From: an uncultured Gemmatimonadales bacterium
GTDB taxonomy: Bacteria; Gemmatimonadota; Gemmatimonadetes; Gemmatimonadales; GWC2-71-9
DNA length: 64,000 nt
Reading direction: 5' to 3'
Assembly: GCA_963779755.1 (NCBI GenBank)
Contig: CAVZZO010000001.1
Coordinates: 1,728,001 to 1,792,000 of the forward strand
The notes under the pieces are model-generated. The model was not told the DNA's origin, ran no database searches, and saw only the letters and a program-made list of their open reading frames with translations. This document shows positions 1 to 64,000 of this stretch, piece after piece. Every line of letters starts with the position of its first letter. Within the stretch, counting starts at the first letter, position 1. Both the position numbers and the translations under genes were made by a program.

Positions 1-1617
1 GCGCCGGGGAGCATCACCAACCAGCTGCATCAGCCGCCGCTGGTTTTCCTGGGAAGCGTGTTCGACTTCTCGTGTCAGGGTTTTGCCGGCGGCGACTCCC
101 TGGCCTTCGTCCGGGTCGACGGGAAATCCCTGACCCCCGTGCTCTCCGGCACCACCATGCGGCTCGATCTGCCGCAGCCGCTGGCGCCCGGCGCCTCGCT
201 CGATCTGGAGCTGGGCTGGTCGTTCCGGGTCCCGCCTTACGGCGGCGGCCGCATGGGGCGCGACGGATTGCTCTACGAGATTGCCCAGTGGTATCCGCGG
301 ATGGCGGTGTATGACGATATCCGCGGCTGGAACCACGAGCCGTATATCGGGGCGGGTGAGTTCTACCTCGAGTACGGCAGCTTCGATGTGCAGCTTACCG
401 TCCCCGCCACCTTCCTGGTGGCGGCGACCGGGACGCTGCAGAACCCGGAGGCCGTCCTGACCGCCGCCGAGCGCGACCGGCTGGCCCGCGCGCGGCAGTC
501 CGACACGGCCATGGCGGTGATCACGAAGGCGGAAGCGTCGAACGCGGTGAAGACGCGTCCGGCGCAGCGCGGCGAGCTGACCTGGCACTTCACCGCCGAC
601 AGCGTACGCGACTTTGCCTTTGCCACGGCGCCGGGGCTGCGCTGGGATGCCAGCGGCTACGACGGGATCCTCATCAACACCCTGTATCGCCCCGCGGCCG
701 CCCGCTGGGAAGAGGCCAATCGGATGGCGCGCGAAGCCATTCGGTATTTCAGCGAGCAGTGGTACCGCTATCCCTATCCGCACGCCACCACGGTCGAAGG
801 GCCGATCGAGGGGATGGAGTACCCCATGCTCACCTTCGTACCCAACAGCCCCGCGCGGGAGGACCTTCAGTGGGTGCTCTCCCATGAGTTCGGGCACGAG
901 TGGTTCCCCATGGTGGTGGGCTCCAACGAGCGGCTCTACCCCTGGATGGATGAGGGTTTCAACACATTCATCGACCTCGGCGGGGCGGCGCGCTACTTCG
1001 AGGGAACCCCCTACGGCGACAGCATCGAGGTGCATCCGCTGCACCTCTACCCCGATCACGCCGTCGCCGGCCAGGAGCAGCCGCTCATCACCCGTCCGGT
1101 GGAATCACGCGACCTCTTCTGGACCGCATACCAGAAACCGGCGCTCATGATGCAGGAGCTGCGTTACGAGGTGCTGGGCAGGGAGCGCTTCGATCCGGCC
1201 TTCCGGGCGTACATCCAGGCCTGGGCTTTCAAACATCCGGCGCCGGCCGATTTCTTCCGGCTGATGCGCGATCAGTCGGGCGTGGACCTGGACTGGTTCT
1301 GGCGCGAATGGGTGTTCTCCACTGCTCGGCTCGACCAGGCGGTGGACTCGGTGCGCTCCAGCCCCGACAGCGGCAGCGCGGTCTATCTCTCCAACCGGCG
1401 CAAGATGGTGATGCCCGCCGAGCTGGAGCTGACCTACGCCGACGGCCGGACAGAGCGGATCCATCTGCCCATTGAAATGTGGAACCAGGGGCCGCGGTTT
1501 ACCTATCGCGCCCCGAAGGGGAAGACGGTGGTGAAGGCGGATCTGGATCCGCGTCATGCACTGCCGGATGTGGATCGGGGGAACAATGTGGGGACGGAAA
1601 CAGGAGAACAGCACTGA
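1..1617 (+). CDS. M1 family (gluzincin) aminopeptidase, 5'-truncated by window edge
   Basis: GMEYP exopeptidase motif, HEFGH zinc motif and downstream MDEGF glutamate. Frame is open back to position 1, so the true start is upstream of the window. Confidence 0.9.
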   Translation, partial: APGSITNQLHQPPLVFLGSVFDFSCQGFAGGDSLAFVRVDGKSLTPVLSGTTMRLDLPQPLAPGASLDLELGWSFRVPPYGGGRMGRDGLLYEIAQWYPRMAVYDDIRGWNHEPYIGAGEFYLEYGSFDVQLTVPATFLVAATGTLQNPEAVLTAAERDRLARARQSDTAMAVITKAEASNAVKTRPAQRGELTWHFTADSVRDFAFATAPGLRWDASGYDGILINTLYRPAAARWEEANRMAREAIRYFSEQWYRYPYPHATTVEGPIEGMEYPMLTFVPNSPAREDLQWVLSHEFGHEWFPMVVGSNERLYPWMDEGFNTFIDLGGAARYFEGTPYGDSIEVHPLHLYPDHAVAGQEQPLITRPVESRDLFWTAYQKPALMMQELRYEVLGRERFDPAFRAYIQAWAFKHPAPADFFRLMRDQSGVDLDWFWREWVFSTARLDQAVDSVRSSPDSGSAVYLSNRRKMVMPAELELTYADGRTERIHLPIEMWNQGPRFTYRAPKGKTVVKADLDPRHALPDVDRGNNVGTETGEQH

Positions 1618-1691
1618 GAGAAAAGGCCTGAGAGAGAAGGACTGGGAGAAAAGGACTGGGAGAAAAGCCGGTCCTTCCGCTCAGTCCTTTG
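1614..1691. repeat. 14-bp tandem repeat (GACTG[A/G]GAGAAAAG-like) with an inverted copy, between convergent genes
   Basis: ctgagagaaaaggcctgagagagaaggactgggagaaaaggactgggagaaaag followed by cagtccttt. The same unit occurs at 14498-14553. Confidence 0.75.
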
Positions 1692-2781
1692 CGCGTTCCT
1701 CTTTTCCGGTCGCCCGCCGCAGCATCAGCAGCTCGGAGACATTCTCCAGGGTCAGCAGCCCGACCAGCCGGCCGTCCTGCACCACCGGCAGGGCCGGCAC
1801 GCCGCTGGCCCGCAGCCGCGCCAGCGCCTGGGGAAACGGCACCTCGGGCCCCAGCGCCGGTACCGGGCCGGCCATGGCTTCGGCCACCGTCCCGTTCTCC
1901 CCATGCTGGGCGAGTCCCCGCACCAGCAGGTCCCGTGTCAGGATGCCTTCCACGGCTCCGAGGTTGTCCACCACCGGGAACTCGCTCTGGTCGCCCTCCA
2001 GCAGCAACCGCGCCGCATCGCTCAGCCGGGCGTGGATCGGGAGGGTCTGAAAGCGTGTCATCATCATATCCGCCGCCGTCACGCCCGCCCCGGCAAAGCG
2101 GGTTTCCACCGCCGACATTTCGGCGGCGGCGCCGGTAAAGACGAACAGGGCAATGAGCAGGAGCAGGATGTTGAAATGGCCCACCACGGCCAGGATGCCG
2201 AACAGCACCGCGAGCCCCTGCCCGATGCGCGCGGCGACCCGGGTGGCCCGTTGCAGCCCCATCCGGCTGGAAAGGATGGAGCGCAGCACCCGTCCGCCGT
2301 CCATGGGAAAGGCGGGGATCAGGTTGAAGACCAGCAGGATCACGTTCACCAGCATGAGCTGGGTGAAGAAGGGCAGGGTGAGGGCATTTTCCGTCCGGGG
2401 CAGGATCGGCTGGTGCGTCAGCCGCAGCATCACGAGCAGCACGCCGGCGATGGCCAGGGTGACGGCGGGGCCGGCCAGGGCAACCAGCAGTTCCTGTTTC
2501 GGCTCCTCGGGAATGCGCTCCAGCCGGGCCACGCCGCCGATGGGGAGCAGCAGGATGTCCGGCGTGCGCACCCCGAAGCGGCGCGCCATCATGATGTGGC
2601 CGAACTCGTGCGCCAGCACGCAGGCGAAGAGGGCCAGCAGAAAGACGACGCTGCCCACGGCCGCCGCCGTGCCCCCCTGCTGTGCTGCGCTCAGGGCAAA
2701 CCACGCCAGCAGCAGGAGGAAGGTCACATGGACCTTGACCTCCGTGCCGGCGATGCGGACCAGACGGAAGGACCAGCGCAT
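1681..2781 (-). CDS. Site-2 protease (M50) with C-terminal CBS pair
   Basis: HEFGH and NLIPAFPMDGG motifs in hydrophobic helices; two CBS-like repeats (FPVVD...GILT, LPVV...GLLT). Confidence 0.93.
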   Translation of the reverse strand: MRWSFRLVRIAGTEVKVHVTFLLLLAWFALSAAQQGGTAAAVGSVVFLLALFACVLAHEFGHIMMARRFGVRTPDILLLPIGGVARLERIPEEPKQELLVALAGPAVTLAIAGVLLVMLRLTHQPILPRTENALTLPFFTQLMLVNVILLVFNLIPAFPMDGGRVLRSILSSRMGLQRATRVAARIGQGLAVLFGILAVVGHFNILLLLIALFVFTGAAAEMSAVETRFAGAGVTAADMMMTRFQTLPIHARLSDAARLLLEGDQSEFPVVDNLGAVEGILTRDLLVRGLAQHGENGTVAEAMAGPVPALGPEVPFPQALARLRASGVPALPVVQDGRLVGLLTLENVSELLMLRRATGKEERAKD

Positions 2782-2861
2782 GCCCGAAGTATAGCGGCTT
2801 CCTCCCGTCTGGCCCCGGTCGGCGCTAACTTATTCCCGTACCCCGTCCTGGAGCCCTCGCC

Positions 2862-4796
2862 ATCGCCACCACCACCGCGCCCGCCGCCGCCGGCTGGACC
2901 ACCCGGGATTCCGAGAAGCTCTATAACATGAGCGGCTGGGGCCAGGGCTATTTCCGGATCAATCCGGACGGCCACGTGTCCGTGCACCCGGACGCCAATC
3001 CCAAACGCGGGCTGGACCTCTACCAGTTGGCGCTCGATCTCAACGCCCAGGGCGTCGGCCTGCCGCTGCTGCTCCGGTTTTCCGATATCCTGCGCTCCCG
3101 CGTGGATACGCTGGCGGGCGAGTTCCAGCACGCCATCAGCGAGTTCACCTATGAAGGGGCCTACACCGCGGTGTATCCCATCAAGGTGAACCAGCAGCGT
3201 CACGTGGTGCAGGAAATCGTGGAGTTCGGCCGCCCCTACCACGTGGGGCTGGAGTGCGGCAGCAAGGGCGAGCTGCAGGCGGTACTGGGGCTCACCGATC
3301 GCACCGAAAACCTGATCATCTGCAACGGCTACAAGGACGAGGAGTTCATGCGGCTGGCCCTGATGGGCCAGAAGCTGGGCCACCGCGTCATGATCGTGCT
3401 GGAGCAGCTGAGCGAGCTCGACGTCCTGCTCCAGGTGGCCGCGGACCTGGGCACGGTGCCCACCATGGGGGTGCGGATCAAGCTGGCCAGCCAGGGAAGC
3501 GGCCGCTGGGCCAAGAGCGCGGGCGAAGGCTCCAAGTTCGGGCTCAGCGCCGCCGAGCTGATGAAACTGCTGAGCCGTCTGGATGAGCTGGGGCGTCGCG
3601 AGGTGCTCAAGCTGATCCACTTCCACCTGGGCAGCCAGATCCCCGACATCCGCTACATCAAATCCGCCCTGGAAGAGGCCAGCCGGTTCTACCTCGAGCT
3701 GCACCGGATGGGCTTCCCGGTGGAGTTCGTGGATGTGGGGGGCGGCCTGGGCGTGGATTACGACGGCTCCCGCTCCACCCGCCCGGCCAGCATCAACTAC
3801 AGCATCCGGGAGTACGCCAACGACGTGGTGTACACCCTGGGGAATGCCTGCCGCACGGCCGGGATCCCCATGCCGCACATCGTCTCCGAGTCGGGCCGGG
3901 CGCTCACCGCCCACCATTCGCTCCTGCTGGTGAATGTGATCGGGGTCGAGATGCCCTCGGAGCCGCCGGTGCCCAAGGTCGGCAAGCGGGCTCACCAGGT
4001 GCTGCGCGACATGGCGGAGAATCTGGAATCCATGAGCGTGGAGCGGGCCCAGGAAGTGGCGCACGACGCGGTGTTCGCCAAGCAGCGGGCGCAGGAGCTC
4101 TTCGTGAACGGCGTGTTCAGCCTGGAGGAGCGGGCTACGGCCGAGCAGCTCTACGTCGCCACCATGCGCCAGCTGGGACGGCTCATCGCCGAGGAAAAAT
4201 CGAGCTTCCCCGAAGTGAGCGCCGACGTCGAGGCCACGCTGGTGGACCGCTACTTCTGCAATTTTTCCGTCTTTCAGTCGCTGCCCGACAACTGGGCCAT
4301 CGACCAGCTCTTTCCCATCATGCCCATCCACCGGCTGCTGGAGCAGCCCACCCGCCGGGGTACGCTGCACGATATCACCTGCGATTCCGACGGCGTAATC
4401 GACCGTTTCCCCGGCGGCCGCAAGGGCAAGCCGGCGCTGGAGCTGCATGCGGTGGCCGAGGGAGCGCCTTACATCCTGGGCATCTTCCTCACCGGTGCCT
4501 ATCAGGAGATCCTGGGCGACCTGCACAATCTCTTCGGCGACACCAACGCGGTGCACGTCCGCCTCACCGACACCGGCTACGAGATCACCGACCTGGTGCA
4601 CGGCGATACCGTCACCGAGGTGCTGAACTACGTGCAGTTCCACGCCTCCGACCTGCTGGCCACCTTCCGGCGCAAGGTGAACGCCGCCAGCGGCCTCACC
4701 CGGCAGGAAGCCAACGCATTCATCGCCGACTACGTAGCCGGGCTGGAAGGCTATACCTACCTGGAGGGCGATATTCCGCGGGAAGCGGCCGGCTGA
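2862..4796 (+). CDS. speA: Biosynthetic arginine decarboxylase
   Basis: WGQGYF, VYPIKVNQ (PLP lysine), HFHLGSQI, DVGGGLGVDYDG, TCDSDG and GAYQEILGDLHNLFGD motifs. First ATG is at 2928, but conserved-looking residues extend upstream to an ATC at 2862 (see findings). Confidence 0.93.
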   Translation: MATTTAPAAAGWTTRDSEKLYNMSGWGQGYFRINPDGHVSVHPDANPKRGLDLYQLALDLNAQGVGLPLLLRFSDILRSRVDTLAGEFQHAISEFTYEGAYTAVYPIKVNQQRHVVQEIVEFGRPYHVGLECGSKGELQAVLGLTDRTENLIICNGYKDEEFMRLALMGQKLGHRVMIVLEQLSELDVLLQVAADLGTVPTMGVRIKLASQGSGRWAKSAGEGSKFGLSAAELMKLLSRLDELGRREVLKLIHFHLGSQIPDIRYIKSALEEASRFYLELHRMGFPVEFVDVGGGLGVDYDGSRSTRPASINYSIREYANDVVYTLGNACRTAGIPMPHIVSESGRALTAHHSLLLVNVIGVEMPSEPPVPKVGKRAHQVLRDMAENLESMSVERAQEVAHDAVFAKQRAQELFVNGVFSLEERATAEQLYVATMRQLGRLIAEEKSSFPEVSADVEATLVDRYFCNFSVFQSLPDNWAIDQLFPIMPIHRLLEQPTRRGTLHDITCDSDGVIDRFPGGRKGKPALELHAVAEGAPYILGIFLTGAYQEILGDLHNLFGDTNAVHVRLTDTGYEITDLVHGDTVTEVLNYVQFHASDLLATFRRKVNAASGLTRQEANAFIADYVAGLEGYTYLEGDIPREAAG

Positions 4797-4797
4797 G

Positions 4798-7700
4798 ATG
4801 CCCCGGAAACCCGGCAAACGACCGGCGCCGCGCGCACGCAAGGCCGCCGGGAAGCGTGCGCCGGGCCGCCGGGCCGCCGAGCCCGGCGCGGGGAAGGGCC
4901 CCTTCCCGGTCGTGGCGATCGGCGCCTCGGCCGGCGGTCTGAAGGCCCTGCAGGGGTTTCTCAGCGGCATCCCGGCCGACTGCGGCCTGGGGTTCTGCGT
5001 CATTCAGCATCTCGATCCTACCCACCGCAGCAACATGGCGGAGCTGCTCGGCCGCCATACCGGGCTCACGGTCTCCGATGCCGAGGAGGGGACGCGCCTC
5101 ACCCCGGGCCACGTCTACACCATCCCTCCCAATACGGTGATGGTGATCGCCGATGGGACCCTCCACCTGCACCAGCCGTTGGAAAAGCGCGGGGCTCGCA
5201 TGCCCATCGACGCGTTCTTCCGCTCGCTGGCCGAGGAACGGCAGGAGCGGGCCATCGGGGTGGTCCTCTCCGGGACCGGCTCCGACGGCACCCTCGGCTT
5301 GCGCGCCATCAAGGCGGCGGGCGGGCTCTGTGTGGCGCAGGACCCCGACACGGCCGAGCACGACGGCATGCCGCGAAGCGCCATCACCACCGGTCTGGTG
5401 GACTATATCCTGCCGGTGGAGCGCATGGGCGACGCGCTGCTCAAGTTCGTGCGCCATCCGTATATCACGCAGGCACCCCCGCCCGACCGGGCGGCCCCGG
5501 CGCCCGACGGCATCCAGGCCATTCTGGCGCTGTTGCGTGCCCGGATCAAGTTCGATTTCGCCGGTTATCGCCGGGGCACCCTGGCGCGCCGCATCCAGCG
5601 CCGCATGGGCTTGCGCCATATCGTGCGTTTCCCGGAATACCTCCAGTACCTCCGGGATCATCCTGCAGAGGTGCAGGACCTCTTCAAGGACCTGCTCATC
5701 AGCGTCACGGCCTTCTTCCGCGAGCCCGAGGCCTGGCGCTACCTGGCGGACCACGTGGTGCCGCGCATCGTCCCCAGCCACGACGAAGAACGGCCCGTCC
5801 GCGTCTGGGTACCCGGCTGCGCCACGGGAGAGGAAGCCTACTCCGCCGCCATGGTCATTCTGGAGAAGCTGGACGCCCTGAACCTGAGCATTCCGGTGCA
5901 GGTCTTTGCCTCCGACCTCGATCGCGACGTGCTGGAACAGGCCCGGATGGGCATCTATCCCGAGAGTATCGCGGCGGAATTGTCCCCGGAACGGCTGCGC
6001 CGGTTTTTCATCCGCCGTGAGAGCGGGGCGTATCAGGTCTGCAAGCAGTTGCGGGAGTCCGTGGTGTTCGCACAGCAGAACGTGCTGGTGGACCCGCCCT
6101 TCAGCCGCCTGGATCTCATCACCTGCCGGAACCTGCTGATTTACCTGGAGCCGGAGACCCAGCGCCGCCTGATGTCGCTCTTCCATTTTGCCCTGCGGGA
6201 GAACGGCTTCCTCTTCCTCGGCAATGCGGAATCGGTCCCCGCACAGCAGGATCTGTTCGAATCGGTCTCCAGACGCTGGCGCGTCTATCGCCGCATCGGC
6301 GCGGGCCGGCCCGAGCGGGTGGAGTTTCCCGCCCCCACCGGGTCGATCGCGCCACGCGCGCCCACCGTGCTGCCGCCGATGTCGCTTCCCCTGCCGGCCC
6401 GGGAAGCGAAGGTGGGCACGGCCGTCCAGGATATTCTGCTCGAGCGGTTCATCCCCGCCAGCGTCGTGGTCAATCCCAAGGGAGAAATCCTCTATCAGTA
6501 CGGCCCCACCGGCCGCTTCCTGGAGCCGCCGCGCGGGCGGGTCAGCAGCGACTTGTTACGGCAGGTGAGCGGCGGTCTCCGCAGCCACCTGCGGAACGCG
6601 CTGCGGCAGGCGGGCCAGACGGGTGAACGGGTCACCACCCGGGTCACCCGCCGCAAGGGCCCGGACGGCGGCCAGCTGGTGACAATCTCGGTCGAGCAAC
6701 TCCACCATCCGCCGGAGGCCGGGGGCCTGCTGCTGGTGGTGCTGGAAGAACAGCCGCTGCCGGACCGTGCCGGTACCCTGTCGGCCGCGGAGGAGCGCCT
6801 GGTATCGCAGCTCGAATACGAACTCCGCGTGTCGCAGGAAGAGCTGCGCACCACCACCGAACAGCTGGCGACCTCGAACGAGGAGTACAAGGCCGCCAAT
6901 GAAGAGATGATGTCGATGAACGAGGAGCTCCAGTCCACCAACGAGGAGCTGGAGACCTCGAAAGAAGAGCTGCAGTCGCTCAACGAAGAGCTGAGCACGG
7001 TCAACAGCCAGCTGGAAGCCAAGGTGGCCGAGCTGGAACAGTCGAACAACGACCTGGCCAATCTGATCAACAATACCGAGATCGGCACGCTCTTCCTGGA
7101 TCTGCATCTCCGGGTCCGGCGCTTCACGCCCGCGCTCAACCGGCTGATGCGGCTCATCCCGGCCGACATCGGCCGCTCGATCGGCGATGTCCGGCAGCGC
7201 TTCCAGGCCGTCGATCTGTACCACGACGCACAGGCGGTGCTGGAACGGCTCACCCCCATTGAGCGGCAGGTCCGGAGCGAGGAGGGAAGCTGGTATCTGT
7301 GCCGGCTGCTGCCCTATCGCACCGAAGACCACCAGGTGGGCGGCATCATCATCACCTTCGTGGACATCACCGACCGCCGCCTGGCCGAAAGCCGCCGCTT
7401 TGCCGAGACCATCCTCGCCACCACCCGCGAGCCGGTGCTGGTGCTGCGGACCGATCTCCAGGTGTATGCCGCCAACCGGGCCTTCCTCGAGCTGGTCGGG
7501 AGGCCGAACGCGGACGTCGAGGGCGCCGCGCTGGCCGATATCGCCGCCCTGCTGGGGAGCGACGAGACCCTGATCGCCTCGGCGCGGCGCGTCATCGACG
7601 GGGCAGAGGTAACCACCGATATTCCGCTCGGGCGGGATATCGGCGATGGTCGCCATGCCCTGATGGGCGACATTCAGCCACTGAAGCTGGACGACGGCGG

Positions 7701-8457
7701 CCCGGACATGATCCTCCTGGTGTTGCGGGACGTCAGCCGGCAGCAGGAGGAATCCAACCAGGCCCGGCAGAACCAGATGACTACCCGCGAGCTGCTGCGG
7801 GAGTTCCTGCGACTGCAGGAAGAAGAGCGGCGGGGAATCGCCCGCGAGCTGCACGACCAGGTCGGACAATACCTGACGGCGATCGGCCTGGCCCTGAAAT
7901 CGCTTCAGGGCCGCACCGCCGACGACCCGGCGCTGGCGGGGCTGCTGGATCATCTGCGGGAGATGACCGGCCAGTTGAGCCGGCGCACGCATACCCTGGC
8001 GCTGGAGTTGCGGCCGCCGGAACTGGACCAGCTGGGGCTGGTGCACGCGCTGGAGAGCTATCTGGAAGAGCGGGCCGAGCATGCCGGCCTGCAGGTGAGT
8101 CTCGATGCTTCGGGCCTCGCCGGGGCGACCCTGCCGCCCGAGACGGAAACCACCCTGTTCCGGGTGCTGCAGGAAGCGCTCACCAACGTCATCCAGCATG
8201 CGCATGCGAATGCGGTGCAGGTGTCGCTCAGCGTGCAGGATGGCACCGTCACCATGCTGGTGCGCGACGACGGCAGCGGCTTCGATGCCGCGGCCGTTCT
8301 GGCCGGCCGGGGCCCCGCGCGCCGGCTCGGCATTCTCGGCATGGAGGAGCGGGTCAGTCAGATCGGCGGGTCGCTGACCGTAGAGTCGGCGTCCGGGGCC
8401 GGTGCCACCGTCCGGGTGGCGGTGCCGGTGGAAGGGTCGCCGCCCCCCGGGGTGTGA
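4798..8457 (+). CDS. CheB methylesterase-CheR methyltransferase fusion with PAS domains, coiled coil and HisKA_3/HATPase kinase
   Basis: CheB motifs GASAGG, QHLDP and GTGSDG; CheR motifs VTAFFRE, GCATGEEAYS and CRNLLIY; NEELQSTNEEL coiled coil; ERRGIARELHD H-box; DDGSGF and GILGMEER boxes. Confidence 0.92.
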   Translation: MPRKPGKRPAPRARKAAGKRAPGRRAAEPGAGKGPFPVVAIGASAGGLKALQGFLSGIPADCGLGFCVIQHLDPTHRSNMAELLGRHTGLTVSDAEEGTRLTPGHVYTIPPNTVMVIADGTLHLHQPLEKRGARMPIDAFFRSLAEERQERAIGVVLSGTGSDGTLGLRAIKAAGGLCVAQDPDTAEHDGMPRSAITTGLVDYILPVERMGDALLKFVRHPYITQAPPPDRAAPAPDGIQAILALLRARIKFDFAGYRRGTLARRIQRRMGLRHIVRFPEYLQYLRDHPAEVQDLFKDLLISVTAFFREPEAWRYLADHVVPRIVPSHDEERPVRVWVPGCATGEEAYSAAMVILEKLDALNLSIPVQVFASDLDRDVLEQARMGIYPESIAAELSPERLRRFFIRRESGAYQVCKQLRESVVFAQQNVLVDPPFSRLDLITCRNLLIYLEPETQRRLMSLFHFALRENGFLFLGNAESVPAQQDLFESVSRRWRVYRRIGAGRPERVEFPAPTGSIAPRAPTVLPPMSLPLPAREAKVGTAVQDILLERFIPASVVVNPKGEILYQYGPTGRFLEPPRGRVSSDLLRQVSGGLRSHLRNALRQAGQTGERVTTRVTRRKGPDGGQLVTISVEQLHHPPEAGGLLLVVLEEQPLPDRAGTLSAAEERLVSQLEYELRVSQEELRTTTEQLATSNEEYKAANEEMMSMNEELQSTNEELETSKEELQSLNEELSTVNSQLEAKVAELEQSNNDLANLINNTEIGTLFLDLHLRVRRFTPALNRLMRLIPADIGRSIGDVRQRFQAVDLYHDAQAVLERLTPIERQVRSEEGSWYLCRLLPYRTEDHQVGGIIITFVDITDRRLAESRRFAETILATTREPVLVLRTDLQVYAANRAFLELVGRPNADVEGAALADIAALLGSDETLIASARRVIDGAEVTTDIPLGRDIGDGRHALMGDIQPLKLDDGGPDMILLVLRDVSRQQEESNQARQNQMTTRELLREFLRLQEEERRGIARELHDQVGQYLTAIGLALKSLQGRTADDPALAGLLDHLREMTGQLSRRTHTLALELRPPELDQLGLVHALESYLEERAEHAGLQVSLDASGLAGATLPPETETTLFRVLQEALTNVIQHAHANAVQVSLSVQDGTVTMLVRDDGSGFDAAAVLAGRGPARRLGILGMEERVSQIGGSLTVESASGAGATVRVAVPVEGSPPPGV

Positions 8458-8614
8458 GCTTCCTCACTTCCGGCGCGGGCTGCCCGCTGCACTTTTCCCC
8501 AATCCTTAACCTGCCTATGGTATGGAGGAGCGGGCGACCGATCCGCTCCGGCTTCTGATCGCTTCGCCGTTCCCTGTCACATCCCGCCGCGGGTGCGCCC
8601 GCGCGAGTGCCTTC

Positions 8615-11600
8615 ATGCCGCCTGTCTCCGACCGCCGCAAGACCAAAGCCCAGTTGCTGGCCGAGCTGGACGAATTGCGTGAGCGCCTGGCGCGGCTGGA
8701 AGGCAACGGCACGGGGCGGGCGGAAAGTCCGCGCCCATCCTCCCGGCTGGCACAGGCCCTGCTTAATGCCGTGGGAGAGGCGGTCATCGCCACCGACGCC
8801 GAGGGGAAGATCCTCTACTGGAACCGGGCGGCGGAGGACCTGTATGGCTATGCCGCTACCGAGGTGATGGGCCGCCCGGTGCTGGAGGTGACCGTGCCGG
8901 CCGGCGACCAGGCGGAGGCGGCGGAGATCATGGGCCGGGCAACCCGGGCCGGCCCGTGGTCGGGGCAGTTCCAGGTGCGCCGGAAGGACGGCGCGCTCTT
9001 TCCCGCCTGGGTGAGCCTGGCGCCCTACCACGAAGGCGAACGGCTGGCCGGGTTCATCGGCATCTCCAGCGATATCTCGGAACGCACCCGGATGCAGGAG
9101 GAGCTGCGGAACAGCCGTCAGATCTACCGCGACTTTATCGCCCAGAGCCTGGAAGCAGTCTGGCGGTTCGAGATCTCCGAGCCGATTCCGGTAGACCTGC
9201 CTCCCGAGGAGCAGATCCGCCGTTTCTATGCCACCGCGCGTCTGGTCGAGTGCAACGACGCGATGGCACGGACCTTCGGCATTCCCGGTGCCGCCCAGCT
9301 GATCGGTACGCCGCCCGCCAGCTTGCTGAGCCCGGAGAATGCCCACAATCAGGCCGCGCTCCACGACTTCATTCAAGCGGGCCACCACCTGGAGAACCGG
9401 GAGTTCCGGCTGATCGAGCGCGACGGACGCCGGCGGTACTTCCTGGCCAACATGGTGGGGGTGGTGCACGGCGGCCGGCTGGAGCAGGTGTGGGGCACCC
9501 TGACCGAGATCACCCGGCGGCGGGCGGCCGAGCTGGCCGCCCGGGAGCGCGAGCGGGAGCTGCGGGCCATCACCAATGTGGTGCCCGCGCTCATTTCCCG
9601 GATGGACCGCGACCTCCGGCTCCGGTTCGTCAACACCACCTGGGAAACCTGGTGGGGCATCCCCGGCAGCGAGGCACTGGGGCAACCCATCGCCGAGATC
9701 ATGGGAGCGGAGCAGTTCCGCGAGGTGCGGGAGTACCTGCAGCGCGCCCTGGAGGGACAGGCCTCGACCTTCGAGATCCCCTTCCGCTTCGCCGACCGGG
9801 TACGCCAGATCCGGGCCTCCTGCCTTCCCGACAGGGACGATCGTGGCCGCGTGCTCGGCGTGGTCACCATGGTGACCGATTTGACCGAGCGGGTGATGGC
9901 CGAGCGCGCGCTGGAGGAGAGCGAGTTGCGCTACCGGCTCGCGGCCCTCGCCACCTCCGACACCATCTGGGACTGGAATCTTGCCACCGGCGCGATCGCC
10001 TGGTCGCCCGGCCTGGAGACCACCTTCGGTGGGCGAGCCGACCAGGTGGCGACTTTCGATGCCTGGGCCGGATTGATTCACCCGGACGACCAGGATCGGG
10101 TTTCGGGCAGCCTGCGGCGGTTGCTGGAGACGCGGGAGCAGACCTGGCGGGCGGAGTACCGGATGCGGCGGGGCGACGGCGGCTGGGCCGAAGTGCTGAA
10201 CCAGGCGTTCGTGGCCCACGATGAGGCCGGCCAGGCCGCCCGCGTGGTCGGCGCCATTACCGACTTCACCGAGCGCAACCGTGCCGAACGGGAACTACGG
10301 GCCAGTGAGACACGGTTTCGCCAGCTGGCCGATGCCATGCCCCAGATCGTCTGGAGCTCGCTCGCCGACGGCACGCTGGACTATTACAACCGGCGCTGGT
10401 ATGAAGCCACGGGCGCCACGCCGGACGAGATCGGCGACCAGAGCTGGCTGCCCGTGCTGCATCCGGACGACCGGCAGCGGACCCTGAACCGGTGGTATCA
10501 CTCCGTCCGCACCGGCCAGGAGTACGAAATCGAGTATCGTTTCCGCGACCCGGCCACCGGCGGCTACCGCTGGCACCTGGGGCGCGCGCTGCCTGCCCGC
10601 GACGAGCAGGGCCGCATCGTGCGCTGGTTCGGCAGCTCCACCGATATTCACGACCACAAGCAGGTGGAGGAGGCGCTCCGGGAAAGCGAGGGACAGCTGC
10701 GGCTGGCGCTCGATTCGACCGCCATGGGGCTGTGGGAGTTCGAAATCCCGACCGGGCGGGTGAAGTGGTCGGAAGGGGTCGAACCGCTCTACGGGATGGC
10801 GCCGGGCAGTTTCAGCGGGACCTACGAAGCCTTCCTGGACACCCTCCACCCCGATGATGCTCCGCGGGTGGTGGAAGCCGTCCGCCGCGCCATCGAGGAC
10901 AACGCCGAATACGACCTCGCCTTCCGGGTTCTCTGGCCCGACGGCAGCAGCCACTGGCTGATCGGGCGGGGCCAGGTCTTTCGCGACGCCGTGGGCCGCC
11001 CCCAGCGGATGCTCGGCATCACCATGGACATCACCGCCCGCAAGCGGGCCGAACAGCAGGTGCTGGCGGAGCACACCGTCACCCGCATCCTGGCGGAGAC
11101 GCCGGGCACCAAGGATCCGGTGCCGGCCGTCATGCGCGCGCTGGGTGAGCTGCTGGAGTACCGGGTGGCGGCGTTCTGGGTCCCGGCCGAGGGCGGCGAG
11201 TATCTCCGCTGCGCCGACGCGTGGTCCGATCCCGCGCGGCCGGCGCCGCAATACCTGGCCCTGACGCGAACGACCCTCTTCCGTACCGGTGACGGGTTGC
11301 CGGGACGGGTCTGGTCCGGCCGGAGCCCAGCCTGGATCGACCGGCTGGGGGAGGCGCCGGACCTGCCGCGTCGCGAGGCGGCCCGGGACGAGGGGCTGCG
11401 CTCCGCCGTCGCCTTCCCGGTGACAGTGGGCGAGGAATTCATCGGGGTACTCGAGTTCGTGGCCGGACGGCTGGAAGTGCTGGACGACTCCTACCGGCAC
11501 ATGGTGGACTCGGTCGCCAGCGAGTTGGGGCAGTTCATCGCCCGGCGCCGGGCGGAGCGGGCCTTGGCCGAGCAGGCCGCGCTGCTGGAGCTGAGCTATG

Positions 11601-14488
11601 ATGCCATCATTGTCTCCGACCTTGACGGCCGGGTCCAGTACTGGAACCATGGCGCCGAGCAGATGTACGGCTGGCCCCGGGGGGACGCCACCGGCCGCAT
11701 CGTGGCGGAGCTCCTGCATACGGAGCTCCCGGCCTCGCGCGAGGAGATCCAGGAGCAGCTCCGGCGGGAAGGCCGCTGGCACGGAGAGGTCGTCCGTACC
11801 CGGCAGAATGGGCGCCAGATCACCGTCGCCAGCCGCAGCTCGCTGTTACGCAACGATCTGGGCGAGCCCTATCGCATCCTGGAGATCAGCTCCGATCTCA
11901 CCGACCGGCTTCAGGCCATGGAGGCGCTACGGCAGAGCGAGGAGCGGTTCCGGGTGACGCTCAAGAGCAGCCCCATCATGGTGCTGCACCAGGACCGCGA
12001 GCTCCGCTACACCTGGGCGCACAATACCCACTCCACCTTTCCGCCCGAGCAGGTAGTGGGGCGCACCGACGATGAGTTGGTGCCCCCCGCGCTGGCGGAG
12101 CGGTTCCGACGGCTCAAGCGCGGCATTTTCGCCACCGGCGAAGGCACCCGCACCGAGGTCGATATGGAAATCGGGGGCGAGCCGCGAACCTGGGACGTGA
12201 CCATCGAGCCCTTGCGGAACGGCGAGGGCGCCATCACCGGGCTCACGACCGCCGCGGTGGATATCACCAGCCGGAAGTGGACCGAGCGCCGCGTGCTGGC
12301 GGAGCACGCGGTCAGCCGGATTCTGACCGAGGCGGCCACGACCGAGGAGGCGCTGCCCGCCATCGTCGAAGCTATCGCCCGGCACCTGGAGTTTGCGGCC
12401 GTGGAGCTCTGGCTTCCCTCCAAGGGCGATTCCTGCCTCCGGCTGGGAGCGCTGTGGACCCGGCCCGACAGCCGCTTCGACCAGTGGCGGGAGGCCGCGC
12501 TGGGCCAGACGTTCCGCGTCGGCGAAGGCGTGCCCGGCCGGGTCTGGGCCACCCGCGCGCCGGTGCTCGACCGAGATCTTGCCGACTCGGCCGATTTTCT
12601 GCGCCGCGAAGCCGGTGCAGCCGCCGGGCTCCGGGGCGGCCTCTGCGTGCCGCTGCTGGTGCCCGGCGGCGAAGGCCAGTCCGGGGTGCTGGGCGTGCTG
12701 GCCTGCTATTCCGGCCAGGTGGCCCGCCCCGACGATGCCCTCCTGCAGACCATTCTGGCGATCGCCGCCGAAATCGGCCAGTACGTGCGCCGCCGCCGGG
12801 CGGAGGACCAGCGGCGGGAGGCGGAACACCGGCTGCGCTTCCTGGCCGAAGCCAGCACCGTGCTGGCCAGCTCCCTGGAATACCAGCGGACGCTGACCCA
12901 CGTGGCACGCCTGGCCGTCCCCGTGCTGGCCGACTGGTGCGCCATCGATCTGGTCGAGGCCGACGGCAGCGTACGCCGGGTGGCGATCCACCATCAGAAC
13001 CCCGCGAAGGTAGAGCTGGCCCGGGAACTCATGCAGCGCTATCCGCCGGACCTCGACGCGCCGCGGGGGCTGGGGCAGGTGCTGCGCAGCGGCGAACCGG
13101 AGGTGGCAAGCGAGATTCCCCCTGCGCTGATCGAGGCTTCAGCGCCCGATGCCCGCTGGCTGGAGATCATTCGCGAGATCGGGCTGCGGTCGTTCATCAT
13201 CGTGCCCATGGTCATCCACGACCGGGTCCTTGGCGCCATCACCCTGGTGAGCGCGGAATCGGGGCGCCGATTCACCGGGGACGATCTCAGTCTGCCCCAG
13301 GACCTGGCCTACCGCGCCGCAGTCGCGGTCGACAATGCCAGACTCTTCCGGGAAGCCCAGGAAGCGGCGGAGCGCCGGGAGGAGATTCTCCGGCTGCTGG
13401 ATACGGTCCTGGCTGCGGCGCCCGTCGGGCTGGCGTTTCTGGACACCGAGCTGCGCTACGCCCGGATCAATACCGCCCTGGCGTCGCTCGACGGGATGAC
13501 GCCGGCGGAGATCGTCGGCCGCAGTCTCTTCGAGGTCATCCCCGACCTGGCCCCCGATCTGGCCCCCATCTTCCGCCGGGTGCTCGAAACCGGCGAGCCG
13601 GTGCTGGGGGTGGAAATGGCCTGGAACCCGCCCGGGCTCCCGGGGGAGACCCGCTACCGGCTGCAGAGCTTCTACCCGGTGGCGGGGGCGAATGGCCAGG
13701 TGGTCTGGGTGGGCACCGTGGTGGCGGACATCACCGAGCGCAAACAGGCGGAAGACGCGCTGCGCGACTTCGCCCGGCGTCTGGAACGCAGCAACCAGGA
13801 GCTGGAAAACTTCGCCTACATCGCGTCCCACGACCTGCAGGAGCCGCTCCGCATGGTGTCCAGCTATACCCAGCTGCTGGCGAAGCGCTACCGCGGTCGG
13901 CTGGACAGTGATGCAGACGACTTCATCAACTACGCCGTCGAGGGCGTGACCCGGATGCGGGCGCTCATCACCGATCTGCTGGCCGTGAGCCGGGTGGACA
14001 AGAAAGGTGCGGCCTTCCAGCCGACCGACTTCAATCAGGTGGTGGAGCGCGCGCAGGCGGTCCTCCATCCGGTGCTGGAGCAGGCCCGGGCCGAGCTCGT
14101 GGTGGGCGAGCTCCCCGCGCTGCCTGCGGATCAGAGCCAGATGCAGCAGGTCTTTCAGAACCTGCTCGGCAATGCGCTCAAGTTCCGCCGCCCCGATCGG
14201 GGCCTCCACATGGAGATCGGTGCGGAGCGGGAGGGCGAGGAATGGGTGTTCCGGGTGCGCGACAACGGCATCGGCATCGACCCGCAGCACCTGGAACGGA
14301 TTTTCATCATGTTCCAGCGGCTGCACACCCGGGCGGAATATCCCGGCACCGGGATCGGGCTTGCCATCGTCAAGAAGATCATCGAACGGCACGGCGGGCG
14401 AATCTGGGCGGAATCGAAGCCGGGCGAGGGGGCGACGTTTCTCTTTACGCTCCCGGTCAAGACGGAGAAAAGCGAAACCCCCGACTGA
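8615..14488 (+). CDS. Very large cytoplasmic sensor histidine kinase (about 9 PAS/PAC + 3 GAF + HisKA + HATPase)
   Basis: Repeated PAS/PAC motifs (HPDD, DITERK-like), GAF segments (GLPGRVW, GVPGRVW), FAYIASHDLQEPLR H-box, QNLLGNALKF, DNGIGI, GTGIGL. Start ATG 8615 preferred over 8522. Confidence 0.93.
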   Translation: MPPVSDRRKTKAQLLAELDELRERLARLEGNGTGRAESPRPSSRLAQALLNAVGEAVIATDAEGKILYWNRAAEDLYGYAATEVMGRPVLEVTVPAGDQAEAAEIMGRATRAGPWSGQFQVRRKDGALFPAWVSLAPYHEGERLAGFIGISSDISERTRMQEELRNSRQIYRDFIAQSLEAVWRFEISEPIPVDLPPEEQIRRFYATARLVECNDAMARTFGIPGAAQLIGTPPASLLSPENAHNQAALHDFIQAGHHLENREFRLIERDGRRRYFLANMVGVVHGGRLEQVWGTLTEITRRRAAELAARERERELRAITNVVPALISRMDRDLRLRFVNTTWETWWGIPGSEALGQPIAEIMGAEQFREVREYLQRALEGQASTFEIPFRFADRVRQIRASCLPDRDDRGRVLGVVTMVTDLTERVMAERALEESELRYRLAALATSDTIWDWNLATGAIAWSPGLETTFGGRADQVATFDAWAGLIHPDDQDRVSGSLRRLLETREQTWRAEYRMRRGDGGWAEVLNQAFVAHDEAGQAARVVGAITDFTERNRAERELRASETRFRQLADAMPQIVWSSLADGTLDYYNRRWYEATGATPDEIGDQSWLPVLHPDDRQRTLNRWYHSVRTGQEYEIEYRFRDPATGGYRWHLGRALPARDEQGRIVRWFGSSTDIHDHKQVEEALRESEGQLRLALDSTAMGLWEFEIPTGRVKWSEGVEPLYGMAPGSFSGTYEAFLDTLHPDDAPRVVEAVRRAIEDNAEYDLAFRVLWPDGSSHWLIGRGQVFRDAVGRPQRMLGITMDITARKRAEQQVLAEHTVTRILAETPGTKDPVPAVMRALGELLEYRVAAFWVPAEGGEYLRCADAWSDPARPAPQYLALTRTTLFRTGDGLPGRVWSGRSPAWIDRLGEAPDLPRREAARDEGLRSAVAFPVTVGEEFIGVLEFVAGRLEVLDDSYRHMVDSVASELGQFIARRRAERALAEQAALLELSYDAIIVSDLDGRVQYWNHGAEQMYGWPRGDATGRIVAELLHTELPASREEIQEQLRREGRWHGEVVRTRQNGRQITVASRSSLLRNDLGEPYRILEISSDLTDRLQAMEALRQSEERFRVTLKSSPIMVLHQDRELRYTWAHNTHSTFPPEQVVGRTDDELVPPALAERFRRLKRGIFATGEGTRTEVDMEIGGEPRTWDVTIEPLRNGEGAITGLTTAAVDITSRKWTERRVLAEHAVSRILTEAATTEEALPAIVEAIARHLEFAAVELWLPSKGDSCLRLGALWTRPDSRFDQWREAALGQTFRVGEGVPGRVWATRAPVLDRDLADSADFLRREAGAAAGLRGGLCVPLLVPGGEGQSGVLGVLACYSGQVARPDDALLQTILAIAAEIGQYVRRRRAEDQRREAEHRLRFLAEASTVLASSLEYQRTLTHVARLAVPVLADWCAIDLVEADGSVRRVAIHHQNPAKVELARELMQRYPPDLDAPRGLGQVLRSGEPEVASEIPPALIEASAPDARWLEIIREIGLRSFIIVPMVIHDRVLGAITLVSAESGRRFTGDDLSLPQDLAYRAAVAVDNARLFREAQEAAERREEILRLLDTVLAAAPVGLAFLDTELRYARINTALASLDGMTPAEIVGRSLFEVIPDLAPDLAPIFRRVLETGEPVLGVEMAWNPPGLPGETRYRLQSFYPVAGANGQVVWVGTVVADITERKQAEDALRDFARRLERSNQELENFAYIASHDLQEPLRMVSSYTQLLAKRYRGRLDSDADDFINYAVEGVTRMRALITDLLAVSRVDKKGAAFQPTDFNQVVERAQAVLHPVLEQARAELVVGELPALPADQSQMQQVFQNLLGNALKFRRPDRGLHMEIGAEREGEEWVFRVRDNGIGIDPQHLERIFIMFQRLHTRAEYPGTGIGLAIVKKIIERHGGRIWAESKPGEGATFLFTLPVKTEKSETPD

Positions 14489-14497
14489 GGCGTACGG

Positions 14498-14553
14498 CAA
14501 AGAGAGAAAAGGACTGAGAGAAACGCCCTTTCTCCCAGTCCTTTTCGTCTTTG
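14498..14553. terminator. Long near-perfect hairpin between convergent HK and gltA; probable bidirectional terminator
   Basis: caaagagagaaaaggactgagagaaa - cgccc - tttctcccagtccttttcgtctttg; built from the 14-bp unit also seen at 1614-1691. Confidence 0.6.
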
Positions 14554-14565
14554 TTCCGCGCTCCG

Positions 14566-15852
14566 TTACTTGCGCTGCACGATCGGCACATAGGGTCGCT
14601 CGTCGTAGCCGGCGTAGATCTGCCGGGGCCGGGCGATCTTCTGTTCCTTGTCCAGCAGCATTTCCTCCCACTGCGCCAGCCAGCCGGGCGTGCGCCCGAT
14701 GGCGAACAGCACGGTGAAGTAGTCGCGCGGGTAGCCCATGGCCTGGTAGATCAGGCCGGAGTAGAAGTCCACGTTGGGGTAGAGCTTCCGGGAGACGAAA
14801 TAGTCGTCCTCCAGCGCGATGCGCTCCAGTTCCAGCGCGATCTCCAGCTTGGGATTGAGCCCCGTCTGCTCGAAGACGTCGTAGGCCACTTTCTTGATGA
14901 GCTTGGCGCGCGGATCGTACGATTTGTAGACCCGGTGGCCGAAGCCCATGAGCCGGCCTTCGCCCTTCTTCACCCGCTCGATGAACCCGGGAATGTTCTT
15001 CTTCTCGCCGACCTGGTCCAGCATGGCCAGCACGGCCTCGTTGGCGCCGCCGTGCAGCGGGCCGTACAGCGCGGCGATGCCGGCGGACACGGCGGAGAAG
15101 GGATCGACCTCCGAGCTGCCCACGCTGCGGACTGCGCTGGTAGAGCAGTTCTGCTCGTGATCGGCGTGCAGGATCAGCAGGATCTCCAGCGCCCGCTGCA
15201 GTACCGCGTTGGGCTCGTGCTTGCCGCCGATACTGAACGTCATGTTCACGAAGTTCCCGATGTAGCTCAGGTCGTTCCGCGGGAACTCGTAGGGCAGCCC
15301 CCGGCTGTGCCGGAAGGCGAACGCCGCGATGGTCGGCAGCTTGGCCAGCAGCCGGACCCGCTGGGTATAGCGGTTGGCCGGATCGCGGATGTACTTGGCG
15401 TCGGGATAGAAGGTGGACAGCGCGCCCACCGCGCCGAGCAGCATGCCCATGGGATGGGCGTCGTAACGGAACCCCTCGAGAAACTTGATGACGTTGGTAT
15501 GCACGTAGGTGTGATACCGGATGTCATTCTCCCACTTGGACAGCTGTTCCCGGTTGGGCAGTTCTCCTTCGCTCAGCAGGTAGGCGACTTCCAGGAACGA
15601 GGCTTTCTCGGCCAGCTGTTCGATCGGGTAGCCCCGGTAGCGGAGAATCCCGCGGTCGCCGTCGATGAAGGTGATGGCGCTCCGGCAGGAGGCCGTGTTC
15701 ATGTACGCCGGATCGTAGGTCATCAGGCCGAAATCTTCGGCCGAGGTCTTGATCTGGCGCAGGTCCATCGCCCGGATGGTCCCCTCGGAGACGGGGACTT
15801 CATAGTTTTTCCCGGTGCGATTGTCGGTGATGGTCAGTGTATCTTTGGGCAC
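14566..15852 (-). CDS. gltA: Citrate synthase
   Basis: DPAYMNTASC, GILRYRGY, HADHEQNCST, GPLHGGANE, MGFGHRVYKSYDPRA and YPNVDFYSG motifs. GTG start at 15852 (VPKDTLTITDNRTG). Confidence 0.96.
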   Translation of the reverse strand: MPKDTLTITDNRTGKNYEVPVSEGTIRAMDLRQIKTSAEDFGLMTYDPAYMNTASCRSAITFIDGDRGILRYRGYPIEQLAEKASFLEVAYLLSEGELPNREQLSKWENDIRYHTYVHTNVIKFLEGFRYDAHPMGMLLGAVGALSTFYPDAKYIRDPANRYTQRVRLLAKLPTIAAFAFRHSRGLPYEFPRNDLSYIGNFVNMTFSIGGKHEPNAVLQRALEILLILHADHEQNCSTSAVRSVGSSEVDPFSAVSAGIAALYGPLHGGANEAVLAMLDQVGEKKNIPGFIERVKKGEGRLMGFGHRVYKSYDPRAKLIKKVAYDVFEQTGLNPKLEIALELERIALEDDYFVSRKLYPNVDFYSGLIYQAMGYPRDYFTVLFAIGRTPGWLAQWEEMLLDKEQKIARPRQIYAGYDERPYVPIVQRK

Positions 15853-15936
15853 GGAAGATTCCCTTGCGGTGCGATGTGGCGGTTGCGAGGGGCGCAGGGA
15901 ACATAGCCCCACCTAGCCTCACACCAAAGTCCATCC

Positions 15937-16794
15937 ATGCCTGCTCCAGACCCCACACTCACCGAGCGCGCCGCCGGCGCGCTGCTGGGTCTCGCCGCCG
16001 CCGAGACCCGCGGCACCAGCCCGGCGGGGGAGCTCCCGCCCGAGACCGGCCTGGCCGCGCTCCAGGCCGAGGCGCTGCTCCAGCAGCCGCTGGAGCTGGA
16101 GCGTCTGGTGGGCCGCTGGATCGACTGGGCCCGGAGCGGGGGCGCGGGCCTGGATGCCTGGACCCGCAAGGCGCTGGAGCACATTGCGCTGCACCAGTCG
16201 CCGCCCGCCGCCCTGGCCGGCCCCGCAGGCAGCGCCGCGCTGGCCCGGACCGTGCCCGTCGCCCTGGCGGCGCGGGCAACCCCGGCCAATCTGCTGAGCG
16301 GCAGCTTTCACCTGGCGTGGCTGCTGCACCCCGACCCGCGCTGCGCCTGGGGCGCGGTGGCGGTCAACGTCGCCATCGCCCGGTTCCTGGCGGGGCGCCG
16401 CGACTTCCTCCCCGACGTCATCGAAGCGCTGCGGAATAACGACGCGCCGGCCGAGTTGCTCGAGGCCGTACGCCGGGTGCCGCTCAGGCGCCGGGAGGAG
16501 ATGGCCGGGCCGGCAGAACATCAGGAGCCGGTGGTGCGCTCCGTCGAGCTGACGCTCTGGCTGGCCTGGCACGAGCCCCGCTGGGAACGAGGCATGGAAT
16601 GGCTGAGCCAGACGCAGCCCGATGCCGCCAGGCACGCGCCGATCGCCGGCGCCGTGCTCGGCGCCCGCGACGGCGAACGGGCCATCCCCCCGGCCTGCGT
16701 CAATGGCATTCCGAAACTCGCCGACCTGCGCCGCCTGGCGCACCGTCTGGTGGGGGTGATAGAGAGTGAGCAGCCTGGCAGGTTGTCACCCTGA
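15937..16794 (+). CDS. ADP-ribosylglycohydrolase-fold protein, catalytic acidic motifs degenerate
   Basis: ERAAGALLGLA N-terminus, HPDPRC, and IAGAVLGARDG...IP C-terminus typical of the ARH/DraG fold; lacks GD, TDD and DTD motifs. Confidence 0.75.
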   Translation: MPAPDPTLTERAAGALLGLAAAETRGTSPAGELPPETGLAALQAEALLQQPLELERLVGRWIDWARSGGAGLDAWTRKALEHIALHQSPPAALAGPAGSAALARTVPVALAARATPANLLSGSFHLAWLLHPDPRCAWGAVAVNVAIARFLAGRRDFLPDVIEALRNNDAPAELLEAVRRVPLRRREEMAGPAEHQEPVVRSVELTLWLAWHEPRWERGMEWLSQTQPDAARHAPIAGAVLGARDGERAIPPACVNGIPKLADLRRLAHRLVGVIESEQPGRLSP

Positions 16795-16865
16795 GCGCAG
16801 CGAAGGGGCCGAAACCGGCGGAAGGCTTCGGCCCCCCTCGGTCGCTGCGCTACCTCAGGGTGACA
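16784..16865. repeat. REP/MITE-like palindromic element
   Basis: Terminal IR tgtcaccctgag...ctcagggtgaca with internal gcgcagcga/tcgctgcgc and ggccgaa/ttcggcc pairings. It supplies the TGA stop of the upstream gene. Confidence 0.75.
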
Positions 16866-16871
16866 GTTATC

Positions 16872-16937
16872 CCGCAGTCCGCAGTCCGCAGTCCTCAGTC
16901 CTCAGTCCTCAGTCCTCAGTCCTCAGTCCTCAGTCCC
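16872..16937 (+). repeat. Heptamer tandem repeat (CAGTCC[G/T])n, about 9 copies
   Basis: ccgcagtccgcagtccgcagtcctcagtcctcagtcctcag... read directly. Confidence 0.9.
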
Positions 16938-17027
16938 TTCTCCTTTCTCTATTCTCTATCCGTTCCGCCCCGCTATCTTCCCCCGGTGGGACCCGCCCCA
17001 TCTCCCATCTCACCTTGAGGCACCATC

Positions 17028-18548
17028 ATGAGACGCTCCCTCGCGCTGCTCGTCTGCTGCGCCGTGGCCGCTCCCCTCTCTTCCCAGACCGTGGACACGA
17101 CCGGCGCCGGCGCACTCATCGGTCAGGCCATGGATCATTCCGAGGTCATGGCCAACCTGGAGCACCTGGCCGACGTGATCGGCCCCCGGCTCACCGGCTC
17201 GGCCGCCGCGCGCCGGGCCAACGACTGGACCATGCAGCGGTTCCAGGCCTATGGCCTGAAGGCGCACCTGGAACCCTGGACCTTCGGCGTCACCTGGGAG
17301 CGTGGACCGGTGGCGCTGCGGCTGACGGCCCCGTTCGACCGCATCATCGTGGGGCACAGCTGGGCCTGGACCGCGGGCACCAACGGGACCGTCGCCGGCC
17401 CCGTGATCCGCGCCGATATTTCCAGTCCCGAGAGCCTGGCGGTCTATCTACCCAAGGTGAAGGGGGCGTGGATTCTCCCCAACGAGCCCCGGCCCATTTT
17501 CAATCCGGACGGGCCGCCGCCCACCGCTGAGGACTCGGCGGCGATGCGGGAGGCCTTCCGGGCGCGCTTCCGTCGCCCCGCCGACACCACCGAGGCCGGG
17601 CGCAAGGCGCGGCAGCAGTTCATGATCGACCTGCCTTACAGGCTGAAGCAGGCCGGCGCGCTGGGCACGCTGACCGACGCGTCCAAGGAATACGGGCTCA
17701 TGAACATGAGCGGGTCGCCCTATCGGGTGTCGCCGCTACCCAACATCGTCATCGCGCATGAGGACTATGCCATGCTGTGGCGGGAGCTGGAGCAGGGCAT
17801 CGCGCCGCGCCTGGAAGGCAGTGTCCGGAACCGGTTCGGCCGCGAGGCGGCCACCCAGTGGAACACCGTCGCCGAGATTCCCGGGACGGAGCATCCCGGC
17901 CAGGTGGTGATTCTGGGCGGGCACCTCGACAGCTGGGACCTGGGCACCGGGACGACCGATAACGGCACCGGCAGCATGGCGGTGCTGGAGGCGGCCCGCA
18001 TCATCGCCCAGTCCGGACTCAAGCCGAAGCGCACCATCCGTTTCGTGCTCTTCACCGGCGAGGAGCAGGGCCTGTTGGGGTCAAAGGCCTATGCCGCCGC
18101 GCACCGCGGCGAGGCCGACAGCATCCAGGCCGTCCTGGTGCTGGACAACGGTACCGGCCGCATTCTGGGCCAGGCGCTGCAGGGTCGGGCCGATCTGGAG
18201 GGGTTGTGGAAGGACCTGCTGGTGCCGGTGGCCTCGCTCGGCGCCGACCGGGTGCGGGACGCCAACAAGGGCGGCACGGATCATCTCTCGTTCCTGCCCT
18301 ACGGCGTGCCCGGATTCAACTTCGACCAGGAATCCCGGGGCTACGGCCACACCCACCATTCGCAGATCGACACCTACGAGCACGCGGTGGGCGATGACCT
18401 GAAGCAGGCCTCGGCGGTCATGGCGGTCACGGCCTTCGAGCTGGCCAACCTGCCGTCCATGCTCCCGCGGGGCGAGACGTCGACCGTAACGCCGCCCGAG
18501 GTGGCGAAGCCGTCGGCCGGGCTGGAGAAGTACGAGGTGACGCGATAG
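17028..18548 (+). CDS. Secreted M28 family peptidase (carboxypeptidase Q-like)
   Basis: Signal peptide; IGPRLTGS, GGHLDSWD, DNGTGS, FTGEEQGLLGS, GTDHLSF and HHSQIDT motifs. Confidence 0.93.
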   Translation: MRRSLALLVCCAVAAPLSSQTVDTTGAGALIGQAMDHSEVMANLEHLADVIGPRLTGSAAARRANDWTMQRFQAYGLKAHLEPWTFGVTWERGPVALRLTAPFDRIIVGHSWAWTAGTNGTVAGPVIRADISSPESLAVYLPKVKGAWILPNEPRPIFNPDGPPPTAEDSAAMREAFRARFRRPADTTEAGRKARQQFMIDLPYRLKQAGALGTLTDASKEYGLMNMSGSPYRVSPLPNIVIAHEDYAMLWRELEQGIAPRLEGSVRNRFGREAATQWNTVAEIPGTEHPGQVVILGGHLDSWDLGTGTTDNGTGSMAVLEAARIIAQSGLKPKRTIRFVLFTGEEQGLLGSKAYAAAHRGEADSIQAVLVLDNGTGRILGQALQGRADLEGLWKDLLVPVASLGADRVRDANKGGTDHLSFLPYGVPGFNFDQESRGYGHTHHSQIDTYEHAVGDDLKQASAVMAVTAFELANLPSMLPRGETSTVTPPEVAKPSAGLEKYEVTR

Positions 18549-18549
18549 G

Positions 18550-18631
18550 AGTCAGGGACAAGGAACAAGGGACAAGGAACAAGGGACCAGGAAAGAGATC
18601 CCTTGTCCCCTGTCCCTTCTCCCTGGTCCTA
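18550..18631. repeat. Mirrored heptamer repeats (AGG[G/A]ACA)n / (TGTCCC[C/T])n between convergent genes
   Basis: cagggacaaggaacaagggacaaggaacaagggaccagg ... cccttgtcccctgtcccttctccctggtcct. Confidence 0.8.
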
Positions 18632-19033
18632 TCCCCGGCTCCCCTGTTCCTCTCCCAGCACCACGGTGCACGTAGTATCGAACCCGCCGCGCACGTTATA
18701 CACCGTCCGCACTGTGAGGCTGACCGGCTCCAGCACCCGGAACAGGTCCTCCGCGATGCGGGCGGTCGCGTGTTCCTGGAAGATCCCCACGTTACGGAAG
18801 CTGATCACGTAATACTTGAGGCTCTTGAGCTCGATGCAGCGGTCCTTCGGCACGTACGCGATGGTGAGCCGGGCGAAATCGGGCAGGCCGCTGTAGGGAC
18901 AGACGGCGCTGAATTCGTTCGTCTCGGTGACGATCTCCTGGCGCGGTCCGTCGTAGGGGAAGGTCTCCAGCACCGAGACGTCGATCGTCTCGGGGTTGGT
19001 AAAGGGCAGGGTGCGTCCTTCAGCGGTCGGCAT
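18629..19033 (-). CDS. queF: NADPH-dependent preQ0 reductase (type I QueF)
   Basis: EFSAVCPYSGLPDFA (catalytic Cys and Asp), QueF signature ELKSLKYY, IFQE, NVRGG. Confidence 0.95.
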   Translation of the reverse strand: MPTAEGRTLPFTNPETIDVSVLETFPYDGPRQEIVTETNEFSAVCPYSGLPDFARLTIAYVPKDRCIELKSLKYYVISFRNVGIFQEHATARIAEDLFRVLEPVSLTVRTVYNVRGGFDTTCTVVLGEEQGSRG

Positions 19034-22000
19034 GGATCAAAGATAGTGCCGCCCGGGCGGAATCGAGCATCGGCCGGAACTGGGGATCGGCGTCTCCCCA
19101 GAGCGCCAGGAATCGGCGGTAGCAGATTGCCGCCTCCTCCCGCCGGCCTACCCGCTCCAGTGCCTGGCCCTCCCGCCAGGCTGCAGGGCCGGCATAGGCG
19201 AAATCCGCAATGGACGGCGGCCGCAAGCCCGCGTACCATCCCGCCGCCCGAGCATCCTGGCCCCGGTGCTCCGCCAGCTCCGCCTGGAGCCAGCGGTCCC
19301 ACGGCCGGGAATAGAACGCGGAGAAGCCGGCTTCGGTCGCTTCGATGCCGTCCCAGGATGAAAGAAGCAGGGTCGCGGCCTGGTCCCCATCGCCGGCACG
19401 CGCCACGCGCCACGCCGCCAGACTCTGCCCCAGCACCCGCCACATCTGCTTCGTTGAATCCGCGGGGTCCGGGGGGACCGCAGGCCACGGGTCGCTGGCT
19501 CGGCTTCCGGTTTCCATTGTGATCAGCCGCGCGAGGTACTGCCGGATCATACCCTCCCGCGCCCGGTCCAGATCGAACCAGAAGACGAAAGTCCGGCGCA
19601 CCGGCCTGGTCGGCTCCTGCAGCCATCGCAGCGCGGCACGCCTCCCCGCGGCCGTTACCGAGTCGGCAGGCAGGAATGGCGCCACCCAGAGTTGCGCCCC
19701 GACTGTCGCGGCCGACACCGGTTCCAGCCGTACGGCCTGGCCGAGTTCGGTTTGCATCTCGTCCCAGCGGCCTCGGGCGGCCGCAAGCTCCGCCAGGAGC
19801 TCATAACCGAACGCCCGGATCTCGCCGGTCTGCCGCGGCGAGATCAGCAGCCGGGCCAGCATGGCGGCGATCCCGGGCCGGCCGAAATCCACCGCGGCCG
19901 CCTGGGCGGCTTCGGTGATCTGCCAGGCGCTGGCGGTCTCGAATGCGGCGACACCGGCCGCAATGCGGGCTGAATCCCGCTGTGCCAGAGCCAGGATCAG
20001 CTGAGTGAATGGATCGGGATTCCGCGCCTGGAGATGAACCGTCCAGGTCTGGATATCCGCTGCCGCCTGATCCAGATCGCCGGCTCGCGCCGCCGTACTC
20101 CAGAGATGCACGTACGGCCGCCAATCCGCGGGATCGGCTCGCTGCGCGGCTTCCCAGTAGGGCCGGGCCTCGCCGGGGTCGCGGCCCCGGGCCCAGTTGT
20201 GGTGCCAGAGTACCTCGGCCATGCCGATGTTGGGTTCCGAGCCCAGACGGTCCACGGCGAGCGCCGCATCGAAGCGCCGCTCCGCCTGATCCGCGCGCCC
20301 GTCGGCGAAGAGGCTCCAGCCATCGACCAGCAGGGTCTCGGTCGGGTCCAGCCCGGCGGCGCGAACGCTGGCGGCGTTGGCCAGGATGCGCGCTCGGTCG
20401 CCCAGTCCGAACCAGGCGTTCACCCGCGCCAGCTCGTGCCACGCCAGAACGAAATTCGTGTCGAGCTGCAGCGCCCGGTAGTAGGCAGTAGCCGCTTCGT
20501 CCATGACGAAGTGGCGCGCCAGCTGTTCGCCCCGGAGATACTGCAGCAGCGCCGGCAGTGAGCCGGTGCGCGCGCTTTCGAGACGGAACCGGCGCCGCTG
20601 GAGGACCGGTTCCAACGGGAAGAGGGATCGCGCAATCCCCGCGGCCATGCTCGGGAGATCCTCGAGCGTGCCCGCCGCATCGGCGGTGTGCAGCTGCCGC
20701 CCGCGCGCCTGTGCCTCGCGCGTCCGGGCATGAACAGTGATGCGGCCGCCGGAGGTAGTCAGGGTCGCTTGCAGGAGGACGCCGCTTCCCGGCCGGCTGG
20801 GGAGCGTGGCCGTGTCACCAGGCACCAGGATGATGCCGTCGATTCCTGCGAGTGTCTCTTCCAGCAACAGCTGCAGGGCATTGCCCGCTCCCGCCGGACG
20901 GTCCCCGGCAACGGTCACGGGCGCGATGACAATCCGGCGGGGCGCCCCCGGAGGGGGGCGCCGGAACAGCAGCACTCCCAGTGCCACCGTTGCCGTCGCC
21001 AGCATGGCCACTCCGACCACCAGGCGGCGGCGCTCCCCGGCCGGTCTGCGGGCCTGCCGCCGATGAGCCTGCACAGTGGCGCGCAGCGTGGCATCTTTCC
21101 GGGCCAGAGGAGCAAGGACGCGCGCGGCCGCGCCGTGTAGCCGCCGGCGCGTAGCGGGCGGCGTGCCATCGTAGGCCACCTGGCCGATCGCCTCGCCCGC
21201 CAGGCGGTACAATCCCGGCTGGCCCGGTGATCCCCGCAGGTACCGCCTGGCGACCGCCTCCCCCAGGGCATCGGCGAAATTGTCCGCGTCGATCCCGCTG
21301 ACGCGCGCGAGGAGCGCGGCCGGAACCTCTCCTCCGAGGATGGCCGCCGCCTGGACCACACTTCGTGCCTCGGATGAGAGCGCATCGAAGCGTCGTCGCA
21401 ACCGGGTGCGCAGATCGGCGGCCAGCGGGAGCCGTCCGGATGGCAGCGCGGGCGCCGCCCGCCAGCGCCCGTCGGGGCCGAGCAGCAACAATCCCTCGTC
21501 CGCCAGCAGCGTAGCGGTGCTGATCACGAGGCCCGGGTTTCCGCCCGTTTCCCGCACCAGCCGCTCGGCCAGATCCCGTCGGTCTTCCGGGTCAAATTCG
21601 CCCATGCCGGCCAGCATCTGTTCCACGCCCACCCGGTCCAGCGGCTCCAGGGGTACCCGCCGCATCGGGATGCTGCCCGAGGGGGGAACCGGGAGGCCCG
21701 CGGGAAGGCTCAGGATGAGCAGCACACCGGGGACCGGGCGGCGCAGGAGGGATTCGATCAGTTGCCGGCTGGAGGCATCCGACAGGTGGAAGTCATCCAC
21801 CGCCGCCAAGACTGGCGACTCGGCAGCCACTTCGGCAAGCACGCGCCCGACGGCCTCCGGGAGCTCATCCGGGGGCGGCGCGGAGCCGGCCGGGTAGCGC
21901 TCCGCGAACTCGGGAAACCGACTGGCCAGCGTCTGGAGTGCGCCGGGCGGAGCGGCGGCGATCCCGGGAGCCGCCGCCAACGGCGCGAGAAGGTGACGGG

Positions 22001-22859
22001 CGAGAAGGAGATCGCGGTGCTGTTCCGCTTCATACCCGCGGCTCTGCAGCACGCAGGCCCTGGGTGCTCGTGCCGCCGCGAACCGGAGGAACTCTTCGAG
22101 CAGTCGGCTGCGCCCGGTGCCTTCCTCTCCGGCTACCAGAGCCAGGCCCGGCCCCCCACCCAGGACCGCATCCCACATCCCACCCAGGATCTGCATCGCC
22201 GGTTCCCGTCCGACCATATCGGGAGTCAGCAGGGCTCGGCTGTCGCCCGCAGTCCGGCGGTTGGATGGCGTCAGTCGTTCCAGGCGCGCTAGCGCCGCCG
22301 CGGCGTCGGGATCTTCCGGAAGAGCCTCCTGCCAGCGTTCCGCATGCGCGACGGCGGTGCGCCAGTCCCCGCGCTCCTCGGCGGCGGAAACCAGTGCCGC
22401 TCCCAGCCGGGCGCGGCGCCGCTGCAAGGCTGCCCGCTGGCCGTCAATCCAGGTCCGGAGCTCTTCCCCCACCCAGAGCTCCGCTCCCGCCGCGAACTCG
22501 CCGGTCCAACGATGCTCCGCTTCCTCGTATCGTCCGCCCTGCACGTCCTGCTCGAACCGGTTGGCGTCGAGCAGGACGACACCTCGGGGCAGTTGCACGG
22601 TGCTCTCGTCCGCCTCGATCACCTCGCCGACGGCTTCCCGCAGAGCAAGAATTGCCTGCCGCAGGCTCTGCCGGGCATGGCTCTCGTCCGCCTCCGGCCA
22701 GAAGAGGGCCGCCAGTTCGGACCGCGGAATCCGGACCTCCTCCCGGCGGGCCAGGTACACCAGCAGGAGCAGCGGCTTGCGGCGGCCGCTGAGCCGGGGA
22801 ACCTCGTCCCGGAGGAGCTCAAGCTCGCCTAGCGAGCGGAGCCAGAACGTTGCCGTCAA
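19020..22859 (-). CDS. SARP-type wHTH-BTAD regulator with STAND/AAA ATPase, one TM helix and C-terminal TPR-like region
   Basis: LRSLGELEL, LLLVYLA, RSELAALFWPE...ARQSLRQ; VGRE...GEEGTGRS (Walker A-like); VDDFH (Walker B); TGGNP; TM LVVGVAMLATATVALGVLLF; ALQLDTNFVLAW TPR. TTG start at 22859 is likely (track start 22946). Confidence 0.85.
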   Translation of the reverse strand: MTATFWLRSLGELELLRDEVPRLSGRRKPLLLLVYLARREEVRIPRSELAALFWPEADESHARQSLRQAILALREAVGEVIEADESTVQLPRGVVLLDANRFEQDVQGGRYEEAEHRWTGEFAAGAELWVGEELRTWIDGQRAALQRRRARLGAALVSAAEERGDWRTAVAHAERWQEALPEDPDAAAALARLERLTPSNRRTAGDSRALLTPDMVGREPAMQILGGMWDAVLGGGPGLALVAGEEGTGRSRLLEEFLRFAAARAPRACVLQSRGYEAEQHRDLLLARHLLAPLAAAPGIAAAPPGALQTLASRFPEFAERYPAGSAPPPDELPEAVGRVLAEVAAESPVLAAVDDFHLSDASSRQLIESLLRRPVPGVLLILSLPAGLPVPPSGSIPMRRVPLEPLDRVGVEQMLAGMGEFDPEDRRDLAERLVRETGGNPGLVISTATLLADEGLLLLGPDGRWRAAPALPSGRLPLAADLRTRLRRRFDALSSEARSVVQAAAILGGEVPAALLARVSGIDADNFADALGEAVARRYLRGSPGQPGLYRLAGEAIGQVAYDGTPPATRRRLHGAAARVLAPLARKDATLRATVQAHRRQARRPAGERRRLVVGVAMLATATVALGVLLFRRPPPGAPRRIVIAPVTVAGDRPAGAGNALQLLLEETLAGIDGIILVPGDTATLPSRPGSGVLLQATLTTSGGRITVHARTREAQARGRQLHTADAAGTLEDLPSMAAGIARSLFPLEPVLQRRRFRLESARTGSLPALLQYLRGEQLARHFVMDEAATAYYRALQLDTNFVLAWHELARVNAWFGLGDRARILANAASVRAAGLDPTETLLVDGWSLFADGRADQAERRFDAALAVDRLGSEPNIGMAEVLWHHNWARGRDPGEARPYWEAAQRADPADWRPYVHLWSTAARAGDLDQAAADIQTWTVHLQARNPDPFTQLILALAQRDSARIAAGVAAFETASAWQITEAAQAAAVDFGRPGIAAMLARLLISPRQTGEIRAFGYELLAELAAARGRWDEMQTELGQAVRLEPVSAATVGAQLWVAPFLPADSVTAAGRRAALRWLQEPTRPVRRTFVFWFDLDRAREGMIRQYLARLITMETGSRASDPWPAVPPDPADSTKQMWRVLGQSLAAWRVARAGDGDQAATLLLSSWDGIEATEAGFSAFYSRPWDRWLQAELAEHRGQDARAAGWYAGLRPPSIADFAYAGPAAWREGQALERVGRREEAAICYRRFLALWGDADPQFRPMLDSARAALSLIHADR

Positions 22860-22931
22860 TTGATTGTGAGATAAGAGATTGACGCCGCGATTCACGGCCG
22901 TTTGGCGTCGCCCGGCTAATATGCCGCCCGC

Positions 22932-23135
22932 ATGAACACCCCGCAACCATCACCCGCCGATGCGGCCACCGAACCGGGTTCCATGCCGGGGTACTTCATG
23001 GTCCGCGCGCGGATGGCGCCGGGACTGGGTCCCTGGCGGGTCACCGGCGTAGTCGAACGCCTCGGTACCGGAGAGAAACGAGCCTTCGCATCCGGCCTGG
23101 AGCTGGCCCGGATGATCGAGGAATGGAGTCGCTGA
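22932..23135 (+). CDS. Small hypothetical protein (67 aa), divergent from the BTAD regulator
   Basis: Compact ORF with YFMVR...GVVERLGTGEKRAFASGLELARMI pattern and GC3-biased codons; lies just upstream of the lipoprotein gene. Confidence 0.65.
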   Translation: MNTPQPSPADAATEPGSMPGYFMVRARMAPGLGPWRVTGVVERLGTGEKRAFASGLELARMIEEWSR

Positions 23136-23155
23136 CGATCAGAACGGAGCTACCG

Positions 23156-24958
23156 ATGACGTACATCCGCCCCCGACCGCTCGCGCTGGTGCTGCTGTTT
23201 GCCCTGGCCTGTGGCGGCGACAGCCCGACCGGCGGCACGGCCGGCGGCAACATCAGCCTGGAGACCTCGAAAGCGGTGAGCGACAGCATCGGCCCGGCGG
23301 GCGGGACGCTCACGGCGCGCGCCGCGAGCGGCGTGACCTACACTCTCACGATCCCGTCCGGCGCCCTCATGACGGCGGCGAAGATCACGCTGACGCCGAT
23401 CGCGGCGCAGCAGAACCTGCCGGTGAGCGGCGGGTTTGCCGCGGGCGTGGATCTCGCCCCGGTGGGGCTGCATTTCGCGCGGGCGGCGCAGCTGACGGTT
23501 TCACCGGCGCCCACACCGCCCGCCGGCATGGTGGCCGCCGCGGTCAGCTTCGAGGGCGACGGCGACTCGCTGGGCCTGACCACGCTGGCGGCAGGGCAGG
23601 GCAACCTCATCGCCCAAGTGACGCACTTCAGCGGCGTGTCGGTGGTCTTCGGCACCACGGCAGATCTGCAGATCCTGGCCGGTCAGGTAGGGACGGGGAT
23701 CGCCAGTCAGTCGTTCATCAACCAGCTGGTGGCGTTGGGCTTTCCTGGCGGGATACCCGGCAGCCAGCCCATTCCGGCCGCATTGCCGATTCTGCAACAG
23801 TGGTTCAGCAGTGTGATCCTTCCCGAGTTGCAGGGGGCGAGAACCGATGCCGAGCTGCTGCTGGCGGTAGGCGACTACGACGAATGGGCACAGAGCGCGG
23901 AGTTGTACCTGCTAGGGACCATTCCGATCGCTGGAGGTCTGACTCCGCCCAGGACTCCCGCGGCGCTGGGGACGGAGGCGGGGCAGGCGTCCAGCGCCGC
24001 CGCCGCCTCGCTGCGCCAGGCGATCGCGGGCAACAACAGCGTGTGCCTGACGCAGCACAATTTCCAGGCGCTCATGAACGTGCTGTACTGGCAGGGCTAC
24101 GCCACCTACTTCGGGGTGGCTACGCCGGCGGAACAGCTGGATGTGCCCAGTCTGCTCCCGGGCCTCTGTGCCCGGTTCGTGGCCGAGAGCGTCGGGCTGG
24201 TGGATCCGCTGCCGCTGGGGCAGACGGTCTCGTTCGATCAGGTGTGGGCAGTGGAGATCGGGAGCAGCCCGCCGCTCATTCCCGCCGATTTCCAGGTGGA
24301 TATCGGCGTGACCGGCCCGGTCACGGTGGCGACGCCCGGCGGCTTTACCGGCCCCGATCCTCAGGGTGGCGCCATCACGCAGGGCTTCTACACCACGGTA
24401 GTCAGCGGCCAGCAGCCGGGGAATGCCACCTTCGACGTGCAGGCCTGCCTGATTTCGCCCTTTGCCGGGCTGGGGACGCCCCAAGGCAGCGGCTTCTGTG
24501 GTGTCACGGGCGTGGTACGCCAAGTGGGAGGCAACGCGAATCTGGCTGGCACTTGGGTCGGGGGTGTGACATTTGGCTGCGGCAATACAGCGCTTGCCTC
24601 CCTACCCCTCACTGTCGAAGTGCAGGGAAATCCCCAGGCAATCTCCGGCACGTGGGTGCTCGGGTCGGGAAACTGCGCGCCTGGCGGCCTCCATGGGACG
24701 TTCACCGCGACCATGAGCGGGAATCAGGTGCTGACTTTCACCATGACAAGCACGGATGCCTGTGGCGGTCCCAGCTCATCCCAGGTGACTGCGACGGACG
24801 GGACTTTCGACCTGTTTGGCGGCGCGGACAACAAGTTCCTGACGATACGAAATAATGTCGGTTTCAACGACGGTAGCGGACCGCAGGGCTCGTTCTTCTG
24901 CGCGGGCCAGTGGGATATAGGGCCCACTGGCGTCGGGTTTCAGGGACCACAGCCGTGA
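23156..24958 (+). CDS. Lipoprotein with ZU5-like N-terminal beta domain and Cys-rich C-terminus
   Basis: GGAG RBS before ATG 23156; lipobox LALAC; IGPAGGTLT...LTIPSGAL...ITLT...HFS pattern. Confidence 0.75.
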   Translation: MTYIRPRPLALVLLFALACGGDSPTGGTAGGNISLETSKAVSDSIGPAGGTLTARAASGVTYTLTIPSGALMTAAKITLTPIAAQQNLPVSGGFAAGVDLAPVGLHFARAAQLTVSPAPTPPAGMVAAAVSFEGDGDSLGLTTLAAGQGNLIAQVTHFSGVSVVFGTTADLQILAGQVGTGIASQSFINQLVALGFPGGIPGSQPIPAALPILQQWFSSVILPELQGARTDAELLLAVGDYDEWAQSAELYLLGTIPIAGGLTPPRTPAALGTEAGQASSAAAASLRQAIAGNNSVCLTQHNFQALMNVLYWQGYATYFGVATPAEQLDVPSLLPGLCARFVAESVGLVDPLPLGQTVSFDQVWAVEIGSSPPLIPADFQVDIGVTGPVTVATPGGFTGPDPQGGAITQGFYTTVVSGQQPGNATFDVQACLISPFAGLGTPQGSGFCGVTGVVRQVGGNANLAGTWVGGVTFGCGNTALASLPLTVEVQGNPQAISGTWVLGSGNCAPGGLHGTFTATMSGNQVLTFTMTSTDACGGPSSSQVTATDGTFDLFGGADNKFLTIRNNVGFNDGSGPQGSFFCAGQWDIGPTGVGFQGPQP

Positions 24959-25074
24959 TCAGTGATTGTTGGCTCGCTCCCTGGGCGTCGTGCACGCTTC
25001 TGCTCTTGGCGGTGGCCTGTGGCAGTGGCGACAGCACCGGCCCGGTTGATGGAGAAGTGGCTGCCATACAGTAA
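24955..25074 (+). pseudogene. Remnant lipoprotein ORF (39 aa; signal peptide plus a few residues)
   Basis: GTG overlaps the upstream TGA; translates VISDCWLAPWASCTLLLLAVACGSGDSTGPVDGEVAAIQ*, with a lipobox LAVAC. Confidence 0.5.
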
Positions 25075-25111
25075 GCCCGGTACTGCAGGCCCCATTCTCC
25101 GGAGCACTACC

Positions 25112-25562
25112 ATGAGTTTCCTGTTCCGTCTCGGTCGTGCCACCTGGTATCCCCCCCCCCGGCACGGCCGCTGCCGCCTGTGTCCTTACGCTGGCGCTGC
25201 CGGCCTGTGGCGGCGACAGCCCGACCGGCGGCACTGCCGGCGGTAAGATCAGCCTGGAAACGTCGAAAGCGGCAAGCGACAGCATCGGGCCGGCCGGCGG
25301 GTCGCTCACCGCACACGCCGCGAGCGGCGTGACCTACACGCTGACGATTCCGGCCGGCGCACTGATGACTACCGAGCGGATCACGCTCACCCCGATCGCG
25401 GCGCAGAAGCATCTCCCGGTGAGCGGCGGGTTCGCCGCCGGGGTGGAGCTGGCGCCGGCCGGGTTGCACTTCGCCCGCGCGGCGCAGCTCACGGTCGCTC
25501 CGGCGCCGGCGCCACCGGCCGGCATGACGCGGACCCATCCCCTAGAAAGGGATGCGGAATAA
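25112..25562 (+). pseudogene. Frameshifted, 3'-truncated paralog of the 23156-24958 lipoprotein
   Basis: ACGGDSPTGGTAGG...PAGM is near-identical to the N-terminal ~110 aa of the upstream lipoprotein. GGAG-ATG at 25112 is out of frame at a C10 run (25151-25160). Confidence 0.8.
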
Positions 25563-25582
25563 CCGCCGTGGTACTGGACGAT

Positions 25583-25655
25583 AGGAATCAGGGACCGGGG
25601 CCATCGCGCTCAGGGGCGGAAGGCCCTGGTCCCCGGTCCCTGATCCCTGCTCCCT
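25583..25655. repeat. Mirrored heptamer-type repeats forming a hairpin at a convergent junction
   Basis: aggaatcagggaccggggcc ... ggccctggtccccggtccctgatccct. Confidence 0.65.
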
Positions 25656-27525
25656 ACAGATCCCCCACGATCCCCTTCTCCAGCCAGGCGTACCGCCCTT
25701 TCATGAGGTCCTGGGCGGCGCGATAGGTCGCGTCGTCCTCGTTGGTGCCGATGGCCTGGAAGCGCTCGTCCACCCGGGCCCGGCTGTGGCGGCAGAAGAG
25801 ATCCGCCAGCTCCACCGGCGAGCGGTCCTGCGGATTCTTTTTCACCAGCGCCTGCGCCCGGGCGCAGACGGCGCTGATGGCCAGCAGTTCCGCCCCGATC
25901 TCCACCATCCGGCCCAGCACCGCCTGCTTCTTCTCCAGCCGCGGGCCGAAGCGGATCATGCTGTGGAACAGGGTTCGCGCCAACTTGCGGGAGGCACGGT
26001 TGACGAACCGGAGGTGGGTCGCCAGCGGGCCGAACTCGCCGTAGCGCGGCCACCAGCCCCAGCCCAACCACTGCTTGGGGTACCACCAGGCATAGAATGC
26101 ACCCGCCCGGAACAGCGCCGCCACCTTCCTGCCGGCCGATGCCTTGGGATCGACCAGGTCGCCCGCCACCCGCAGATGGGTGTCCACCGCCTCGCGGGCG
26201 ATGAACAGCCGCATGATCTCGCTGGACCCCTCGAAGATCAGGTTGATCCGGAAGTCGCGCATGATGCGCTCGACCGGGTCGGGCTTGTCGCCCCGGCTGC
26301 GCAGGCTGTCGGCCGTCTCGTAGCCGCGGCCGCCCTTGATCTGCATGGTATCGTCCACGATGCGCCAGCCGAGTTCGGTGTTCCACATCTTGGCCATGGC
26401 GGCCTCGAGGCGGATATCGTAATTCCCCTTGTCGGCCATGAGGGAGGCGAGATCGCTCACCGCCTCCATGGCGAAGGTGTCGGCCGCCATGCGCCCGAGC
26501 TTCTGGGCCACGGCATCGTGCTTGCCCACCGCCGCTCCCCATTGCACCCGCTCGGCGGCCCATTCCCGGGAGATCTGCAGGCAGCGCTTCGCGCCCGCCA
26601 CCGCCGATGCCGGCAAGGTCAGCCGGCCGGTGTTGAGCGTGATCAGCGCGAGCTTCAGGCCCTTGCCCTCGCCCCAGATCACGTTCTCCTTCGGCACCTT
26701 CACATCCTTGAAGCTGATCACGCCGTTCTCGATGGCCTTGAGCCCCATGAAGTGCAGGCGCTCCACCACTTCGACGCCGGGCCAGTCGGTTTCCACGATG
26801 AACGCCGTGATGCTCTTCGGGCCGGTACGGGCCATCACCACCATCAGCTCCGCGATGGTCCCGTTGGTGCACCAGAGTTTTTCCCCGTTCAGGATGTAGT
26901 GCGATCCGTCGGCCGAAAGCACCGCGTTGGTGGCCAGGCCGGCCGGATCGGAGCCCACGTTCGACTCCGTCAGCGCGAAGGCCGAGACCGCTCCCGCCGC
27001 TAGCCGGGGTAGGAATTTCTTCTTCTGCTCGGCGGTGCCGAAGAGCTTGAGCGGGGTGGGGACGCCGATCGACTGCGCCGCCGAGAGCAGCGCCGTGAGG
27101 CTGCCGTCCTGGCTGGTGACCAGCCCGATGGCGTGGGTGTAGCTGGTCTGGCTCAGCCCCAGCCCGCCGTATTCTTCCGGAATCTTGATGCCGAACGCGC
27201 CCAGGTCCCGCAGGCCCTGGATGACCTCAGGGGGGATCTTGCCTTCGCGGTCGACCTTGTCGCTGTCCACCTGCTCGCGCATGAACCGCTCGAGTTTCTC
27301 CATGAAGGGGCGGGCGCGTTCCACCTCGGCGGGATCAATCTCGGGGAAGGGATGCACCAGCTCGAGCCGGAAACGGCCCTCGAACAGCTCACGAACGAAG
27401 CTTGGCGCCTTCCATTCTTTTTCGCGGGCGGCTTCGGCCACGTCCCGGGCCTCACGCTCGCTGGCCAGCGGCGCATCGGGCGGGCGAGACTCCTGCCTGG
27501 GCTTCCGCGCAACGACGTCAGTCAT
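25654..27525 (-). CDS. Acyl-CoA dehydrogenase (long, ACAD9/FadE10-like)
   Basis: IPEEYGGLG, AFALTESNVGSD, LNGEKLWCTNG, LNTGRL, QIKGGRGY and IFEGSSEI motifs. GAGGGG RBS precedes ATG 27525. Confidence 0.93.
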   Translation of the reverse strand: MTDVVARKPRQESRPPDAPLASEREARDVAEAAREKEWKAPSFVRELFEGRFRLELVHPFPEIDPAEVERARPFMEKLERFMREQVDSDKVDREGKIPPEVIQGLRDLGAFGIKIPEEYGGLGLSQTSYTHAIGLVTSQDGSLTALLSAAQSIGVPTPLKLFGTAEQKKKFLPRLAAGAVSAFALTESNVGSDPAGLATNAVLSADGSHYILNGEKLWCTNGTIAELMVVMARTGPKSITAFIVETDWPGVEVVERLHFMGLKAIENGVISFKDVKVPKENVIWGEGKGLKLALITLNTGRLTLPASAVAGAKRCLQISREWAAERVQWGAAVGKHDAVAQKLGRMAADTFAMEAVSDLASLMADKGNYDIRLEAAMAKMWNTELGWRIVDDTMQIKGGRGYETADSLRSRGDKPDPVERIMRDFRINLIFEGSSEIMRLFIAREAVDTHLRVAGDLVDPKASAGRKVAALFRAGAFYAWWYPKQWLGWGWWPRYGEFGPLATHLRFVNRASRKLARTLFHSMIRFGPRLEKKQAVLGRMVEIGAELLAISAVCARAQALVKKNPQDRSPVELADLFCRHSRARVDERFQAIGTNEDDATYRAAQDLMKGRYAWLEKGIVGDL

Positions 27526-27762
27526 ACTCATTCCCCTCGTGGGTTGGCCTGAATGCCGGTTTCCCCGTTCCGCACACTGCCCCTTGATTAAAGAAAGGGA
27601 GCCCCCCGGCAAGTGGAAAGGAGGAAGCTCCCGCCGGGTGAGGTACCGGGTCGCGGCCACCCGCCGAGCCCGGGTGTAAGCGCTGCATCAACAGGGAGTT
27701 ACGGACACCCTTGAGGCGGGACCTGCGATCTGGCCCGGCCGGTGGCTGCAGGGCTATTTTAC

Positions 27763-27778
27763 GAGACCGATCGGTCTC
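27763..27778. promoter_or_regulatory. Perfect 16-bp palindrome GAGACCGATCGGTCTC; probable TetR autoregulatory operator
   Basis: Lies 16 bp upstream of the TetR ATG; AGACC-N-GGTCT resembles NemR/LmrA-type boxes. Confidence 0.7.
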
Positions 27779-27794
27779 TACAGGGGGAGTCGCC

Positions 27795-28463
27795 ATGTCG
27801 CGGGGAGAGCGCACCCGGCAACACATTATTGCCCAGGCCGCCGCGCTGTTCAACCAGCAGGGCGTGGCGGGTTCCTCAGTGGCCGACATCATGGAGGTCA
27901 CGGGGTTGCAGAAGGGCGGCATCTACCGGCACTTCGGCAGCAAGGAAGAGCTGGCGCTCGCGGCCTACGACTATGCCGTGGACGTCCTGGAGCAGCGCTT
28001 CCTGGCCGGCATGGCTGGGACGCGCGATCCGCTGGCCCGGCTGCGGGGGCTGCTCTCGGTCTTCCGCCAGCATATCACCCGGCCGCCGCTGCCCGGCGGC
28101 TGTCCCGTGATGAACACCGCGATCGAAGCGGATGACACCAATGCGGTGCTTCGGGACCGGGCGCAGCGCACCATGGAACAGTGGCGCGGTACCGTGGCCG
28201 ACCTGTTGCGTCAGGCGGTGGCGGCGGGCCGCCTGCGAGCACGGGTGGATCCGGAGGAGGCCGCGACGGCCATGGTCGGCAGCCTGGAGGGCGCGGTCAT
28301 GCTGACCCGCCTCACCGCCGATCCCCAGCACATGCGCCGGGCGGCCGATTTCTGGACCCGCTATCTGGAGGAGGACGATTCGCTCGGCCCTCCAGACGAC
28401 TCGACCCGCTCGACCGGGTTACCGGGTCGAGCGGGTCGCAGACGTCGAGCGCCGCCCGGCTAG
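27795..28463 (+). CDS. TetR/AcrR family regulator (LmrA/YxaF/NemR-like)
   Basis: TRQHIIAQAAALF...SVADIMEVTGLQKGGIYRHFGSKEEL HTH; GGCPVMNTAIE C-domain motif; GGAG RBS. Confidence 0.92.
   Translation: MSRGERTRQHIIAQAAALFNQQGVAGSSVADIMEVTGLQKGGIYRHFGSKEELALAAYDYAVDVLEQRFLAGMAGTRDPLARLRGLLSVFRQHITRPPLPGGCPVMNTAIEADDTNAVLRDRAQRTMEQWRGTVADLLRQAVAAGRLRARVDPEEAATAMVGSLEGAVMLTRLTADPQHMRRAADFWTRYLEEDDSLGPPDDSTRSTGLPGRAGRRRRAPPG
28402..28438. repeat. GC hairpin cgacccgctcgacc...ggtcgagcgggtcg inside the TetR 3' tail
   Basis: 14-bp perfect arms at the convergent tetR/GGDEF junction. Confidence 0.6.
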
Positions 28464-29392
28464 TTGGGTACTTTGCTGGATTGCTTCGCGACGCGCTCTT
28501 TCTTGATGCGCTTCTGGGCGTACAGTTCCTGGTCGGCCTGGGCGAGGATGTCTTCCACCGACCGGGTGTTTTCCGGATCCACGCGGACCGCTCCCAGGCT
28601 GGCCGACAGCTTGTAATCGAGGTTGTGGCTGCTGTCGTAGCGGCTCATGTTCTCCTGCAGGGCCGCGGCGATGATGTCGCTGCTGCCCTCGTAGGCATCG
28701 ATGGCCAGGATGGCAAATTCATCGCCCCCGATGCGGCTGACGATGTCGGAACTGCGGAAGGTCTCGCGCAGCACCTGCGCCATGGCGACGAGCGCCCGGT
28801 CGCCCTCGGGGTGACCGTAGGTGTCGTTGATGCGCTTGAGGCCGTCCAGGTCCACGAAGATGAACAGCAGGTCCTGGTTGGTCCGGTGGGCGAACCGCAG
28901 CTGCTGCTCGGCCAGGGTGAGAAATCCGCGCCGGTTGTAGAGGCCGGTCAGCTCGTCGGTGAGTGAGAGCCGGCGCAGCGCCGCCCGCATCTCCTGCCGC
29001 TCGACGGCGTAGCGCAGCGCCCGCGCCAGCAGCACGCCATCGGTGTGATTCTTCACCATGTAGTCCTGCGCCCCTTCCCGGACCGCGGCGCAGGCCAGGT
29101 CTTCGTCGTCTATCCCGGTGAGCACCACCACCGGCATTTCGGGCGCCGCCGCCTGGACCTGGAACAGGGTATCCAGGCCATGGGCATCGGGCAGCGAGAG
29201 GTCCAGCAGCACGACATCCACGACCTGCTCGCGCAGGCATTTCACGCCTTCGGAGACGCGGCTGCTGGTGAGGAGCTCGAACGCCGGCCCGCCGGCGCGC
29301 CCGGGGCGCTCTTCCCGCAGCGCCTCCTGGATGAGCCGGGCATCGCCGGGGTTATCCTCGATCAGCAGGACCCGCAACGTCTGTCCTTCCAT
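28460..29392 (-). CDS. Response-regulator diguanylate cyclase (REC-GGDEF)
   Basis: LLIEDNPGD...LLDLSLPD receiver; DELTGLYNRR, INDTYGHPEGD, intact GGDEF with RxxD I-site (RSSD). Confidence 0.95.
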   Translation of the reverse strand: MEGQTLRVLLIEDNPGDARLIQEALREERPGRAGGPAFELLTSSRVSEGVKCLREQVVDVVLLDLSLPDAHGLDTLFQVQAAAPEMPVVVLTGIDDEDLACAAVREGAQDYMVKNHTDGVLLARALRYAVERQEMRAALRRLSLTDELTGLYNRRGFLTLAEQQLRFAHRTNQDLLFIFVDLDGLKRINDTYGHPEGDRALVAMAQVLRETFRSSDIVSRIGGDEFAILAIDAYEGSSDIIAAALQENMSRYDSSHNLDYKLSASLGAVRVDPENTRSVEDILAQADQELYAQKRIKKERVAKQSSKVPN

Positions 29393-29429
29393 GCGCCTCC
29401 AGGGACCAGGCCGCCCGGCTTCGGGGGAA

Positions 29430-29945
29430 TCAGGAGTAGGGGAGCGTGACGGTGTCCAGCCAGAACTCCTCGATACGACCCACCACCAGGTAGAACTCGT
29501 CGAGATTCAGCGGCTTCCGGATATAGCAGTTGGCGTGCGATTCGTAGCACACCCGCACGTCGTCCTCGCTGCTGGAGGTGGTCATGATGACCACCGGGAT
29601 GCGGCGCAGGTCCGGGTCGTTCTTGATTTCTTTCAGCACCTGCCGCCCGTCCTTCCGCGGCAGGTTGAGGTCCAGGATGATCAGTCGCGGCCGCGCGGCA
29701 TGCTGGTACACCCCGCCGCCGTGCAGGAAGGCCAGCGCCGCCTCGCCGTCGCTTGCCACGTGGAAGTTGGCGCGGGTGCCGGTTTCGGCGAACGCCTCGA
29801 GCAGGAGCCGCACGTCGGCCGGGTTGTCCTCGACCAGCAGGATGTCGGTCAGCCCGCCCGGCTCCCGCCGTAGCGGGCTCTCGCGGGCCAGCGCCCGGTG
29901 GGAGGCGGTTTCGGGCACCCCGCACTCGGGGGTCGCGTCAGGCAC
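29430..29945 (-). CDS. Single-domain response regulator, Rcp1-like
   Basis: ILLVEDNPAD, ILDLNLPRKDG, IPVVIMTTS, ANCYIRKP and C-terminal FWL motif. Exact start uncertain. Confidence 0.92.
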   Translation of the reverse strand: MPDATPECGVPETASHRALARESPLRREPGGLTDILLVEDNPADVRLLLEAFAETGTRANFHVASDGEAALAFLHGGGVYQHAARPRLIILDLNLPRKDGRQVLKEIKNDPDLRRIPVVIMTTSSSEDDVRVCYESHANCYIRKPLNLDEFYLVVGRIEEFWLDTVTLPYS

Positions 29946-30061
29946 CGGGCACCGCCCGGTTCCGGCGGATTCTCCCTGGATGTGGTAGCAGTTCCATATG
30001 GAATACCAAGATAGGGCAAAACCGCAATCGAGGGAACTTTGGGGTACCGCAGGGCCGGGGC

Positions 30062-30077
30062 TGTGACCTGCCTCACC
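30062..30077. promoter_or_regulatory. Possible CRP/FNR-family site TGTGA-CCTGCC-TCACC
   Basis: One mismatch to TGTGA-N6-TCACA, upstream of the RR/DGC operon. Confidence 0.35.
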
Positions 30078-31848
30078 TTTCCGGGGCCGGAGCCGGCGGC
30101 ACCGGTGGAGGGGGGGCGGCCGGCATCATTCCGGTCCCCAGGTCCAGCGCCACCATATGCGGCTGGCCGTCGCGTACGCTCAACACCAGCAGGTCGAGCC
30201 CCTGCACCCGCAGCCGCTGGCCCGGCTCGACCTGGCGGGGCAGGTGGTCCAGCAGCCAGGAGGCCAGCGGGACATCCGCGGAGCGGTCCAGCGAAACCCC
30301 GTAGAACTCTTGCAGATCGCCCACCGTGGCGAGCTGGGCATCGAAGGAGAACTCCCGCCGGCCGGCCAGGGACGCGGTATCGGGGCGCGAGGTGCGGAAC
30401 AGCCGACCCACCAGCGGCCCCTGCGACACCTCATAGAGCACGTAGACCTGGTCGCGCGCCTGCAGCACCGTACTGCCCCGCGGCGCGATCACCTCGACGC
30501 CCCGAACCAGCAGCAGCACCAGCGCATCGCGGGGCAGCGGGAGTTCGCGCACCGGGCGTCCCTCGGCCGGGCTGCCCGCTTCCACCCGATAGCCCAGCAG
30601 CTCCTGGCCGGTTTCGCGCAGTGCCGTCAACTCCAGCGAGACCGGCGGCTCGCTAACCGCCGGCTGGGTCAGGCCCAGGCGGCGCGCCAGGGGGACAAAG
30701 AGCGTACCCTGCACCAGCACCGACAGCAGGACGACGAAGAAGACCAGATGGAACATGGTCTCGGCCTGGGGCACGCCGGCGGCGAGCGGGAGCGTGGCCA
30801 CAATCACGGGAAAGGCGCCGCGGAACCCGCCGAAGGAGAGTACCACCTGCTCGCGCCAGTTGAAACGGAACGGGGTCGCGGATACCAGCACCGCCAGCGG
30901 CCGTGCCAGAAAGACCAGCACGCCGGCGATAATGAGCCCGGGGCCGATCGAGCGTACCAGGTGGCTGGGCGTGGCGATGGCGCCGACCAGCACGAAGACG
31001 CTGACCTGGGCGATCCAGGAGGTGCCGTCGTGGAAGCGCCGGATGCCGCGATCCATGGGAACCCGGGCGCTGCCCACCACCACACCTGCCACGAATACCG
31101 AGGCGAAGGCGCTGCCGCCCAGAACATGGGCCGCGCCGAAGGCCAGCAACGCGGCGCCGGTGGTGAGCGCCAGATACAGCCCGGCCACATCCAGGTGCAC
31201 CAGCCGCATGGCGCGCGCGGTACCCCATCCCACCAGCAGCCCCACCAGCATGCCGACCCCGATCTGACGCAGGAAGACGAATCCTACGCCCCACCAACTG
31301 GGGTGATTGCCGTTCTGCTGCAGCATGCCGATGAACGCGATCGCCAGGAACACGGCGATGGGGTCGTTGAGGCCGGTTTCGACTTCCAGGGTCTTGCGCA
31401 GGCGGGAGGGCAGCAGCACGCCGCGGCCGCGCTGCACCGCGAAGACGGCGGCCGCATCGGTCGAGCCCACGATGCTGCCGAGCAGCATGCCCTGGGTCCA
31501 GGAGAAATCGAGCAGGTACACCGCGGTGGCGGCCACCACGCCGGCGGTCACCAGCACCCCCACCGTCGCCAGCGCCGTTGCGGGGCCGGCCACGCGCCGG
31601 ATGTCTTCCACCGGCGTCGTGAGTCCGCCGTCGAAGAGGATCAGCGCCATGAAGGTGAGCGCCACCCCGCTCGCCAGCACCGGGTCGAGCTGCGGGACGC
31701 GGAACGGCCCCTCCGGACCGGCCACGAAGCCGATCAGGATAAACAACAGAATGAGCGGGATTCCCGCCCGGATGCTGAGCCGGCTGGAGAGCACGGCGGC
31801 AGCGAGCAGGAGCCCCGCCACCATCATGAGCCGGGCGGCGAGATCCAT
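30073..31848 (-). CDS. cvrA: K+/H+ antiporter NhaP2/CvrA family (CPA1 + TrkA-C + CorC/HlyC-like tail)
   Basis: ILFDGGL, GSTDAAAVF, LEVETGLNDP, GFRGAFPVI, SVLVQGT; RCK_C segment (GRPVRELPLP...PRGSTVL). Confidence 0.88.
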   Translation of the reverse strand: MDLAARLMMVAGLLLAAAVLSSRLSIRAGIPLILLFILIGFVAGPEGPFRVPQLDPVLASGVALTFMALILFDGGLTTPVEDIRRVAGPATALATVGVLVTAGVVAATAVYLLDFSWTQGMLLGSIVGSTDAAAVFAVQRGRGVLLPSRLRKTLEVETGLNDPIAVFLAIAFIGMLQQNGNHPSWWGVGFVFLRQIGVGMLVGLLVGWGTARAMRLVHLDVAGLYLALTTGAALLAFGAAHVLGGSAFASVFVAGVVVGSARVPMDRGIRRFHDGTSWIAQVSVFVLVGAIATPSHLVRSIGPGLIIAGVLVFLARPLAVLVSATPFRFNWREQVVLSFGGFRGAFPVIVATLPLAAGVPQAETMFHLVFFVVLLSVLVQGTLFVPLARRLGLTQPAVSEPPVSLELTALRETGQELLGYRVEAGSPAEGRPVRELPLPRDALVLLLVRGVEVIAPRGSTVLQARDQVYVLYEVSQGPLVGRLFRTSRPDTASLAGRREFSFDAQLATVGDLQEFYGVSLDRSADVPLASWLLDHLPRQVEPGQRLRVQGLDLLVLSVRDGQPHMVALDLGTGMMPAAPPPPVPPAPAPER

Positions 31849-31860
31849 GCCTGAAGAAGG

Positions 31861-32027
31861 CGGCAAGACGGCAGGACGGCAAGACGGCAGGACGGCAGGA
31901 CGGCAGGACGGCAGGACGGCAGGACGGCAGGACGGCAGGCTGCATCCTGTGTCACTGGTCGCACACTCGGCTGCGCCGTACCGCCGTACCGCCGTACCGC
32001 CGTACCGCCGTTACCGCCGTTACCGCC
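31861..32027. repeat. Octamer tandem repeats (GACGGCAG)n about 10 copies, followed by (CCGTACCG)n
   Basis: cggcaagacggcaggacggcaag... at 31861-31939 and ccgtaccgccgtaccgccg... at about 31975-32027. Confidence 0.9.
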
Positions 32028-32035
32028 TGACCGGC

Positions 32036-33499
32036 CTACGCGTCGTAATACAGGAAGAACTCGTAGGGATGGGGCCGCAGGTTCATGGGGGCGACATCCT
32101 TCGCCCGTTTCATGGCGAGCCAGGTTTCGATCAGGTCCGGGGTAAACACGTCGCCGGCGAGGAGGAACTGGTGATCGCTCTCCAGGGCATCGAGCGCCTC
32201 GGCGAGCGAGCCGGGGGTGTTGCGGATGGCCGCCTTGCGGGCGTCGTCCAGCTGGTAGAGGTCTTCGTCAATGGGCGGCGGCGGCTCCAGCCCGCGCAGG
32301 ACGCCGTCCAGCCCGGCCATCAGCATGGCCGAGAAGGCCAGGTAGGGGTTGGCCGTCGGGTCGGGGGCGCGGAATTCTACCCGCCGGGCCCCGGGGCTCG
32401 CCGAGTAGGCGGGGATGCGGCAGATGGCGGAGCGGTTCCGCTGGGAATACATCAGGTTGACCGGCGCCTCGAAGCCGGGCACCAGCCGCCGGTAGCTGTT
32501 GGTGGTCGGCGCGCAGAGGGCCAGCAGGGCGCTGGCGTGGGTGATGAGGCCGCCGATGTAGTGCCGGGCGGTGTCGGAGAGCAGCCCATAGCTCCCGGGG
32601 CTGAAGAACAGGTTGGTGTCGCTGTTCCAGAGCGACTGGTGCACGTGCATGCCGGAGCCGTTGTCGCCGAAGAGCGGCTTGGGCATGAAGGTGGCCGTCA
32701 GGCCCAGGGAATGGCAGACGTTCTTCACCAGGTACTTGTAGGCCAGCAACCGGTCGGCCGTCTGCACCAGGGTACCGAACCGGAAGTCGATCTCGCATTG
32801 TCCCGCGGTCGCCACCTCGTGGTGCTGGGCCTCGACCGGAATCCCTGCCTGCAGCAAGGCCAGCATGATCTTCGAACGCACGTCCTGGAGGCGGTCCACC
32901 GGCGGCACCGGGAAATACCCTTCCTTGTGGCGGGGACGGTGGCCCAGGTTGGGGGTCCCGTTGCGGCCGCTGTTCCAGACGCCTTCTTCGGAATCGACGT
33001 GGTAATAGGCCTCGTGGGCGTTCTGATCGAAGCGCACCGAGTTGAACACAAAGAACTCCGCCTCGGGGCCCCAGTAGCTGGTGGTGGCAATCCCGCTGGT
33101 TCGCAGATACTCCTCTGCCTTGAAGGCCACGAAGCGCGGATCGCGGGAGTAGGGCTCCAGCGTGGTGGGATCGTAGATGTCGCAGGCGACTGACAGCGTC
33201 GGCACCGCCAGGGCCGGGTCCACGAAGGCCGTGGTCAGGTCGGGCAGCAGCAGCATGTCGCTTTCATGGATCGCCTGAAAGCCGCGAATGGACGAGCCGT
33301 CGAAGCCCAGCCCCTCGCGGACCAGCTCCTCCGTCAGCGCCGCGGCCGGAATGGAAAAGTGCTGCCAGGTGCCGGGCAGGTCGCAGAACTTGACGTCCAC
33401 CACCTGGATCTGCTGCTGGCGGATGAGATCGGCAACCTGCTGGTATAGCGCGGAGCTCCCGGCGGCGAGCCGGGTCGTGGGGCGGGCGGTGGTGGCCAT
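32036..33499 (-). CDS. glnA: Glutamine synthetase type I (GSI-beta, adenylylation Tyr retained)
   Basis: GFDGSSIRGF, GPEAEFF, HHEVATAGQCEI, TFMPKPLFGDNGSGMHVH, NSYRRLVPGFEAP, RNRSAICRIP, DEDLY. GAGG RBS precedes ATG 33499. Confidence 0.97.
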   Translation of the reverse strand: MATTARPTTRLAAGSSALYQQVADLIRQQQIQVVDVKFCDLPGTWQHFSIPAAALTEELVREGLGFDGSSIRGFQAIHESDMLLLPDLTTAFVDPALAVPTLSVACDIYDPTTLEPYSRDPRFVAFKAEEYLRTSGIATTSYWGPEAEFFVFNSVRFDQNAHEAYYHVDSEEGVWNSGRNGTPNLGHRPRHKEGYFPVPPVDRLQDVRSKIMLALLQAGIPVEAQHHEVATAGQCEIDFRFGTLVQTADRLLAYKYLVKNVCHSLGLTATFMPKPLFGDNGSGMHVHQSLWNSDTNLFFSPGSYGLLSDTARHYIGGLITHASALLALCAPTTNSYRRLVPGFEAPVNLMYSQRNRSAICRIPAYSASPGARRVEFRAPDPTANPYLAFSAMLMAGLDGVLRGLEPPPPIDEDLYQLDDARKAAIRNTPGSLAEALDALESDHQFLLAGDVFTPDLIETWLAMKRAKDVAPMNLRPHPYEFFLYYDA

Positions 33500-33546
33500 G
33501 AAGAATACCTCAAGCAACGGGGTGCGGGGCCGCTGGGGACGGCAGG

Positions 33547-33575
33547 ACGATAATATCGCCGACCCAGCCTGTCAA
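33547..33575 (-). promoter_or_regulatory. Sigma70-like promoter for glnA: TTGACA-N17-TATCGT
   Basis: Perfect -35 (33570-33575), 17-bp spacer, TAnnnT -10 (33547-33552). Confidence 0.55.
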
Positions 33576-33613
33576 TGAAATCGTGCACAATATGCACTGC
33601 CAGGTTCGGATAA

Positions 33614-33629
33614 TGCACAAATATCGCCA
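33614..33629 (-). promoter_or_regulatory. Candidate sigma54 promoter TGGCGATATTTGTGCA
   Basis: GG-N10-GC spacing with TGGC and TGCA, in the AT-rich glnA upstream region. Confidence 0.35.
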
Positions 33630-33785
33630 TTGATCGCTTGGATGACATGAAAACTCTGCAATATTGGCAAGATATTGTAGCCATATGAGATAAACGGTAC
33701 GGCCGGCTCCTCAGGCCGGTCGGCGGGAGGGGCGATCCTGTGGCCACCCCGCCGCAGCCCCGCCGCATGTATCTTGGTGCGACCT

Positions 33786-33830
33786 CCTGATCCCTGATCC
33801 CTGATCCCTGATCCCTGATTCCCGATCCCT
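33786..33830 (+). repeat. Heptamer tandem repeat (CCCTGAT)n
   Basis: cctgatccctgatccctgatccctgatccctgattcccgatccct; related copies at 37303-37326 and 25638-25650. Confidence 0.85.
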
Positions 33831-33835
33831 CTCCT

Positions 33836-35521
33836 GTGCCCACCTGTCCCGCCTGCCAGACCCCGCTGCCTGAAGGCGCCGCCTTCTGTTCCCAGTGCGG
33901 CGCCGGCACCCCCAGCGGGGCGGCCCCCGGTCCAGCCGGGGAAATCGACGCCAGGCTGCGGGCCGCCCTCGGTCCCCAGTACCAGGTACGCCGGCTCCTG
34001 GGGCAGGGAGGCTTTGCCCTGGTGTTCGAGGTGTGGGATGCGGAGCTGGAGCGCCGCCTGGCCCTCAAGGTGCTGCGCCCGGATCTGGCCTGGACGACCG
34101 GGATGCTGGACCGCTTCCGCCACGAGGCCCGCATCCTGGCCCGGCTGCAGGACCCGCACATTCTTCCCATCCACTTCGTGGGCGAAGCCGGGGGGCTGAC
34201 CTATTACGCCATGCCGTTTGTGGAAGGCCGTTCGCTGGGTGATCTGCTGCGCAGCGACGGCGCGCTGGACCCCGGGCGTGCCGTCGCCATCATCCGGCCG
34301 GTGCTGGAGGCGCTGGAGCACGCCCATAGCCTCGGGCTCGTTCACCGCGACGTGAAGCCCGAGAACGTGATGCTGGAAAAGGGGACCGGCCGCGTGGTGC
34401 TGGTGGATTTCGGGATCGCCAAGCAGGTGAACGGCCACGGGCCCGGGCTCACCCAGACCGGCCTGGCCGTGGGCACGCCGCATTACATGAGTCCGGAGCA
34501 GGCGCTGGGGCAGGGCAACATCGATCACCGTGCCGACATCTACGCCGCCGGCGCCATGCTCTATCAGATGGTGACCGGCACCCCGCCGTTCGAGGGAGAG
34601 ACCTCCCAGGAAATCGTCGGCAAGCATATCGCCGAGCCGGTGCCCCGGCCCAGCGCGCGGAATGCCCGCATTCCCGGCTGGCTGTCCGATGTGATCGTCC
34701 GCTGCCTGGCCAAGCGGCCGGGCGAGCGCTTCCAGTCCGCCCGCCGGGTGCTGGAGGCGCTGGACGAGGGCCGCAAATCCGGGCCGCAGCAGGCCATCAG
34801 CGCCGACAGCCTGGCCCGGCGGTTGCGGGCCGAAGACCAGCCGACCGCCGTCATTCCCTCAAGGGAACGGCCGGCCGCCGCGGACGCGCCCACCACTCCC
34901 CTGCCCGTCGCGGGCCGGCGGCGTGGCCGAATCGGCTGGCTGCTGCCCCTGTTGCTCCTGCTTGCCGCCGCGGTCGCCTGGTTCTGGCTCTCCCGTCCCC
35001 GGCTGATGGTGGTAAACCAGCTGGTGGAGCCGGTGCGCCTCAGCCTGGCCGGCACCGAAAGGGAGCTGGGGCCGGGCGATACCCTGCGAGTGGTGCTTTC
35101 CCGTGGTCGCCAGGCCATTCTGCAGTGGTTCGTGGTGCAGCCGCGCTCCCCGGGAGGTCGTACCCTGGGCGATCCGATGCAGGGCACCTTCACCGAGGCG
35201 CGCCCGCAGGGCCGGCTGGAGTGGCACATTACCCCGGCCAGCGCAGGCGATCCCTTCTTCGCGCCGCTCATCACCAATGCGGCATCGCAGGGGCTGCGGA
35301 TTATCGTCAACGCCGGGCTGCAAGGCCAGGTGGATTGCGACTGCAGCGTTCCCGCCGGAGCGGAACACGCGCACCTCGGCTACTACCGGCTCTATGCCAA
35401 CAGCCGGGTACGCGCCATCGCGCCGGGCGGGCGGAGCGCCCTGTTCCAGGACCTGGCGGCCCACGTGGATTCGACGGATGGATCCGTGGGTCTGCGGTTC
35501 GAACGCAAGGATTTCCAGTAG
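33836..35521 (+). CDS. Hanks-type Ser/Thr protein kinase with N-terminal zinc ribbon, TM helix and extracytoplasmic domain
   Basis: CPAC...FCSQCG ribbon; GQGGFA, ALKVL, HRDVKPEN, DFGIAK, GTPHYMSPEQ; TM WLLPLLLLLAAAVAWFWL. Confidence 0.94.
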   Translation: MPTCPACQTPLPEGAAFCSQCGAGTPSGAAPGPAGEIDARLRAALGPQYQVRRLLGQGGFALVFEVWDAELERRLALKVLRPDLAWTTGMLDRFRHEARILARLQDPHILPIHFVGEAGGLTYYAMPFVEGRSLGDLLRSDGALDPGRAVAIIRPVLEALEHAHSLGLVHRDVKPENVMLEKGTGRVVLVDFGIAKQVNGHGPGLTQTGLAVGTPHYMSPEQALGQGNIDHRADIYAAGAMLYQMVTGTPPFEGETSQEIVGKHIAEPVPRPSARNARIPGWLSDVIVRCLAKRPGERFQSARRVLEALDEGRKSGPQQAISADSLARRLRAEDQPTAVIPSRERPAAADAPTTPLPVAGRRRGRIGWLLPLLLLLAAAVAWFWLSRPRLMVVNQLVEPVRLSLAGTERELGPGDTLRVVLSRGRQAILQWFVVQPRSPGGRTLGDPMQGTFTEARPQGRLEWHITPASAGDPFFAPLITNAASQGLRIIVNAGLQGQVDCDCSVPAGAEHAHLGYYRLYANSRVRAIAPGGRSALFQDLAAHVDSTDGSVGLRFERKDFQ

Positions 35522-35533
35522 CGTGAGGAGCGC

Positions 35534-35559
35534 GCAACCTTTTCCGGCCGGGGACCGTC
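35534..35559 (+). promoter_or_regulatory. ECF-sigma-like promoter GCAAC-N17-CGTC
   Basis: AAC and CGT core motifs about 50 bp upstream of the NTF2-like gene. Confidence 0.4.
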
Positions 35560-35609
35560 TTAATGCATCCCGAAGGTACAGGCCCACACCCCTTACTCGA
35601 GAACCAGCG

Positions 35610-36041
35610 ATGACCCACACCCCCCTCATGCCGTCTCCCGGAGCCGAGACGACCTGGCAGGATGATATCCGCACGGTGGAGAACGAAGCCCGGGAGGCCT
35701 TCTTCCGCGCAGACCTCGCCGCCCTCGACCGGATCTTCTCCGCGGATTTCCTGGTCAACTCGCCCCTGAACATGGTGAACGACAAGGTGGGCCTGCTGGC
35801 GGCGCTGCGCACGGGGCGTATTCGTCATACCTCGTACCTTGCGGAAATCGAGGCCATGGCGCGCTACGGTGATACCGTCGTGGTGATGGGCAACGATACG
35901 GTGACCGACCCGCCCGAGGAGATGATCACCCGGCGGCGCTACACCAACATCTGGCAGCTGCGGGAGGGCCGATGGCAGTTCATCGCCCGGCATGCGCAGG
36001 CGGTGTCGCGGGAAGCGAAACCGGCGGCCTCGCAGGCGTGA
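35610..36041 (+). CDS. NTF2-like / DUF4440 family protein
   Basis: AFFRADLAALDRIFSADF...YGDTVVVMG...RRYTNIWQLREGRWQ pattern. ATG 35610 is the likely start (track ORF is over-extended). Confidence 0.85.
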   Translation: MTHTPLMPSPGAETTWQDDIRTVENEAREAFFRADLAALDRIFSADFLVNSPLNMVNDKVGLLAALRTGRIRHTSYLAEIEAMARYGDTVVVMGNDTVTDPPEEMITRRRYTNIWQLREGRWQFIARHAQAVSREAKPAASQA

Positions 36042-36051
36042 GCGGCCGTGA

Positions 36052-36089
36052 GACGTAAGGAGTAAGGCGTGAGCCTTACCCCTTACGTC
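36052..36089. terminator. Hairpin of mirrored GTAAGG[A/C] units at a convergent junction
   Basis: gacgtaaggagtaaggc-gtga-gccttaccccttacgtc. Confidence 0.55.
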
Positions 36090-37297
36090 CTGCGGTCGTT
36101 CCTTCCCCCCTTTCCCCGTTCCCGCGTCCCCGCCGTAATCGCGCGCTGCACCGCGTCAAACCCGTACTTCTCCCGCACCCGGTCCACCGCCCGGGTGAGC
36201 TCCCGGGCGCGGCGGCGCGCCTCCGGCTCGAAGAGGTCGGGCGGATCGGCCGGCTGCAGATTGGTGGCGCCGAGTCCGATCAGGCGGATGCCCTGGTCCC
36301 GCCGGCGCGCCTCGGCGAACGCGGGGCCGAAGAGCGCCCGTGCGGCACTCAGCAGTTCCGGATCGAGATCGGTGGCCGTCTCCAGGGTGCGGCTCCGGGT
36401 GATGGTGCGAAAGTCGCCGTGCCTGAGCTTCAGCGTGACGGTGCGGGCGGTCAGGCCTTCGCCCCGCAGTTGGGCGCCCACCCGGGCGGCGAAGAGGGCC
36501 AGGATCTTCTCCAGCCGGGCCGGATCGACGGCATCGCGCCCCAGGGTGGTCTCGCGGCTGATCGATTTGGGACTGGCGTGGGGGGTGAGGCGCGCGCTCG
36601 CCTGGCCGTGCGCCCGCCGCTTCAGGCCGGCGGCCTCGTCACCCAGCACCCGCCGCAGCTCCTCCAGGCTCATGCCCTGCACCTGCCAGACGCCGGTCAG
36701 GCCGCGGTCGGCCAGCCGCTGGGCGGAACGGGGGCCGATGCCGGGCAGCGCCCGCAGTTCCAGGCCGGCGAGGAATCCCTCCTCCCAGCCTGGCCGCACT
36801 TCGAGCAGCCCGCGCGGCTTGGCCGCGTCGGACGCGAGCTTGGCGACCATGCGATTGGGCCCGATCCCGATGCTGCAGTCGAGCCCGCTGGCGGCGTGGA
36901 CCGCGCGGCGCAGTTCTTCCGCCACCGGCAGCAGGGACACCGGGTACAGCAGTTCGGTGCCGGTGAAGTCGAGGTAGGCCTCGTCCAGGGAAGCCATGAC
37001 GACGGTGGGCGAGAATTGGCGCAGCACGCCCGCCACCTGGAGGGACGCGTCCCGGTAATCGGCGAAGGCGCCCTGGTGAAAGGTGGCTCCGGGGCAGAGA
37101 CGCGCCGCCTGCGCGATCGGCATGCCGGAGCGTACGCCATAGCGGCGGGCGCCATATGAGGCGGACTGCACCACGCCGCGCTGATCCCTCCGGCCGCCGA
37201 CCACGAGCAACTCGACCTCGCGCAGCCCGGGATTCCGTTGCCGGCATACCTCCACGAAGAAGGCATCCAGATCCACGTGCAGAATGCGTGGGGGCAT
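36083..37297 (-). CDS. dinB: DNA polymerase IV (Y family)
   Basis: HVDLDAFF, SASYGARRYGVRSGM, SLDEAYLD, AKLASDAAKPRG, KSISRETT, RLIGL. Confidence 0.95.
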   Translation of the reverse strand: MPPRILHVDLDAFFVEVCRQRNPGLREVELLVVGGRRDQRGVVQSASYGARRYGVRSGMPIAQAARLCPGATFHQGAFADYRDASLQVAGVLRQFSPTVVMASLDEAYLDFTGTELLYPVSLLPVAEELRRAVHAASGLDCSIGIGPNRMVAKLASDAAKPRGLLEVRPGWEEGFLAGLELRALPGIGPRSAQRLADRGLTGVWQVQGMSLEELRRVLGDEAAGLKRRAHGQASARLTPHASPKSISRETTLGRDAVDPARLEKILALFAARVGAQLRGEGLTARTVTLKLRHGDFRTITRSRTLETATDLDPELLSAARALFGPAFAEARRRDQGIRLIGLGATNLQPADPPDLFEPEARRRARELTRAVDRVREKYGFDAVQRAITAGTRERGKGGRNDRRT

Positions 37298-37327
37298 GAC
37301 CTCCCTGATTCCCGATTCCTGATTCCG

Positions 37328-38386
37328 TCAGACCAGATGTACCGCCATGGTCTTGAAGGTAGCGGTGACCTGGTCGCCCGGGGCGAGCCCCATTTCTCCG
37401 GCGGATTCGGTGGTGACGGCGGCCACCAGGGGCCGGCCTACGTCCAGATAGACGTAGGTCACCGGGCCGGCCCGTTCCAGCCGCTCGACCCTCCCGGCAA
37501 AGCGGTTGCGGGCCGAGCTGGGGGCGGGGGCACGACTCAGCATTATGTCCTCGGGCCGGATGATGGCGTGCATGGCTCCCGCCCGCTCGGCCACCACGTC
37601 GAATTCCAGGGGGCCGCTGCGGAAGCGGGCGGCGAAGGGCGGCGGGCCGCCGCTGGCCGGCGTGGCGGCGCCGGGCAGAATGTTGCCGATCCCGACGAAG
37701 CGGGCCACGAACGCGGAGGCGGGATATCGGAAGACCTGCTCGGGCGGCCCCTGCTGCACGATGCGCCCCTGGTGGAGGATCACCACCTGCTCGCCCAGGC
37801 GAAGGGCGTCCTCGAAATCGTGCGTGACCTGCAGGGTGGTGATGCCCTCACGCTCGTGCAGCTGGCGCAGGTCGCGGCGGAGCGCGTGGCGCATGGCGGG
37901 ATCGATCGCCGTAAAGGGCTCATCCAGCAGGAGAATCCCGGGCCGGCCCGCCAGGGCCCGCGCCAGGGCCACGCGCTGCCGCTCGCCCCCGGACAGGCGG
38001 GTGACAGCCCGCCCCAGCAGCGCTTCGATGCCCAGCATCGCGGCGAGCTCGCGGACTCTCGCCTCGCGCGGGCCGGCGCGGCCCCGGCCGGCGGGCAGCC
38101 CATAGCCGATGTTGTCCCGCACCGAGAGATGCGGGAAGAGATGGTGGGCCTGATACACCAGTCCCAGACCCCGCTCCTCCGGCGGCAGGAAGGTGGCATC
38201 GTGGCCCGAGAGGGTCACCCGGCCCTGCAGCGCCGGCACGTGACCCGCCAGCACGTCCAGCAGCGTGGTCTTGCCCGAGCCCGTCGGTCCCAGGATCATG
38301 GCATAGCCGCCCGCCGGCACCTCGAAGGAGATATTCTCGAGGGTGAAGGCGCCCACGCGCGCGGCGAGTCCCTCGACCCGGATCAT
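37328..38386 (-). CDS. Molybdate/tungstate ABC transporter ATPase with TOBE domain (ModC/WtpC-like)
   Basis: GPTGSGKT, LSGGERQRVALARAL, LLLDEP, SARNRF...TFK TOBE tail. Confidence 0.88.
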   Translation of the reverse strand: MIRVEGLAARVGAFTLENISFEVPAGGYAMILGPTGSGKTTLLDVLAGHVPALQGRVTLSGHDATFLPPEERGLGLVYQAHHLFPHLSVRDNIGYGLPAGRGRAGPREARVRELAAMLGIEALLGRAVTRLSGGERQRVALARALAGRPGILLLDEPFTAIDPAMRHALRRDLRQLHEREGITTLQVTHDFEDALRLGEQVVILHQGRIVQQGPPEQVFRYPASAFVARFVGIGNILPGAATPASGGPPPFAARFRSGPLEFDVVAERAGAMHAIIRPEDIMLSRAPAPSSARNRFAGRVERLERAGPVTYVYLDVGRPLVAAVTTESAGEMGLAPGDQVTATFKTMAVHLV

Positions 38387-39165
38387 TGCGGCGGTTCCGG
38401 GTGCAGGAGACGCAGGCCGGCGAACACCAGCAGTGCCAGGAGGAGCAGCAGGACGGCGGCGGGAACGGCGGCGGGCAGGCCGAAGGAGGTGAACCGGTCG
38501 AAGATCAGGACGCTCGCCACCTTGGGATTGTAGGTCAGGATGACGATCGCGCCGAACTCACTGATGCTGCGGGCCCAGGCCAGGATGGCGCCGGCCAGAA
38601 TCCCCCGGCCGGCCAGCGGCAGGGTCACCCGCCGGAAGGCCCGCCAGGGTGAGTCGCCCAGACTGCGAGCAACCTGTTCCAGCCGGGGATCCACCTGGCG
38701 GAACGCCTCCCGCGCGCCGCTCACCAGCAGCGGCGCCGAGACGAACAGCATGGCGGCGACGATCCCGGGGACGTGGCTCACGAACTCCAGGCCCAGCCGT
38801 CCCAGGACCGATCCCACCGGCGAGTGCCGGCCCAGGAAGAGCAGCAGCGCGATGCCGGCGACGGGGTGGGGCACAACCACGGGCAATTCCACCAGTCCCT
38901 GGATGAAGCGGGCGCCCGGCAGCCGCATCCGGGCCAGGCCGTAGGCCAGGGGGACTCCCAGCAGTATGGCGATGGCGGTGGCGCAGGTGGCGGTGGCGAT
39001 GGTCAGGACGATGGCAGCCTGAAGTTCGCTGTCCTGCAGCATGGCCACCCAGGCCCCGGGGCTGGCCGCCAGCAGCAGCCGCAGCAATGGTCCGACGATA
39101 AACAGGACCAGCAGGGCGCCGAGCGCCGCGGGAATCAACCGGCGCCGAGAGTATAGACGGAACAT
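38383..39165 (-). CDS. Molybdate/tungstate ABC permease (ModB/WtpB-like)
   Basis: LPVVVPHPVAGIALL, EQVARSLG (EAA), WARSISEFGA; overlaps the ATPase start. Start uncertain (39138, 39165 or 39180). Confidence 0.88.
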   Translation of the reverse strand: MFRLYSRRRLIPAALGALLVLFIVGPLLRLLLAASPGAWVAMLQDSELQAAIVLTIATATCATAIAILLGVPLAYGLARMRLPGARFIQGLVELPVVVPHPVAGIALLLFLGRHSPVGSVLGRLGLEFVSHVPGIVAAMLFVSAPLLVSGAREAFRQVDPRLEQVARSLGDSPWRAFRRVTLPLAGRGILAGAILAWARSISEFGAIVILTYNPKVASVLIFDRFTSFGLPAAVPAAVLLLLLALLVFAGLRLLHPEPPQ

Positions 39166-39184
39166 TCCGACCGTCCGCACCAGA

Positions 39185-39405
39185 GGGTGAGCGGCTCAGT
39201 GGTGACGCGGAATTACAGCAACGCCGTGAAGTATATCGGGGCCGATGGCGTGGTCACGACCGACGGCACCAGCCGCCGCGGCCGTGGGCCTCGATCGCAT
39301 CGATCAGGATAATCTCCTGCCGGCACCAGCCATACCTATCCCGCCGACGGTCACCGGCGGCGGTCTGAGCGATTCGCAGACCCGGACCGTCAACGTCACC
39401 TGCGG
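39185..39405 (+). pseudogene. Decayed PKD-domain gene fragments
   Basis: Fragments in different frames read SGSVVTRNYSNAVKY, SHTYPADG and TVTGGGLSDSQTRTVNVT, resembling PKD repeats. Confidence 0.4.
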
Positions 39406-39489
39406 CCCCACCCTCGGTTTCGCTTTTCGGGCCTCGCGGGCGGCCGCGCGCGGATTATCTTGCGCACCACGCCAGCGAAGGAGAACGAC

Positions 39490-40377
39490 ATGGACATCGG
39501 CTTTCTGGGCCTGGGCGCGATCGGCACGCCCATGGCGGCCCGTGTCGCCGCGCGGCACCGGCTCACCGTTTGGAACCGCACCGCCGGGCGGGCTCGCGAG
39601 TTCGCCGCCGCGCACGGCGCGCAGGCGGCGGCCACCCCGCGCGCCCTGGCCGACGCCGCCCAGGTGGTGATTACCTGCCTGCCGACTTCCCGTGAGGTGG
39701 AGGCCGTGCTGGACGGGGCCGACGGTCTGCTGGCCGGCTTGCGGCAGGGCGCCATGCTGCTCGACTGCACCTCGGGCGATCCCGCCACCTCGCGGCGCAT
39801 CGCGGCCCGGCTGGCGGAGCAGGGAGTGGCCTTCGCCGATGCTCCGGTAAGCGGCGGCACCGACGGCGCGGCCGCGGGAACGCTGACCGTCATGGTAGGG
39901 GGCGAGGCGGGGGTCTTCGCCCGCGCGCGTCCGGTGCTGGAGGCGTTCGGGAAGCGGATCGAGCACCTGGGGCCGGTCGGCACCGGCCACGCCATGAAGG
40001 CGGTCAACAACGCGCTGCTGGCGGTCAACATCCTCGCGGTGGGTGAAGGCGCGGCAGCTCTGGTGAAGGCGGGCATCGCTCCCGGGCGGATCTTCGACGT
40101 GCTGAATGCCTCCAGCGGGCGGTCGTTCGTCAGCGAACGTCTGGTGCCCGAGCGGGTGCTCACGGGCCACTTCCCCAACACCTTCCGGCTGGCCCTGCTG
40201 GCCAAGGATGCGGGGATTGCCCAGGAGGCGCTGGTGGAAAGCGGCGTCAACGGGCCCGTACTCGCCGCCGCGCTGGCCCGGCTGCGTGAAGCTCTGGCCC
40301 ACCTGGGCGAGGGGGCGGACTATCTCGAGGCCATCCGGTTCATCGAACGGGCGGCCGGGGTGGAGATCCGCGGGTGA
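39490..40377 (+). CDS. Beta-hydroxyacid dehydrogenase (3-hydroxyisobutyrate DH / 6PGD family)
   Basis: GFLGLGAIG, DAPVSGG, GTLTVMVGG, MKAVNN, FRLALLAKD; AAGGAG RBS. Confidence 0.92.
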   Translation: MDIGFLGLGAIGTPMAARVAARHRLTVWNRTAGRAREFAAAHGAQAAATPRALADAAQVVITCLPTSREVEAVLDGADGLLAGLRQGAMLLDCTSGDPATSRRIAARLAEQGVAFADAPVSGGTDGAAAGTLTVMVGGEAGVFARARPVLEAFGKRIEHLGPVGTGHAMKAVNNALLAVNILAVGEGAAALVKAGIAPGRIFDVLNASSGRSFVSERLVPERVLTGHFPNTFRLALLAKDAGIAQEALVESGVNGPVLAAALARLREALAHLGEGADYLEAIRFIERAAGVEIRG

Positions 40378-40835
40378 GCGACTGGGCTGCCACGCTGCGG
40401 ATGCCGGCCGAGATCCTGCTGAGCGAGCAGACCGTCCTGCGCGGAGAGCTCCACCTGCAGGCGCGCGTGGCGGTGCACGATGGCGCGGAGACGCCGCTGG
40501 AAATGCTGAACCGGCCCGACCCGTTCTTCCCGCTGAGCCTGCCGGAGGGGGGCGTCGTCTTCGTGGCCAAGGACCAGGTCGCCTGTGTGAACTGCCCGGC
40601 GGAGACGGCCCTGTCGGAGCCGGAACGCCTGGGCGCCGCCCGTGTAGTGCGGCTCGGGGTGGTCCTGGTGGGCGGCGTCGAATGGGCCGGGTGGGCGGCG
40701 CTGGAGCTGCCCCCCACCCACGCACGCGCGCTCGACTATCTCAACAGCTCAGGACCCTTCTTCACGCTGCGCAGCGACGACGCGACCCGCTATGTGCATC
40801 GGCGGCACGTCCGGCTGGCGCGGCCGCTCGACTGA
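40374..40835 (+). CDS. Conserved-looking hypothetical protein with two internal beta-rich repeats
   Basis: GTGA overlap with the upstream gene; duplicated pattern (EMLNRPDPFFPL / DYLNSSGPFFTL); directly upstream of pilT. Confidence 0.7.
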   Translation: MSDWAATLRMPAEILLSEQTVLRGELHLQARVAVHDGAETPLEMLNRPDPFFPLSLPEGGVVFVAKDQVACVNCPAETALSEPERLGAARVVRLGVVLVGGVEWAGWAALELPPTHARALDYLNSSGPFFTLRSDDATRYVHRRHVRLARPLD

Positions 40836-40846
40836 TCCGGGGGACG

Positions 40847-42253
40847 ATGGCAAGGCTCGACCGCTTCATTCAGCTGTTGTGGGATCAGGAGGGAGACGCG
40901 CTGGAACTGGTGCCGGGGCAGCCGGTCCGGCTGCGCCGCCAGCAGGCGATCCGGCCGGTGACCCGGGACCCACTCAGCGCCGCCCAGATCCTGGGGCTGG
41001 CGCGGGAGATCAGTCCGCCGGCTCAGTCGGCCCAGCTGGGCGGCGCCGCCCCGGTGGAGTTCCGCTACGACGCGGCGGCCGGCCCGGTCCGGGTGGAGGT
41101 GCACGGCGGCGCCGAGCCCCGCATGCTGCTCTCCCGTGACGCGAACGGCGCGGGCCGCTCGCCCGCGGAGACCGGCCGGATGGAAGGCCTGCTGCGCCAG
41201 CTCGCGGCCTCCGGGGCGTCGGACCTGCACCTGCGCACCGGAGAGCCGCCCATCCTGCGGCGGGACGGCGCGCTGGAGTGGCTGGAGCAGCCGCCGGTCG
41301 GAGCGGACGAGCTCCGGGCCATGTTGCGCACGGTCATGTCTCCGGCGGATTTCCGCCGGCTGGAGGAAACCGGCGACGCCGACTGGGCCTATGAGCTGCC
41401 GGAGACGGCCCGGTTCCGGGGTAACGCAGGGATGGACCGGCGCGGTCCCATGGCGGTGGTGCGAATCATCCCCACCGCCATCCGCTCCGCCGACGAGCTG
41501 GGACTGAGTCCGGAAGTCCAGCGTCTCTGCCGGCTGAGCAAGGGGCTGGTGCTGGTGACCGGCCCCACCGGGTCGGGCAAGTCCACCACGCTGGCCGCCA
41601 TGGTCGACCTGGTCAACCGCACCCGCCGGGATCATCTCATCACCATCGAAGACCCCATCGAGTTCGTACACCAGAGCAAACAATGCCTGGTGACGCAGCG
41701 GCAGGTGGGGCTGCATACCGGCTCGTTCAAGCAGGCGTTGCGGGCCGCCCTGCGGGAAGATCCGGATATCGTCCTGGTGGGTGAGATGCGCGACCTGGAA
41801 ACCGTCTCCATCGCCATCGAAACGGCCGAGACGGGCCACCTGGTGTTCGGCACGCTGCACACCACGACCGCCGCCTCCACCATCGATCGCGTCATCGATC
41901 AGTTCCCGCCCGACCGGCAGGGGCAGGTCCGGGTGATGCTGTCGGAGTCGCTGCGGGGGGTCGTTGCCCAGGTGCTCTGTCCCCGGAAGGGTGGGGGCCG
42001 GGTGGCGGCGCGCGAGGTGCTGCTCAGCACGCCCGCCATCTCCAATCTGATCCGGGAGGGAAAGACCTTCCAGATCCCGTCCATCATGCAGACCAGCCGC
42101 CGGGCCGGCATGGTGACGCTCAACGAGGCGTTGCTGGAGCTGGTGGAGCGGGGCGAGGTCGAGCCGCGCGAGGCGTATCTCAAGTCGGCCGAGAAGGCCG
42201 GGCTGCTGGCCGCGCTGAAGGCGAAAGGGCACGAGATCGAAGGAGAACCGTGA
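40847..42253 (+). CDS. pilT: Type IV pilus retraction ATPase with an extra N-terminal domain
   Basis: ASDLHL, GPTGSGKSTT, TIEDPIE, LREDPDIVLVGEMRD, TGHLVFGTLHT, AISNLIRE. ATG 40847 is the start. Confidence 0.9.
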   Translation: MARLDRFIQLLWDQEGDALELVPGQPVRLRRQQAIRPVTRDPLSAAQILGLAREISPPAQSAQLGGAAPVEFRYDAAAGPVRVEVHGGAEPRMLLSRDANGAGRSPAETGRMEGLLRQLAASGASDLHLRTGEPPILRRDGALEWLEQPPVGADELRAMLRTVMSPADFRRLEETGDADWAYELPETARFRGNAGMDRRGPMAVVRIIPTAIRSADELGLSPEVQRLCRLSKGLVLVTGPTGSGKSTTLAAMVDLVNRTRRDHLITIEDPIEFVHQSKQCLVTQRQVGLHTGSFKQALRAALREDPDIVLVGEMRDLETVSIAIETAETGHLVFGTLHTTTAASTIDRVIDQFPPDRQGQVRVMLSESLRGVVAQVLCPRKGGGRVAAREVLLSTPAISNLIREGKTFQIPSIMQTSRRAGMVTLNEALLELVERGEVEPREAYLKSAEKAGLLAALKAKGHEIEGEP

Positions 42254-43008
42254 GCGCCCCGCTGCTGGTTCTGGTCTCTCCCCAGGATATCGTCAACATC
42301 GCCGCCGCGGTGCGCATCGCGAAGAATTTCGGCCTGGCCGACATCCGCCTGGTGCAGCCGGAGGTGTTCGATCCCTGGCGCATCGAAGGCATTGCCCACA
42401 ATACGGCCGATCTGGTAGAACGGATCCGGCTGTTCGACAGCCTGGAGGAGGCCATCGCCGATTGCGTCTTCGTGGCGGGGCTGACCGCCCGGGGACGCGC
42501 CGCCAAGCGCACGGTGCTCCAGCCGCGCGAGGCGGCGTCGGCGCTGGCGGAGCGGTGGGACCGGGGTCCGGTGGCCCTGGTGGCGGGGCGGGAAGACCGG
42601 GGGCTCACCAACGACGAACTGGATCGCTGCCACGCGCTGGTCACCATTCCCACCTCGCCCGACTATCGCTCGCTCAACCTGGCCCAGGCGGTGGCGGTGA
42701 TGAGCTACGAGACTTGGCTGGCGCGCTCGGGCGAGCATCCCCGGCCCAAGGCGCCGCGCCGGCCGGCGGGCCCGGCCCACGCGGAACAGCTTGCCTGGCT
42801 GTTCCGCGACTGGGAACGCGCGCTCTGGGCCATCGAGTTCTTCAAGACCCGGCAACCGGAGCAGGTGCTGCGCGGCTGGCGGGAGATTCTCTATCGGGCG
42901 GACCTCGATGCCCGCGAGGCGGCACTGGTGCGCGCCATGGGAATCGAGGTCCGGCGCTACCTCGAGCGGCAGGGGCTGACACCGCCCGCGCCGCCCGCCG
43001 ATTCCTGA
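42250..43008 (+). CDS. trmJ: SPOUT RNA methyltransferase, TrmJ/LasT family
   Basis: VLVSPQDIVNIAAAVRIAKNFG, GREDRGLTNDEL, IPTSPDYRSLNLAQAV. Confidence 0.85.
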   Translation: MSAPLLVLVSPQDIVNIAAAVRIAKNFGLADIRLVQPEVFDPWRIEGIAHNTADLVERIRLFDSLEEAIADCVFVAGLTARGRAAKRTVLQPREAASALAERWDRGPVALVAGREDRGLTNDELDRCHALVTIPTSPDYRSLNLAQAVAVMSYETWLARSGEHPRPKAPRRPAGPAHAEQLAWLFRDWERALWAIEFFKTRQPEQVLRGWREILYRADLDAREAALVRAMGIEVRRYLERQGLTPPAPPADS

Positions 43009-43093
43009 CAGCATGCTCCCTACCATCGAGGGGAGAGGCGCATTAATTTCCGCGCGCTAGCCGCTGTCTGCTGCTCTCGATTGAGGTCTCCGA

Positions 43094-43585
43094 GTGGGGC
43101 GATCCCGGGCGTACTGGAAATCGAATCTCTATCGCGAAGCGGACCCGGCGCCCGATCCGGCAGCGCCATTGCGAGATCTCCCGCCCAATGCCGCGCATCG
43201 TTTTCGTCGGTTGCGCCAGGGGCTGTTGAGCCTGCCGGAAATTCGGGAGCGGGTGCGCTTCATGGGCGAACCCTGGCGCTGGGCCTGGGAGTACGGCCGC
43301 GGCCCGCGCAAGCTCTGCTGGTTGCACATCATGGAAACCGGAGTCGCAGGAACCTTCACCGTCTCGCAGGCGGAGGAAGCGCAGTTGCGCTCCGGCTCCA
43401 AACCGGCTGCCGTCGTGCTCCGCGCGCTGGACGCGGGGCAGGCGACCGGACCGGTCCGCTGGTGCTGGGTGGAGTTTCCCGACATCCGTTCCGTCGAGGG
43501 TTTTCTCGGCTTCGTCCGCAGGAAGGCCGTCTGGCTCGCCAGTGCCCGGCCGAACCAGGTGACAGGCAAATCTCGCGCAGGCTGA
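43094..43585 (+). CDS. Hypothetical protein (DUF3788-like)
   Basis: Aromatic pattern FMGEPWRWAWEY...KLCWL...WCWVEF...FVRRK; fills the gap between trmJ and the act operon. Confidence 0.6.
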   Translation: MGRSRAYWKSNLYREADPAPDPAAPLRDLPPNAAHRFRRLRQGLLSLPEIRERVRFMGEPWRWAWEYGRGPRKLCWLHIMETGVAGTFTVSQAEEAQLRSGSKPAAVVLRALDAGQATGPVRWCWVEFPDIRSVEGFLGFVRRKAVWLASARPNQVTGKSRAG

Positions 43586-43646
43586 GCCGTCCCGGGGGCT
43601 GATTCCCCCCCCGAGGCAACCCGGAGGTACGGCACGACTTGCATTC

Positions 43647-43664
43647 TTGTGATTGCTTTCACAA
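43647..43664. promoter_or_regulatory. Rex-like operator TTGTGATTGCTTTCACAA upstream of the act operon
   Basis: One mismatch to TTGTGAA-N4-TTCACAA; lies between a TTGCAT -35-like and a CAAACT -10-like hexamer. Confidence 0.7.
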
Positions 43665-43744
43665 ACTTCTGCCGCCCGGCCGGGGACATCCGGTCTGGCG
43701 GCCCGGCTGTGCACTCCCAACCTTCTGCCCGGTGACCCTCGCGT

Positions 43745-44338
43745 ATGCGTAAGGCAGTCTACGTCGGCGCTGGAACTGCAGTCCTGGCGCTGACCGGGGT
43801 GTTGTTGCTCCGGCAGGACACCAGCAAGGCGCAGACGCCGGCGCCGGCGCCCACCGCGCCGGCGGCGGCCGTGATCGCCGCCGGCGACACCGCCGGCCTG
43901 CCCGGCCCGCGCCAGCCGATCTTCTTCCGCCATGATGTTCACGCCGGGCAGTACCGGATCCAGTGCCAGTACTGCCACTACTCCGTGTCCCGCTCCAAGG
44001 AGCCGGGGATCCCCTCGATGGAAACCTGCTACGGCTGCCATCTGGTGATCGGCGGCACCGACAGCTCGTCCAAGGTAGAGATCGCCAAGGTGCGGAAGGC
44101 CTGGTCGGACAAGACGCCCATCCAGTGGGTGCGGGTGCATGCGCTGGCGCGCTTCGCCCACTTCCCGCACATGCTGCACATCAAGAAGCTGGGCCCCACC
44201 GCCTGCATGACCTGCCACGGCGAGGTCTACCGCATGCCGCAGGTCTACCGGGTGAACAACATCAGCAACATGGGGTTCTGCATCACCTGCCATATCCAGC
44301 GGGACGTGAACCGCGACTGTACCGCATGCCACTACTGA
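43745..44338 (+). CDS. actA: Alternative complex III pentaheme cytochrome c
   Basis: N-terminal TM; QPIFFRHDVH; five CxxCH motifs (CQYCH, CYGCH, CMTCH, CITCH, CTACH). Confidence 0.9.
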   Translation: MRKAVYVGAGTAVLALTGVLLLRQDTSKAQTPAPAPTAPAAAVIAAGDTAGLPGPRQPIFFRHDVHAGQYRIQCQYCHYSVSRSKEPGIPSMETCYGCHLVIGGTDSSSKVEIAKVRKAWSDKTPIQWVRVHALARFAHFPHMLHIKKLGPTACMTCHGEVYRMPQVYRVNNISNMGFCITCHIQRDVNRDCTACHY

Positions 44339-44371
44339 GCCGTTCTTCCCGCCGGCGCGCGAGGATTGCCG

Positions 44372-47300
44372 ATGTCTGACGACGTTCAGCCGGGTATCGA
44401 CCGGCGCCGATTCCTCACCGTTCTCGGGGTCACCGGGGCGGGGGCGGCGGCGGTCTCCGGATGCTCTACCCAGCGCATCGAAAAGCTGGTGCCCTATCTG
44501 GTCCAGAGCGAAGACCAGGTCCCGGGCATCCCCACCTGGTACGCCAGCACCTGCGGCGAGTGCAGCGCGGGCTGCGGGCTTCACGTCAAGACGCGCGAGG
44601 GCCGCGCCATCAAGCTGGAGGGGAACCCCGACCATCCGGTAAACGCCGGCACCCTGTGCTCCATGGGGCAGTCGTCCTTGCAGGCCCTGTACAACCCGGG
44701 CCGGCTGCGCGGGCCCATGGCGCGGAACGCCTCGGGCGGGTTCGATCCCGTCAGCTGGGACGACGCGCTGAAGCGGCTGAGCGCCGAAGTCGGCAAGGCG
44801 GGAGGGCGGGTCGCGCTGCTCACCGGCGCGGACGACGGCAGCTTCACCGACCTGGCGGGTGAGTGGACCCGGGCCCTGGGCGGGCGGCTGGTGCGCTACC
44901 AGCCCTTCGCGCACGAGCCGGTGCGGGCGGCCAACCGCCTCACCTTCGGCCTGGACGAGCTGCCGGCGCACGACTTCGCCCGGGCGAAGTACATCCTGTC
45001 GTTCGGCGCCGACTTCCTGGAGAGCTGGCTCTCGCCGGTGGAGAACCAGCGGGGCTACTCCTCGTCGCACGGCAGCGGTCTGGCGATCATGGCCAAGCAT
45101 GTGAGCTTCGATCCGCGGATGTCGCTCACCGGGCTCAATGCCGACGAGTTCTATCTCGTGAAGCCGGGCACCGAGGCCGCGGTGGTGCTGGCCATGGCCA
45201 ACGTCATCCTGAGCGAGCGGAGCGGCGCGCCGGCCGACGCCAACGGGCTGCGGAGCATGCTGGCGCAGCACACGCCGGAGCAGGCCCAGACCGAGACCGG
45301 CGTCAGTGCCGAAGTGATCAAGCGGGTGGCGCGGGAATTCGCCTCGGCCGAGCCGGGGCTGGCGGTGGCGGGCGGCATCGGCAGCCAGCATCGGGGGGCC
45401 ATCGAGCTGTGTGCCGCGGTGAACCTGCTCAACTACGTCGCCGGCAATGTGGGCCGCACGGTGCTGTTCGGCGCGCGGCTCGCCTCCAGCGACGGCTACG
45501 GCGCCATGACCGACCTCATGGCCGCGATGGACGCGGGGCAGGTGGGACTCCTGCTGGTGCACGAGTCCAACCCGGTCTACACCGTCCCCAACAGCGCCGC
45601 CCTGGGCGACAAACTCAAGAAGGTGCCGTTCAAGGTCTCCTTCTCGATGTTCCTGGACGAGACCAGCAAGCACTGCGATCTCCTGCTGCCCAACCACCAC
45701 TTCCTCGAGCGCTGGGGCGACCATCGCCCCCGGGCCGGCCTCTATGGCCTGATGCAGCCGGTGATGGAGCCGGTCTTCGGCCACAAACCCGACGAAGCGG
45801 GTACGAAGGATACCGGCGACGTGCTGCTCCAGGTGGCCAAACAGGCCGGCGGAGCGCTGAGCGGCCTCACCGCCCCGAGCTTCGAGGCCTGGCTCAGGCA
45901 GGCCTGGACGGCGCTGGCGAAGCAGCAGGGAGCCGCCGATGCCGAGGCCTTCTGGCGCGACGCGCTCCAGCGGGGCGGGCTCTTCCTGCCGCCGCCCGCG
46001 CCGCCCACCGTCCGGCTCGCGCCCGGCGCCTCGCAGGTGAGCTACACCGCGCCCGCCTTCGACGGTGACGGCGAGTTCGTGCTGGTGGCCTATCCCACGG
46101 TGCTGGGCGACGGGCGCGGGGCCAACCGGCCCTGGCTGCGCGAGCTGCCCGATCCGGTCACCCGCATCACCTGGCACTCCTGGGCGGAACTGCATCCCGA
46201 CACGGCCGCCCGCATGGATGTCCGGGCCGGGGAAATTCTGCGGATCACCTCGCCCCACGGTGTGATCGAGGCCCCGGCCTGGCTGCACCCGGGGCTCGAT
46301 CCCGGCGTGGTGGCGGTCCCGCTGGGCCTGGGCCACAGCGAATACGGCGAGTATGCCGCCGGGGTGGGGACCACGCCGCTCTTCCTGCTGGACGCGAAGG
46401 ACGGCCAGGGCTTTCTGCCCTACGTCTCCACCCGGGTGACGGTCGAGAAGACCGGCGGCTGGAAGGCGCTGGCCAGCACGGCGGGCAGCACCCGCCAGCT
46501 GGGCCGCGGGGTGGCCAGCGCGATGCCGGCCGACGCGGTGGGGAAGGGGCTCACGATCGATCAGTACCTGCGGGGCGAGGAATCGGTCCTCGCCGAGCGG
46601 GCGGCGGAGGTGCACACGCTGTACGGGGAGAACCCGGAACGCGAGATCCCCGCGCTGAAGGGCTTCGCCGAGAGCCAGCACGAGCATACCAAACACGGCG
46701 ACTATGCCCGGGCCAATCCCCAGTGGGGCATGGTCATCGACCTGGCGAAATGCACCGGCTGTTCCGCCTGCGTCACCGCCTGTTATGCCGAGAACAATCT
46801 GCCGACGGTGGGCGAGTCGGACGTGATCCGCGGGCGGGAGATGAGCTGGATGCGGATCGAGCGCTATTACGAGGGCGGGACCGGGGGCGAGCCATTCAGC
46901 ATGCGGGTCATTCCCATGCTGTGCCAGCAGTGCGGCAACGCGCCCTGCGAGCCGGTCTGCCCGGTCTATGCCGCCTACCACACGGCGGACGGGCTCAACG
47001 GCCAGGTGTACAACCGCTGCGTGGGTACCCGCTACTGCAGCAATAACTGTCCCTTCAAGGTGCGCTACTTCAACTGGTTCGCCTACGGGCTGCGCGCCTT
47101 CCCCGAGCCGCTCAACCTGCAGCTCAATCCCGACGTGACGGTGCGGCCGCGCGGCGTGATGGAAAAGTGCACCTTCTGCGTGCAGCGGATCCGCCATGCC
47201 CAGCACCAGGCCAAAATGGAAGACCGGGAGCTGCGCGACGGCGAGATCATCACCGCCTGCGCCCAGGCCTGCCCCTCGAACGCCATTGTCTTCGGCGACC

Positions 47301-47428
47301 GGATGGACCCGGACAGCCGGGTGAGCAAGGCGGCCCAGAGCCCGCGCGGGTATCACGTGCTGGAAGCGCTCAACGTACGGCCTTCGATTACGTACCTGGC
47401 GAAGGTCATCAAGCGGTCGGAGGCCTGA
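44372..47428 (+). CDS. actB: Alternative complex III Fe-S subunit (molybdopterin-oxidoreductase-like + ferredoxin domain)
   Basis: Tat motif DRRRFL; KLEGNPDHP; C-terminal CTGCSACVTAC, CQQCGNAPCEPVCP, CVGTRYCSNNCP and CTFC...CAQACP. Confidence 0.92.
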   Translation: MSDDVQPGIDRRRFLTVLGVTGAGAAAVSGCSTQRIEKLVPYLVQSEDQVPGIPTWYASTCGECSAGCGLHVKTREGRAIKLEGNPDHPVNAGTLCSMGQSSLQALYNPGRLRGPMARNASGGFDPVSWDDALKRLSAEVGKAGGRVALLTGADDGSFTDLAGEWTRALGGRLVRYQPFAHEPVRAANRLTFGLDELPAHDFARAKYILSFGADFLESWLSPVENQRGYSSSHGSGLAIMAKHVSFDPRMSLTGLNADEFYLVKPGTEAAVVLAMANVILSERSGAPADANGLRSMLAQHTPEQAQTETGVSAEVIKRVAREFASAEPGLAVAGGIGSQHRGAIELCAAVNLLNYVAGNVGRTVLFGARLASSDGYGAMTDLMAAMDAGQVGLLLVHESNPVYTVPNSAALGDKLKKVPFKVSFSMFLDETSKHCDLLLPNHHFLERWGDHRPRAGLYGLMQPVMEPVFGHKPDEAGTKDTGDVLLQVAKQAGGALSGLTAPSFEAWLRQAWTALAKQQGAADAEAFWRDALQRGGLFLPPPAPPTVRLAPGASQVSYTAPAFDGDGEFVLVAYPTVLGDGRGANRPWLRELPDPVTRITWHSWAELHPDTAARMDVRAGEILRITSPHGVIEAPAWLHPGLDPGVVAVPLGLGHSEYGEYAAGVGTTPLFLLDAKDGQGFLPYVSTRVTVEKTGGWKALASTAGSTRQLGRGVASAMPADAVGKGLTIDQYLRGEESVLAERAAEVHTLYGENPEREIPALKGFAESQHEHTKHGDYARANPQWGMVIDLAKCTGCSACVTACYAENNLPTVGESDVIRGREMSWMRIERYYEGGTGGEPFSMRVIPMLCQQCGNAPCEPVCPVYAAYHTADGLNGQVYNRCVGTRYCSNNCPFKVRYFNWFAYGLRAFPEPLNLQLNPDVTVRPRGVMEKCTFCVQRIRHAQHQAKMEDRELRDGEIITACAQACPSNAIVFGDRMDPDSRVSKAAQSPRGYHVLEALNVRPSITYLAKVIKRSEA

Positions 47429-47431
47429 TCG

Positions 47432-48783
<1,352 letters not shown>

Positions 48784-48784
<1 letters not shown>

Positions 48785-49296
48785 TGCCCAGACCAGTCTC
48801 CGGCGTCCTCGGTTCGTTCCGCCACATCGACGCCGCCACCGCCGCCATCCGGACCCTCCAGGGCCGGGGCCGGCGCGACTTCACGGTCTATTCCCCCGCG
48901 CCCAACCACGAGCTGGACGAGGCGCTGAAGCATCCGGTAAGCCCGGTCCGGGTCTTCACCCTGGTGGGCGGCATCACCGGCTGTCTGGCCGGCCTGGCGC
49001 TCACCTTCTGGACCTCGCTCGACTGGCCCCTGCTGGTGGGCGGCAAGCCGATCGCGACCATCCCGCCGTTCGTCGTCATTCTCTTCGAGCTGACGGTGCT
49101 GTGCGGCTCGCTGGTGACGGTGGCCTCCATCATCCTGCTCTCGGCCCTGAAGCCCACCCGGCGGCTCATGTTCGATCCCAGCTTCACCGACGACACCGTC
49201 GGCATCTTCGTGCCCTGCAAGCGCGAGGAGTTCCCCGCCATCGAGACCCTGCTGCGCGAGGCAGGCTCCACGGAGGTCCGGCATGAAGCGGCGTAA
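48784..49296 (+). CDS. actD: ACIII subunit D (DUF3341)
   Basis: YSPAP..., WPLLVGGKP, FELTVL, DPSFTDD; ATG overlaps the actC stop. Confidence 0.9.
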
Positions 49297-49888
49297 CCTC
49301 CGGCTGCTGGCGGCGCTGGGCTGCGTGCTGGGACTGGGTGGTTGCCAGTGGTATTACAACACCCTGCCGTCACCCGACGACCTGATGCATGCCGTCCCCT
49401 GGTTCAACGCCATGATCACCAATCCGTCGGTGGCGCCCTACGAGCGGGCCGACGTGCCCCGCTATACCCCGGAGGGCACCGTGCCCGTTACCGGCGGCCA
49501 GAAGGACTGGGGCGCCGAATGGCGGGTGGGCACCACCACCACCGCCGACAAGCTGGTCAACCCCACCAACGGCGAGGCGACCGCCCGGGGCGACACCCTC
49601 TTTCACATCTTCTGCGCCACCTGCCACGGCAACGCCGGCGCGGGCGACGGGCCGGTAGGGAAGAAGATCTTCGCCCCGGCGCTGCTCACGCCCAGGGCGC
49701 GGGCCTATACCGACGGCTATCTGTACAGCATGATCCGCTACGGACGGGGCGTGATGCCCCGCTATGGTGACAAGGTGACCCTCCAGGCCGACCGCTGGGC
49801 GATCGTGAACTACGTCCGGAAGCTGCAGGCCGCCTCGCCGCCCCAGCCGGCGGCGCAGACGCAGCCGTCGGGAGGACAGCCGCGATGA
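49283..49888 (+). CDS. actE: ACIII monoheme cytochrome c lipoprotein
   Basis: Lipobox LGGC, PEGTVP, CATCHG, GRGVMP, DRWAIVNYVRKLQ. Confidence 0.9.
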   Translation: MKRRNLRLLAALGCVLGLGGCQWYYNTLPSPDDLMHAVPWFNAMITNPSVAPYERADVPRYTPEGTVPVTGGQKDWGAEWRVGTTTTADKLVNPTNGEATARGDTLFHIFCATCHGNAGAGDGPVGKKIFAPALLTPRARAYTDGYLYSMIRYGRGVMPRYGDKVTLQADRWAIVNYVRKLQAASPPQPAAQTQPSGGQPR

Positions 49889-51207
49889 GCCTGGCAAGCA
49901 TCCGGGAGCGCCTGCTGGCGCAGCCCGTGGGCGGGCGCTTCAACGCCGTGCTCTGGATCGGCATCGTGCTCTCCGTGGTCGGGGTGCCGCTCACGGTGAT
50001 CGAGCTGCTGGGCCCCAACGCCGACCGCGCCTGGCAGCTCTTCCACGTCAACTGGATCTACTTTACCGGGCTGGCTCTGGGGTCGGTGGCGGTGGTAGCC
50101 GTCCACAAGGTGGCCAACGCCAAGTGGTCCGGCTTCGTGCTCCGCTTCGCGGCGCCGCCGGTGTACTTCCTGCCCCTGTCGTTCATCGGCCTGCTGCTGA
50201 TCTTCGGCCCCGGGTATCACCATATCTATCCGGTGATGCACGATCTTTTCCCCGGCAAGGCGATCTGGCTTACCCGCTGGGTCATGTTCGTGCGGCTGGC
50301 GGTGACGCTGCTGGTGCTCTTCGTCCTGGCCTTCCTGCTGATCCGGACCGACCTGGTTCCCGATCTGCACGCCATCCGGTCCCGGGTGGACGAGGCCCGC
50401 CGGCGTCGCTGGGATAAACTCATCGGCAAGTACGACGGCTCCGAAGCGGCGGAACGGGAGAACTTCCGGCGAGTCCGCCGGTTCGCGCCCATCTTCCTGA
50501 TGTTCTACGCCTTCGTCATGACCCTGGTGGCGTTCGACGGCACCATGGCGCTGCAGCCCCACTGGTTCAGCAACCTGCTGGGCGGGTTCTACTTCATGGG
50601 GGCGTTCCTGGGCGCCAACATGATGCTGGCCATCATGCTGAATTACGGGCGCTACCAGCTCGGCATCCCCGATCTGGTGAGCCCCAAGCAGCGGCACGAT
50701 CAGGGCAAGCTCTGCTTCGGCTTCACCGTGTTCTGGGCTTACCTCATGTGGTCTCAGTTCATCGTGATCTGGTACGGCAACCTGCCGGAAGAGACCGGGT
50801 TCCTCTTCGCCCGGCTGTGGGGCCCCTGGATGCCGGTGGCGCGCGCGGTGTTCGCCGGCATCTTCGTGCTGCCGTTCTTCGGCCTGCTGGGGGTGGCGCC
50901 CAAGAAGTTCCCGCCCACCATGATGTTCTTTGCCTCCATCAGCCTGATCGCGCTGTGGCTGGAGCGTTACCTGCTCATCATGCCGTCGGTCACCCACGAA
51001 TCAGGCCCGATCCTCGGCCTGGCCGAGGCGGCGCCCACCCTGGCCTTCGCGGGCCTGTTCCTGCTCTGCTATGCCCTGTTCGCCCGGAGCTATCCCATGG
51101 TGAGTCCGCGCCTGGCGGAAATCACCGTGCGGCAGGAAATGGGGCACCACCTCGAAGCGTTCGAGCATACCGAAGGGCCGCAGGACTACATTCCCGAGGC
51201 GCGGTAG
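49885..51207 (+). CDS. actF: ACIII membrane subunit F
   Basis: Polytopic protein; MALQPHWFS, HDQGKLCFGF, FWAYLMWSQFIVIWYGNLPEET. Confidence 0.9.
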   Translation: MSLASIRERLLAQPVGGRFNAVLWIGIVLSVVGVPLTVIELLGPNADRAWQLFHVNWIYFTGLALGSVAVVAVHKVANAKWSGFVLRFAAPPVYFLPLSFIGLLLIFGPGYHHIYPVMHDLFPGKAIWLTRWVMFVRLAVTLLVLFVLAFLLIRTDLVPDLHAIRSRVDEARRRRWDKLIGKYDGSEAAERENFRRVRRFAPIFLMFYAFVMTLVAFDGTMALQPHWFSNLLGGFYFMGAFLGANMMLAIMLNYGRYQLGIPDLVSPKQRHDQGKLCFGFTVFWAYLMWSQFIVIWYGNLPEETGFLFARLWGPWMPVARAVFAGIFVLPFFGLLGVAPKKFPPTMMFFASISLIALWLERYLLIMPSVTHESGPILGLAEAAPTLAFAGLFLLCYALFARSYPMVSPRLAEITVRQEMGHHLEAFEHTEGPQDYIPEAR

Positions 51208-51214
51208 CAGCGGC

Positions 51215-51387
51215 ACGGGAATAAGACGGGAATAAGACGGGAATAAGACGGGAACAGGACGGGAACAGGACGGAAAGAGGGCGGAAAGACGACGGGAGGA
51301 ACACGGGATCCACTCCCGTCTTCCTCCCGTCTTCCTCCCGTCTTCCTCCCGTCTTATTCCCGTCCTATTCCCGTCCTATTCCCGTCG
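51215..51387. repeat. Mirrored 11-bp tandem repeats (GACGGGAATAA)n / (TTCCCGTC..)n between convergent operons
   Basis: About 8 forward and 7 reverse copies; same family at 54398-54552. Confidence 0.9.
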
Positions 51388-51389
51388 TC

Positions 51390-52424
51390 CTAACGATCCG
51401 GCATCGGCAGGGGCAGGCGGTTGAGCAGGGCGCGGAGTGAATCCACCGGTACCCGTCCGGTGACCGCCACCATGCGGTTGCCGTGCCGCATGGCCATGTA
51501 GGTGTCGGCTGCCGCGTCGGCCGGCGTCCGGCCCTGGCTGCTCAGCAGGTCGGTGACCCGGTCTGCCGGCCCCTCGATGGTGCGGATGAACTCGCCGCTG
51601 GCCAGCTGCTGGTCGACCGCGACGATCTTCTCGTGGGGTGAGAGCCGCTGGACCTTGACCTGGATGACGGGCAGCCCCTGCACCCGGGCCAGCGGCGCTC
51701 CGGATTCCTGCTCGGCCGCCGCGACCGAAAAGAGCAGCCAGAGGCCCGTGTCCTGGTCCTGGCCGGCGAGGCCGGCATCGCTGCCCTGTTGGGCCTGCGC
51801 TTCACCCGCTCCCGAATCGGGACGCGAGAGCGGCAGCGGCGCCACCGCAACCGTGGTTTCGATGCTGGCGGGACGCACGGGGAGATTGTCGCCCGAGGGG
51901 CGGGGCGTGGTGCGCGCCTGATGGCGGGGTGGCGGCGCCGGGGCCGGGGCCGGCTTCTCCTGCCGCGCCACCTGCCGGCTGGTGCTCGAGTCGGCCAGCC
52001 GAACCCGGGTGTTGGCCGTGTCGCCCCCCAGGCTGTCCTGGCCGGCGCCAACCGGCTGCAGGGTGGCGGCGACCCGGGAGGTCGCCGGCCCGGGGCCGGT
52101 CCCGGTATCATGCCAGGTGTGGGCGGTCCAGCCCAGCCCCAGAGCGACCAGGATGCTGGCGGCCCACCACCCCCAGCGGGGGCGGCGGCGCGCACCGGCG
52201 GCCGCCGCACGGCGGCGCAGCTCTTCGAAATCGGGCGGAAAGACCGCCGGCGGGGCCAGTTTGGCCAGCAGGGCGGTGGTGCGGTCGCGCAGGCCGGCGA
52301 TGGCATCCCGGAGGTCGCGGCAGTGGTCGCAGGAGGCGAGATGGCGCTCGATCTCCACGCACTGGGAACGGCTCAGTGCCTGGTCCAGATAGGCGTGCAG
52401 CTCTTCCTCAGGAATGTGCCGCAT
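51390..52424 (-). CDS. Zinc-binding (ZAS, zf-HC2) transmembrane anti-sigma factor
   Basis: HIPEEELHAYLD...HLASCDHC motif; TM WAASILVALGLGW; overlaps the sigma gene end. Confidence 0.88.
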   Translation of the reverse strand: MRHIPEEELHAYLDQALSRSQCVEIERHLASCDHCRDLRDAIAGLRDRTTALLAKLAPPAVFPPDFEELRRRAAAAGARRRPRWGWWAASILVALGLGWTAHTWHDTGTGPGPATSRVAATLQPVGAGQDSLGGDTANTRVRLADSSTSRQVARQEKPAPAPAPPPRHQARTTPRPSGDNLPVRPASIETTVAVAPLPLSRPDSGAGEAQAQQGSDAGLAGQDQDTGLWLLFSVAAAEQESGAPLARVQGLPVIQVKVQRLSPHEKIVAVDQQLASGEFIRTIEGPADRVTDLLSSQGRTPADAAADTYMAMRHGNRMVAVTGRVPVDSLRALLNRLPLPMPDR

Positions 52425-52920
52425 GGTCCCTGTGCTCTTCACGGTCGTGGGCCTCTACCAGCCGGCGGCGGGCCCGGGCGAGCGTCGTACCGACCGCGCC
52501 CACCGCCAGGCCGGTCTGCTGAGCGATCTCGGGGTAGCTCAGGCCCGCGTCCCACAGGAGCAGCACCTCGCGGTCGCGGGCCGAAAGGAGATCCAGGGCC
52601 CGCTGTACCTTGGCCAACTTTTCGTCGTGCTCGACCAGATCATCCGGCGCCGGCGGGCTTCCCGGCAGCACGCCGGTATCGGACTTGAGCAGGGTCAGAT
52701 GCCGTTTCCGCCGCACCGCCGCCCGGGCCTCGTCCCGCGCCAGGTTGGCCGCCACGGCGAAGACCCACGCCCGGGGCTTCTCCGGCTGGTGCGTCATGGC
52801 CCGCAGGAAGACCTCCTGCGCCAGGTCCTGGGCACGATCGGCATCCCATACTTTGCGATAGAGGAATCGCACTACCGCCGAGTAGGTCGTGCGGTATAGT
52901 GACTCCAGATCGTCGCTCAC
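52408..52920 (-). CDS. ECF RNA polymerase sigma factor
   Basis: AQDLAQEVF, WVFAVAANLARD (region 2); LSARDREVLLL...GLSYPEIA...GAVGTTLARARRRL (region 4). GGAG precedes GTG 52920. Confidence 0.92.
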   Translation of the reverse strand: MSDDLESLYRTTYSAVVRFLYRKVWDADRAQDLAQEVFLRAMTHQPEKPRAWVFAVAANLARDEARAAVRRKRHLTLLKSDTGVLPGSPPAPDDLVEHDEKLAKVQRALDLLSARDREVLLLWDAGLSYPEIAQQTGLAVGAVGTTLARARRRLVEAHDREEHRDHAAHS

Positions 52921-52994
52921 ATGGGCTCCTTCCGCCGGGGACCTTCGTTCGAAGCTGGCCATTCTGCCGCCTGCGTCCAGATCCTGCCCCACGG

Positions 52995-53792
52995 CTAGTT
53001 GACGCCGGCCACCGATCCGGTTGCACAGCCGGTGCTTGCGGCGCGCCGTCGCCGGCCGGCAAAGACACAGCCGGGGTGCAACCCCTTGCCCTTGGGCGGC
53101 CAGTCGCTGCAGAGGTCGGGCTTGGCGGGGCGGCCGTCGGCGCGGGTCCGGCCGTGGAGGCTGCAGGCCCCCTCTTCATCAAGATAGCCGCAGGCGGAAA
53201 TCATCTCCGCCTCGATGGAGAAGTCCCCCTCCCGGGATACCTTGCACAGGTAGGGCGACTTGCGGGCGAATACCAGCCGTTCCAGGAGGACTTCCTTTCT
53301 GGTGCACATGATCTCGACCTGCAGATCCCGGCAGCAGGCGGAACCCCTGGTGTTGTCGGCGGTCCGGCAGGGCGCATCCTGACAGGGGTTATCCTCCTGG
53401 AGGACCGGCAGCGCCCGCCGCGGTTGATCCAGGTCGCGCCGGACCAGGCGCTGGTGGTCGACCACCCGGAAGGACCGGAGGCCCAGCCGGCGGGGCTGCT
53501 CCCGGGTGGCGCGCTGGCGCGGCATGTCGCCGGTGAAGCCATGGGCTCGGCAGCGGGCGCCGGGGCCTTCCCGGGCCAGATGCTTGCATGGGACGTGGAG
53601 CACAGCCTCGACGTATAGATCCTCTCCATCGTTCCACGGGTCGCCGAAGGTGATGTGCTGGGTGTGCCCCAGGAGCCACGTCGCCTCATGATCCAGCGAC
53701 GCCTCCCCCTCTTCCAGGCTGCCGATACGGAGGGTTACCCGGAGCGAACGGCAATCGGCCCCGAGGGCGGTACAGGCGGGCAAGCTGGGCAT
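52995..53792 (-). CDS. Cys-rich hypothetical protein with two YkgJ-like (Zn/Fe-S) modules
   Basis: HVPCKHL...CRAHG and PC..APC...ACCRDL...ACGYLDEEGACSLHG...KPDLCSDWP motifs. Confidence 0.65.
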   Translation of the reverse strand: MPSLPACTALGADCRSLRVTLRIGSLEEGEASLDHEATWLLGHTQHITFGDPWNDGEDLYVEAVLHVPCKHLAREGPGARCRAHGFTGDMPRQRATREQPRRLGLRSFRVVDHQRLVRRDLDQPRRALPVLQEDNPCQDAPCRTADNTRGSACCRDLQVEIMCTRKEVLLERLVFARKSPYLCKVSREGDFSIEAEMISACGYLDEEGACSLHGRTRADGRPAKPDLCSDWPPKGKGLHPGCVFAGRRRRAASTGCATGSVAGVN

Positions 53793-53828
53793 GGCGAAAA
53801 CTGGCGAAATTGCGGGGGGGGATTATAC

Positions 53829-53846
53829 TTGTGAACTCATTCACAA
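53829..53846. promoter_or_regulatory. Perfect Rex-consensus operator TTGTGAACTCATTCACAA
   Basis: Exact match to TTGTGAA-N4-TTCACAA in a divergent promoter region; overlaps a TATACT hexamer. Confidence 0.75.
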
Positions 53847-53911
53847 GCGGATTTCTGTTCGACTGCAGTCATAGCCACAACAATCTTAACGATCCCGGAG
53901 GTCTGACAGCA

Positions 53912-54397
53912 ATGCGCACCAGCTTACTGATGGCAGGAGCAGCTCTTCTTCTGGCCGCCTGCGGCGGCGGCGAGAAGCCGGCGAACCAGCAGACGGCAGT
54001 GGACACGACCGCCACTACCCCGCCCGCGGTGGCCGGCACCACGACGGCGAACGCGACCGGCACGGTCCATGACGTCAACATGGAGCTGAACGGGTCGACG
54101 TACGAGTACACCCCCGCGAACCTGACCATCAAGCCGGGCGATGCCGTGCGGTTCCATAACGTGAGCGGCGGCCCCCACAACGTCGAGTTCTATCCGGACA
54201 GCATTCCGGCCGGCGCCGCCGACGTGCTGAACAACAACATGCCCGACCGCACCGGCCCGCTGGCGGGCCCGCTGCTGGTGGAGCCCAACGCGACCTACAC
54301 CATTTCCTTCGCGGGCGCCCCCGAGGGCGAGTACAAGTTCTACTGCCTGCCGCACCATGCGCTGGGGATGAAGGGGACGATCGAGGTGGAGGAGTAG
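53912..54397 (+). CDS. Type-1 blue copper lipoprotein (plastocyanin/halocyanin/auracyanin-like)
   Basis: GGAGG RBS; lipobox LAAC; Thr/Ala linker; Cu ligands GPHNV and YCLPHHALGM. Confidence 0.93.
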   Translation: MRTSLLMAGAALLLAACGGGEKPANQQTAVDTTATTPPAVAGTTTANATGTVHDVNMELNGSTYEYTPANLTIKPGDAVRFHNVSGGPHNVEFYPDSIPAGAADVLNNNMPDRTGPLAGPLLVEPNATYTISFAGAPEGEYKFYCLPHHALGMKGTIEVEE

Positions 54398-54552
54398 GAA
54401 GCAGGACGGAATAGGACGGAATAGGACGGGAAAAAGACGGGAGGAAGACGGGAGAGTCCGTTATCCTCCCGTCCTGTCTTCGTCCTCATTCCGTCCTGTC
54501 TTCGTCCTTTCCCGTCCTGTTCCCGTCTCTCTCCCGTCTTTCTCCTGCTTTC
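54398..54552. repeat. Mirrored 10-11-bp GACGG(G)A repeats between convergent genes
   Basis: aggacggaataggacggaataggacgggaaaaagacggg... then tcccgtcctgtcttcgtcc... Confidence 0.85.
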
Positions 54553-55451
54553 TATCGCAACGGCCGCCCCAGCACTCTCCACCCGCTCCCGACCTCCAGC
54601 CAGCGCACTGCGGCTACGACGCCCGCGCCGGTCGCCAGCCCCGCCAGCGCGTCCACGCCGTAGTGCATCTGGCAGTAGACCACGCCGACGGTGAGCAGGA
54701 CGGTCGGCAACAGCAGGATGGCGCCGAGGCGGCGTGAGCCGAGCCACCCGGCCAGGGTCGCGGCCACGGTGGCCGCGACGTGGGAAGAAGGGAAGGCGGC
54801 GCCGTAGGAGCTGCCCTCGGCCAGCGTGGCGTACACCAGCCGCGCCGGCAGATTGGCCACGAAGCTCCCCGTGGGGTGGGGGAACGCGTAATAGGGGCCG
54901 GCGACGGGGAAGAGCAGGAAGGCGCTATAGCACACGACGAAGGTGGCCATCACCATGAGCACGGCCCGCCGGAGCGCGCGCAGGTCCCGCCGCCAGGCGA
55001 ACCAGGCCGGCGGCAGGGGGATGATCAGATAGTAGGAGAAGTAGGCCGCGTGCAGCACGGTGGACCAGAAGCGGCTGGGGTGGCTCTGCCACCAGGTGCG
55101 GCTGATCTGGGTGCCGAAGGCGGCGGTTTCCCAGTGCTGAATGAGCGCATCGTGTACGTGCACCAGGTCGACCCCGTTCAGCAGGTCGAGCTGGCTGTAG
55201 AGACTGACCAGCAGCAGCAGCGGATAGATCTCGTGCAACGCCACCCCCGCCGGCCCCAGCTCCCGGCGGGTGAAGAGGAAAATCAGGACGACGATGAGCA
55301 GGTTGGACAGCAGGACCCAGGGAGCCAGCGGCCGGGTGCCCAGCCGCGCCAGGGCGACTACCGAAACCAGCACCAGATAGGCCAGCAGCACCAGGTCCAC
55401 GGCGAGCAGCCGCGCGGCGGCCTCACCGGTGGGAGTACGGCTCAGAGCCAT
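54552..55451 (-). CDS. PAP2-superfamily membrane protein, AUR1/inositol-phosphorylceramide-synthase-like
   Basis: Multi-TM; YFSYY, FPVAGP, AAFPSSHVA and HYGVDALAG (His-His-Asp triad). Confidence 0.8.
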   Translation of the reverse strand: MALSRTPTGEAAARLLAVDLVLLAYLVLVSVVALARLGTRPLAPWVLLSNLLIVVLIFLFTRRELGPAGVALHEIYPLLLLVSLYSQLDLLNGVDLVHVHDALIQHWETAAFGTQISRTWWQSHPSRFWSTVLHAAYFSYYLIIPLPPAWFAWRRDLRALRRAVLMVMATFVVCYSAFLLFPVAGPYYAFPHPTGSFVANLPARLVYATLAEGSSYGAAFPSSHVAATVAATLAGWLGSRRLGAILLLPTVLLTVGVVYCQMHYGVDALAGLATGAGVVAAVRWLEVGSGWRVLGRPLR

Positions 55452-56404
55452 CCGGCGGCGCGATACCAGGCCAGGGTCTCGCGCAGGCCGCCCTCGAGGT
55501 CGTAAGCCGCCCGCCAGCCGGTGTCGCGGGTGAGCGACGCCGGATCGCAGGTCCAGGCTGTCTGGAAGAACTCGTTGGCCTTGTCGGCGGTGAGCAGGGT
55601 GCGGCGGCCGGCCAGCCGGGCGGCGGCGCCGGTGATGCCCAGAATACCGCGGCCCAGCGGCTCGGGCACCGGCAGCAGCAGGACGCGGCGCTCCATGACG
55701 CGGCCGATGGCCCGGGCCAGCTCCCCGCTGGTGGTCTGGTCCGGGTGCGCGGGGTAGTAGATCCTGCCGGGCGGGGCGCCGACCGCGGCGAGGAACGCCA
55801 GCACCAGGTCGGGCGCGTAGATGGCCGAGAGGCGCTGGTCTCCCCGGCCGAAGACCGGCACCAGCCCGGTGCGGGCCAGCTGAAAGATCTTGAGGACCTC
55901 GCGGTCGCGGGGACCGTAGACCGTGGGGGGGCGGAGAATGGTCCAGGGGAGGGGCCCGGTGCGCACCACTTCCTCGGCGGCGAGCTTGCTGCGGCCGTAG
56001 GCGCTGACGGGCGCCGGGGGCTCGTCGCCGGCGCGCGGTGCGCCAGCAGTGGCCGGCCCGGCGGCCGCCAGGGTGGAAACCAGCACGAAGCGCTCCACAC
56101 CCGCCCCGGCCGCGGCCTGGAGCAGGCGGGCGGTGCCCTCGCGGTTCACCCGATAGAACTCGGCCTCATCCAGCGCGGCCACCAGGGCGGCGGAGTGAAA
56201 GACCACGTCCTGCCCGGCGGCTGCCTCCCGCAACGCGCTTTCATTATCAAGGTCGCCCTGGATGGTGCGGACGTCGGGCGCGAAGAGGGCGGCGGCCCGC
56301 TCCGGCGAGCGGACCAGCGCGGTGACGCGGTCGCCGCGGCGGCGGAGGGCTTCGACCAGATGGCTCCCGACGAACCCGGTGCCGCCGGTCACCAGGACCT
56401 TCAT
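55442..56404 (-). CDS. Extended SDR NAD(P)-dependent reductase; candidate ceramide/3-ketosphinganine reductase
   Basis: VTGGTGFVG, YGRSK, RPPTVYGP; ATGA overlap with the upstream gene; true start 56404. Confidence 0.85.
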   Translation of the reverse strand: MKVLVTGGTGFVGSHLVEALRRRGDRVTALVRSPERAAALFAPDVRTIQGDLDNESALREAAAGQDVVFHSAALVAALDEAEFYRVNREGTARLLQAAAGAGVERFVLVSTLAAAGPATAGAPRAGDEPPAPVSAYGRSKLAAEEVVRTGPLPWTILRPPTVYGPRDREVLKIFQLARTGLVPVFGRGDQRLSAIYAPDLVLAFLAAVGAPPGRIYYPAHPDQTTSGELARAIGRVMERRVLLLPVPEPLGRGILGITGAAARLAGRRTLLTADKANEFFQTAWTCDPASLTRDTGWRAAYDLEGGLRETLAWYRAAGWL

Positions 56405-57537
56405 AGGGGCCGGTCGTAGAGGCGATAGGTCTTGTACACCGAGAAGCCCATCTTGACCAGGCCGGCGTTCATGGCCGGGTTGTCTTCCAGGATCCAGCCG
56501 GCCTCTCCCCAGCCGATGCCACGCTCGGTACCGCGGGACCAGATCCAATGATAGAGCATGGCGTCGATGCCCTTGCCCCGGTGCTCCGGCAGCACGCCCA
56601 GTAGCAGGATCCGCAGCCGGGTAAACCGCTTCATCTTGAGCCACCAGAGCAGCCGGAAGATGACCGGTAGCAGGCGGCCGTTGCGGTTGGTGCGGAACAC
56701 CTGGTTCAGGTCGGGCAGGGCAAGGGCAAAGCCGATCACCTGGCCGTCCTTCTCCGCCATGGGCACCAGGTCGGGCACCACCACCGGCCTGAACTGCCTG
56801 GCCAGGTGGTCGATCTCGTGTTCGGTCATGGGGACGAAGCCCCAGTTCTTCTCCCAGGCAGCGTTGTACAGCTCCTTCACCCGCTCCACCTCGGCGGTGA
56901 ACTGGCGCATGTCGAGCGCCCGCAGCGTGACGCCCTGCCGTTCGCCGATGAGCTGCACCGCGCGGGTGAGGCGCTCGGGTACCGGTGGCAGGTCGTGCTC
57001 GTCGCCGTTCTGGTAGACCAGCAGGTCCCGTGCTTTGGCGAACCCGGCCCGTTCCAGCAGGGCGGCATAATAGGGCGGGTTGTGCGGCATCATCAGGGTG
57101 GGCGGCGTGTCGAAGCCGTCCACCAGCAGGCCGCACTCGTCGTTCACCGAGAACGATGCGGGGCCGCGCAGGGTATCGTGCCCCCGTGCGCGGCACCAGG
57201 CGGCGGCCGCGTCGAGCAGCGCGTCCGCCGTGTCCTGGTCGTCGATGCATTCGAAGAAGCCGAAGAACCCTGCCCGGTCCTGGTGGGTTTCGTTGTGCAG
57301 CCGGTTACTGATGCCGGCGACGCGGCCCACCACCTTGCTGCCCCGGAGGGCGAGGTAGTACTCGGCCTCGCCATGCTCGAAGAAGGGATTCTTCCGGCGG
57401 GACAGCAGCGTACGGACGTCCTGACGCAACGGCGGGACCCAGAGCGGGTCCCGCGCGTGCAGCCGATACGGAAGATCGACGAAGCGGTCGAGGTCGCGGG
57501 CGCCGGTGACCGCCCGGACGAGGACCCCGGCCGTCAG
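56401..57537 (-). CDS. GNAT-fold acyltransferase of the bacterial ceramide synthase (bCerS/YghO-like) family
   Basis: DPLWVPPL, GFFGFFEC, GLLVDGFD..P.LMMPHNPPYY, WGFVPMTE, LPDLNQ, WILEDN, YKTYRLY. Start inferred at a CTG overlapping the spt stop. Confidence 0.8.
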   Translation of the reverse strand: MTAGVLVRAVTGARDLDRFVDLPYRLHARDPLWVPPLRQDVRTLLSRRKNPFFEHGEAEYYLALRGSKVVGRVAGISNRLHNETHQDRAGFFGFFECIDDQDTADALLDAAAAWCRARGHDTLRGPASFSVNDECGLLVDGFDTPPTLMMPHNPPYYAALLERAGFAKARDLLVYQNGDEHDLPPVPERLTRAVQLIGERQGVTLRALDMRQFTAEVERVKELYNAAWEKNWGFVPMTEHEIDHLARQFRPVVVPDLVPMAEKDGQVIGFALALPDLNQVFRTNRNGRLLPVIFRLLWWLKMKRFTRLRILLLGVLPEHRGKGIDAMLYHWIWSRGTERGIGWGEAGWILEDNPAMNAGLVKMGFSVYKTYRLYDRPL

Positions 57538-58739
57538 ATGACCCCCAGCTCCCGTCCGATCCTGGCAAAGGTGTCCAGACAGTAGTCGATCTGATCGAAC
57601 GTGTGGGTCGCCATCAGGCTGGTCCGCAGGCGGCAGGCCGAGGCCGGCACGGCCGGCGGGGCGACCGGGTTGGTGAAGACCCCGGCGTCGAACAGCTTGC
57701 GCCACATGATGAAGGTCTTCTCCAGCGGCCCGATCAGTACCGGGACGATGGGCGTCTGGGTGGGGCCGATCTCGAAGCCCAGGCTGCGGAAGCCCTCGTG
57801 CAGGCGGCGGGTGTTGGCCCACAACCGTTCACGCCGCTCGACTTCCACCTGCAGCGCCTCCAGCGCCGCCAGCACGCCGGCCGTGTTCGCCGGCGGCAGG
57901 GAAGCGGTGAAGATGAGGGGCCGGCTGTGGTGGCGCAGGTAGTGAATGACGCTCTCGGTGGCCGCTACGAACCCGCCGATGGAGGCGAGCGACTTGGAGA
58001 AGGTGCCGGCGATGATATCGACCTCGTCGGTCAGGCCGAAGTGCGCCGCGGTGCCGTCGCCGTTGGGGCCGAGGACCCCGATGGCATGCGCGTCGTCCAG
58101 TGCCAGGGCGACGCCGAAGCGCCGCGCCAGCCGGACCAGGCCCGGCACGTCGGCGATGTCGCCTTCCATGCTGTAGACGCCGTCCACCACCACCATGGCG
58201 CCGCGGCCGGAGCGTTCCCGTTCCAGCTTGCGCTGCAGGCTGTTCAGGTCGCCGTGGTTGAAGCGTTCGGTCTCGCCGTAGGAGAGCTTGGCGCCGTCCA
58301 CGATGGAGGCGTGGTCGAGCTTGTCGAGATAGACGACGTCGCCCCGGCCCACCAGGCCGCTGATCAGGCCCAGGTTGGCGGAATACCCGGTGGAGAACAC
58401 CAGGCAGTCTTCCTTGCCCAGAAACTCGGCCAGGGAACGCTCCAATTGGCCGTGCAGGTCGATCGTCCCGTTCAGGAAACGGCTGCCGGTGCAGCCGGAG
58501 CCGTAGCGCAGCAGGGCCCGCTGGGCCGCTTCCAGCACCTTGGGGTGATGGGTGAGCCCCAGATAATTGTTGGAGCCCAGCATGATGCGCTTCTGCCCTT
58601 CAATGACGACGACCGTGTCCTCGGACTCGGAAATCGGCTTGAAGTAGGGATAGAGCCCCGCCGCCTGCACTTCGCGCGCTTTGGTGAACTGCTTGCACTT
58701 GTCGAACAGCGCGACCTGTTGGAGCGTTTGGGTGTCCAC
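57534..58739 (-). CDS. spt: Alpha-oxoamine synthase, probable serine palmitoyltransferase
   Basis: GLYPYF, GSNNYLGL, GCTGSRFLNGT, DHASIVDG, DGVYSMEGD, DDAH, GTFSKS (PLP Lys); operon context favours SPT over BioF/Kbl. Confidence 0.8.
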   Translation of the reverse strand: MDTQTLQQVALFDKCKQFTKAREVQAAGLYPYFKPISESEDTVVVIEGQKRIMLGSNNYLGLTHHPKVLEAAQRALLRYGSGCTGSRFLNGTIDLHGQLERSLAEFLGKEDCLVFSTGYSANLGLISGLVGRGDVVYLDKLDHASIVDGAKLSYGETERFNHGDLNSLQRKLERERSGRGAMVVVDGVYSMEGDIADVPGLVRLARRFGVALALDDAHAIGVLGPNGDGTAAHFGLTDEVDIIAGTFSKSLASIGGFVAATESVIHYLRHHSRPLIFTASLPPANTAGVLAALEALQVEVERRERLWANTRRLHEGFRSLGFEIGPTQTPIVPVLIGPLEKTFIMWRKLFDAGVFTNPVAPPAVPASACRLRTSLMATHTFDQIDYCLDTFARIGRELGVI

Positions 58740-58991
58740 AGTACCTCGATGTTAACGGGGACCCGACGGCAGGTGCTCGCCAGTCCGGTGGCTGAAATGG
58801 CTGCATGATTTTAGCGCCTGGCCCCTGACGGCACAAGGGTTTACGCCGTTTCCGGCCGGCTGTTCGGGGCCCGGATTCCATGGCACCTCACCAGAGTATT
58901 CTGGCCTTTCGCGAACTCCATCCGGGGCCGGTGTCCATGCGGCAGCGTCCGGGACGTCTAAGTCCATGTCACAAAAGTCACGAGGCCGTCG

Positions 58992-59017
58992 GGAACTTCC
59001 GGGCACGGTAGTACGTT
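58992..59017 (+). promoter_or_regulatory. ECF-sigma-like promoter GGAAC-N17-CGTT upstream of the M6 protease
   Basis: ggaacttccgggcacggtagtacgtt, about 48 bp before ATG 59065. Confidence 0.4.
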
Positions 59018-59064
59018 TCTTGCTTGGCAGCCGGCTTTATATCCTTTTTCGGCAGGGTTCAGGA

Positions 59065-61344
59065 ATGGGTCGTCACGCGAGGTGGGCCCCCGCGCTCGTC
59101 ATCGGGCTGGTGCTGTTTTCGGCGGGGCCGGCCTTGGCCCAGCATCGGGCGGAGCCCGGGCGCTTCGAGGTGCCCTGGCTGGATTTCCGGCCCGACGGTG
59201 CCTGGCGGAAGCACGCCAACGCAGTCCGGGACAATCGCCGGCTGCTGTTGAGCGCCGGGGCCATCGGGGCGGTGAACGGCGCCGCCGCGGTAACCGGCGA
59301 CTACAAGATCCCGGTGGTGCTGTTCAACTTCAGCAACCGGATCAACGCGTTTACCCCCACCGATTACAGCAACCTGTTCTTCAGCCCGACGCCCACGCCG
59401 CCCGCCGGCCAGTACCGGCCCTACACCCTGAAGACCTTCTACGAGCAGCTCTCCAACGGCAACATCACGGTGGACGGGTCGGTCTTCGGACCGGTGCCGG
59501 CCGATTCGGTGGATACCTTTTATGAGGACGGGTGCGACGGCATCGGGGTGACGCCGCAGGGCGCACCCACGACATGCGGCACTCCGCTGCAGGGGAGCGG
59601 GGTCTCGGCCAACTTCCGCGATCTGCTGGTCGAAGTGATCGGCAAGGTGGACAACGGCTCGATCGACTGGAGCCAGTTCGATCACGACGGCGACGGCTTG
59701 GTGGATTTCATCACCTTCATTCAGCCCGAGGTCGACGGCGCCTGCCAGACGACCAACCTCTGGGCGCACCGGTTCAGCCTGCAGGGACTCGGCGACTCGC
59801 CCATCCCCACCCAGACCCCCTGGCCGGGGCACAGCGGCCAGTTCATCAAGATCAACGACTACATCATCCAGAGCGGCCAGGGCGGCGACGGCTCCTGCAC
59901 CGCGGGGGAGATCATGCCGGTAGGCACCGTCGCGCACGAGACCGGCCACGCCTTCGGCCTGCCGGACTTGTATGATACGGAGCCCGCCAGCGGGACCGAG
60001 GGGATCGGGGAGTGGGGGCTCATGGGGAGCGGCAACTACGCCCGTCCCTATAGTCCCAGCCGCATGGAGGCCTGGTCGCTGGCCCAGCTGGGCTGGGTAA
60101 CCGTGGACACGCTCTCGGCCAGCGGGCAGGTGACCATCAACCCGGTCTCCAGTTCCGACACGGTCTGGTATGTTCCCACCGCACGCGCCGGCGATTATTT
60201 CCTGCTGGAGAACCGCGATTCGCTGGCGTCGGACACCGCGCAGATGAACTCGGCTTTCTCCACCCGCAAGAAGTCGCCCGGGCTGCTCATCTGGCATATC
60301 GACGATGCCCGGGTTGCCCAGGGCACTGTTTTGGGGCAGAACTCCGTCAACACCGGCGCGATCCAGGGCGTTGCCCTGGAACAGGCCGACGGCCTCAACC
60401 AGTTGCGCACCGCCAACCTGGGCAACCGGGGCGACATCGGCGACAGTTATCCCGGCAGCACGGGGAACTCCAGTTTCACTTTCTCGTCCAATCCGCAGGC
60501 GGCGGATAACACCGGCGCCTATGCCGGGTTCATCATCGACAGCATCACCCGGCACGCCTCGGGCGTGCCCGGGGTCGCAAGCCCCATGACGCTCTACTAC
60601 CTGCTGCGCGGCCTGTCGCTCATCGCGCCGGACGCCAACCACGCCAGCGCGCAGGTCAAGGTCAACGGCGTGTCGACCGCCCGGTATGCCAACGCCATCG
60701 CGCCGGGCGAAACGGTGAATCTCTCGGTCACCAGCCCGCAGACGGCCAATGCCGGCCGTTCGGAGTTCACCTTCCTTTCCTGGAGCGACGGCGGGGCCAG
60801 CAGCCACAGTTTCGTTTCCAGCGTGGCCGGTCCCGACACCGTGATCGCCACCTTCACGGCCCGTCACAAGGTGACGCTGACCTCCACACCGGTGGGCGGG
60901 ACGGTGACGTCCGATCTGGCGGTGCCGCTCGACACCCTGGTCGCCGGGACGTTCGTGCAGGAGAATACGCCGGTGACGCTGTCCGCCGCGGCCGATGCCA
61001 ATTTCCTGTTCACCGGCTGGACCGGCGACACCAGCACCGGCAACGCCACCGTGGTGCTCCCCATGGGGCGCCCCTACGCCGTGACGGCGCAGTTCACCGC
61101 CACGGTGGTAGTGGCCTCGGACGATGCCGCCAACGATCTGCTCACCAACCGCGGCTGCGGCTGTCTCACCACCACCCAGCGGAGCTTTCTGGACCAGGCG
61201 GGCAACCACAACGGCGTCTACGACCTGGGCGACTTCCTGGCCTACGCCAACCGGTCCGGTCTCAATCCTTCGTCGCCCGCCATGCAGCGGGTGCTTTCCC
61301 GCCTGGGCGCCGGCACGCCGGCCGCGGCGCGAAAGGAGCGCTGA
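59065..61344 (+). CDS. Secreted M6 (immune inhibitor A-like) metalloprotease with beta-repeat domains and a dockerin-like C-terminus
   Basis: Signal peptide; FDHDGDGLVD, LWAHR, AHETGHAFGLPDLYD, GEWGLMGSG, YFLLENR, GLLIWHID, LEQADG; FTGWTGD repeat; terminal EF-hand-like GNHNGVYDLGDF. Confidence 0.9.
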   Translation: MGRHARWAPALVIGLVLFSAGPALAQHRAEPGRFEVPWLDFRPDGAWRKHANAVRDNRRLLLSAGAIGAVNGAAAVTGDYKIPVVLFNFSNRINAFTPTDYSNLFFSPTPTPPAGQYRPYTLKTFYEQLSNGNITVDGSVFGPVPADSVDTFYEDGCDGIGVTPQGAPTTCGTPLQGSGVSANFRDLLVEVIGKVDNGSIDWSQFDHDGDGLVDFITFIQPEVDGACQTTNLWAHRFSLQGLGDSPIPTQTPWPGHSGQFIKINDYIIQSGQGGDGSCTAGEIMPVGTVAHETGHAFGLPDLYDTEPASGTEGIGEWGLMGSGNYARPYSPSRMEAWSLAQLGWVTVDTLSASGQVTINPVSSSDTVWYVPTARAGDYFLLENRDSLASDTAQMNSAFSTRKKSPGLLIWHIDDARVAQGTVLGQNSVNTGAIQGVALEQADGLNQLRTANLGNRGDIGDSYPGSTGNSSFTFSSNPQAADNTGAYAGFIIDSITRHASGVPGVASPMTLYYLLRGLSLIAPDANHASAQVKVNGVSTARYANAIAPGETVNLSVTSPQTANAGRSEFTFLSWSDGGASSHSFVSSVAGPDTVIATFTARHKVTLTSTPVGGTVTSDLAVPLDTLVAGTFVQENTPVTLSAAADANFLFTGWTGDTSTGNATVVLPMGRPYAVTAQFTATVVVASDDAANDLLTNRGCGCLTTTQRSFLDQAGNHNGVYDLGDFLAYANRSGLNPSSPAMQRVLSRLGAGTPAAARKER

Positions 61345-61347
61345 ATC

Positions 61348-61737
61348 ATGAAATCGCTTCGCGCCGTGGCCCTGGCCGGGCTGGCCGTGGCGCTGGCCGG
61401 CTGCGGCAAATCCGATGGCACCGGACCCGTCGCCGGACTGCTCACCGTTACGCTGAGCACCAGCAGCGCCAACACCGGGGCCCTGATGTTTACCGTGAGC
61501 GGCGGCCCGATCGATGCCGTCAACGCGACGGGATACCGGACGTACCAGACCGCCGTCAATTCGACCTCGCGCCGCATCATCCTTACCGGTGACATTGGCG
61601 CCGGTACGGTGGTCCAGCTCCAGGTGCCGGATATCAACCAGGCCGCCAGCTATACCGCCCAGGTGGAGCAGGCCGCCGACCGGACCACCTATCTGCCGCT
61701 TGCCGGGGGGTACTCGCTCAGCGTCCAGAGGCAATAA
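61348..61737 (+). CDS. Small beta-rich lipoprotein, possibly cohesin-like
   Basis: AAGGAG RBS, 3 bp after the protease stop; lipobox LAGC; about 105-aa alternating beta-strand domain. Confidence 0.75.
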   Translation: MKSLRAVALAGLAVALAGCGKSDGTGPVAGLLTVTLSTSSANTGALMFTVSGGPIDAVNATGYRTYQTAVNSTSRRIILTGDIGAGTVVQLQVPDINQAASYTAQVEQAADRTTYLPLAGGYSLSVQRQ

Positions 61738-61833
61738 TCCCCTGCCGGTGCGCCGCCGCCGCCCGTCGCTGCACGGCCGGTGGCGGCGCATCCCGCATTC
61801 CCCTCTCCGCGTTCCATCCCCTATCTTGTAGTC

Positions 61834-62316
61834 ATGTTCACCGACAACCCGCGGCAAACGGTTCCCGCCGGGACGGTCCGGTTGCGGGCCGCCGCCGCCG
61901 GCGACCTGGCCGGGGTAATGCAAGTGGTGAAGAGCGCCGGGCTCATTACCGGCGGCCTGGAGGATCAGTTCCCCGGTGCCTATGTCGTGGCGGTGGCCGA
62001 CGCCGACACGGTTGGTGCTGCCGGCCTGGAAGTCTACGGGCGGAGCGGCTTCCTCCGGTCCGTTGCCGTCCGCAACGACTGGCGCGGGGCCGGTCTGGGC
62101 CGTCGGCTGGTGGCCGACCGGCTGGCTGCCGCCCGTGCGCTGCACCTGGACGCCGTCTACCTGCTCACCGACACGGCCGCCGGGTTCTTCCGCCGTGAAG
62201 GGTTCCTGCCCCTGTCCCGCGAGGCCGTCCCCGCCGAAGTTCGCGCGGCACCGGAATTTGCCTCGCTGTGTCCGGCCAGCTCTCACGTTCTGGGGTTCTC
62301 CCTGGGTGCGCCATGA
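61834..62316 (+). CDS. GNAT N-acetyltransferase, ArsN2/ArgA-like
   Basis: GFLRSVAV...[31 protein letters not shown]. Confidence 0.8.
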
Positions 62317-62771
62317 CCGAACTGCTCGTGAACGGCAAACACCTCCGCACCAGCGCTCCTCCCGACACCCCGCTACTCTGGGTGCTGCGCGATGAGCTGG
62401 GGCTTACCGGCACCAAGTTCGGCTGCGGCGCCGGTTTCTGCGGCGCCTGCACCGTGCATCTCGACGGGACGGCGGTGCGCAGCTGCCAGCTGCCGTTGAG
62501 CCAGGTGGCGGGGCGCCGGATCACCACGATCGAAGGCCTCTCGCTGGAGGGCAATCATCCGGTGCAGCGCGCCTGGTTGGAGATGCAGGTGCCGCAGTGC
62601 GGCTATTGCCAGTCGGGCCAGATCATGACGGCAGCGGCCCTGCTCGCTTCCAATCCCCATCCCAGCGAGGCCGAGATCGGCACGGCCATGGCGGGGAACC
62701 TCTGTCGCTGCGGCACCTACCAGCGGATCCGGCAGGCGCTGCAACGCGCGTCAAAGGGAGGTGCGGCATGA
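62313..62771 (+). CDS. (2Fe-2S) small subunit of an isoquinoline-1-oxidoreductase/aldehyde oxidoreductase-type enzyme (IorA-like)
   Basis: [42 protein letters not shown]. Confidence 0.93.
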
Positions 62772-64000
62772 CCGGCCTCTCTCGCCGCGACTTTGTGCAG
62801 GCCGGCACCGCGGCGGCCGGCGGGCTGCTCCTCGCCTTCTATCTGCCGGGGTGCCGTCGTCCTCCCGGCGCGGCGGCCGCGACGCCCTTCGAGCCCAATG
62901 CCTGGCTGCGGATCGCGCCGGACGAGACGGTTACGGTAATCGTTGCCCATTCGGAGATGGGCCAGGGGGTGCTGACCTCGCTGCCCATGCTGGTGGCCGA
63001 GGAGCTGGACGCGGACTGGGCCGCCATCCGGGTGGAGCAGGCGCCCGCCACCGCGGCCTACGCCGGCGGCTCGGGCATGCAGATGACCGGCGGGAGCAGC
63101 AGCGTCCGGACCTCGTGGGAGCCGCTGCGCCGGGCGGGCGCCACGGCGCGCCGGATGCTGATCGTCGCCGCGGCGCAGGAATGGGAGGTGGAGCCCGATT
63201 CCCTCCTCACCCAGCCCGGCATGGTGGTGCACCCGGCGAAGAGGCTGCGCGCCACCTACGGGTCGCTGGTGGGCCGCGCCGCCTCGGTGCCGGTGCCGCA
63301 GGAGGTGCCGCTCAAGGATCCGAAAGACTTCCGCATCATCGGCCGGGCCGAGCCCCGGGTGGACGGCCTGGACAAGGTGACCGGCCGAGCCATCTTCGGC
63401 CTCGATGTCCGCCGGCCCGGCCTGCTCACCGCCTGCATCGCCCGCTGCCCCGTCTTCGGTGGCCGCAGCAGGAGCTACGACGCCACCGCGGCCCGGGCGG
63501 TGCCGGGCGTGCGCCAGGTGGTGCAGGTCTCCAGCGGTATCGCCGTCATCGCGCGGGGGTATTGGGCCGCCCGCAAGGGTGTCGAGGCGCTGCAGGTTAC
63601 CTGGGACGAGGGGCCGCTGGCGACGCTGGACAGCGAGGCCGTCACCGCGCGCTTCCAGGCGCTGGCCCGGCGGGGGGGCACGATTGCCCATCGCGCCGGG
63701 AACCCCCGCCTGGCGCTGCGCCGTGCGGCGAAACGGCTCAGCGCCGACTACGAACTGCCGTACCTCGCGCATGCCACCATGGAGCCCATGAACTGCACCG
63801 CCGACGTCCGCGCCGACGGCGCCGATCTCTGGGTGCCCACCCAATTCCAGCAGGGCCCGGGCAGCGGCACGCTGGGCGTCGCGGCGAAGCTCACCGGGCT
63901 CCCCGCCTCCAGCATCACCGTGCACACCACGCTGCTGGGCGGCGGGTTCGGCCGCCGGGCAGAGACCGACTTCGTGACCGAAGCGGTGGAGTGCTCCAAG
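62768..64000 (+). CDS. Xanthine-oxidase-family molybdopterin large subunit (IorB-like), Tat-exported, 3'-truncated by window
   Basis: My translation from ATG 62768 gives [11 protein letters not shown] (Tat), [45 protein letters not shown]. No stop before the window end, so it is absent from the ORF track. Confidence 0.92.

What the first reader, a model, noticed from the sequence alone, without database searches (positions are those of the whole stretch)
54552..58739. Four-gene putative sphingolipid operon ending in an AUR1/IPC-synthase-like enzyme
Seen: four overlapping minus-strand genes encoding an alpha-oxoamine synthase with GTFSKS, a GNAT of the bCerS/YghO type, an extended SDR and a PAP2-type polytopic protein with FPSSH...HYxxD. 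Known: Caulobacter makes ceramide with Spt, a GNAT ceramide synthase (bCerS) and an SDR reductase (CerR); fungal AUR1 and sphingomyelin synthases use the same His-His-Asp triad to move a phospho-head group from a glycerophospholipid to ceramide. Inference: this organism makes ceramide and adds a head group by a eukaryote-like phosphotransfer. That would differ from the kinase/CDP-alcohol routes I know of in Caulobacter and Bacteroides, and I know of no sphingolipid characterisation in this probable lineage.
Basis: partly seen in the sequence, partly recalled or inferred. Interest (0 to 1): 0.82.

Follow-up and report, generated by a model that had tools for sequence, protein, structure and literature searches.

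The report
Ceramide operon with candidate ethanolamine-phosphate transferase
Four overlapping genes in an uncultured Gemmatimonadales bacterium match the known bacterial ceramide-making enzymes plus a membrane enzyme that likely adds a phosphate-linked head group; a relative of that enzyme sits beside the likely ceramide reductase gene in gut Bacteroides, where it is a candidate for an ethanolamine-phosphoceramide synthase that I found no report of.

Summary
In detail: four overlapping minus-strand genes (Spt-like, bCerS/YghO-like GNAT, CerR-like SDR, PAP2_3) lie in a Gemmatimonadales genome. The first three are reciprocal best matches of ceramide-cluster genes from E. coli BL21, Sphingomonas and Roseomonas, and the synthase trees with Spt, apart from BioF/Kbl. 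The fourth folds most like yeast Aur1, keeps an invariant His-His-Asp triad and lacks phosphatase Lys/Arg residues. It occurs only in bCerS-positive genomes (64 of 64), adjacent in 58.

But this gene is not of the BT_1522 type. It belongs to a sister subfamily whose Bacteroidales members follow a CerR-like gene. That makes the subfamily a candidate for the bacterial ethanolamine-phosphoceramide synthase, for which I found no report.

Odds: ceramide about 0.88; head-group transferase about 0.75. Head group: ethanolamine 0.4, inositol 0.3, other 0.15, no transfer 0.15. No lipid has been measured. This scan noted the same operon on at least nine other genomes.

The parts
57534..58739 (-). Serine palmitoyltransferase-like alpha-oxoamine synthase (Spt), 401 aa, GTFSKS PLP-lysine motif
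   Evidence: Best PDB match is Sphingobacterium-type SPT 8guh/3a2b at 421 bits, against at most 287 for Kbl/AONS. Best NCBIfam model SerpalmtaseCFB, 524 bits, below its 640 cut-off. Trees with Spt rows apart from BioF/Kbl, 100/99. The genome's second AOS is Kbl, over cut-off, beside a zinc dehydrogenase.
56401..57537 (-). bCerS/YghO-type GNAT N-acyltransferase, 378 aa, probable CTG start overlapping the spt stop
   Evidence: Full-length 35-42% identity to E. coli BL21 YghO and to the GNATs of Sphingomonas, Roseomonas, Streptomyces and Rubrobacter spt clusters; each has this gene as its only hit in the genome. Start codon inferred.
55442..56404 (-). CerR-like extended SDR, 320 aa, no signal peptide (Rossmann motif begins at residue 1)
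   Evidence: Best hit in the genome for all 5 spt-cluster SDRs tested. Falls in the SDR clade holding all spt-locus SDRs (92/99), which also holds 2 other SDRs of this genome.
54552..55451 (-). PAP2_3 polytopic enzyme, 299 aa, about 8 predicted TM helices, triad H224/H263/D267; predicted ceramide phospho-head-group transferase of a subfamily distinct from BT_1522/Aur1
   Evidence: Triad invariant in 28 of 28 aligned sequences. Model pLDDT 91.7. Best fold match Aur1 9ivc/9vj4, Z 18.1/18.0, rmsd 4.4/4.0, 263/256 residues aligned, against LpxE Z 15.6 over 162. 0 of 121 family members carry KxxxxxxRP or the C3 Arg, while the genome's 3 other PAP2s all do.

Best explanation
These four overlapping genes likely make (dihydro)ceramide by the known bacterial Spt-bCerS-CerR route and then likely add a phosphate-linked head group, most probably phosphoethanolamine, taken from a glycerophospholipid. 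Step by step, all inferred from homology and none assayed: Spt condenses serine with a long acyl-thioester to 3-ketosphinganine; the GNAT N-acylates it; the SDR reduces the 3-keto group, probably in the cytoplasm since it has no signal peptide. The PAP2_3 enzyme, with its active site predicted to face the periplasm, attacks the phosphodiester of a phospholipid with His263 (activated by Asp267), releases diacylglycerol, and passes the phospho-head group to the ceramide 1-OH activated by His224, as proposed for Aur1. Odds: ceramide 0.88; transferase given ceramide 0.85. Head group overall: ethanolamine 0.4, inositol 0.3, glycerol/choline/mixed 0.15, no transfer 0.15. The confidence figure is for 'ceramide plus phospho-head-group transfer'.
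For: Core genes: reciprocal best hits to spt-cluster genes of E. coli BL21, Sphingomonas, Roseomonas, Streptomyces and Rubrobacter; tree; PDB.
Fourth gene tied to ceramide: in 121 Gemmatimonadota genomes (G000 included) the family is found in 64, all 64 bCerS-positive and 0 of 45 bCerS-negative; it is within 1.4 kb downstream of bCerS in 58 of 64. Within family f2: 3 of 5 versus 0 of 23 (Fisher p 0.003; kin are not independent).
Head-group slot: where spt loci lack it, other head-group modules sit there: GT4 glycosyltransferases (G037, G074, G115; with an LPG_synthase_TM gene in G074 and G115), or CDP-alcohol/NTP-transferase/aminotransferase genes (G102, G130).
Transferase, not phosphatase: whole-length fold match to Aur1; no C1 Lys/Arg or C3 Arg in 121 of 121; a canonical PAP2 lies divergently upstream of spt in 10 loci.
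For ethanolamine: the Bacteroidales reciprocal best hit lies directly after a CerR-like SDR in Prevotella sp. oral taxon 299 and B. finegoldii. Prevotella has a separate BT_1522-type gene in a PgpA-GtrA-CDP-alcohol cluster. All tested Bacteroides make PE-DHC (PMC10191378, passage); a BLAST search with the Drosophila enzyme found no EPC synthase in B. thetaiotaomicron (PMC8791184, passage). The residue before the catalytic His is Met/Phe/Ile in 14/13/1 of 28, like Phe252 of trypanosome EPC/SM synthases and unlike Ser of their IPC synthases (PMC11796370, passage) or His of Aur1. The genome has psd and a neighbouring pssA-like gene.
Against: No lipid or enzyme data. The AOS misses the curated cut-off of all three NCBIfam Spt models. 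Caulobacter bCerS and CerR themselves could not be obtained; I compared syntenic homologues instead. The SDR clade also holds 2 unrelated SDRs of this genome.
Against ethanolamine: psd was not found in 6 of the 64 PAP2_3-positive genomes, including all 5 of family f6, three of them in 1-3 contigs. MIPS is found in 63 of 64. The Bacteroidales homologues are only about 27% identical, and the branch joining them to the Gemmatimonadota proteins is weak (80/46). The His-1 rule comes from the SMS-type family and may not transfer. The Bacteroidales SDR is CerR only by homology. No flippase, ACP or acyl-ACP synthetase gene is in the operon.
Confidence: 0.72

Rival explanations
1. Same operon and same chemistry, but the fourth enzyme is an inositol-phosphoceramide synthase using phosphatidylinositol (or PIP) made by the genome's PIP-synthase/MIPS pair, as the first reader and one earlier scan note guessed.
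For: A CDP-alcohol phosphatidyltransferase and MIPS lie side by side at C1:1831499-1833504, about 40 kb beyond the window. MIPS is found in 63 of 64 PAP2_3-positive genomes. Of 3 bCerS-positive genomes without MIPS, 2 (G068, G115) also lack the PAP2_3 gene (Fisher p 0.06). All 5 f6 genomes have MIPS and no psd found. Best fold match is Aur1.
Against: MIPS is found in 113 of 121 genomes of the phylum regardless of ceramide genes. G060 (99% complete, 140 contigs) has the operon and no MIPS found. The IPCS1 and IPCS2 motifs are in 0 of 121 members. The family profile does not hit Aur1 at E 1, whereas the Prevotella BT_1522-type protein hits it at 2e-19. Aur1 is the only PAP2_3-type entry among the listed fold matches, so the fold cannot name the donor. 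No PgpA-type PIP phosphatase was found in the genome.
Confidence: 0.3
2. The fourth enzyme is a hydrolase: a lipid phosphate phosphatase (ceramide-1-phosphate, PIP or PGP) or a phospholipase C-like enzyme for turnover. The operon then makes plain ceramide and any head group is added elsewhere.
For: It shares the LPT fold and triad with LpxE, PgpB and G6PC (Z 13-15.6). Databases name it 'membrane-associated phospholipid phosphatase'. SMSr is reported to act as a PE phospholipase C (search listing only). G068 and G126 have the three core genes without it.
Against: 0 of 121 members have the phosphate-binding C1 Lys/Arg or C3 Arg, while all 3 other PAP2s of the genome do. Phosphatases align over only about 160-190 residues, Aur1 over about 260. 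Its slot is swapped for glycosyltransferase or CDP-alcohol modules in other spt loci.
Confidence: 0.15
3. The AOS uses another amino acid (alanine, glycine, cysteate) or the product is a non-ceramide amino-lipid, so the operon makes a deoxy-ceramide or sulfonolipid-like compound.
For: Below cut-off for all three Spt models; forms its own Gemmatimonadota clade with unresolved placement among Spts.
Against: Scores 421 bits to a Sphingobacterium-type SPT and 241 to cysteate acyltransferase. It is co-transcribed with an enzyme that needs a 1-hydroxyl acceptor, which alanine or glycine products lack (inference). It has the same gene order as the Streptomyces and Rubrobacter spt-cerS-cerR loci.
Confidence: 0.1

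Closest known systems
Bacterial ceramide pathway Spt / bCerS / CerR of Caulobacter crescentus (CC_1162, CC_1154, CC_1164; PMC11087976 parts 1-2 of 4 read; PMC11324152 passages) and B. fragilis (BF9343_4218, BF9343_4240 knock-outs; bioRxiv 10.1101/2023.05.23.541633 passages)
   Same: Same three enzyme families, full-length homology and reciprocal best hits to the syntenic E. coli BL21, Sphingomonas and Roseomonas genes.
   Different: One compact coupled operon without acpR, aasR or lptF2/G2. The Spt is closer to the Bacteroidota type. The head group is set by a PAP2_3 enzyme, not by the kinase/CDP-alcohol genes of the Caulobacter-type cluster. The SDR has no signal peptide, whereas Caulobacter CerR is reported periplasmic.
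Bacteroides thetaiotaomicron BT_1522 PI-dihydroceramide (IPC) synthase (PMC9246714, PMC8791184; passages)
   Same: PAP2_3 family, His-His-Asp triad, no phosphatase Lys/Arg; a bacterial Aur1-like head-group transfer is therefore already known.
   Different: BT_1522-type proteins (identified here by their PgpA-GtrA-CDP-alcohol cluster in Prevotella, Hymenobacter, Spirosoma) have PAAPPW, PSLH, HHY and mostly GLxRxD, and hit Aur1 by sequence. This protein has PVAGP, PSSH and QMHY, its family profile scores the Prevotella BT_1522-type protein at only 21 bits, and it is separated by a long branch (2.21, 100/100). It is linked to cerR, not to inositol genes.
Saccharomyces Aur1 IPC synthase (PDB 9vj4, 9ivc; PMC13133130 section 11 read, other passages)
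   Same: Best structural match over the whole protein (Z 18, about 260 residues, rmsd 4.0-4.4), about 8 TM helices, kinked TM4, triad in register (H255/H294/D298 = H224/H263/D267 by motif).
   Different: 16-18% identity; no sequence-level hit; H293 replaced by Met; IPCS1 and IPCS2 motifs absent; no Kei1 partner sought.
Uncharacterised Bacteroidales 'SDR + PAP2 family protein' pair (B. finegoldii UHF62_RS05330/05335; Prevotella sp. oral taxon 299)
   Same: Reciprocal best hits of the window's SDR and PAP2_3 in the same order; shared AFPSSH and VYxQxHY motifs.
   Different: Not next to spt or cerS; 27-31% identity; I found no functional study.

Membership tests
Bacterial serine palmitoyltransferase | Groups with Spt, not BioF/Kbl | tested here: met
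   15 Spt-side rows split from 5 BioF/Kbl rows at 100/99; HemA not in the tree. PDB ranking SPT 421 > Kbl/AONS 287 > ALAS 198 bits. The AU test did not finish.
Bacterial serine palmitoyltransferase | Passes a curated NCBIfam Spt cut-off | tested here: not met
   NF047600 524/640, NF047599 416/500, NF047603 352/670. The models are lineage-specific; the Rubrobacter, Streptomyces and Aureispira operon proteins also miss.
Bacterial serine palmitoyltransferase | Condenses L-serine with acyl-CoA/ACP | not testable with these tools
   Needs an assay.
bCerS (YghO-type GNAT) | Full-length homology and reciprocal best hit to spt-cluster GNATs | tested here: met
   35-42% over 371-386 aa, E below 1e-76; sole genome hit for 5 of 5 references. 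The Caulobacter protein itself was not available.
CerR (extended SDR) | Best match to spt-cluster reductases; NAD(P) and YxxxK motifs | tested here: met
   Best genome hit for 5 of 5 references; motifs.
CerR (extended SDR) | Monophyly with CerRs to the exclusion of other SDRs | tested here: inconclusive
   The clade at 92/99 is internally unresolved and includes 2 other SDRs of this genome.
LPT / complex sphingolipid synthases | His (C2) plus HxxxD (C3) triad; H-X3-D-X3-[GA]-X3-[GSTA]; more than 3 TM helices (criteria of PMC11402645) | tested here: met
   Triad invariant in 28 of 28; motif in 119 of 121; about 8 TM helices in the model.
Canonical PAP2 lipid phosphate phosphatase | C1 KxxxxxxRP and C3 SRxxxxxHxxxD (motifs recalled; checked on internal controls) | tested here: not met
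   0 of 121 members; 3 of 3 other PAP2s of the genome have both, and 11 of 11 canonical neighbours have C1.
Aur1 / BT_1522 IPC synthases | Whole-protein fold | tested here: met
   Z 18.1, rmsd 4.4, 263 aligned to 9ivc; Foldseek E 1.6e-4.
Aur1 / BT_1522 IPC synthases | IPCS1 (W-x2-Y-x3-H-x3-P) and IPCS2 (G-L-x-R-x-D) motifs; sequence-level homology to Aur1 | tested here: not met
   0 of 121 for each motif (an H-x2-Y-x3-Y look-alike occupies the IPCS1 place). No Aur1 hit at E 1, against 2e-19 for a BT_1522-type control.
Aur1 / BT_1522 IPC synthases | Transfers phosphoinositol from PI to ceramide | not testable with these tools
   Needs an assay.

The most novel reading that the evidence does not exclude
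The fourth gene defines a bacterial PAP2_3 subfamily, separate from BT_1522/Aur1 and kept next to the ceramide reductase gene in both Gemmatimonadota and Bacteroidales, that is the missing bacterial ceramide-phosphoethanolamine (PE-DHC/EPC) synthase: the enzyme for a major sphingolipid of gut Bacteroides. It would also make several Gemmatimonadota families producers of phosphosphingolipids.
Probability: 0.38. Interest if true: 0.72.

Novelty: new variant of a known kind. Interest (0 to 1): 0.52.

Why it matters
The ceramide core is known chemistry, and an Aur1-like head-group enzyme is known in Bacteroides, so the operon alone is a solid but unsurprising extension to a phylum. I found no paper joining Gemmatimonad*, ceramide and serine palmitoyltransferase (0 papers; none of the 30 listed of 87 on topic by title or abstract start). 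The paper that surveyed the pathway across bacteria (not held) and the Black Sea supplement (unreadable) may already list this phylum.

The useful point is the fourth gene. It names one gene, directly after the CerR-like SDR in Bacteroidales, whose deletion would test whether it makes PE-dihydroceramide. All tested Bacteroides make that lipid, and I found no report of its synthase. It also predicts base-stable phosphosphingolipids from uncultured Gemmatimonadales. The operon is mostly not found in family f2 (bCerS in 5 of 28).

Tried and rejected
- 'New route unlike Bacteroides': rejected after reading passages of PMC9246714 and PMC8791184.
- 'Orthologue of BT_1522/Aur1': rejected on motifs, profile scores and tree.
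- BioF/Kbl identity of the AOS: rejected. The AU test did not finish and was not rerun.
- Single-sequence PDB search with the PAP2 protein gave only chance opioid-receptor hits; the GNAT profile gave only weak N-acetyltransferase hits. tblastn of the PAP2 protein against plasmids: no match.
- ESM Atlas: only PAP2_3 clusters (Gemmatimonadota, Acidobacteriota, Actinomycetota), no function.
- Homologue searches gave thousands of unnamed relatives but no characterised member among those listed; names for the distant ones could not be looked up.
- Metagenome loci were fetched but not analysed.
- Donor profiling did not settle the head group.
- No sigma-70 promoter or minus-strand terminator match. 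No RNA holder listed.
- bCerS was not found on the B. finegoldii record that carries the SDR-PAP2 pair, so that SDR is CerR by homology only.
- The locus tags BT_3075/3074/3032 were recalled and used only as search terms; they gave nothing relevant.
- No complex prediction was run.
Full report
Observation. The four ORFs are present as described, on the minus strand: AOS 58739-57534, GNAT 57537-56401, SDR 56404-55442, PAP2_3 55451-54552. They overlap by 4, 4 and 10 nt. The GNAT most likely starts at CTG: residues invariant in 26 aligned sequences lie before the first downstream canonical start, and 7 of 26 relatives show the same. The window is G000:C1:1728001-1792000, a 97% complete genome in 4 contigs. 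Of the 80 closest PAP2 relatives, 79 carry Gemmatimonadota titles, mostly Gemmatimonadales; one is titled Bacillota.

Core pathway. The AOS matches Sphingobacterium-type SPT structures best (421 bits; other bacterial SPTs 309-313; Kbl/AONS at most 287). Its best NCBIfam model is the Bacteroidota Spt, but at 524 it misses the 640 cut-off, as do the operon AOSs of Rubrobacter, Streptomyces and Aureispira. In a 20-row tree it falls with the Spts, apart from BioF and Kbl (100/99); HemA was not included. The genome's only other AOS is Kbl. I could not obtain the Caulobacter proteins, so I used syntenic clusters from E. coli BL21(DE3), Roseomonas marmotae, Sphingomonas parapaucimobilis, Rubrobacter and Streptomyces. 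All 15 reference proteins have the window gene as best hit in this genome; identities are 42-51% (Spt), 35-42% (bCerS) and 31-41% (CerR). The SDR tree is less resolved. The functions of these families come from Caulobacter (PMC11087976, parts 1-2 of 4 read; PMC11324152, passages) and B. fragilis knock-outs (bioRxiv 10.1101/2023.05.23.541633, passages). The genome keeps lpxC, so sphingolipid would accompany LPS rather than replace it (inference).

Conservation. The four-gene order holds in 22 of 31 loci fetched from relatives. Of the other nine, two lack the PAP2 gene at the locus, three lack bCerS at the locus and four are cut by contig ends. It holds in 67 of 80 genome loci found through the PAP2 protein; the other 13 are truncated. 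In an even sample of 121 Gemmatimonadota genomes at least 90% complete (G000 included), Spt was found in 69, bCerS in 76 and the PAP2_3 family in 64. All 64 are bCerS-positive, none of the 45 bCerS-negative genomes has it, and 58 of 64 have it within 1.4 kb downstream of bCerS. By family, for bCerS and PAP2_3: f1 54 and 51 of 55; f6 5 and 5 of 5; f2 5 and 3 of 28. Kin are not independent. Twelve bCerS-positive genomes lack it; of the three in f1, one is a contig end (G114) and two lack it at an intact locus (G068, G126). At several such loci other head-group genes occupy the neighbourhood: GT4 glycosyltransferases in G037, G074 and G115, the last two with an LPG_synthase_TM gene. G102 and G130, whose PAP2_3 lies elsewhere, have CDP-alcohol transferase, NTP transferase, aminotransferase or HAD genes there. 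This reads as an interchangeable head-group slot (inference).

The fourth enzyme. H224, H263 and D267 are invariant in 28 of 28 sequences. The model (pLDDT 91.7) has about eight membrane helices. Its best matches are the two Aur1 structures over nearly the whole chain (Z 18.1 and 18.0; rmsd 4.4 and 4.0; 263 and 256 residues), ahead of LpxE (15.6; 162), G6PC1, PgpB and SMSr (11.2). None of 121 family members (1 of 122 dropped as lacking the motifs) has the C1 KxxxxxxRP or the C3 arginine of monoester phosphatases (motifs recalled), while the genome's three other PAP2s have both. In 10 loci a canonical PAP2 lies divergently upstream of spt. Charge distribution is weakly consistent with a periplasm-facing active site. 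The two-step phospho-histidine mechanism is taken from Aur1 (PMC13133130, section 11 read).

B. thetaiotaomicron BT_1522 was found by homology to AUR1, and its deletion removes PI-dihydroceramide while leaving PE-DHC (PMC9246714, PMC8791184; passages). So Aur1-type transfer in bacteria is known. But the window protein is not of that type. Prevotella sp. oral taxon 299 has two PAP2_3 genes over the Pfam cut-off. One sits in a PgpA-GtrA-CDP-alcohol cluster like BT_1522-1525, has PSLH, HHY and GLxRxD, hits Aur1 at 2e-19 and scores 21 bits on our family profile. The other has AFPSSH and VYIQAHY, scores 135 bits, has no PDB hit, and lies 6 nt after an extended SDR that is 31% identical to the window SDR over its length. 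The same SDR-PAP2 pair overlaps in Bacteroides finegoldii; a Phocaeicola homologue lies at a record's edge, so its neighbour is unseen. Both genes of the pair are reciprocal best hits with the window genes, and the SDRs group with the Aureispira spt-locus SDR (97/94). In the PAP2 tree the BT_1522 type is set off by a long branch (100/100), while the union of the Bacteroidales 'after-SDR' proteins with the Gemmatimonadota proteins is only weakly supported (80/46). This rests on two full Bacteroidales loci only.

Which head group. The genome can make all three usual donors: a PIP-synthase-like gene plus MIPS at C1:1831499-1833504, psd with a pssA-like neighbour, and a pgsA-like gene. For ethanolamine: the Bacteroidales counterpart is a second, ceramide-linked PAP2_3 in a group where all tested Bacteroides make PE-DHC (PMC10191378, passage), and no EPC synthase was found there by BLAST with the Drosophila enzyme; residual IPC in the BT1522 mutant was ascribed to an unknown enzyme. 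The residue before the catalytic His is Met, Phe or Ile here, like Phe252 of trypanosome EPC/SM synthases and unlike Ser in their IPC synthases (PMC11796370, passage). Against it, psd was not found in 6 of 64 family-positive genomes, including all five of f6. For inositol: MIPS in 63 of 64, and 2 of 3 ceramide-positive genomes without MIPS also lack this gene (p 0.06). Against it, MIPS is near-universal in the phylum (113 of 121), G060 has the operon without MIPS found, and the IPC-synthase motifs are absent. Since single residues switch donors in related enzymes, the head group may differ between lineages. I put ethanolamine at 0.4, inositol 0.3, other 0.15, no transfer 0.15.

Novelty. I found no paper linking Gemmatimonadota to Spt and ceramide and none naming a bacterial CPE synthase (listings only). 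PMC11334938 (section 20 and passages read) extends Spt-like genes to 38-40 phyla; its main text does not name this phylum and its supplement could not be read. The original pathway survey is not held. Either may list Gemmatimonadota. This scan already noted the same operon on at least nine other genomes; those are unchecked notes, not support. None of the few lines shown from them mentions the split from BT_1522 or the Bacteroidales SDR-PAP2 pair.

Verdict. A real, conserved ceramide operon of a known kind, ending in an uncharacterised transferase-type PAP2_3 subfamily. New variant of a known kind; interest 0.52. The bolder reading, that this subfamily is the bacterial PE-ceramide synthase, has probability about 0.38 and is testable by one knock-out in B. 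thetaiotaomicron.

Noticed in passing
L264:4009-5972 (B. finegoldii NZ_OY725910.1) and L259:4192-6201 (Prevotella sp. oral taxon 299): CerR-like SDR followed directly by a PAP2_3 of the window's subfamily; candidate PE-dihydroceramide synthase of Bacteroidales.
   Followed up: partly
L051:7500-9505 (G000:C1:1831499-1833504): CDP-alcohol phosphatidyltransferase and myo-inositol-phosphate synthase side by side. MIPS is found in 113 of 121 Gemmatimonadota genomes, so inositol lipids may be a phylum-wide trait; no PgpA was found in this genome.
   Followed up: partly
L169:3207-8687, L170:1957-8667, L037:1339-7487: spt-cerS(-cerR) loci of G115, G074 and G037 carry GT4 glycosyltransferases (with LPG_synthase_TM in two) instead of the PAP2_3: candidate glycosphingolipid variants.
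   Followed up: partly
L273:245-8917 and L274:4488-11623: spt-cerS-cerR loci of G102 and G130 flanked by CDP-alcohol transferase or NTP transferase, class-III aminotransferase, Gfo/Idh oxidoreductase or HAD: a third, unexplained head-group module.
   Followed up: no
family f6 genomes G079, G094, G100, G104, G118: Phosphatidylserine decarboxylase not found in 5 of 5 although it is found in 111 of 121 genomes; they keep the four-gene operon and MIPS.
   Followed up: no
L022, L023, L026, L028-L030, L032-L035, upstream of spt: A canonical PAP2 phosphatase gene lies divergently upstream of spt in 10 loci; role unknown (PIP or ceramide-phosphate phosphatase?).
   Followed up: no
window 57537-57535: Probable CTG start codon for the bCerS gene, fused to the spt stop as CTGA; CTG or TTG stands at this place in 25 of 26 relatives.
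   Followed up: partly
L138:5698-11290 (Rubrobacter radiotolerans plasmid 1): spt-cerS-cerR followed by an LTA-synthase-family gene, another possible phospho-head-group transferase, in an actinobacterium.
   Followed up: no
window 43000-51207 and 52408-54397: Alternative complex III operon (ActD, cytochrome c genes); ECF sigma/anti-sigma pair, a Cys-rich ORF without Pfam match (52995-53792) and a plastocyanin-like lipoprotein, syntenic with the operon in many relatives; an M6 peptidase lies upstream (58966-61344). They look like neighbours only.
   Followed up: no
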